A stretch of 34,538 nucleotides of DNA from Klebsormidium nitens. Its lineage: Eukaryota; Plantae; Klebsormidiophyceae. Every line of letters begins with the position of its first letter. Within the stretch, counting starts at the first letter, position 1. A program made the translations under genes and the position numbers. The notes under the pieces are model-generated. The model saw only the letters and a list, made by a program, of their open reading frames with translations. It made no database searches and had not been told where the DNA came from. Positions 1 to 34,538 of the stretch are shown here, in pieces. The DNA lies in NCBI GenBank assembly GCA_000708835.1, contig DF237711.1:2767-37304 (forward strand), read 5' to 3'.

Positions 1-339
1 AAGAGGTTCGCCGTGCGCTTTTGTCAAGCGTTTCCAGACATCAAGACCATTAGCAAAGAGTTTGCTTTCATTCATTTTGGGCAAGTCGATATCAATCATA
101 ATAATGCTGTTTGGGCCCGATCGTCCGAATAGAAGGGCAAGGGCATTCTTGTCGGAACAGTTGCGAATTGTGTCTTCGTGCAACCCCCAAGAAATCTCAT
201 CCACGATGCTTGAGTATGAGCATCCAAAGCTCCTTGCGTCTTTCTTTCTATCCACTTTGTTCCATGTAAGCTTGAGCGTAACCGGCAGGAGATGAAGACT
301 CCAGTACGATGAGATGCTTTCATTGAGGTCCGGATTCAT
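1..339 (-). CDS. Prim-Pol (bifunctional DNA primase/polymerase, AEP superfamily) N-terminal domain protein, intronless, 3'-truncated by the window edge
   Basis: ATG at 339. The frame stays open to position 1, so it is missing from the ORF track. Translation: MNPDLNESISSYWSLHLLPVTLKLTWNKVDRKKDARSFGCSYSSIVDEISWGLHEDTIRNCSDKNALALLFGRSGPNSIIMIDIDLPKMNESKLFANGLDVWKRLTKAHGEPL. The segment N-A-L-A-L-L-F-G...I-I-M-I-D-I-D...N-G-L-D-V-W..L...H-G-E-P fits the Prim-Pol pattern (NxGhhTG...hhhhDhD...G...). The expected T-x-S-G-G-x-H motif would lie just outside the window. Confidence 0.75.
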   Translation of the reverse strand, partial: MNPDLNESISSYWSLHLLPVTLKLTWNKVDRKKDARSFGCSYSSIVDEISWGLHEDTIRNCSDKNALALLFGRSGPNSIIMIDIDLPKMNESKLFANGLDVWKRLTKAHGEPL

Positions 340-507
340 TTTAGGGCTGGGCAACCCTCTATGATAAGTACTAAGGAAAATAATTCCCGGAATCTGGACG
401 CGTTGAAATCTTGATTTTGAGAGAAATTGACCTCCATGCAAACGCATAAAAAGCAACGGCCGGTCCGATGGAACATGCAATGGATCAGTGCATCGTTAAC
501 AAGTCCA

Positions 508-780
508 CTAACAAATCTCGTTCATTGGGCTCAAATGTGAGTTGCCTTCTTGCACATACCCGGCAACTGCAAGCTTTGCCATGGTGGAGGGTCGAAGCCT
601 CTTGCCTTCGCAATATCGTATTAAAGCTTTACGTAAACATATCTCCACTTTAGCTTTGCTATAGTGTTTACGAGACCAATCTTTGTATTTGTCAAGATTC
701 GAGTGCCGATAGCGCGCTTCATACAGCCGCCGGTGATGGTTGGAATCAGGTTCTCTCGTGTCGGAAACCGACTCAGCCAT
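508..780 (-). CDS. Small basic hypothetical protein (90 aa), intronless
   Basis: ATG-started ORF rich in K/R/Y (RRLYEARYRHSNLDKYKDWSRKHYSKAKVEICLRKALIRYCEGKRLRPSTMAKL). It is co-oriented with and lies between the transposase and Prim-Pol ORFs, with an AT-rich stretch (~960-1000) upstream. No family assigned. Confidence 0.45.
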   Translation of the reverse strand: MAESVSDTREPDSNHHRRLYEARYRHSNLDKYKDWSRKHYSKAKVEICLRKALIRYCEGKRLRPSTMAKLAVAGYVQEGNSHLSPMNEIC

Positions 781-1101
781 AGCAACGTGCTTTACTGTCT
801 ACCCTATGAAAAGAAGATACTTTCCTGACGAATCACTAGATTCATGATGACGCCTGGGACACCTTGATCGCTCGCTATTTTCTCATGTGAGGTTTTTCAA
901 AATGGATACCCATGACTCAAAAACCAAGTGCCATGGTGCCAGAGAGTGTGTAGTGGAACCATGCTGTTGAATATTATTATACAAGTATATTCAAAAGGTG
1001 CCAGTAAGTGTCTTGACTCCCTTCTCTTCGCCCCCACATGAACGAGAGCATCCCACACGCTTGCGGGAAAGCTCAACAGCTATCAATCAACACATTATCT
1101 A

Positions 1102-4100
1102 TCACCTGTACAAGAGAGCTGCGCGAACTGCCGGCAACCAACGAACTACACTCCCAGCAATTCTGACCTTTTGGTCATCAACCCGTGTCAACTCTGCGTT
1201 GCGCCCGCTCACTACGTTAGCTAGAATGATCATGAACGCATTGAGACCGCTAAACCAACCTAGCACCTTGAATTTGATCAAGAAGGAGTTGACACTCTCC
1301 ACCGCAGAGGTGTTAACCCAGCGCACAGCATCGTAGTAGTCTGGATTGTACTGAGGACCGCAATTGTGCGCCTCTGGGCCAGTCTTCTGGAAGTGGAACC
1401 TGCATGTGCAATATCAAAGCATTTGATATGCACGCATACATCTTTTAAGAGGCGGCTGCTTTAAGCAGACATTAGGATGAGCCATCAAACAAAAGAAGTA
1501 ACTCTAGATGACGGGCCAAACTATTTTCGTTGTAACGAAGCCTTGAAATCTTTGTCGTCCAGTTTTTAGTGCCTCGACTGTCGCAAGTTCTGAGAATAAA
1601 GAATCTAGGGCCTTGAGAACTTTTGCCGTTCAGGTTTTGCAGATGATATGCATATATTAAAACGACAAAACGTGGACGGCGACTTGTTCTGTTCCCGAGC
1701 TTAGGCACGTGCCTCGACTGTCGCAAGTTCTGACTCCATAAAGGTTGATTATCTTGTCCTAGTTTAACGATCGATTCGCAAAGCATGGATGTATTTGCTG
1801 TTTACACACTCACCGGTCACAGAGGAACCGGACGTCAGCAAAGAACCCAGGCTCTCGGCGCATACTGTACGCGCGCAGCTTGCAGGCGTTGTCGTAGAAC
1901 AAAACGGAAGGCAGATTGTGCCGATGGAGGCGGGTGTACAACACCGCGAACGGATCACGAGGAGACTCTCCCCGAAGCATGGCGTGGAAGCCGTAGATCA
2001 CTCTGTGGGGGCACACGAACACAAATCCCCCCTTCGCCGTATGCTTCTGCAGCCGCTTGCCCGCCTTTTGACTTTTGGCTTTCGCAACCTTTGTATCATA
2101 CTCAGCCACGGTGAGACTGCTCTTACAGCGGTGCTCCTCGCTGCTCTCGACTGCCCGACCGAGCTCGTCCTCAAACGGCTTGTACTGGGGCAGAGGCCGT
2201 TTCTGCTCCCAACCGGGGAGGGGATAACAGCCGAGCACGTTCTGCTCCCGGCAGTACGGATGGTCTTTGGGGAGCGCTTCGAGAAGCCGTCCGTTTCCGG
2301 AGAGCCCTAGCCGATTGTGCAGCAGCTCGCGCTCGGCTTGGTTAAGAGCATACACGGAGGGGTTCGGTGGCTGCAAAGCCTCGACACCGGGAAGCAGTCT
2401 GTTCGCTCTCTCTCTCCAGAAGGTGTAGCTCTCGTCTCGCTCCTCGTTCCAAGACCCTTGGACGTCCCGTCGCAACTGCAGCAGCCAAACGCAGGCATCC
2501 AACCCCTCGATAGCAGACAGCGCCCACCCGGCTCGACCAACCCCCAGCCCGACTGCCCCGCGTCCAAACAGCGTCAGCCGGTACAAGTGGTGGAGCGTGG
2601 GCAGAAAGAAGGCCGGAAACACTCCATCGTAGCTATCCAGCAACCGACGAAGGATGGGCGCATGCTCAGCCAGCACGGCCTTTCCCCCCTCGTCTGCTGA
2701 ACCCCCCAGAAGGATCGTCCGAACAACAGCCAGCGCCGCCCCATGCTGGATCAGGTTGCTGTCGTCTGCAACAGACTGGGGGGTCCCCAAAGCGTAGAGC
2801 AGTTCCGCCCACCACTTTCGCGGCGAACGCACTCCACGGGGGTTGGCGCCCAGCGCAGCAAGGGTCTCCCCCCGGATCCCCTCCAACAGCAGCCGTGCAG
2901 CTCGGTTCTTCGATCGGATCTGCCCGATCTGCTCCTGCAGAAGGCGCCTCCTCCAGTGAAGCAGGACGGGCTCGGCATCCGCATTGTCGGGGTCGGGGAC
3001 AAACTCGGAGACGAGCTCCACGTCATCGCGATCCAGCGCAACCTAGGAAGAAGTCAAGAAGTCACATCCCTAAAGAGTGGAAATGATGAAGTGGGCATCA
3101 TCTGAAAGGCGCATTAAAATTGAGTTCCACAGAGCTAGAAGACCTCGTGTCAACCATTTTAAGTCCCACCAGAAGAACCTCGGCTAAGCATTGGAAGAAG
3201 ACATTTCGCCCATATGGAGCAGAGAGGCACCTAATAGCGTGCGCAGTTTGCGCGCAATCGCTTCCAAATTTGGAGGGTCTGAACAACTTTTAAAGACATG
3301 TCCGACCAATCTAGTTTGACTTTAGCTGATTTCAGCAGACCTTACAAAGGGTTTTTGGTCACAAGAATGATTTGTTTCACCTACCAACAGCTCATGAAAT
3401 TCACCCTCGCTCAACTGCGCCCCAAGATCCGGGTCCTTTGGATGATGTTGGCTGTAGCGCGCCAATAGAGCCCGCAGTTCCGGCTGGTGGATCAAGCGCC
3501 GCTTCAGCCCCCGCCCCTCCAGCCGCAGTCGCGCTGAAGTTCACACCGGCTTNNNNNNNNNNNNNNNNNNNNNNNNNNNNNNNNNNNNNNNNNNNNNNNN
3601 NNNNNNNNNNNNNNNNNNNNNNNNNNNNNNNNNNNNNNNNNNNNNNNNNNNNNNNNNNNNNNNNNNNNNNNNNNNNNNNNNNNNNNNNNNNNNNNNNNNN
3701 NNNNNNNNNNNNNNNNNNNNNNNNNNNNNNNNNNNNNNNNNNNNNNNNNNNNNNNNNNNNNNNNNNNNNNNNNNNNNNNNNNNNNNNNNNNNNNNNNNNN
3801 NNNNNNNNNNNNNNNNNNNNNNNNNNNNNNNNNNNNNNNNNNNNNNNNNNNNNNNCCCCCGCCCCTCCAGCGCAGTCGCGCTGAAGTTCACACCGGCTTC
3901 CATGTGCTTCACGACGTTCTCCCCGAAACCGTTCCGGCTCGGAGCTGTGAAAGGCCGGAGTTCGCTTGCCGCCGTCCCCGCGAGCCCCCCCTTCGATCTG
4001 CTACCATCCGCGCACGCTAGCCCGGCGATACCATTGCAGACCAAAACGTCTGGGTGAGGCCCGTAAAGGCTGCAGCACTCGAGGATGCTCCGCCCACACA

Positions 4101-6350
4101 GCCGGAAGAAGGCCAAGCAAACCTTTCGCCATGACTCCTCGCTGAGGAGGGGAGCGGCCCCCGGCGAGAAGAGCCCCCGGACCGCCTTCTGTGCACTGAT
4201 CAGGGCGCTGAACGCTGATCCTATCCCTTGAACCGAACGGAGCAGGAGCTGGCAAGTCTCTTGCCTGACGATGATGGCTCTGCTCCACGCGTACAGGCCA
4301 AGCGCTTCCCCGTTGAAGTGGACGGTGTGCTTCAACGGGCATCCGCAGCAATAGACCCGAACCTTGACCTGCAAGGATGTGCGCGCTTAGCCAACGTCCG
4401 TCCAGGTTCTGTCATCTATATTTTTTAAAATTAAAAACAATATTATAATGTTTATTATATGTGTCTCTGATGCAAAACCTGGACAAGATTTCGAAGGCAA
4501 AAATGAAGCCCAAGAATGCATTCGGATCGCCGTCCAGTTGTTGACAAAGAGCGCGCTCGAGTCGGCGGTCCAGTTTTTGCCAAAGAGTGCGCATTCAAGT
4601 CCCCGTCCACGTTCTGTCATCTATATATATGTGTCTCTGATGCAAAACCTGGACAAGATTCAGGTTTGCCGTCTCAGGTAGCCGTCCAGTTTTGCTCAGC
4701 GAGTTGACCGGACACGTGGCAACGCCTCGTGCGGACACATTGGCAGGCACCCTCACCTCAAGCTGAAAGGCTCTCAATCTTAAAGCTGCAGAAAGAACAA
4801 GCACCTTAACTTTGATCTGGCAAAAGCTTGCATCACGTACCTCTTGCGACCAGCGCAGTGAATGCACGCATGCGCTCTGCAGCAACGCTTGCCACGCGGT
4901 ACCACATGGAGCCAGTCCGGGCTTTGGGCAAGGTGCAGACAAGCACCCCGCGGCGCTCAGCTCCTCGAAGTCCCTCTGCACGAGCTCGCTCACTCTCACG
5001 GGCCGCCGCAGCGACGTCACCAGCGGATCGTGCACCTCGAAGCTGTCAGTCGGCCGGACCAGCTTAGGGACCTCGAGCTGCACACCTTTCGCGTCCAGAG
5101 GCAGCACCGGAGCCCAGAGCGGACTCCCGGCAACATGGGGGCAAGCCGAAGCTGGGCATACGCAGCTTACGCACACTCTGATTACGCTGCTCATTGCGTC
5201 CCTTCCGTCCCCTCCACCCAACGCCTGCGGCGCAGCGTGCGCAGGCACAACCTCTTCCTTTTCAGCTTGCAGCGCCCCCGTTCCCGTCAATTGCCCACCT
5301 TCCCGCTCTGGTTGAGCTGCCCAAAAAGCTTTAGACCTCTTCGGTCCCCGGTTCTGAGAAACTCGGTCCTCCCGGCTCCTGTCTTCCTCTCTTCCCCCCG
5401 GCCTCGCGCGCGTCAGTCCCGACTTGGCAGCACCCGATCTCGCAAGTCCCCCGCTCGAAATCTGCCCCTCCGAAGAGCTGCTGGTGCTGCTTACAGAAGC
5501 ACGATGCCCCCTTGCAGCTTGCCTCATGAGGCTGGCCCACGAGAAGCTCCTTCAGGTACCGTTCGACCGAAGACAGGTCGGACGACCCTTCTGCTGAGCC
5601 TCCCTCTTTCGACTCCAGCGCCCGTTCCCTCTCCTCCTTCCGGTCCGTTTCTAGCAACCAGGCACGTGCTCTTGCCAGCTGGTCATCGGAGAACAAGCAG
5701 CCGCTCACTCGCTCGATGCCTCTGCCTGGATTCCGGAGAGCGTCTTTGACAGCGCGTATGTGGTCGCAGTCTCCCGACGTGCTGCAACCCGACTGCTTGC
5801 CCTGGCAGTACCACGCCTCCCCCGCGCCCTCATCCTTGTGCACCATCGTCCGCTTGGGAGAAGGGGAAGCTGCGTTCCAGTAGACGCCAAAGACCCTTTC
5901 AGCCCCTCTGCTGCACGGAACCTCGATAACCCGCCTGCCCTTCTGGAGCGCAACGTGGCTGGCTTGCTGGCGCGACCCCAAAGCCGCGAGCGCCAACTTG
6001 TGGACGCATGGAGCATCCGGACCCAGGCGCCCGCGGTCGCAGGTGCAGCTGGACTTCCCAAGGGTGTTCCAATGGACCGTTTCGAGCAGGGCTGTGGACT
6101 TGCTTGGTCGTCCAAGGGGCTTTGGCCTGGCATCGTTGTGGTTCCAGACGGTCATGAGGTAGGCCAGGCCAGGGGGAACCTTCTCTCCCCGTTCAGAACC
6201 GCCCCCCAGCTCATAGATTGAGCACGTTCCGTTCTAAACGCCAGCAAGGAACCTCGTCGCTTGAGAGGTGAGAGAAGAAACTGCCGCGCCATCGGCATGA
6301 CAGCGCTCCTTGCTGTCTGAAGACTCGGCGCCTGATGTGGAGGGGTCTTC
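1102..6350 (-). CDS. KDZ (Kyakuja-Dileera-Zisupton)-type DDE transposase with SWIM and CxC zinc fingers, multi-exon, probably inactivated
   Basis: Inferred exons: 6350(or 6233)-4841, 4368-3405 (across a collapsible gap), 3278-3179, 3042-1814, 1399-1102. Splice sites read from the sequence: GAG|GTACGT...TTGCAG|GTC, GG|GTGAAT...TTCAG|A, GAG|GTTCTT...CCTAG|GTT, CG|GTGAGT...TGCAG|G; phases are consistent. Motifs: SWIM CTC-x10-CVH (~6047-6008); second Cys/His cluster WYC..C..CDH; YCCGCP..VHFNGEALGLY; CSLYGPHPDVLVCNG; FVCPHRVIYGFH...GESPRD; LFYDNACKL; and, after splicing, DRFHFQK....HNC...NTSAVESVNS. The last three match the KDZ catalytic core. Confidence 0.85.
1569..1733. repeat. 25-bp exact direct repeat inside the last transposase intron
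   Basis: GTGCCTCGACTGTCGCAAGTTCTGA at 1569-1593 and 1709-1733. Confidence 0.9.
3553..3855. other. Assembly gap (N-run) with duplicated flanks
   Basis: 3508-3552 is nearly identical to 3856-3899, differing by one base (CCAGCCGCAG vs CCAGCGCAG). Confidence 0.95.
4400..4660. repeat. Tandemly duplicated unit inside a transposase intron (4369-4840)
   Basis: GTCCA(G/C)GTTCTGTCATCTATAT at 4400-4421 and 4605-4626. TATATGTGTCTCTGATGCAAAACCTGGACAAGATT at 4456-4490 and 4626-4660. Confidence 0.9.
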
Positions 6351-6882
6351 CTGCGATGGACAAATTGTGATCATCTTCAAATCAATATTTGGAGTGAGCC
6401 ACCGCCAATCAAGCGTGAGCTAACAAGTGAGAAAGGCGCAGAAGGTACTGACCGAAGGGCACAATCCTCACGAGTTTGCAATCATACTGGACTTTCTGGC
6501 CACAAAAGCAGTGTAAAAGCTCTTGAATTACTCAATTGCAATCAGTTTCTTGCATTTGAGAGGACAATTAACAATTTAGCTTGCTCTTTTGTACAGTTAT
6601 TAGGTGGTGGAAGCTTGACACCTCTGGCACCTTTTATATATATTAGTAAAAGTATATACACTACACAATTGCACTGCACAACTTTAACGGCGTGGCACCT
6701 TGGCACCTTGGACACCTCATTTTCAATCATGGAACTTTCATTCATAAAAAACCTGAACGAAGCAAAAACAAGAGGTGGGGGTGTCCAGGGTGCCATCCAA
6801 AAATGAGACCATTGGCAGGGCGCGGCAGTTTCTGAGGGGCTCAACACCAGATCAGAACCTCACTGCACATTGAATAACTCAC

Positions 6883-7488
6883 GTTTGCGCTTGACGTCAA
6901 CTTGCGCTTGACGTTTGCTCCAGCAGTTCTCCCCCTGTTGAGCGCGCTCTCTGCAGCGGATTTGGCTACCTTGCCTGTAACTGACTGTCTGCTCAACGCA
7001 TCCCGCACCACCAATCTCTCTATGCAAGTGCTTGTAAGCTCTTTGACCTGCTTCCAGGGAGTCCCCTTCGATTCACGCTTGAACCACGTCTCACTGGTTG
7101 CTTGCTTCTGTGTCACGATTACTGAGGTCTCACTTACATGAACAATGCCAATCAAGTGGTCCACGCAAGAAAGACACAAAGGCTGCACGTGTTGCTTGCA
7201 CTTAACGGCTGACGAGATGGCAAACCCAAAATACTTATGAGACTTGCGGAAAGTGATCTTTTGTGTCGCTTCTTGCCCACTCTTGACTAGCAAGGGCTGC
7301 TTGCATAACACGCACTTGCTAGCTACAGGCGTTTCGCTGAACAGAAGGGCAGGATCAACAATGTATCGACCAGTCTGCAAACTCTTCTGGTCATCAAACC
7401 CTAGGTTGAGAGCTGGGCGAACCCTCTGCTGAGATGGCATGGTCCCTGGTGCATTGCATTGGCTCGGGTTGTAGTCGCCGCCTACCAC
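6883..7488 (-). CDS. Cys/His-rich ORF, likely first exon of the transposase gene or an accessory zinc-binding protein
   Basis: 215-aa ORF (6841-7488) with CVLC...CKQH-x4-CLSC. A strong phase-0 donor AAC|GTGAGT at 6882 is compatible with the phase-0 acceptors at 6351 (TCGCAG) or 6234 (GTTTAG). Confidence 0.55.
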
Positions 7489-7604
7489 TTGGATCTGAAG
7501 TTAAGACTCGGAAGAGGCTCGAAGTACGAATATCCAATTCAAGTTTTGTGGGAATTTATACCTCACTTTTTGGGAACCAGTCTGGCCTTCATCATAGTAT
7601 GACA

Positions 7605-7628
7605 CTCGACTGCTCGACTGCTCGACTG
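7605..7628. repeat. (CTCGACTG)x3 tandem octamer
   Basis: Three exact copies read directly from the sequence. Confidence 0.9.
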
Positions 7629-10600
7629 CTGCCTGCTATTCAGCTATACCACGTAGTTTTTTAAATTGTTCTCGTGTTTAAAGCGTGCAACGTGGGTCGT
7701 TTCCGAGCGGTTTTATGAGCGGTTATATCACGTGGGTACCCGGCCGGTGTAAAACTTTCCCCGGTTTTCGGGATCGCTGCCCGTCTCGACCTCAGGGGTG
7801 CCGTACCTGAATTCCTCTACGGCACCAGCTTCCTAAATAACGTCAAAGTGCCGGAAATTTAGCCTTTAGCGCGCAAAGACCGTCCGATCTGGCAGGTGAT
7901 ATTTGCGACGAATCTCGGCCGTCTATTTTATGCCAACGATCAGTTGGTGCCCCCGGGCAAATGCGGCCCTACGTTGACAGATTGTTAGACGGGCAGCTTG
8001 TCACGGCACCCGCAGGCCGTGCTCAGCGAAGCAAACGTCACTGGTTCAACCACCACCGGGGGTATAAATAGTGCTGGTTACCAGCTTTGCCATAATCACC
8101 TTTCGCAACTTGAAAATTGCGACGGGCGCATTGGGGCGCGCAACACTTACAACAAGGCCAGCAGAAAAACAGGCCGTTTCTTTCCGTTTGAGCGGCGGTT
8201 TCGACCTGGCCTCGCTCTGTTGACTAAAGTCGAGCGATAGAAAGAAAGACCGCCGAAAACAGCGAAGTAATGCTTCTGTTTTCAGATTTATAAGCTCAAA
8301 TTTCCATAAGTTGGAAGCATGCGCCTTCGGGCCGAAATTTGAATTCCGGTGGCCGTTGGCGAGAATGACAGCCGGTTTGCCCCAAGTTATACCCCCGGTG
8401 GTGGTTTAAGGGTCCAGCAAGATGATGACAAAATGGGAATGGTCCGCGGGACGACAGCATTTGGCCACTCCCGATCCCGTATGGCCCATAGCCTATGCGG
8501 AGTTGGAGTGGCCGGGGCGGAGTTGGGTGGGAATGCAAGGTCGCGCCAACTGCCAAGCGGCGGCCCCGGCGGCCGCGCGTCCGGCTGACGAGGTTCAGCT
8601 AGAGGGTTTGGACTTTAGAGCCCTTTTGCCTCACTGTGGAGAGGTGCGGTACCCCCCTTCATTGAAATTCATCGTCGCAACATTAAGATACCGTACTTTA
8701 TGGTACGTACCTCCAGGGGTATATCCAAAGTCGGTAGTGCTCGGTATCTGTGGAAAACCACGTGGGCTTAGACTCTTCCCGTGGAAGGGGGATCGCTACT
8801 CGCCAGTCACAGCAGAATGGCCGGCCACGCAGCCAGAGCCAAGTTGCACCTTGTTTCAACAGACCTTTTCCCCATTCTGATCTATTGTAATCTCGATTAG
8901 CCTTGTGCTTTGTGCTTCGTGCTTTTGACGGTGGTGACTTTGAATATGAGCTGGCTGCGGCGGGGGCGGGCCCAGGAGGGCGCCTACTTCCGCCAGGAGA
9001 CAGAGTTTGCTGCCGCCAGACTGCGACGAGAACTGAAAGAAAAGGGATTGTTGGTCGAGAGCACGCCGAGGCGGAAGGTGGCATGGGAGGACGGGGCCTC
9101 TGAAATTCTGCCGGAAATCTTGCAGGTGTGTCCACTAAGGTGGTGGTTTATTGGATATAGCAATGCCGTGTTCCTGATCGTCGCTCAATACATGCAGTGG
9201 TGGTGTTGAGACACCTTGCTAAAGTGGTCAAGTAACCTAGCCTATCACTGGAATTTTGGTTGCATGAGAAAGTTATCTATAGCTATTGGCTGGTACATCT
9301 GCACAGATTTGGCATGAGAAATACAGCTGAGTTGTCTGAGTGCCTTCAAATCAAGTGAACAGCAAGGGCCGGGGGTCCTCATGTTGGGATTGGTGGTGGT
9401 GTGGGCAACCATAATGGATACAGTCACAATTGACCAAATTTGGTTAGAGTGCTCGTCTTCCACTTCCGGTCAACTGCCCTCTAACCAGGTTGGTCAAGGA
9501 AGAGTATGTTCTGTAACTTGACTTAGATGGCTGGACAGTTCTTTGAGCACTAAGTGCAACAGAAGGACCTCCATCTGAGAAGCGGACACCTTGAAGGCTG
9601 CGGGACACTTTACATAGTTAGCTCTGCGGCACTGATCATACTCAGGGCAGATAGAGGCATCTCAGAAAATGCCCCAGTTATATTTGTCGTCTCGATTGGA
9701 GATTAAGAGTCAACTTTTTCTCAAAAGTAGAAAGCAGCTGGTGAGGGTTGATGTCTTGCAGTGTTTTCGTACAGCGCTTGCAAACGCTTCATATGCAAAA
9801 ACCCCTGCAGGGGTTTTGTCCACTCATCATGGAAACTTAGCGTCTCTCAAAAAAAAATTAAGAAAGGGTTGTTTCTGCTTGATGACAGGATTCAAGCAAT
9901 CAGATGTGGCAATCATGCGGATTTGAAAGCAGAGCCTCCTCTGGACTGAATCAGTGTCAACGTTAACTTTGGAAGATGTGCAAATCTGGATACACTTTGC
10001 AATTCCAGAGAGGCGCTTTGATTTGCAGAACGAACTGCCCCTGAGTGGGGGTGCAAGCGGGGAAGCTCCTGAGGTTCGGAGGACCAAGGTCATCTCCCCT
10101 TCTTCCGCATCTAATCCCGTTTTTAATACGTCCAATTCGGCCCTTGACCACTTCAGCCGGAGCCTGCCCCAAACCACGCTCGGGCGAGGAAGGTGCGTGG
10201 ACCTCTAAGGCGGTGTTGGTGCTGTTGTAAGGGGGTAAAAGGCCACCTGAATCTGAGGTCTGATCCGTTTTCTGTGGACCCAGGGTCATCTTGGATTAGG
10301 ATTCTGATCGGCCTGGGATCTTGTGTGGTTTCTTAGCGGAAGCTGGGCTTTCTCGCTTACATTTTCGTCGAGTTTGTGAGCCTGGCCCTAAATTCAAGGC
10401 CTATTTCGGAGAACGTTCTCTTGTAATTCCAAAGAATTGCAGCTTGTTTCCCGTCGGTTCCTTACTTCAGAGCGGCTTCTCGTTTTTAAGCCGAACATGC
10501 CTTTTCAAGAAGGATTGAGAAGTTGACCACGGCGAAATCCGTAGGTTTCTGTGAACAAGAGAGACAGGACGCCGTTCCTACTTTCTGACCCCTCTCCCCC

Positions 10601-10725
10601 TTCTCAGGATACTCAAGATCGATCGACTTTGATTATTTCTCTTATCAATCTGATCACAGTCGCCTTGCGATTTCAGCTTCAATACACGTCACCCTGCCAG
10701 TCCGCAGGATTTTAAATACCTCCTC

Positions 10726-12749
10726 ATGGTACGCTTTGTCTGCAGATGGAATTTGGAAGCCCTAAAACCTCAGGACCAGGGAAAGGCAATCAGCGCGTAT
10801 GAACGGCGGGCGATGCGGTCCACGCCAGCGCAGCGAAAACAAGCCGAGCTTCTGGCCAAGGGCTATTTTCAGAGTAAGACACAGCATGACCTTTGCGCTC
10901 CTTTCTATGATCGGATTTTTGAAGCAAAATAGTTTTTTTGAAGCTTCTCCGTTCTGAAGCCATTCGGCGAGTCAGCATCACAGTTTATTCGGGGCTTCTT
11001 TCTTAAAGTTCTTACGACGTCTTTCTGCAGTGCATCTACTGTGTGTCTTTACACCGTTAAGTCAGAAGTGAGCAAAGCTTTGCAAGCGTCTCCGTATCCC
11101 AGCGCTTTTTGCCAGAAAGGTATAGAGGACCACCTCGCTTGCAGGGGCCTTAGTCCAGCATACGAGCAGTCCAAGGACTGACGCACTGTGTCTTCGAACA
11201 TTTTATGCAAGAATACTAATTTAAGAATGCTTCTCAGTGAATGTCGCAGGCAGGGCATCGACAATGCCTTCGTTCATTTGTCACGATACGGCAACTTCTC
11301 CTGGCATTCTCGAATTTCCGCCTTTGTAAAGGTTCTTTCGCTGTCGGCTCTTGTCAAGCATTTCCCCGCTCGTTACATGTGCAGTAGTCAAGGGTTTCGT
11401 GTTGGGTTCTGCCATAGTCTTTGGCGGAGGAGTTCTTGCGGCGGCCCTCGTGGTGAAAGCGATGGGGGCGAAGCAGGTGAGACTCAGCGCTGATCTTTTT
11501 TCTCTTCCACCCAAGTACTCTCGTAATCGGTTCTAGTTCTTCGTCCTCCGTATTCAAGAGCCGTCCGAGTCTCGTACCTTTCTCTTATATGCTTCCTATG
11601 TCCGACCGACATGTCCAGCCCAAATACATGTTAGAAAGCCGTTCGCAACAGTGCAAAAAATCTTCAAACCCGTCCGAGATGTTCCGAAGTTGGAAGGAAG
11701 GACACTCGTTCGAAGCTCGAGCGCCATAACGATTGAGTCAAAGTGCTTGCTGGTGTCCGAAGCTTGTCTTGCTGAACGTCGTTCTACCTTTTTCTCACCA
11801 GAAATGGTCTCTTGTAGTGCATGCGGAATGGAGTACTTCTGGTGCTGCTACGGCAAGCGGAGTACTGCCTCGGCCTCCGGATCCCAGAATGTTCTTTTTC
11901 AACAGTCCGGATGCCCCCCGAAGAATCGAACGAAAGTCGATCCCTAGAAGCATTTTGGAGGCTGTAGTTTCGAATGACAGTCCCTTATCGGGATGTCCAC
12001 AGTTCTTCACTCCGGTCATCTAAGCAATGCAAAGGGTGATGGCTTCGTCTCGCCGCAACGGTTGTGCGACAAGGAGAAGCAGACCTGACTCACAACGTGC
12101 ACTGTGACTGTTTGTTTCCAAGTCACTGATCTCGGCCGTGATTGAGGCTGCAGCTGAGTGACATTCCCGAGCGGGGGCGTGACTACATGCAGCCACGAAT
12201 TGACGCCTTCAAGGAGCGCTTCACTCCCTTCAAGGCGTGGGTGCGTCAATTTAAGCTTCTGCTTTTGTCTCGGTTTTGATCTCCGTTCTGAGAGTTTGCA
12301 TCTGGTCGTTTCCAGGTTTCGTTTTGCTTTCTGCTCTTTCAGGCCTTTAGAACCTTGCTTCCGCTGCCTAGGACATAGTTTTGCTAGGTTAAGATTGTCC
12401 GAGGAAAGAGGATTGTGCAGACGACCATAATTTGTGGACCTTTCAGTGAAAGCGGCCAAATTTGCATCCGGCAAAATCGAGTTAGAGGGTATGCTTAGTG
12501 CTTTCCATTTGTCTACGTCGAAGCGGATTGAAAGTATGAGAAGAGTTGTAAAACATGTAGTCTGCATGTTCTGACGGCTGGTCTTGGGCTCCGTTGCAGA
12601 TCCGAGAGAAGAGCAGCGGCTGGAAACTAGAGGAGCGACGCAAGCAAGCGTTGGGTTCACCTTTTGCAAAAGGGCTTGGGGTGCCACAGTCGGACACGGG
12701 CACTCCCCGCCTGGGGAGCTCGCCCGAGTCAGCGGAAGGCAGGGGATGA
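10726..12749 (+). CDS. Small single-pass membrane protein of a conserved plant family (~160 aa), 4 coding exons
   Basis: Exons 10726-10873 (5' end uncertain; acceptor-like site at 10707), 11385-11476, 12154-12240, 12600-12749. Junctions: A|GTAAGA...GCAG|TA, CAG|GTGAGA...GCAG|CTG, TGG|GTGCGT...TTGCAG|ATC; all phases match. Spliced product: ...AYERRAMRSTPAQRKQAELLAKGYFQIVKGFVLGSAIVFGGGVLAAALVVKAMGAKQLSDIPERGRDYMQPRIDAFKERFTPFKAWIREKSSGWKLEE... It resembles, from memory, an uncharacterised land-plant family (KGF.hGS.IVFG...RxKGRDhhQP+h-). Confidence 0.75.
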
Positions 12750-13729
12750 GATAGGGCAAGAGTCGGTGTTTTTGTACATAGTATAAAGGAGAGATTATCT
12801 AGGTTTCAAGCTTGAAACCGGGCTTGATTCGAATCATGTCATTCTGTCTCTTACAGTAGCTTCGAAGGGTTGCACTCCGATGGCTTAGCACCAAAGCATA
12901 GAACTGCGGGGCTCAATTCAATTGTACAGAGTTGCTTCGAACTGTAGCGATTTATGCTGGCATCTATTCTGCCGGGCCACAGCTGTTCAAGGCTGCCGCC
13001 GTTCTCGAATGCGTCAGTGCTCTGCAAACTTATGTGTAGAAAGACCTATCCAGCACTTCTTTGAATCGCTCACTTTTGCAACTCTTGCAGCCGCCCCGAG
13101 CACACAAATATAGGCTTTACACTAAACAAGGGCAGCGCGCCGGTATAATTCCTTACACCGATGGACCTCATGATGGTATTATTGTACGTACTTTCCGTCC
13201 TGAGCTTCCTTTGAATTGTGGCACCGCGTACGATGCGACTGTTCTCCGACATATGGGGATGTAATTGCATGGCCCCTCACCAAATGCTGCATGCTGCAGA
13301 TCTTTAGCTAGAAGCATGTTGGATGCGCACGGCTATACTTTTAAGGACGTCTTGCTGCTTCACGGAATTGGACTTCATGGTGTCGAGGCGGCAGCCTGAC
13401 GCAGTCCGACTCGTATGTAGGTAGGTAGGTATGGCAAGAGCCGGAGTCTCAACTTCTCTTATTGGAGGACCACCGTCTCTCAAGACTGACGCCAGGTACG
13501 TGCCGGACGCGCACAATGCACGTGGCACAATGACGACGGCGGTGTCCAATCAGCTAAAGGGTCCTCCGGCCCCCGGTCAACATACGGTACCCACCGTCAT
13601 CACAAAACGGGACCATCGAACATGACGGTTTTGCTGTAGTGTAGGTAGGTACGCACTGGTCCTGCTTCGACTCTGGGCAGCGGTGAGCGGTCTGCACCGC
13701 GACGGCTGCGAGAGGGCCGGGGGAAATCT

Positions 13730-13925
13730 AATGCTGACGTGGTGATCCGGGTAGACTCAGATTTCAAAAGATAGAAGAGTGCTCACGTGCGGAGTGACAG
13801 ATGTCATTTTGCAAGCCGCGGAGAGATGAAAACGCTCTCCTTGGCTCAGGAGTGTCCTGCTCTGCAGGCCAATCAGAATGCAGGAAACAGAGAATGAAGA
13901 TCAATTACCGAGCTCTGATTGGCTC
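13730..13925 (+). promoter_or_regulatory. Candidate proximal promoter of the Dof gene (ACGT/G-box and CCAAT boxes)
   Basis: TGACGTGG (~13735), CACGTG (~13784), CCAATCAG (~13869) and inverted CTGATTGG (~13915) lie upstream of the predicted ATG at 14171. Motif presence only. Confidence 0.3.
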
Positions 13926-14170
13926 AATCTGCGTGGCGCAGGTCAACCGAATCTTTCCGGAACGGTTTCTCCCAGGCGGATGTGCCCGCGCGACTCTTCA
14001 CTTCTCGCTTTTGGCAGCCCTTCCCGCGCCACAAGTTTTGGACTTTGCTTTCTGAGGTGCCGTATCACCGTATCCACTGGAGTCAACCTGCGTGCAGAAA
14101 AAGATCTCCTCCCCAAAAGCGCAGGGAAAAGGGAAGTGGACCGTCGAAAATGAGAGAGTGATTTTGCGGG

Positions 14171-17100
14171 ATGGGAGTCTTCGACGCTGAAAGTGCCGCC
14201 TTTCTGGTTGAGGGTGGAAAGCTTGTGGTCCAGCAACGCACGAGAGCTTTCCAGCCTGTTTCCTGCTTTGGCAGTCTGCAGGGCAGTTGCAAAGTACGTA
14301 CTCCGAAGAGGGAAAGTTTTGAAGCGCCAGGGCGGACAGGTAGCGACGAAAAGCGACGAAAAGGGAGGTGCTAAGGACTGCTTTAGCAGCCATCACGCAA
14401 GCCCGAAGCGTGCACATGAGGCGTAGGGTGTGCAGAAGGAGCCACGCCAAGATTGGCCGCCAAAGTGGAGCCGTTTGATGACGTCAGGTCTAGGCCGCAA
14501 CCCCCGGGAGAATGGGTCTCCTGGGAAAGAGCAGGAGCAGGGGTCCGAACATGTTTCTCATGCCGCGGCAGTGGCAACTATCAGCATGGATCCCACTGCT
14601 GCGGAGGCAACAGATGACGGGACAGGAGAGGATCAGAGGCATCAGACAGGGGCGGTTGATGGACCTAGCAGTAGTAGCGATAACAACAGGATTGTGGCAG
14701 AGCCTCAGCAGTCTGGTCAGAAGGGGAGTATTCATGCCGCTGACCGTGTGAGGGGTGGAGATGCAGGGGTTAGCACTCTAAAGGTGAGGGGGAGTCAATT
14801 TTGCTAGAGCAGTTGCATTTGAGCAGGATTTCTTTCTTCTCCGTGTCCCAGAAGAGTCTGCGCGACATACACTGTTCTGGCAATAAGCAGGATCACGCTC
14901 TGACTGCTTAGCAGAGTTGCAGTTGTTCTTGACAAGTGCCTGCAGATACCGGCACAAGTTAAGCTGGTCTCCGCAGCCTAGTCGTTTTGCATGAACCTCA
15001 AAACTTGCATTGAATGCATATCTTCTTCAAGCGGGGTTGTGCCTATCACTTCCAAAGATTAGAGGGGCTTGCTTTAAAATGTTAGCCTGTGCACCTCAGA
15101 AATGACAGGGAAGCAACAGCAAGGAGTCATGCGAAGCTGAGTGTAGCATAGGATTTTCCCAGAACACCAGATTGGGAGGATAGCCACTAGCTGAGACCCC
15201 CATCACTTACATTCAAAGACGAGAGCTTGACAGAACATACATCAAAGGGCAGCTGCTAAGGATCACTATTTGTTGAGGAGATACTGAGCAACCTGGGGTT
15301 ACGCAATATGCAGAAGCTTCTTGTCACTTACATATAGCCTGAATCAGTAGATGCAAAAAGGCACCCCCCCTGAACCCTTGTAAACGAGGAGAGACAGTAA
15401 TGAAGTAAGTTACAAGAACATGGGGGAAGTTTCCGCAGCTTAGAACATCAATGTCCAAGCAGGGAAACTGTCAAGAATCTGATCCAAGGCTCAGCTTGTG
15501 AATGTGTTGGCAGCATCTTAATTTGAGAGCTCAAGCATCAGGGATGAAACAAGTTGAGTTGTCTGTGCGAGCATACGAAGCACAGCCTCCAATGGAACAG
15601 ATGCAACGCAAGTAATGGATCCCCTAGGCCAGCAGAGCAGCCTTTGATAGACTCTCAAGAGTTGTATGAAGCGTTGACAAGCAGAGCAAGTACTGGGTTT
15701 GGAAGGATTGAGTTGTGTTCACAAGTTGGTATTGCATGATCGCATGAGAGCAGAAACCTTTGAACAAAGCATTATCAGACGTCCCATAGGCAAGCTACAG
15801 TAGGTCTCATTGGCTGAGCCCCTTATGAACGTACCCCCATATAGGCAGGCCAGAATAGGGCAGCTCTTATATCCCCCTTCCAAAAATAGGGCAGCTCCCT
15901 TATCCCCCCCCCAAACTAGAGGCATGCTCATGGGCAGACTGAACCCCCTGTGCAGGTTAGGCCAGGCTTTGGCTCTTGCCGCTGCCGCTGCCCCCCCCCT
16001 CTGACCCCCCCTTGCGCTTCTCTTGACGCCTCTGCTTGCCTGTTCCCCCAGGACCAGGAGGGGGACAACAGCCGCAACGCCTCGGGGGAGCTCGGTAGCT
16101 CGTCTGGCAGCAACAGCCTCGACGATGGCAACTGCAGCAATACTGCGGAGGGGGGGAAGGAGCAGCAGGATGGGAGCAGCAAGCAGGCTGAGAAGCAGCC
16201 CCCCCTGCAGGGTCAGAAGTTGCAGCAGGCGCCAGGGCCATCCCCCAAGTCCCTGGGGTGCGGTAGTGAGAATCGGCAGAAGGGGGGCAAAGGGGGGGGT
16301 AACACGAAGGGGGGGGAAGAGGAGGAGAAGGAAGTGCAGGGGAAAGAGGAGCAGGGGGCGGGGGATCAGGAGGAGGGGGGGCGGCCGGTGTTAAAGAAGC
16401 CAGACAAATTGGAGCCCTGCCCGCGCTGCGACAGCTATGACACCAAATTTTGCTACTACAACAATTACAACATCAAGCAGCCACGCCACTTCTGCAAGAA
16501 CTGCCAAAGGTGAGGGGAGACGCTGATTGAGTTTTCTGAGCTCCTTTTGAGTCACATTGTGCATTGGAGCTAGGTTTGTGCTCCAAGGCTTTGATTCCTG
16601 GATGATGGGATTCTGTGTGCTCTGCTTGATTTGCCAACTATCGCATAAACAGTCTGCTTCTAGTCTCTTGAAGCAGTAGGCAACTCCCTTCCTCAGTTGA
16701 TCCCCCATTCTTGGCTCCATTCTGCATTGGTTGCCAAACTTAGGACTCTGGTCACAAGAGCTGCCATCTGATCATCTGCAATCCTACTTTCGAGTAGACG
16801 AGTCCCTCTCTGTACAAATTTGTACAGACAGTTTAGAATCATCTTTTGAAACCCTGCCTGATCACATGCAGATGGCAGAACACAGGGTCCTCTACAACCC
16901 ATGTTCTTAGGTCAAGTTTTCATCTTTTGGGCACACATTTTGACCTTTGTCTCATCTGGGTATGCAACTCTCCATTTCAACCCTTATGCTTCAAACCTGA
17001 GAAAACCTCAATGAGCTTCTTTTTCACTCAAATCAGTTCCTCAACCTTTGCTTAACCCAGTTTCTCCATCCCCCCCCAGGTACTGGACTGCCGGCGGCAC

Positions 17101-18659
17101 TCTCCGCAACGTCCCGGTCGGCGCTGGCCGCCGCAAGAACAAGCACAAGTCCATCCAACGCCTCGGCCCCGGATCAGGCTCCGACTCAGAGCTCGTCATC
17201 CCGTCTTCTTCCGGTGGCGAGGACTACCTCGTGCGCAGCGGAAGCCTGCGCTCCTCCAATCCCTCCCTCAACGCCACCACCTTCAAGCCCCCCGCCTCGC
17301 AAGGCTTCCAGGGCCGCTTTGTGACGTCATCCAACCCGCCTCTCTACGATTCCGGCACCAACGACAAGAGCGGCGTCACGCACAAGCGCGACGGGACCTC
17401 CGCCGACGAGATGCAGTCCGGGGATCAGTTCCGGGGACCGCACTACGGGGGGGCGGCTGAGGCAGGGCCGGAGGCAGACCCCCGGCGCGCGAAGCGTGTC
17501 AAGCGGAACCCCCCCCCCGAGACGGGGGTGCCCGTTGGTCGGTTCGGTCGGGGCTTCAGAGAGAACTCGGAGTGCATGTCGAGCCAGGCCGACAACCGTG
17601 ACGGGGGGGCGTTTGTGGCGGACGCGATGATGTCACCCGAGAGCGCCAAGAACGCGCAGTGGCCGGCGCGTGCGGGGGAGGCGTTTGGAGGGCCGGTTAC
17701 GGGATGGAATCAGGGGGCGGCTGTGCCGGCCACTCCTACTGGGGGGGCCTGGGCGCCAGGCAACACCGCCCCTTGGGGGGGGATGTGGAACCAACCCTGG
17801 CCTTACCAGATGCCGATGGGCCAACGTGGAACGGAGGCGGGGGGGGACGACGAACGTGAGTAGGCGTAAGTCGTAGGGAGGCGTAAAGGCGACGACGAAC
17901 GGGGATACGGGATGAGNNNNNNNNNNNNNNNNNNNNNNNNNNNNNNNNNNNNNNNNNNNNNNNNNNNNNNNNNNNNNNNNNNNNNNNNNNNNNNNNNNNN
18001 NNNNNNNNNNNNNNNNNNNNNNNNNNNNNNNNNNNNNNNNNNNNNNNNNNNNNNNNNNNNNNNNNNNNNNNNNNNNNNTGTGGAACCAACCCTGGCCTTA
18101 CCAGATGCCGATGGGCAACTGGAACGGAGCGGGGGGGGCACAAGTGATGGCTACTCCGGGGGCCAACTATGGCGCTTCTCCGCAGGGGGCAAACTGGGGC
18201 ATGGTTGACAACTCCTCGTTTGGGGGGGGTGCAAACTGGGGGGCGAGTCCGGTGAACGCTGCAAATGCGGCAGCCGCGTGGGCGAACGCAAACGTGTGGG
18301 CCGGACTTGCGGCGGCGGGGAATGCGTGGGGGCCCCCCTGGGCCGCCTGGAGCGTGTTTGGGGCGGGCCCGGCAGCAGCGGCTGCGGGCATGGCGCCGAG
18401 CCCGCAACCGGCGCCGGGGGGGGGCATGGGGAAGCACCGGCAGGAGGGGGGTGGAGAGGGGGAGACCCGAGCGGACGGCGTCTGGGTGCCCAAGATTGTG
18501 AGGACAGAGCCGGTCCGGGGGAGTGCACCGTTGCAGTGGCAGCAGCAGCTGGGGGGTGGCGGGGACGCGGGGTACTTGGGTTTGATGAAGAACGGGGAGA
18601 TGGCGGACTCGCCAGGGGGGCAGGAGGACGGAGTTCCCACCCCGCTGAATCTGCTATAG
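14171..18659 (+). CDS. CDF: Dof zinc-finger transcription factor, CYCLING DOF FACTOR (CDF)-like
   Basis: Exons 14171-14293 (less certain), 14436-14783, 16052-16509 and 17080-18659 (across a collapsible gap). The Dof domain [39 protein letters not shown]|[21 protein letters not shown] is split by an intron (AG|GTGAGG...CCCAG|G). The C-terminal GKH...VWVPKIVR resembles the CDF motifs LGKH and LWVPKTLR. Confidence 0.93.
17917..18078. other. Assembly gap (N-run) with duplicated flanks
   Basis: TGTGGAACCAACCCTGGCCTTACCAGATGCCGATGGG occurs at 17784 and again at 18079. The left copy degrades into noisy sequence. Confidence 0.95.
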
Positions 18660-20062
18660 TTGCTGTGGTCTCCAGGTGTATGTATCGGTAGCGCGATGTA
18701 GGTTACGGCGTTGCGTCAAAAGACGGAGGTCGGGCTAGGGCAATAAGGAACTGCGGCCATTGTGGTTTCACGTATACATAGAGCAGGTCGATTTTGACGT
18801 AGCGGTTTGGACTGGACCGGCGACAGGTTTTACAGCTCCGCAAGCTGTGGGAACAGTGCCTTTAGCGCGGCGCAGACATCATGCTTTATGTAAAGAACTC
18901 TTACTGCATAAGAATGGACATATGCTTATGAACGCTGCACTTTCTGCAACAGAGTTTCTGGTCACATCGAATCCGCACGTCATGCTAGCTTTTATTGCAC
19001 AATGACTTCGAATCATTGGATCAATGCTCAGGCTTCAAACCACGTTGAATGCTCTGATCATTTAGTAAAGGTGCCTTGCGTAAGTCACTAGTTTCGTAAT
19101 ATACATTATAATATGCCAGTCGGAATCAGCATTAAGACTATATACATGCATGAACATGGGATACATGCATGGCTGGCCCTTTAGAAGCGAATCATATGCA
19201 ATGGACGCATGCGTGCAGTGGCTTTCTATTAGCTTGTTGGAATTATGGTTTATATTTGAATGCATGTGCAGAACATGAGATTGAAACGGGAGATAGTCGG
19301 CTTAAGTGCCCAGAAGTCAAGGGTACGAAGTTACGCCTCAAGAAAGGTTACTTGCCTTAGTACGTCACTTTTTCAACCTTCCCCTAATCAGCCATCTGAG
19401 ATCACAGACAATTGCCAGCCCGTCAATTTGCAGCCAGAGCTGTATTCAAACGCACAGCATGATATGCCGCAGTAATACAGGGGCGGGGTGCATCATCATA
19501 TGTGAACGATCTGACAATGCTCAGAAGTGCAGACAATGATTTGCCGGACTGATCGATACCTAAAGCTAGCTAGCTGCACATGTGGGCAGGCCGTTACTTT
19601 TAACAACCGTTCATGGCATACTCAAAACTTGAAAGACGTCTACTAACCTAAGCCTTGGTCAAGTTAATAAGCTCAACAACAGCATGCATACTCAAGTGAG
19701 AACAGGATTGATGTTGGACTGTGTACAAAGAGGCGCAACAAGCAGCAAATCTAGATCCATTCAATAAAAAGTCGGTCAATTGCAGCACATATTGCTTTGT
19801 TTAGATGGATCCAGTCGATGACGAAGATTCGGCGCGTGGATTCTCGACTCTGGTCCTCACTTTCTGAAGGCAGAAGCTGTTCAATATTGCTTTCTGAACC
19901 GAGAAGTTTCAAGCCAGACCTTCTTTGCAGCCTGACAAGTGGCTCGACAGAGTTTCATTTGCTTCGTGTTGGAAACCCTTCGTTCGCGCTGTCATGCCGA
20001 CACCTCAACATCTTCGAGACGCCTTCAATGACTGGCGCATATGCACGGCAAAACAAGGTTCA

Positions 20063-23000
20063 TCATGAGTACTCAGCAAAGTCGTCGGCGTTCCCTTCAT
20101 CCCCATACACCCCCTCTCCATGCTCCAGCCCCTGCCCCCCAAATCCAGCATCTCCCCCCATCCCAACTTCGTTCAACCCACCCTTTTTTTTGCCTTTCAA
20201 CTTGGACCCTTTGCCCGCTTTCTTCCCGTTGCCGAGCCCAACTTTCGTCCCACCCCCCCCCTTCCCGGCGCCTTTCTTTGACTTGGGTTGCCCCCCTGAA
20301 ACGAGAGCAGCCTCCTCCCCCGGGTGTACTTTCGCCTTCCGCTTCCGGCGCCCCCCCAAGCCGTCCGCATCGAACCCCGCATCCGCTGGAAAGAAGGCGA
20401 TTTCCGTTTTGTGCTGCTGAAAGTATGGGTCATCGGAAGCAGAAAGCGAAAGTTGGGGCTTCGAAAAAGTTCAGGACGTCAGCGAATGTTACTGGAAAGG
20501 GCCGGCCGCCACGGCCATGACGTCAGAAAGCAAGTGTCAAGCATGTATCACCGCTTTGCAGTTGCAAAGATTCTTCATAGGCGCCGGGTGCCGCGTTTTG
20601 GATGACATAGCTGTGGGCGATCGCTATGATAGGTTTGACCTCTTAACAGAAAGTTCAACACACTAATGACAGGGTGGACCTCTTGAGAAGCGAGAATCCA
20701 GGACGTGTTGGACCAAAAACGAACACGATTCGCCTGTACCGACCACTGCATTCCCTGCAACTCTTGCTCTGCAGACCTCCTAAAAGAGAACCCACCTAAA
20801 ATCGGGTCTGGAGTGACTGGAGTGACAGGACACCAGATCCAGTCCGCGAACAGAGAGCATGTCTTTCCATTCGATGCTAAACCCCCGTAAGTGTCTCCCA
20901 CGAAGAAAAGCTCCGACTTCTTCACAAAGAAACCGCGCAAAGCAATTCAGCGAAACTTTTTTGTCGCGAATTTCCGACAACGTCGGGAAAAAAGAAACCC
21001 CACCCACCTAGCCGATTCGACGGCCCTGGCGCCTCAACCGTTCTCGCCGCCGCCCCCGCCGCGTCATCTTCCGCGACGGCGGGCGCCTCGGTTTCCGGGG
21101 GGTCCGGCTCGGGTTTTACCGGTAGGAAGTAGAGCCCGTCCTCGTCCGAGTCGCTGTATGCGCCCACCTTCTCGACGGTCTCGATGTCGAGGTCGATGTC
21201 GCTATCCACGTCCTTTTGACCCTTTGGCGCCTGTCAAAACGATCAAAATATAGGCGTTTTAGGACTTCACACTTTGATGCTAGAAGCATAGGGGAAGAGT
21301 TTCCGAACTTCAGGATCTGCGCTTCCAGATGTGGTTTTTGTGGGGTAGTCTCGATCAGAGGCACCGGAAGCGTCCATTTCATCAATGCTCTCGCTGATAA
21401 GAATGGTGTCGCTCTCCTTGTCCGTCCACCCCTTGGCGCCTGCATAACACTCTAGCTGTGATTTTTAGAAGCTTGCAAGCTAAGGATGGGGTCCCTTTTA
21501 AGTAGAACCGCTCTAGGCGCCTACATCGTCAACGGTCTCGATGTCGAGATCGATGTCGCTTTCCACGTCCTTTTGGCCCTTTGGCGCCTGCACAAGGTTG
21601 TTGAATCTGTGTCATTGCATCATGCAGTTTGATAAGGAAGTCTTGGTACCTAGTCTTGATCGGAGCCACCGCAGGCGCCAATTATTCGACGAATGCAACT
21701 TCAAGTTCGATACCGGTGTCCACGTCCTTCTTTAGGCGCCTGCGCAAAAAGACTCGGGGTTCCCAGCTTTTTCAGCTTGAGAATATTGGTTACCCTTTGA
21801 TGGATAGTCGTGTTCCTTCCGGTCACCGTATGTGCAGTTCTTGCTGTGGTCTCAATGTCAATGTTGATGTTGTTGTCCACTGTTTCTTTGCCCTCCTTCC
21901 GGCAGGGTTTCAGGATTTGGGCTGTTTTGTGGATTTTCGCTTTTGGGTTTTGGACGTTTACATCGTAATCTCAGAAAGCCCTTCTTCGAGAAGTTTTCCG
22001 CCTTCATTTGCGCGCCCTCTTTACCCTTTCCTTGAAAGGAGTGTGTCGCCTTCTTTTAAAATTTGGATCATTGATTGGCTGCGAGGGATTCCTCTGGGCC
22101 CCAACCTGCTGGTGCGGTCGAAGTCAAGCGGGCAACCGGTGACCCAAAAATAAGGGTTTTCATCAGGTTAAGTTGGACCAAGAAAGGTGAAATCAAACTT
22201 AGTTCAAATGTTAGAACGACCAGCTCACAACCCAGACCCTAGCTCGACTTATCGTCAAAGTTATGAGCAGATCTGACCAAAGAGCTATTAGTTAAGAGTC
22301 CAATACACTGTTATCTTGAAGTGACAATCCGTAAGTCTTCGTAACCAACTCGTAACCGAGCCCCGGTAACCGACCTCGTCTTCCCGCGGGTTAGAGTCGA
22401 ACTCGTCCTCCCGTTCGTCGTACTCGTCGTTCTCCTGGAGCTCCTTGAAATCCGGTGCGAATGCGCTCCAGTTCTCCTGGTACTCTTTCGCCCACACGTA
22501 GATCACACCGGTGGTTGCGACAGAGGCGACAATCGGACGCGTCGGGTGCCACGCCATATCACGGACGCCCTCCTTCGGACCGTCCAGCGTCCGCATGATC
22601 TGCAAGATGAAACTACCTTTCATTCCCAGTCTTTTCCTTGTTCTGCAAGGCATCGTCGAGATGCTGTTATTTGAGAAAGACAAGCGACATTGAGACGTAG
22701 CAGATCTGATTGTCGACAAAAGAGAAACTGGGAAGAATCAAGTGCCAGTAGAAAATAGTGCCACGGAATCCATTACCTACTTATCTATCCCTCTAAGGAC
22801 GTCAACCGAAGCCACCCTCAGCTCTACTCACCGCCACTCGAAGAAGGTCGCAGCATTCCTGTCAAGCAACCCATAAGCATTTCACCCCTGGACAACACTG
22901 TGAACCCCCAAGGCTACCCAGTTAAATAGCTGCAGCAATCTTCTTGAGTTGCTATTCGTAGGATCGCATTTAAAGCAACCAAACGCGACCCCCTTCGGAA

Positions 23001-25756
23001 ACTGGAGCCCAAGGATCGACGTTGATCGAGGTCTGATGACCTTCATGAGGGAGAGGTTCCATTCGCAGCAACTCACCTGGGGATAAGTCGTCCCCCACAA
23101 TATCAGCTTATGCTCCCCCTGCTGCGCCGATGCCCCCATTACGTATTCCGTATCGCCGCTAAAGCACGCCGTCATCCAGGGAACGTTATTGATCGGATCC
23201 TTGTGATCGCAAATGTACGTAAAGAACGGGTTCGCGAGTTTCTTTCTAGGGGGGGCGCCCGCCAGGCTGGCCTCAGCCTGCTGCGCCGCCCCCCGCTCCG
23301 CGGCAGCCGCGGCCGCGCCCTCGACGGGGAGCTCGACCTTGAAGATGCGCAGCGTGCGGTCGCTGGAGTTGGTCATCAGGTACTGGCCGTTGCGGCTGAC
23401 CACGATCTGACGCACCAGCTGGCCGCCTGGATACGGATGTAAGAAAGAATGTATGGAAAGAGTTACCAGATAGTCCAAGTTCAATCTAGATTGGTTGCTA
23501 AACGGAGCTCGATTCCCATCAGGTCAAGCGAGAAGCTGGCCGAAAATGAACTGACACATCCGCTGCTGCTTGCAAGTCCACTTCCCTTCGTGATCCTCGC
23601 CCAGATATGCCGCCTAGTCGGGCCAATGGTCCGTCCTTTGTTGCAAGAGCAGGAACCAAAGGAATGTTACATCAACGATCTTCAATCGTACTTCTGATAA
23701 AAAAGAATGTGGTGTAAGCTTTGGGACTCCCTACAGGCTCAAGGCATCTCACTATATTTTTCGGATGAGGGCCCCACGCCGCACTTGCGTTTGCCAAGAA
23801 ACGGCTCTTCATCCGACCCCTTTTAGATGAGACAAACCCTGGGTTCAGTTCTTGTTAAAACAACAAAAAAGCTCTCTGTTCACTCTGTGACTCAAACAAA
23901 AGCCCACCTTGTATTTGCATCCGCCCCAATACCTTCTTACTCGCTGTCTCAACCACGAGCACCTCCCCCCGCGCCGTCCCCACGAACACCAGATCCCCTC
24001 GCTTGTTAAACACCGCCGCACCAAATGACACCGAGACCCCCTCCCCCCCTTTCCCCTTCCCCGCCCCCCCCGCCGTGATCTCATCCACACTCAACAACGG
24101 CCCGCACCGCGCCTCTTCCCCTGACACCCCAAAGTTGTCCAGGAGAAGGGGGGGGCCTTGTTGCGGGCATACTAGACACATGGCGCTGTCTTTGGGGTGT
24201 AAGGACACGCGCAAGATCGTGTATTCACACTTGTAAGATGCGACGCGGGCCCCCGAGGCGACGTCCCAGAGCGAGATCAGATTGTTCTGGACAGTTGAGG
24301 AGACCAGGCGTCGCCCGTCCTTGGACCAGCCCACGCTCGAGATCCAGAAGGGTTCCCCATCGATTCTGAGTTCTTTGGCGACGCCCCGGGTGTCGAAGTC
24401 CCAGACGAGGATCGAGCCGTTCGTGCAGCCGGCTGGAAAGCAAGAAGAGAAAAAGGAATGTTCATCACGATGTCACAAAAGGCCCCGATCGAGCATCTGC
24501 TCATGCCAGGGTGCAATAACTTACTTTCTGAGAAAGTAATTGACAAGAGAGATGATGAATTTCCCCTGGCTGTCCTTCGCGTAAAGTATGCATCCCTGAG
24601 GGTAGGTGGTCGCGATTGAGAGGAGGAATAGCTGACCATATTACCTGCCTTGGTTCTGCCTGAATGAGTGGTAAAGTGCCTAAAAATGGGGTAATATGGA
24701 TCCCAAAGTCTGTCAGTATGACTCTCCTTTGGCGAAGCAAAGCGGTCAGGAGATACAACACCCAGTATACTTCAATCACAAGTCCCACTTTAAAGCATTA
24801 GCTACTGAAGATTACCAATTGAAAAGCTCATAAAAGGCGTCACTCTCAAAGCCCCATTTGTGCCGCACCCCTTGTCACAAAGTGTATCGAATCTTCTTGC
24901 TGGACACTAGCATCATCGACACCGAGGGATTACTCGGCCTACCTGCAAGAAGCGTACCCCGCCGGTTGAAAGCAACGCACTGGGCATAGTACGGCTCCTG
25001 GTATAGGTACTCCTCAATGACTTCGGGGAAGTCGAGGACAAAGCCTTCGTTGGAGTATGACGGATCTGGTGCACAGAGATCAGCCCATGTTTAGCACATC
25101 TTCATACAGGGAGCATTCTACATAGCCACTCGTTTAGAGACGTTGAGTGATCAAAAGGTTTGCCCCTGGAACATTCAGTTTCCGCGGGCCCACCATACAT
25201 GTTCAGTAAATCATACCCCAGCCAACATCATTTTTGCCATACCTACGTTCGCAGATTCTTCCAATATAACTTCAACACTGGACAAAGCTGGCTAAAAAAT
25301 CAGGAAGATAAAGTAAGGAGAATAGCATCATTCTTGTTTTTTGGACTGGGCACTTGCAGCATCAAGGCCGCCACCAATCAGAGAGCGCTTTTCTAATCTG
25401 CTCGGTAAAGTGACGTGGGCCCTTGTCAGTTTACCCAACAGTTTGCAAGATACTGTGTGCTTCTCTGCTAGCCACCACCTCCACAAACCTTTGAAAATTC
25501 AAGGTAGATTGAGAATCTGGTCCAGCCACCACCGTTCGCTAACTCGTTGCTTTCTATCTGGGAAAGCTAGCCCAGAACCATCTAGCTGACCAGGCCCGCG
25601 TCAATGTGACCAGTGCTCTGACTGACTTTCAATTACGTTTTTCATCCTTGAACATTGCACCACTTTTCCATCTTCCATAAGGCGAGGAAGAAAGAAAAGG
25701 ATTATATTGTTTGAGGGATAAAATGGATACCACTCACTGTGTAGTGTCAGATTCAT
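20063..25756 (-). CDS. RBBP5: Retinoblastoma-binding protein 5 (RBBP5/SWD1/RBL), WD40 subunit of the COMPASS H3K4 methyltransferase complex
   Basis: Exons 25756-25738 (MNLTLH; less certain), 25065-24943 (DFPEVIEEYL...AFNRRGTLLA), 24432-23908 (AGCTNGSILVWDFDTRGVAK...GWSKDGRRLVSS), 23426-23077, 22599-22375 (DMAWHPTRP...ENWSAFAPDFKELQENDEYDEREDEFD), 21230-21008 (DIDLDIETVEK...LYFLP) and 20385-20063 (less certain; basic NLS-like tail). All junctions are GT-AG and phase-consistent. Confidence 0.93.
21239..21745 (-). repeat. Three degenerate tandem copies of the RBBP5 exon-6 acceptor plus exon start, inside intron 5
   Basis: CAG|GCGCC acceptors at 21739, 21587 and 21439 precede the functional one at 21230. 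The copy at 21587 encodes APKGQKDVESDIDLDIETVDDVGA*, versus APKGQKDVDSDIDLDIETVEKVGAY in the real exon. Confidence 0.88.
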
Positions 25757-25874
25757 GGTCGCTCCAGCCTTCTCTCAGGGAAGTCAGCATCAAGTACGTC
25801 CGTCAGGCGAGCTTGAAAGACCACCAGATTGCAGGTGGCCACTATAATGAGCTCCACCACAAGTGAGTTGATAG

Positions 25875-26090
25875 GTTGATTGCCCAATTGCACCGCCCAA
25901 TCGACCTGGCCGCCCTCAGGTAATCTTCGATTCCAAGACAAATGCAGTTTCTCTGCTCACTATATAACTTTAAGTTTGAGCTCACTAAGAACTGGGTTGA
26001 AGGATTGAATGCCCAACTGCACCGCTCAATCGAGCTGGCCGCCCGTAGGTAAACTTCGATACAAAAACAAATGCAGTTCTTCTGCTAAAT
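25875..26090. repeat. ~85-bp imperfect direct repeat (period ~128 bp) in the RBBP5/PP7 divergent region
   Basis: TGCCCAA(T/C)TGCACCGC(C/T)CAATCGA(C/G)CTGGCCGCCC..AGGTAA.CTTCGAT.CAA.ACAAATGCAGTT occurs at ~25881 and ~26009. Confidence 0.85.
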
Positions 26091-27076
26091 TCTACCAGCA
26101 ATAAGGCCCAAGACGGTGGTGTACTTCTGCAGACTTTTGCGGACTTGCATCGATGGGCTGCAATTGCATTTATCGAACGCTTGCTCACAATCATGCGAGT
26201 CAAAGTCCAGCTTGCCTCTTCAGAAGTCTATTAAAAAGTACAGCCCCTTTGTATTGCAGAAGCCTCCGGAAAAATGGTGGCCAGAAACTGAGAAAGTTCA
26301 GCTCATGAAATTGAATTCAAGAACGTCTCGCTCTGGCCCTCACGCTTTGCACTAGCTTGACTCTTGAGTGGCAATTGTGCACGTCAATTTTCCAACTGTG
26401 GTTGTTCACATCGTTCCTTTTCCTTCCGGCGTGCCGGACGGTTTTTAGGTGACGGGGTTTGAGATTTGCCTGATTGTATTTAAGCGAACGGTACAGCGGC
26501 GTACAGCCAAAGCGGGAGACGGCAACAGACGGCAAGGTTTGCCGACTGATCCCAAAACATGTTAATGAGCCATAGTTTATCACTATGACCCGGAGGCCGC
26601 GGCAGCTGCTTCTTCTCTCAATAATTTATTCTTTGGAAATTGAAGTCTGAAAATACTTCCAGATAGCATGGGTAGCTGTCAAAGCTATCAAGACGCTTTG
26701 GAGAGGCTCTGAAGACGCAGCTTGCATTCTACAATTCGCAGCAAGGATTGTCTGACCAAGGAGACTCTAACCCTAGAGGCTTTGTGCATTTGCGGTTCAG
26801 CTTCTTGAAAGCAAGCTTGGTGAGGGGCGAGTCGCTTTCAGCTGCCCAGCTTATCTTCAGATGGTTCCGCTAAAGAAGACGTGCTGGGGCATTCTTTGAG
26901 CTCGACAATCATTGCCTAGATTCGTAGCCCAACAAGATCGTTTGTACCACTTCAAGAATCAAAAGGATTGCGCTGCTTCACGTCACCGGTGCTCACCCTT
27001 ATATTCACGCCACCAGACATTTCTTGTGCCCTGTGATACCGTCCCTCCAGGCACCAAAAGTGCCTTCGCTTTTCAG

Positions 27077-30000
27077 ATGTTGGAAGGGGACAGTCCTGAG
27101 GCTGCCGCCAAAAGCCAAGATGCAGTGGACCCGATAGTGTGGCCATCAGATGGACAGGTGTCAGTGGCATGGATCGAGAAGCTGCGAGAAGCATTGGTGC
27201 ATGCCACCTGGAAGCGGAAACCCGATGAGCTTCCTCAGATCTTCCCCCCGCAGGTAAGAGATGGCCTAAAACTTTTTCGTCCTGTGGTCATTACCTGCTC
27301 ATGAAAGGCACCTTCTTTTGCGATTCACCATTTGGCTAGCTAGGTCAGATGATAAGTGCCCAAAGCAATCTGCTTATTTTGCAAGCCCAACAGCTTCTGC
27401 TGGAGAGGACACTTGACTTCCTCAAGTCTCCAACCGACAATTAGAGCCTAGGTTTGCCCTCTTCTTTCTGCAGACTCCAGCATTCAGCCCCTGAGGGGTT
27501 TGGTGGTTCTACGCTTTGCTGATTCAGACCCTTCAATGCTGCGCAGGTCTTTGAGGCACTCATAGACAGAGCGACCAAGCTGATGCAATCGGAGCAGAAT
27601 GTGGTGGATGTAAGCCCGAAGAATGGAGAGACGGTGAGCAGCACACCCTCCTCTAAAACCCTAAATGCTGATAATGCGCCCATTTCAGCTTGGTGCAACC
27701 AAACTGCCCCTGAAACGGAGTCGTCAAAAGTGCAGCGAAAATCTTTCTAGAGCAGATGGTGTTTACAAACTTTCTGTTCTGACTCTCAAATGCTAACATC
27801 CTGCCACAATGAAATCTTGATGAGGGGGGCGCAAAAAGCTGAGCCCGACAAAAGTAAAACATTTCAGAGCCTTTCTATCGGCACCACACAATTTTATATG
27901 CTTTGAGCACCGTAAAACGGTCATTGGTGAATGGGCAGTCCGCTTTGTACCTGTTGGAGCTAATCAGGTCTCGTCCTTCGCTCACTAACTGCACCTTCAA
28001 ATTCACTTTTCCACTTAGCTTCGCTTTTCATTTCATAGCTGGGGGCAGAGGTTCCCAGCTATATTCAAAAGATTCCAAGCTCCTCCTTAATCTCCAGCTA
28101 TCCCAAATGGTTTCCCACGTGCAGAAATTCAGCAACCCAGAGCTCGGGTATAGGCAACCCACTTCGTGGTCTTCTGATGTTACTTTCATTGGCGTTTGTA
28201 ACAAGCACTTTCTATGCAACTGCAAGCAACGAATGTTAACGGTTGCTGACCTCTTCAGATATATGCAAGCTTAGAGGCCTGCAAAAGTCAGCAGCTCTCA
28301 GAAAGGCGGCTAAGAGCGGACAACAGCACTTAGGGCTCACCTTGTCAGTTTCTACGGGCAGTCTGTTGGTGTCGTTTTATTGCCGCCGACATATAGATCC
28401 AAGAGGAAGACCGTCAACTGTCTCGATGAGGAAACAACAAAGTTCGAATGAGCGAAGTTAGGTGTGATAGACTGCCCCGATTCGGTCCGCAGGTCACAGT
28501 GGTGGGCGATGTGCACGGCCAGTTCCACGACGTCCTCCGCCTTCTTGAGCGGGCAGGCCAGCCCAGCGAAAAGTCGTTGTTTGTCTTCAACGGAGGTGAG
28601 CTCGGCTGCTCATGGAAAGTCAATCAGTGTTCCATTTGACTCGACAACTGAGGCCAGGGCCCTGATGTTCTGCTACCTACTGGTTTATGAAATACCGTGC
28701 TTGTATGGCACCCCCTCTTTCAACCAAGAAGATTTGCGGTAGGCGTTGAGCTGCTTAGTGTTCGTCGGTGGCCACCATTATCCTTGGAAAGCAGAGAGAG
28801 AGACGGAAGGTGGTTGGCGCTCCCAATCGCTCCCCTTGTTGCAAGCGGGTTCTCTCCTTTCCGAACAAGTCTACTCCCTCCAACTTTAGCTTGTAGCAGG
28901 CTTTTACACTCATCTAATAGCTTCCACGATCTTCTGAAACGGACCCAATTTTCACGACTCTTTCCACAGATCTCGTAGTCTGTCCAATGCAGATTATGTC
29001 GACCGAGGCGCGTGGAGCGTCGAGACCTACGCCCTGCTTCTGGCGTGGAAAGTGTGCCTTCCGAAGCACGTGATTCTGATACGGGGCAACCACGAGACGA
29101 AGTATTGTGCACACGTGTACGGCTTCAAGCAGGAGTTGGAAGCCAAGTATGGAGCCCACAGCAGTCGGGGGCTGTTCAAAAAGCTGTTGGTGAGGCAACG
29201 CGTTTTGAGTAGTTTGTCGGCGTCTTTTATGTGCCTAGAAGCATACATTCGAGGGAGCCTAAGGTTTATGCTTTAATTAATGCGGTGCTTGCCTTGTCCG
29301 TTGGTAGCGCTGCGCGCCTTTCCCAATGCTCACTGCTGATGCTGACGTGACCCGTGAATCGACCCTTCAACAAATCGCTTCTACTCCAAGTCATTACGAC
29401 TCGGAGTGACGCTTCTCTCCAGATTGCCCACGTAGCATGTAAGGGAAGGAAATCGCAGCGTCTCCCCGGATTCAATCCGGATTCATTTAGCATTAAGTGT
29501 AAAGGCAGCCAACACTCTGTCGGCCTTGCAAATCGTCATTCCGCTCACGACTTACCCGACTTCGCCTTTGCAGCTTCAGAAGTTCACCTTAAAGCTTCTA
29601 TTTTTGCAGGTTTGCTTTACAGCCCACCCCCTTGCTGCGGTCGTCGGCTTTTCGACTTTCATCGCACACGGGGGGCTGTTCCGCGAACTCCCGTCCTGGT
29701 ACGGCGGCCGGAAGGGGAAGAAGGGCGGAAAGAACCGGAAGGGGGGGAGAGACAATCATAAGCGCGCCAAGCACGGGTCGGATGCACCGGAAGGGTTGAA
29801 AGTGGGGTCCATTGCGGAGCTTCGGAAAGTCAAGCGGGCGGTCTTGGATCCGCTAGACGGGTGAGTTGGTGAATGTGGTTGGTGATCGGACAGCTTTGAG
29901 GTGCTTTGAAGCAACTGAGGCACAAAGTGCGGGGGAACAAGGGAGCCAGAGTCGCTGGTTGCGCATGCGCAGATCGTCAGGGCAAGGCTAGTTCCGCGTT

Positions 30001-32577
30001 TGGGATCCGGGGCAACAGAGAGAAGGAAAAGCAGTGACGTTCAATGTTGTGAAAACGAAAGTAGCCTCTTTTCGTTGGTGGAACTGGTAAGCATACACTC
30101 TTCCCAAAGTATTCGTCGGTTTTTTGGCAATCGTGCACATTGCAAGTCAAAACGTGCAATTGTTTTAGTTGATTGCACGGCCGTTCCTGGATCCTAGGCT
30201 TTTAGTTCCACTTGGCTGTGGCTCCTGGTCCGAAGGATTGGGCCTTCAAGAGTGACGACGCATCTCGGATGTTCGGTTTTTCCTAAGGTTGGTGACAAAT
30301 CAGATCGACATATGTCCGCAACGTTCACGCGGTCCATTTATGGTTGTCGGGTCTGTGTCGACCAAACGGCAAAAGATTCCAAAGCTGAGTTTCTCCGAAA
30401 TTTCAACAACCTTGCGGCTGGAACCTGCTCTAATGCAAGTTTCTGGAAAAACTGTTCTGCGATCTCTGCTCGAAGAGTGGAGCCCTCATCTCAGAAATCG
30501 CCCGAAGCTCACATCTTTTGAGCTCTTCTTGCAGCCGAAACCCGCTTCCTTCAGACGTCCTGTGGTCCGACCCCGGCCTAGACCCGGGCATCGTTACCAA
30601 CGATTCGAGGGGGATTGGGCTCGTCTTTGGCCCCGACTGCACGCAGGTCAGTTGCAACCACACACTTTTTGACTTTGGAATTTTTAGAATCTTGGGGCTT
30701 TGGCCTCACTTGCAAGTTGTTATCGGCTGCAAGACATAGGGATAAGCACACTGTAGGAGTTCATCGAGCATACAAAATACAGCAAATGTACCTAAGAGCT
30801 TCTAGTACCGAAAATGCAGTCGTAGATTCTGTTCTAGACTTTTAAATGCTGTAGCATTTTCGCCGAGAGCGTGCAGCTCAGGAGTCTCTCCGAACGGTCG
30901 GAACACGAGGCTGAGGTTCTCAAAATCCTATGAGCGCAACCGGTCATTTGGTCGTTTGTCAAGCCGTCTAACAAGCTTCTCGAAGTGTCCCGCTTTCTGC
31001 ATCATTGAGGATAGCAGCGTAAAGGCCAACGCACCACTTCCAGTCGCCCGACGTAATGCTAACTCCCATCTCGGAGACGTTTCTCGAGTGCACCGCCTGG
31101 AGCAAGTGATTTGCAGCCACAAAGCCGACCGTTCCTAGTTACGGAAGCAACCTTTTACTGTCAGCTCCCCCCCCACCCCCCCGGCAAATGGGGGAGGGAA
31201 ATCCTCCTTCAACCAGAGGAACTCCAGTGTCAACGGCCAACATAGCGCTCTCAGTTGCCCAACTTATTACCGCCTCTCGTCTCACAGACACACCGCCTGA
31301 AGCTGGTGATCCGCAGCCACAAAGCCGACCACCTCTAGTCAGCAACTAGTCCTGAATGACTTTCACTGTCAGCTCGCTTCCAGATCCAAACCTGTCCAGT
31401 GTCAAAGTCAGACACATCACTCTCGGTTGCCCGACTTAACACCGCCTCGTTTCAATTACGGTTTTGAAGTCTCACCTTTTGAAGCTGGTGATCCGCAGCC
31501 ACAAAGCCGACCACCTCCGCTTTGAAACACCTTTTCCCTCTGTCGGCACTCTTTGTGATCCGAGCAACTGCAGTGTCAACTGCCAACACACCAATCCGTA
31601 TCCTCCCAATTCAACATCACGTCTCATCTCCGAGACGTTTCTGGAGTCGCCCGCGCTTGAAGCTGTTCATCCGCAGTCCACAGAAGCCGACCTACCCTCA
31701 TTCTGTGAGCAACTTTTCACTGTCAGCTCCCATTCAAACCAAACCAAAGCCAGAGTCAAGAAGCAATTCACAACTCTTAGTCGCCCAACTTAACACCACC
31801 TCTCGGGTTTGGTAATTCAAATCTCAAACCCCTCAAACCCTCAGCCCTCTCCACAGACGTTTCTGGAGTCGCACCGCCTGAAGCTGGTGATCCGAAGCCA
31901 CGAGGGCCCCGACGCGCGCGAGAAGCGCGAGGGCATGCACGCCATGCTCAGCGGCTTCTGCGAAGACCACGTGGTGCCTGCGGGGAAGCTGGTAACTCTT
32001 TTCAGCGCGCCCGACTATCCCCAGTTTCAAAACGTGGACGACGTGGAGCGATATAAGAACACGGCGGCGTATGTCGTGCTCAGCGGGCCCGGTTATGATA
32101 CACCGGAGGTGCACCACTTTGACGCGGCGTTGCCACGACCGGAGGTGAGAACCGGCGGGTTTAGTTGTTTGACGTGGCTTCTGATGATTTGTGAAGCTGG
32201 TAGTGGTTGCGATGTGGTCAAAGCTCGCTGCCTCATCCGACTTCGTCGGGGGCTTTTTGGTTAGCTTGGGACGTCGATGTCTGTTCTGGGTGATCGGACG
32301 GCTTGAGTCTTGAGAACGGGCGGATCCAACGGGGCAGCTTTCACGAGCTCTGTGGTATTTTTTTTGTGAAGCAGTCACATTGTGAGCGAGAATAGCAGTC
32401 CCGGATCTCTGATCCTCGTCCACAGCTGAAGGAACTCGCACCTTCCTACTGCCACAGGTCAAAGCGTACTACGACTTCGAAACCGCCTTGGATTCGGACG
32501 AAGACTTGGACCTGGGGTCGGAAGCGGATGGAAGCGAAGCCAGCCTCTTCTCGGACGGGAGCGATGTAGATAGTTGA
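27077..32577 (+). CDS. PP7: Serine/threonine protein phosphatase 7 (PPP family)
   Basis: Exons 27077-27253, 27547-27633, 28493-28595, 28993-29189, 29610-29860, 30535-30646, 31857-32144, 32458-32577. PPP motifs GDVHG, GDYVDRG (spliced), RGNHE, HGG, DVLWSDP, IRSHEG and TLFSAPDYPQF are present, plus the PP7-type basic insert and acidic C-tail (YYDF...DSDEDL). Confidence 0.95.
30940..31856 (+). repeat. Four degenerate tandem copies (~165-220 bp period) of the PP7 intron-6 3' end plus the first ~45-55 nt of exon 7
   Basis: Exon-like ACGTTTCT(G/C)GAGT.GCACCGCCTG.AGCTGGTGATCCG.AGCCAC copies at ~31077, ~31288, ~31470 and ~31635. Each is followed by AAAGCCGACC and usually by a TTTCACTGTCAGCTC-type intron block, and the real exon starts at 31857. 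Confidence 0.9.
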
Positions 32578-33249
32578 CCTCGAGAACATATACCACGCAA
32601 TCTTTGCTGTTGTAGGTTTATCAGAGGTAAGGCCCCTTAGGTATACCAAGGATACAGAATCGAATAAGGATAGAGAGAGCATAGAAGAGTTTCCAGGTAA
32701 TTGTCGAGCATTGAAAGGTGTGTCATCGTTAACCAGAGTTTCTTGGGATCGGTACAAGCAGCTTCTTTAGGTATGATACGTTGCGCGGGTTGAAGCGGGG
32801 TTGCGAAACGTTGGGGCAATTAATGTACGAGGTCTGGATTTCGTGAAGTCTGACAGCCACTTACATCATTGCGGGCGAACACTTTCTATAACCCCAATTC
32901 TGCGTTCTAGCTGCGCCATCACATATGGCTGGCTTAGTACATGAGTGCAATTACAATTGCATTCAGATGACTTCACACATGCTGCAGTACCGCGGCATAT
33001 ATCCAGCGCATAATGCAGGACGTACAATTGTACGAATTGGTCAGAATCATCATAACGGTCTGAGCGAAGTTTTATGCTGCATCCTGCATACGTCATAATG
33101 CGTCCGACTCCCGTTCTGACAGGTTGAAGATTATCACTGTCATATCTGCAGATCAATATTGTTGAAGTCGCATTGAACATGTGACTCGATTAAACGCATG
33201 CTGGCGCGCGTCCGACCGAGCGCGCAAATGATCGAGAACATCGAGGCTG

Positions 33250-34538
33250 CATCGTATGTCAGGCTGGTTTGTGTCGGGTTCGGTTAGTGTCCGGTTTAGT
33301 TAAGGTATTTAACTAGACAGAGGACACTAATTAGAAAATAAGTGCAGCAACACCAAATAGGGTTAGGACATGACATAAGGGAAGAATGAAGCCTCAAGCT
33401 TCATTTTTTCTTCTGTTCATACATGGGCTTGTTAAGGGCGGTTCAGTGGAGACCCTTGAGAGTTCTAAGTTGGCCTGGAGAAAGTCTCATGTGATGGTGC
33501 ATTGGTGAAGCTGAAGATGATGTGCACTCCGGTTACATTCATGGCCCTTCTGTGATGCGGGGAACGTGGCGCAATTCATTCACAGAAGAAAGAATCAAAG
33601 GGCATGTTGAGTGTAGGCTGGAGGGGGTTGTGAGACCGCTCAGCGGGGGCGGGGTTGCGCTAGTGAGAGCGGGTTAGTGAGGGTCAGCCTAGAGGGCAGC
33701 CTGGGGTGCAGCCTGTGAGGCTGGGTAGCAGCACGGAGCTGCGGGTGTGTGATAAGCGTGGTAACGGCGCCCGCTGTCAGGTCGGGGCAGAGGCATCGGG
33801 CCTCTGTCACTGAGGTGCGCCAGAAAGGCAGGGCGCTCGGTCTTATCTAAGGCTAGGGGCGCTCTCGCTGATAAGTATCAGAGGGGGCTGCGTGCGTGTA
33901 AAGGCCACGGCCTATGTCCTGGCGGCGGGAGACCGTGCCTGCCGGGGCCCAGCACTGAGCTCGATCATTCGAGAAGTGCTGGTCGCCACGTAAGCCTTGT
34001 GGAGTTCCCTCTTTGCTTTGACCTGGTGGCATAGCAACTGGCAGCGGTGGTGTGCAAACCTGGACTTGTTGTCTTCTGAGGCGCCTTGGGAAGGCAGGTC
34101 ACTTGGCCTTATCTAAGGCTAGAGGTGATCTCGCTGATAGGTATTAGGGGGGGCTCGTGCGCGTAAAGCTCCGGCTAAGTGCCCGGCGGCGGGAGACCGT
34201 GCCTGCCGGGCCTCCTTTACTGAGCTCGATTTAATCGAGAGAGTATTGGTCGTGTAACGGCACGACTGCGCACCGACTCCCGGCTGCGCGCTGAACTCGC
34301 GGCCGCGCATCGTCCGTTATTATACGCTATCGACTTATTGAATCACTACACGCCACGTGTCCAGGTTACTGCTTCACCGCGTGACCGTCCGATAAAGACC
34401 CACGTGCACCGCGTACGAGGGAACCGTCCGATAAGCTTTCGAGACTAAGCTTATGGCCGGCCGAGCACCGAAGCTTCTAGACTAACACTTACCGCCGTGG
34501 ACTTAGATTCTTATGCGAAGCTTCCAGATGCGAGATCA
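33250..34538. mobile_element. Possible end or LTR-like region of an unidentified repeat element, running off the right edge
   Basis: Internal direct repeats, repeated short motifs (ACCGTCCGATAA x2, AAGCTT x4) and no credible ORF. No TE protein motif is visible. Confidence 0.3.
33810..34255. repeat. ~180-bp imperfect direct repeat (period ~267 bp) in a TE/LTR-like region
   Basis: CTTATCTAAGGCTAG...TCTCGCTGATA.GTAT...GGCGGCGGGAGACCGTGCCTGCCGGG...ACTGAGCTCGAT...TGGTCG at ~33842-33985 and ~34108-34253. Confidence 0.85.

Follow-up and report, generated by a model that had tools for sequence, protein, structure and literature searches.

Eukaryotic cut-and-paste transposons are thought to depend on the replication and repair of the host, and KDZ elements are known to have defined termini and 7–8-bp target-site duplications. 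To our knowledge, replication genes of their own are brought only by Polintons and by fusions such as Teratorn. Klebsormidium nitens, the host of the DNA analysed here, belongs to the lineage of algae with the closest kinship to land plants. In the fungal KDZ (Kyakuja-Dileera-Zisupton) transposons that carry TET/JBP genes, a large DDE transposase follows CxC/SWIM clusters, the elements are multi-copy, and an extra enzyme gene adjoins the transposase (PMC12730594, accessible text). The locus described here appears to share this layout, but its host is a streptophyte alga, its probable cargo is a predicted DNA primase-helicase rather than a dioxygenase, and its Pfam KDZ and CxC4 scores lie slightly below the cut-offs. 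The literature searched contained no description of KDZ paired with a primase, and the word 'primase' has no occurrence (0) in the accessible text of the KDZ-TET/JBP paper (PMC12730594). Polintons, polinton-like viruses and transpovirons likewise combine an integrase or transposase with a replication protein of their own, for which AEP-SF3 fusions are common replicases (bioRxiv 10.64898/2026.10.13.758929, accessible text). In contrast to that group, the scanned ORFs of the present locus contain no capsid, packaging ATPase or pPolB, and the recombinase is KDZ instead of an rve-type or tyrosine recombinase. Teratorn, a fusion of piggyBac and an alloherpesvirus, also joins a cut-and-paste DDE transposase to foreign replication genes that include a primase (PMC6431247, accessible text). 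However, it spans ~180 kb with a whole herpesvirus gene set (PMC10175614, accessible text), whereas one replication gene and no virion genes are seen here. The Prim-Pol-SF3 proteins of phages and plasmids (P4-like; PDB 6k9c, 'Primase'; ASFV C962R) have the same order of Prim-Pol, Cys/His module and SF3 helicase, but the gene in Klebsormidium is nuclear, eukaryotic and multi-copy, and it shares little sequence with its prokaryotic and viral relatives (identity ≤43% in 56 metagenome loci).

The window, which is the whole stretch of 34,538 nucleotides that was analysed, is nuclear DNA of K. nitens. We read its left 7.5 kb as a decayed copy of a multi-copy KDZ-like transposon of this alga, with the Prim-Pol gene likely in the same mobile unit, and give this reading a probability of roughly 0.55. 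The four tandem minus-strand ORFs reported in the earlier note are all in place, but they make up only three genes, since the Cys/His ORF is exon 1 of the transposase. The features are as follows.

1–339, minus strand: first part of an AEP Prim-Pol gene, 113 codons from ATG at 339–337, with motif I IDIDLP, cut at the window edge
340–507, minus strand: non-coding spacer from the 90-codon ORF to the Prim-Pol start, with two in-frame stops
508–780, minus strand: 90-codon basic ORF, in a conserved position between the KDZ and Prim-Pol genes and covered by several paralogous contigs
823–941, no strand: variable spacer, replaced by 145 unrelated letters in one paralog type and aligned with gaps in another
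889–1010, plus strand: AT-rich tract and two GGTGCCA motifs that form the left arm of an imperfect inverted repeat, directly beyond the stop codon of the transposase on its 3´ side
7488 to 1102, minus strand: KDZ transposase gene, five exons, all four introns GT-AG
6883–7488, minus strand: KDZ exon 1 (the 'Cys/His ORF'), matched by the N-termini of 10/21 paralogs
4841–6350, minus strand: KDZ exon 2, SWIM-like CxC...CxH, in-frame TAG at 6236–6234, frame switch at ~5362–5376
3385–4368, minus strand: KDZ exon 3, CxC4-like cluster (Pfam CxC4, E=0.031), LCNGIAG where the paralogs have LCDGIAG
1814–3042, minus strand: KDZ exon 4, Pfam KDZ E=0.002, YDNAC motif, 100% identical to KFL_007620010
1102–1399, minus strand: KDZ exon 5, stop TGA at 1104–1102, conserved NTSAVES, 87% identical to paralog P0002 (tblastn)
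6618–6757, minus strand: AT-rich tract and GGTGCCA motifs within intron 1 (6351–6882) that form the right arm of this imperfect repeat

The ORF at 1810–3021 is 100% identical to KFL_007620010, and a further 20 K. nitens paralogs, listed among proteins of 707–2015 aa, share 43–85% identity and lie each on a different contig. The earlier domain call is borne out, in that the gene is a spliced KDZ-like transposase with Pfam KDZ and CxC4 matches slightly under the curated cut-offs. The window exon scores 18.3 bits against Pfam KDZ (PF18758; E=0.002; cut-off 26.6), which matches 9/21 paralogs at E≤0.01 with a best score of 25.8 bits (E=1e-5), and none of the 21 reaches 26.6; PF18758.8 is precomputed for P0003 and P0019. 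CxC4 matches 7/21 paralogs, the best at 26.3 bits against a cut-off of 26.9. With the window's own model set aside, UniRef names nine of the 20 remaining paralogs 'SWIM-type domain-containing'. By tblastn, P0002 (1259 aa) aligns from 7068 to 1105 of the window. The Cys/His ORF, listed separately in the earlier note, is no gene of its own: it matches the N-termini of 10/21 KDZ paralog proteins (residues 36–227 of P0010 align to 7452–6889) and continues in frame into exon 2 across a GT-AG intron.

The identification of the neighbouring ORF as Prim-Pol also holds: ORF 1–339 is 81–84% identical to Pfam Prim-Pol proteins. It is 84% identical to P0029 (E=1.5e-61) and identical at 91/113 residues (81%) to P0046 (E=1e-60), in both cases from residue 1. 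The N-termini of the relatives place the probable start at ATG 339–337, not at 480, as P0029, P0031 and P0046 begin at this Met and P0022 aligns from its own residue 4. Pfam Prim-Pol (PF09250; cut-off 22.8 bits) scores 46.6 bits in P0046, 52.9 in P0049 and 45.4 in P0022, and is precomputed for P0029. Within the window, IDIDLP carries the DxD of motif I, which falls on two columns, D83 and D85, that are invariant in the alignment of relatives. The truncation by the window edge is real. Contigs past the left edge continue the frame up to the SGG of motif II, and the T-x-S-G-G motif sought there begins in frame as ...TWTAETQSGG (hand translation of a 30-letter end). SGGLHYYF and ID[YF]RG, motifs II and III, are present in P0022, P0029, P0031, P0046 and P0049. 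HMMER against 1.84 billion representative proteins gave three true relatives, all three with Pfam Prim-Pol, and 18 of the 19 matches of the profile search have precomputed PF09250. That ORF 1–339 is a chance frame or a host fragment unrelated to primases is refuted: the 113–160-aa fragment by itself matches nothing in Pfam or PDB, and its protein-atlas neighbours are response-regulator clusters (scores ≤0.86), but the matches to P0046 and P0029 from residue 1, the retained DxD columns and the contigs that run off the edge into SGG leave that possibility vanishingly small.

P0046 (822 aa) and P0049 (832 aa) combine Prim-Pol with DUF5906, an SF3 helicase domain, at 64.2 and 67.2 bits (cut-off 27.6), and P0027 also has a helicase domain C-terminal to Prim-Pol. 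On sequence grounds, the gene in the window is predicted to encode ~820 aa with an SF3 helicase domain, like its 81%-identical relative. The earlier note calls the gene intronless; the 113 codons in the window are too short a stretch to bear on this, but the relative P0049, from a Logan contig, is uninterrupted over its 832 aa. P0046 matches PDB 6k9c at E=8e-14 and P0027 matches ASFV C962R at E=1.3e-7; matches to PHROG 'DNA primase' range from 1.4e-31 to 2.8e-58.

The linkage of the two genes was followed in the contigs of four DNA runs of one sample, aligned to the window at ≥80% likeness. In run X1, the summed contig depth, which is not a copy number, is 92–241 over 1–819 and 84–242 over the KDZ exon bins, and contigs identical to the window have a depth of ~15. 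As many as 5 distinct contigs are found at 247 and 611, and as many as 10 at 2985; positions 1–819 are multi-copy, as are the KDZ exons. Contig records 1/22, 15 and 16 join 664/716–822 to 942–1076/1090 with 13–40 differences. At least two paralogous junction variants connect the 3´ flank of KDZ with the 90-codon ORF, in bridging contigs that all come from one sample and end at 1076–1090, 12–26 nt before the stop codon at 1102–1104. The joint 822→942, together with contig records 1, 15, 16 and 22, defines the variants of spacer 823–941. Some paralogs are also without 411–541, with the joint 410→542 seen in 4/4 runs. Neither Pfam nor PHROGs nor a set of 45 proteins used for comparison gave a match to the 90-codon ORF.

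A second locus repeats the arrangement. KFL_003120140 (Prim-Pol, GAQ86808.1) and KFL_003120160 (KDZ, GAQ86810.1) lie on the same 105,864-bp scaffold, two gene numbers apart. Only one of the two annotated K. nitens Prim-Pol genes can be placed beside a KDZ gene; for the other, KFL_008310030, no KDZ gene is found on its contig among the listed proteins of 707–2015 aa. Between the two KDZ-linked loci, the Prim-Pol proteins are ~35% identical and the KDZ proteins ~67%, which could reflect independent captures. Taken together, the sequences suggest that the Prim-Pol gene likely travels with the KDZ transposon as cargo, and we infer that a single pair of element termini encloses the two genes. Of the two alternatives left by the earlier note, multi-copy occurrence, the junction variants and the divergent second locus favour an element that carries its own primase-polymerase over an insertion beside an endogenised viral fragment.

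An unlikely alternative is that two separate elements are neighbours, a KDZ transposon beside a Prim-Pol-helicase replicon of virus-, plasmid- or polinton-like type, and that segmental duplication, or a preference of one element to insert at the other, explains why they co-occur repeatedly. The differences in spacer 823–941 between copies, including the 145 unrelated letters of one variant, would fit such a border, as would the left arm of the inverted repeat with its clustered GGTGCCA, which falls between the genes. A terminal inverted repeat between 780 and 1102 would separate the genes, and an arm is indeed present at 968–1004. However, its partner at 6624–6660 sits inside the gene, in intron 1, and the pair is therefore probably not an element terminus. 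The repeat with arms 889–1010 and 6618–6757 encloses exons 2–5 only and could mark a smaller core element with Prim-Pol outside, but exon 1, beyond the right arm, stays with the gene in 10/21 paralogs. Neither termini of the element nor target-site duplications were identified in the window, and the left end lies beyond it. The two-element explanation also has to account for a junction that recurs, apart from the window, in two or more variants that are not identical, and for a neighbourhood repeated at a divergent locus. As for a viral source, K. flaccidum has been reported with phycodnavirus-like core genes, but its D5 column is blank in the table of the same source (PMC5294986, accessible text), and IMG/VR yielded no relative of P0027. 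The proposal of an endogenous virus-like element finds no backing to the right either: of the 42 ORFs with ≥120 aa at 7500–34538, a Pfam scan covered 33 (all but nine overlapping-frame ORFs) and detected no capsid, packaging ATPase, pPolB or other virion gene, its only matches being Dof and WD40 host domains and a weak zf-P11 on transposase exon 1. The window takes in all but ≤2.8 kb of the scaffold.

It is comparably improbable, in our judgement, that a captured Prim-Pol gene is carried along by KDZ with no part in transposition, in the manner of TET/JBP genes or Pack-type fragments. KDZ and other fungal transposons do passively carry and exchange TET/JBP genes (PMC12730594, accessible text), repeated capture is expected to yield KDZ-linked Prim-Pol lineages as divergent as those observed, and the KFL_003120140 model appears truncated or mis-joined. 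Against passive carriage, relatives of 56–81% identity to the window ORF keep uninterrupted frames of 822 and 832 aa that retain the three AEP motifs together with a Walker-A helicase, which argues for selection on function. The order of KDZ, small ORF and Prim-Pol recurs, and this order also fits a transposon with the Prim-Pol gene in its mobile unit.

Going beyond shared mobility, a tentative and still doubtful reading is that of a self-replicating KDZ transposon, in which DDE transposase, small basic protein, AEP primase-SF3 helicase and iteron-like origin patches would form a capsid-less integrating replicon, or else the arm for integration and replication within a larger virus-like element that extends beyond the scaffold. 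Already under our main reading of the locus, DDE-mediated excision or gap repair would provide the occasion for the primase-helicase to prime and unwind the element's own DNA, possibly at the two inverted AT-rich/GGTGCCA patches, and copy number would be raised before or during reintegration; the element would act as a capsid-less replication-plus-integration module. The self-replicating KDZ transposon, if true, would represent a new class among the self-synthesizing mobile elements of eukaryotes, in a streptophyte alga, and a KDZ transposon carrying an intact primase-helicase would connect transposons, plasmids and viruses by a new route. The pairing of an AEP replicase with a DDE enzyme would be unusual in comparison with small eukaryotic DNA viruses, in which AEP is reported to occur with tyrosine recombinases and DDE with pPolB (bioRxiv 10.64898/2026.10.13.758929, accessible text). 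This scaffold, KFL_003120140-160 and the P0046-type genes are loci for testing extrachromosomal amplification by transposon-borne primases.

The transposase copy in the window is, judged from its coding sequence, decayed and dead. Exon 2 has one stop and a frame change of -2 to -3 relative to all four paralogs tested. LCDGIAG, YDNAC and NTSAVES are conserved among the KDZ paralogs, and we take them to be candidate motifs of the catalytic DDE triad. The first D of LCDGIAG is N in the window and D in 12/12 other sequences that match the search pattern, which 8/21 sequences fall outside.

Exon 3 is split by an assembly gap (3553–3855) flanked by a 44-nt duplicate (repeat D1), and the P0002 alignment is continuous across it. 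Exon 1, which ends at the donor GTGAGT (6882–6877), holds a 17-nt tandem duplication at 6885–6914.

The genes and exons discussed here are listed below, with coordinates counted along the window.

1-339, minus strand: Prim-Pol ORF, cut by the left edge of the window
508-780, minus strand: 90-codon ORF
7488-6883, 6350-4841, 4368-3385, 3042-1814 and 1399-1102, minus strand: exons 1 to 5 of the KDZ-like transposase gene, from the P0002 alignment and splice sites read
15920-17863, plus strand: host Dof zinc-finger gene (Pfam 3.7e-17 and 6.2e-08), with an intron that splits the Dof domain
22288-24472, minus strand: host WD40-repeat gene with several exons (Pfam scan)

The transposase gene aligns with the K. 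nitens paralog P0002 (1259 aa, 85% identical) from 7068 to 1105 on the minus strand. All four introns are of the GT-AG type, and the reading frame is kept from exon 1 into exon 2. Exon 1 also matches the N-termini of 10 of the 21 KDZ paralogs (e.g., P0010 at E=1.8e-30), so the Cys/His ORF (6883-7488), which the earlier note counted as a separate gene of the tandem, is the first exon of the transposase. The 21 K. nitens KDZ-type proteins, obtained in a search restricted to longer proteins, show 43-100% identity and are encoded on contigs of 21 different lengths. Pfam KDZ matches nine of them (best 25.8 bits against a cut-off of 26.6) and CxC4 matches seven (best 26.3 bits against 26.9), while no other Pfam family matches any of the 21. 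The putative assignment to the KDZ family is therefore close but sub-threshold. ORF 1810-3021 is 100% identical to the K. nitens protein KFL_007620010, which is encoded on a 37,304-bp scaffold; with a window of 34,538 bp, at most about 2.8 kb of this scaffold lies outside.

Judged from its reading frame, the transposase copy in the window is decayed. An in-frame TAG at 6236-6234 replaces a Gln of P0002, and the frame switches from -2 to -3 near 5362-5376, which leaves no room for an intron; both lesions are evident against all four paralogs tested (of 20). The window reads LCNGIAG for the paralog motif LCDGIAG, whose D is present in all 12 other sequences fitting the motif pattern and is a putative catalytic residue of the KDZ family. 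A 44-nt sequence occurs on both sides of the 303-N run at 3553-3855, as a direct duplicate (3509-3552 and 3856-3899), and the P0002 alignment is unbroken across it, which indicates an assembly (contig) overlap with no missing sequence.

Several short repeats were observed in and near this gene. Two introns carry members of a common short repeat family in opposite orientation (1569-1733 and 4398-4691; inverted pair 1628-1686/4596-4654, 78%), each containing perfect direct repeats (25 or 35 nt) at a spacing of 140 or 170 nt; the two resemble MITE-like insertions or duplications. At the 3´ end of exon 1 (6885-6914), a 13-nt unit is repeated at 17-nt spacing; the window has KRKLTSSAN there, P0002 KRKL. 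Upstream of exon 1, an 8-nt unit occurs in three tandem copies (7605-7628).

The identity of the edge-cut ORF was established through its relatives. Alone, the 160-aa open frame matches nothing in Pfam or PDB, and no longer proteins were found with this fragment as the query. Its protein-atlas neighbours were response-regulator clusters only (score 0.86 or less) and were rejected as noise. Among 1.84 billion representative proteins, HMMER returned six matches. Three were judged real (P0022, 67% identical; P0026; P0027); all three carry Pfam Prim-Pol, and P0027 additionally D5_N and DUF5906. The other three (P0023-P0025) are tandem-repeat proteins matched over 9-13 short stretches, which were judged false by eye, without a domain scan. 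A profile search gave 19 matches, 18 of which have a precomputed PF09250 annotation, with K. nitens KFL_008310030 and KFL_003120140 among the matches. Three relatives (P0029, P0031 and P0046) begin at the Met encoded by 339-337, which places the start of the Prim-Pol gene there. Longer forms, P0046 (822 aa) and P0049 (832 aa), occur in the 90% clusters to which P0029 and P0031 belong; each combines Prim-Pol with the SF3 helicase domain DUF5906 (64-67 bits). Over all 113 residues, the window ORF and P0046 are 81% identical (E=1e-60), and the ORF contains motif I (DxD), which supports the earlier note in calling it a Prim-Pol gene. The expectation that a leftward extension would show an SGG motif and then a helicase holds as far as SGG: contigs running past the left edge add a 30-letter loose end, translated by hand in frame as ...GEPL/TWTAETQSGG, whose SGG opens motif II. 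The helicase region of P0046 resembles PDB 6k9c, ‘Primase’ (8e-14), and PHROG ‘DNA primase’ families.

No relative of P0027 was found in IMG/VR. A metagenome scan with the Prim-Pol profile yielded 56 loci, all at most 43% identical save two 22-residue matches at 59%; we judged them generic and uninformative on the linkage to KDZ. A second, larger Prim-Pol lineage, outside the window, was noticed among P0026-P0050. It is about 33-35% identical to that of the window, is arranged as Prim-Pol, Cys/His module, D5_N and SF3 helicase, and has many copies on JGI and Logan contigs; in K. nitens it is represented by KFL_008310030. The two lineages have the first ~350 residues in common and differ in their helicase parts.

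To follow the association of the two genes, contigs of four DNA runs, which represent one sample, were placed on 1-3500 at ≥80% likeness. In run X1, 238 contigs were placed, 185 of them below 99% identity, and many non-identical contigs cover both the Prim-Pol and the KDZ segments. The summed contig depth in X1, which does not equal copy number, is 92-241 across 1-819, 84-242 across the KDZ exon bins and 25-45 across the spacer 820-1053, with contigs identical to the window contributing about 15. The number of distinct contigs reaches five at positions 247 and 611 and ten at position 2985. In contig records 1/22 and 15, 664/716-822 is joined to 942-1076/1084 and 823-941 is replaced by 145 unrelated letters; record 16 spans 664-1090 and shows 40 differences along with 37 gap letters. 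Thus at least two junction variants other than that of the window connect the 90-codon ORF to the KDZ 3´ flank, and these contigs stop 12-26 nt short of the KDZ stop codon. On a second scaffold (105,864 bp), KFL_003120140 (GAQ86808.1), a Prim-Pol protein with a helicase tail, and KFL_003120160 (GAQ86810.1), the KDZ paralog P0010, are separated by a single gene number. This neighbourhood mirrors the order KDZ, small ORF, Prim-Pol in the window and was counted as independent support. Assuming about 25 KDZ genes among the roughly 16,000 genes of K. nitens, we roughly estimate the chance of a KDZ neighbourhood at below 1% per Prim-Pol gene. Co-occurrence at several loci, raised in the earlier note, is thereby supported in part, by the junction variants and this one further scaffold.

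We assign a probability of roughly 55% to the reading that the window copy is a dead member of a KDZ-like transposon family in which a primase-SF3 helicase gene follows the transposase gene. Judging by its domains and the intact 822-832-aa relatives, the primase-helicase would have a replicative role. That a KDZ transposon and a Prim-Pol gene are two separate elements lying side by side is unlikely; the spacer 823-941, which differs between copies, speaks for it, and the repeated neighbourhood on the second scaffold against it. We consider it about equally doubtful that Prim-Pol is a passively carried gene that contributes nothing to transposition: KDZ transposons in fungi are known as carriers of TET/JBP genes (PMC12730594), and the domain content of the long relatives points to replication. 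A chance ORF, for which one could cite the unmatched open frame, is highly improbable next to the similarity to P0046 over all 113 residues.

Two arms (889-1010 and 6618-6757), each with an AT-rich tract, form an imperfect inverted repeat some 115-135 nt long that encloses exons 2-5; the right arm lies within intron 1. Five of the ten GGTGCCA motifs of the window fall inside the arms and a sixth (6789-6795) barely past the right one; 5.15 are expected over the whole 34.5 kb. The earlier note regarded a TIR between 780 and 1102, combined with other KDZ copies never beside Prim-Pol, as evidence against a composite element. An inverted-repeat arm is present in that interval, and we do not read it as an element terminus because exon 1 accompanies the KDZ gene in 10 of 21 paralogs. 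The segments 968-1004/6624-6660 within these arms were rejected as termini because the right-hand one falls within intron 1 and exon 1 is part of the KDZ gene. A short-word blastn search for other inverted partners of 1-1110, run over the whole window, gave none. The repeat may be the remnant of a smaller core element or a set of transposase-binding sites; more speculatively, its arms might be iteron-like sites for the primase-helicase.

Among described systems, Kyakuja elements duplicate 7 bp of target and have CA..TG ends that lack inverted repeats, and Zisupton and Dileera duplicate 8 bp; that account of fungal KDZ transposons nowhere mentions a primase (PMC12730594). Replication genes are paired with an integrase or transposase in Polintons, polinton-like viruses, transpovirons and Teratorn, but these use recombinases other than KDZ and, in all but transpovirons, virion genes (PMC6431247; bioRxiv 10.64898/2026.10.13.758929). 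For K. flaccidum, PMC5294986 tabulates phycodnavirus-like DNAP, MCP, ATPase and VLTF3, with the D5 column blank. In full-text literature, Repbase and subscription journals aside, no paper was found that combines KDZ, transposase and primase, or Klebsormidium with Kyakuja, or that names any of four locus tags from K. nitens.

Beyond about 7.8 kb on the right, the Pfam scan identifies ordinary host genes (Dof zinc-finger and WD40). The earlier note also proposed an endogenous virus-like element, which fails to gain support here: capsid, packaging ATPase and polB families have no match among the 33 scanned of 42 ORFs of ≥120 aa at 7500-34538, the other nine being overlapping frames within the GC-rich Dof region. 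The Dof gene is followed on its 3´ side by a region with very high GC and Pro/Gly content, and by a second assembly gap (N run 17917-18078). Immediately right of the KDZ copy, a 23-nt inverted repeat (8045-8409; 96% complementary, arms 319 nt apart) may be a small MITE.

Follow-up and report, generated by a model that had tools for sequence, protein, structure and literature searches.

The window, that is, the whole stretch of 34,538 nucleotides of Klebsormidium nitens DNA that was analysed, opens inside an open reading frame (ORF) on the minus strand. In frame -3, this ORF (1..339; fragment P0001) runs from ATG 339 to base 1 through 113 codons without a stop, as the preliminary description had stated, and it is predicted, from homology to protein P0002 and to a family profile, to be the 5' part of a gene for a primase-polymerase (Prim-Pol; PF09250-type AEP). 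The window edge cuts the ORF just before motif II. AEP motif I (hhhhDhD) is present as IIMIDID at residues 79-85 (85..105, minus strand), and ahead of it, at residues 65-72 (124..147, minus strand), lies the strand NALALLFG, which the family alignment identifies with a motif N-[GAS]-h-A-h-L before motif I; the order of these two elements was correctly noted before. The aspartates D83 and D85 of motif I are invariant in two family alignments (28/28 and 30/30 rows).

The open frame alone is weak evidence, because about 6% of random 339-nt draws from the window, for a given frame, are also free of stops. The frame stays open upstream as far as TTG 480, and ATG 339 is favoured as the start because other copies of the repeat described below carry one-base deletions at 353 and 359, and because of where P0002 starts. 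The ORF is indeed AT-richer than host exons, its GC content being 0.46 versus 0.59-0.68 in three host exon stretches, but this is not diagnostic of its origin, because the neighbouring non-coding spacer has a GC content of 0.45. The ORF is free of introns, as claimed, over its 113 codons, and these align collinearly with the relatives.

Upstream of the ORF, on the same strand, lies a spliced SWIM-CxC4-KDZ-like transposase gene (approximately 7450→1102), whose stop is 760 bp upstream of the primase ATG. Splice sites are seen at its exons, all of which are on the minus strand. The first exon or exons (6860..7452, 5' limit approximate) are defined by the match of residues 36-227 of P0051 to 7452-6889. 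They are followed by an exon with the SWIM-type region (4820..6353; the SWIM assignment comes from source names, with a P0051 SWIM E-value of 0.055), which is frameshifted near 5370-5400 in this copy, and by an exon with a CxC4-like cluster (3379..4377; CxC4 E 0.039), which spans an N gap (3553-3855). The largest exon (1813..3042) carries the motif YDNAC, has a KDZ E-value of 0.002, below the curated cut-off, and is 100% identical to the K. nitens protein P0042. The last exon (1102..1401, AG acceptor near 1401) carries the motifs RFHF..H.C and NTSAVES and ends with the stop at 1104-1102.

At least 21 KDZ relatives, including P0042, are found in K. nitens, several of them named SWIM-type by the source, and precomputed PF18758 or PF18717 assignments are present on three of the 21 relatives listed. 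Among the relatives, the E-values reach 1e-5 for KDZ and, in P0051, 7.5e-6 for CxC4; the best Pfam scores are just under the curated cut-offs (25.8 vs 26.6 for KDZ, and 26.3 vs 26.9 for CxC4). The family has conserved motifs containing D, D and E. The conserved D of the DG motif in exon 3379..4377, which is inferred to be catalytic, is found in 15 of the 16 family members with the motif and is N in the present copy, so that an intact set of putatively catalytic acidic residues was not found in it (N for D, and the frameshift). Because its transposase is frameshifted and without the conserved Asp, this copy is likely dead or non-autonomous. Nine of the 21 listed K. nitens KDZ relatives occupy the first gene position of their scaffold, as is expected if assemblies break inside this repeat.

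The introns of the transposase gene contain repeats of their own. A 59-nt inverted-repeat arm (1628..1686, paired with 4596-4654 at 78%, no strand assigned) has both arms in KDZ introns; related sequence in opposite orientations occurs at 1628-1686, 4451-4484 and 4596-4660, in two of these introns, and a 35-nt duplication at 4456/4626 is exact. These repeats are possibly small insertions that are spliced out, or repeats to which the transposase binds. Upstream of the gene, 8045-8409 contains 23-nt inverted repeats, 96% complementary and 319 nt apart, which are a possible MITE-like insert or end structure. The N gaps in 3508-3899 and 17784-18138 have near-identical duplications of 45-63 nt on their flanks, and may therefore have arisen in assembly, little sequence, if any, being absent.

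The spacer between the two genes (340..1101, no strand assigned) belongs, by contig mapping, to the same multicopy repeat as the ORF. It contains a 90-codon ORF (508..780, minus strand), which may or may not be a gene; it has no match in Pfam, PHROG and further searches, and 508-767 is hit by none of the 12 indels listed out of 18. The inverted-repeat scan also yielded a 37-nt arm at 968..1004, paired with 6624-6660 at 78% (no strand assigned). This pair was rejected as the ends of an element, since copies run through the arm at 968..1004 and the arm at 6624-6660 has the first KDZ exon on its far side. To the right of the KDZ gene are intron-rich host genes: a spliced gene for a Dof zinc-finger transcription factor (15950-18700; PF02701, E 2e-17), a WD40 gene on the minus strand (22288-24700), which we take to resemble RBBP5/Swd1, and an intron-rich gene on the plus strand (26900-33200), of which three pieces were scanned and matched no Pfam family. 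Pieces of the latter look, we assume, like a PP7-type Ser/Thr phosphatase, and its introns near 31060-31900 contain a degenerate repeat.

A direct match to a Prim-Pol/AEP profile, by which the preliminary description had proposed to check the gene, is not obtained for the 113-aa fragment in the Pfam or PHROG scans; for Pfam this is because the window stops before motif II, which leaves the fragment without the motif II half. A Foldseek search with its predicted model (pLDDT 68) gave no match, and none of 192 candidates proved to be a longer homologue. The Prim-Pol identity is nevertheless supported through relatives. A phmmer search of 1.84 billion representative proteins with the fragment returned four proteins, of which P0002 (184 aa) is 67% identical to the ORF (E 1e-42), P0004 34%, and P0005 (949 aa) 37%. 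The other, P0003 (E 3e-28), is a Cys-rich repeat protein with a score summed over 13 weak stretches and was set aside as an artefact; the top Atlas match of the fragment (0.85, response regulators) was also rejected. P0002, P0004 and P0005 all pass the PF09250 Prim-Pol profile, P0002 with an E-value of 1.6e-11 and 45.4 bits against a cut-off of 22.8.

Moreover, a family profile was built from 24 of 26 chosen members (two missed by the motif pattern were left out), with P0001 and P0002 excluded. The ORF scores 48.4 bits (E 5.7e-14) against it, while the best of 500 shuffles reaches 4.6 bits and the best other of 775 six-frame pieces of the window 4.2. Judged from these scores, the homology of the ORF to the Prim-Pol-D5/SF3 helicase family is not due to chance. 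P0002 carries motif I, motif II (SGGxH) and motif III, despite 33% divergence from the window ORF. By sequence, P0002 has no real match in the PDB; its predicted model (pLDDT 86) does have one, to the primase-polymerase pRN1 ORF904 (E 1.3e-4), and all four PDB fold matches with E-values up to 0.001 are of the pRN1 ORF904 protein family. Among viral fold models, the Homavirus Prim-Pol is the best match (E 4e-13, TM 0.78), followed by Bodo saltans virus proteins. P0001 and P0002 group together (support 100/100) in a tree built from 30 Prim-Pol domains, on a long branch (2.1 changes per column) among Klebsormidium-type proteins. By sequence, then, the ORF is assigned to a virus-type, PF09250-type Prim-Pol gene.

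That the ORF belongs to a repeat, and that it adjoins an intron-containing KDZ-like transposase gene, are points on which the preliminary description was silent, while its Prim-Pol reading is itself supported. When the contigs of DNA runs X1 and X2, from one host-organism sample, were compared with positions 1-1100 of the window, 57 and 51 contigs, respectively, mapped there, in identity classes of 99+, 95-99, 90-95 and <90%. The summed depth over 1-850 is 60-350, versus 15-27 for the window-identical contigs, a ratio that is not to be read as a copy number. The region of the ORF is multicopy, with several diverged copies. One diverged copy links 716-822 with 942-1076, and the spacer too is crossed by copies; no mapped contig spans the whole distance from the ORF to the transposase gene. 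Two contigs per run extend past base 1, and these represent other copies, not the present one. Read by hand, the 30 letters past base 1 in these other copies give 10 further codons without a stop, eight of which match P0002 residues 115-124, and other copies read in the same way reach S-G-G ahead of the motif II His. The differences in the ORF between this copy and the others fall at codon positions 1-2 in six cases and at position 3 in two; there is no sign of selection on this copy, the eight X1 sites listed being too few to judge.

Two further runs were compared with this region. X6, presumed to be an RNA run, yields one contig, covering 1028-1095 only, and gives no evidence on expression either way. 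Run X5 looks bisulfite-like on 1-1100, with 46 C>T and 43 G>A changes versus 12 A>G and 3 T>C, and has three-letter loose ends; the X5-only sites listed are all non-CG (8/8), which has a chance probability of 0.17.

The relative P0005 combines a Prim-Pol, a D5_N and an SF3-type ATPase region. A search with it retrieved at least 33 proteins, at least 15 of which are K. nitens gene models, the remainder being environmental. The sister subfamilies, to which the subfamily of the window is approximately 28-37% identical, have the fused architecture Prim-Pol + D5_N + SF3 helicase, and all have members with the helicase, which among solved structures is closest to ASFV C962R (E 7e-31). P0002 extends no further than the Prim-Pol domain, and a fused helicase is not seen for P0001 or P0002; no long protein of the subfamily of the window was found among the 1.84 billion representatives or in the search for longer homologues. 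In a second primase-helicase subfamily, the K. nitens proteins P0031 and P0038 are joined to DUF5832, which we presume to have a viral association, and by tag they are not adjacent to a KDZ gene; P0031 has an additional C-terminal nuclease-like region (NERD E 0.09). These two proteins may mark true insertions of Polinton-like viruses (PLVs) or giant viruses.

The preliminary description had proposed a viral or prokaryotic origin. The viral alternative is supported, in that the best viral fold matches are to giant viruses and a Preplasmiviricota-type recombinase is joined to relatives of the ORF. The prokaryotic one is not: the GTDB genomes contain no relative of the family, a phage search found none of the fragment, and a plasmid search with P0002 gave two weak matches (E 3e-4 and 4e-6). 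No related loci were found in IMG/VR for the primase family or for KDZ, and none in the JGI metagenomes. The replication module was likely drawn from a gene pool common to Polinton-like and giant viruses.

In the locus tags of K. nitens, the two kinds of gene are recurrently neighbours. For three of the 15 listed primase-helicase genes, the tag directly adjoins that of one of the 21 listed KDZ genes, namely in KFL_001520110/120, KFL_003670050/040 and KFL_012860020/010, adjacency being defined by locus-tag numbers only, with strand and distance not seen. Among the genes listed, and with an assumed 17,000 genes, 0.04 such pairs are expected by chance (P 7e-6); P is 0.02 if only 1,000 genes in TE regions count. 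A tree of the KDZ relatives listed has two clades, of 6 and 15 members, and the KDZ/primase pairs involve three of the six in the smaller clade versus none of the 15 in the clade of the window (Fisher p 0.015, among those listed). In the latter clade, the sole known primase partner is the divergent ORF 339→1. When the four KDZ/primase pairs are compared, their pairwise identities agree in rank completely (rho 1.0, 1/24 permutations), with the proviso that three of the six primase identities are nearly tied (28.3-29.8%) and that four pairs cannot give p < 0.042.

Of the three primase models adjacent to KDZ, P0011 and P0023 are joined to an N-terminus resembling a PLV-type Tyr recombinase. In P0023, this N-terminus is similar to Tyr recombinases and to proteins of Preplasmiviricota (Atlas 0.97, TM 0.75-0.79), and that of P0011 is 32% identical to it (E 5e-27). 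These joins may be neighbouring genes fused by annotation.

From these observations, the ORF and the KDZ-like gene are, on balance, probably parts of one composite mobile element, in which a KDZ transposon is fused to a viral replication module; in its logic, such an element would be analogous to Teratorn. Judged from the functions of the domains, the KDZ transposase would be responsible for excising and inserting the unit, and the Prim-Pol would prime and synthesise the DNA of the element. The pRN1 ORF904 protein primes and synthesises DNA in this manner. The Prim-Pol would act with a D5/SF3 helicase, which is fused to it in the sister subfamilies and was not seen for the subfamily of the window itself. 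The excised element may be copied outside the chromosome and then reinserted, and a Tyr recombinase, where present, might resolve circles or dimers. Several observations count against a composite element, namely that the other 14 KDZ genes of the clade of the window have no listed primase neighbour, that 12 of the 15 listed primase-helicase models have no listed KDZ neighbour, and that no recombinase, DUF5832 or helicase sequence occurs in the window. The ends of KDZ elements are recognised by termini with a target-site duplication (TSD) of 7-8 bp, and in Zisupton by TIRs; no TIR (in 1-12000) or TSD enclosing both genes was found, the left end of the element being outside the window.

We give an appreciable, if minor, probability to the reading in which an ordinary endogenous PLV, its capsid genes lying beyond base 1, supplies the ORF as the primase of its end module, the KDZ transposons being separate and tending to insert in or beside such viruses. 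That a Tyr recombinase and a primase-helicase of the AEP-SF3 type are common in PLVs (PMC10120064, PMC12220804), and that PLV-group capsid genes are reported in streptophytes (PMC10120064), are statements in the available parts of these sources that agree with it, as do the Preplasmiviricota match of the recombinase of the relatives, the two family members joined to DUF5832 away from KDZ, and the 12 of 15 listed primase models without a listed KDZ neighbour. However, repeated independent insertion does not predict the pairing of KDZ with primase subfamilies or the shared order of their divergence; moreover, no TIR lies between the two genes of the window, copies cross the spacer, and no relative was found in IMG/VR. 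A PLV is defined as a unit of 14-40 kb with TIRs, and the present element runs off the window, among the scanned ORFs of which no PLV capsid-type gene is evident. If the ORF did belong to a PLV, it would be an ordinary gene of an endogenous virus. It is unlikely that the ORF instead derives from an endogenous giant virus (Nucleocytoviricota), a piece of which was amplified with neighbouring repeats. Intron-less viral ORFs do not occur as a block in the window; the gene beside the ORF encodes a eukaryotic transposase, is spliced and is followed by intron-rich host genes; and the family is split into many diverged subfamilies, as mobile elements are. This has to be set against the Prim-Pols of Homavirus and Bodo saltans virus as the best viral fold matches, the closeness of the family helicase to ASFV C962R, and a report, in the part of the source available, of NCLDV core genes in the Klebsormidium genome (PMC5294986).

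A different possibility concerns the role of the gene, which might be a short, helicase-less Prim-Pol carried on a KDZ transposon as a passive accessory or relic, without a part in the replication of the element. This is quite unlikely. P0002 does end at the domain boundary, no long close relative was found in either search, and the subfamily is on a long branch, but an intron or contig end could explain the stop of P0002, every sister subfamily has helicase-bearing members, and motifs I, II and III of P0002 are intact despite its divergence. Known KDZ elements do carry accessory genes such as TET/JBP, according to the available text of PMC12730594. A further possibility is that the frame is open by chance, or that DNA from a bacterium, plasmid or phage was wrongly assembled at the end of a contig; the position at the window edge, the low GC content and the two weakly matching plasmid records of P0002 would suit such an explanation. 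It is very improbable, and already largely refuted by the many diverged copies in the host-organism runs and by the profile match (E 6e-14); furthermore, the family otherwise consists of Klebsormidium and environmental sequences and has no GTDB or phage relative.

If the composite element is real, its significance lies in the mode of replication. To our knowledge, the self-replicating DNA transposons of eukaryotes are Polintons, which replicate with a protein-primed PolB, and Helitrons, which do so with an HUH Rep-helicase. The combination of a KDZ transposon and a primase-polymerase(-helicase) would represent a further route to self-replication, that is, a cut-and-paste eukaryotic transposon replicating by an AEP primase-polymerase rather than by protein-primed PolB or HUH Rep, and would account for at least 15 Prim-Pol/D5 gene models that are otherwise without explanation, in an alga that is a near relative of land plants. 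It is possible, though doubtful, that Klebsormidium harbours an old and diversified group of self-synthesizing, capsid-less DNA transposons, in which the KDZ transposase is permanently coupled to a primase-polymerase-helicase module of PLV or giant-virus descent, with or without a Tyr recombinase. A KDZ element of this kind would agree with a proposal in a review, the available text of which presents Teratorn as a known transposon-virus fusion and suggests that a nucleic-acid-primed polymerase and primase joined to an integrase could yield new large elements (PMC6431247). No description of a KDZ-primase element was found in the available texts of the open literature.

Compared with known systems, the ORF is like Prim-Pols of the PF09250 pRN1 ORF904 type in motif I, and P0002 in motifs I-III and the predicted fold; it differs in lying on a long branch and in a eukaryotic repeat rather than a plasmid. 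Proteins combining Prim-Pol with D5_N/SF3 share the architecture of the sister subfamilies, whereas no helicase is seen in the subfamily of the window. The accessible part of PMC11296320 describes an 'end module' of PLVs, made up of a recombinase and a primase-helicase, as mobile, and P0011 and P0023 each combine these two genes. Unlike a PLV, the locus has a spliced KDZ-like neighbour, and no capsid, ATPase, protease, TIR or recombinase is seen in the window; the intron-less block with NCLDV core genes typical of a giant endogenous viral element is likewise not found within it.

The neighbouring gene resembles KDZ (Kyakuja-Dileera-Zisupton) transposons in its SWIM, CxC4-like and KDZ-like domains, its multicopy nature and its D, D, E motifs. 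It differs from them in that termini and TSD were not found, in Pfam scores slightly below the cut-offs, and in that the cargo is a replication enzyme, versus cargo such as TET/JBP in the known ones, as far as the available text of PMC12730594 goes. The Plavaka giant repeats of Amoebidium are similarly large, transposon-associated repeats with tyrosine recombinase genes, and the available text mentions no primase-helicase in them (PMC11244446); Plavaka is unrelated to KDZ, according to the part of PMC12730594 at hand. Teratorn, a piggyBac-herpesvirus fusion as outlined in the accessible text of PMC6431247, has a different transposase and a different viral donor, and no structural genes are seen at the present locus, which is in a charophyte host; nevertheless, the two would be alike in the long-term pairing of a DNA transposase with viral replication genes.
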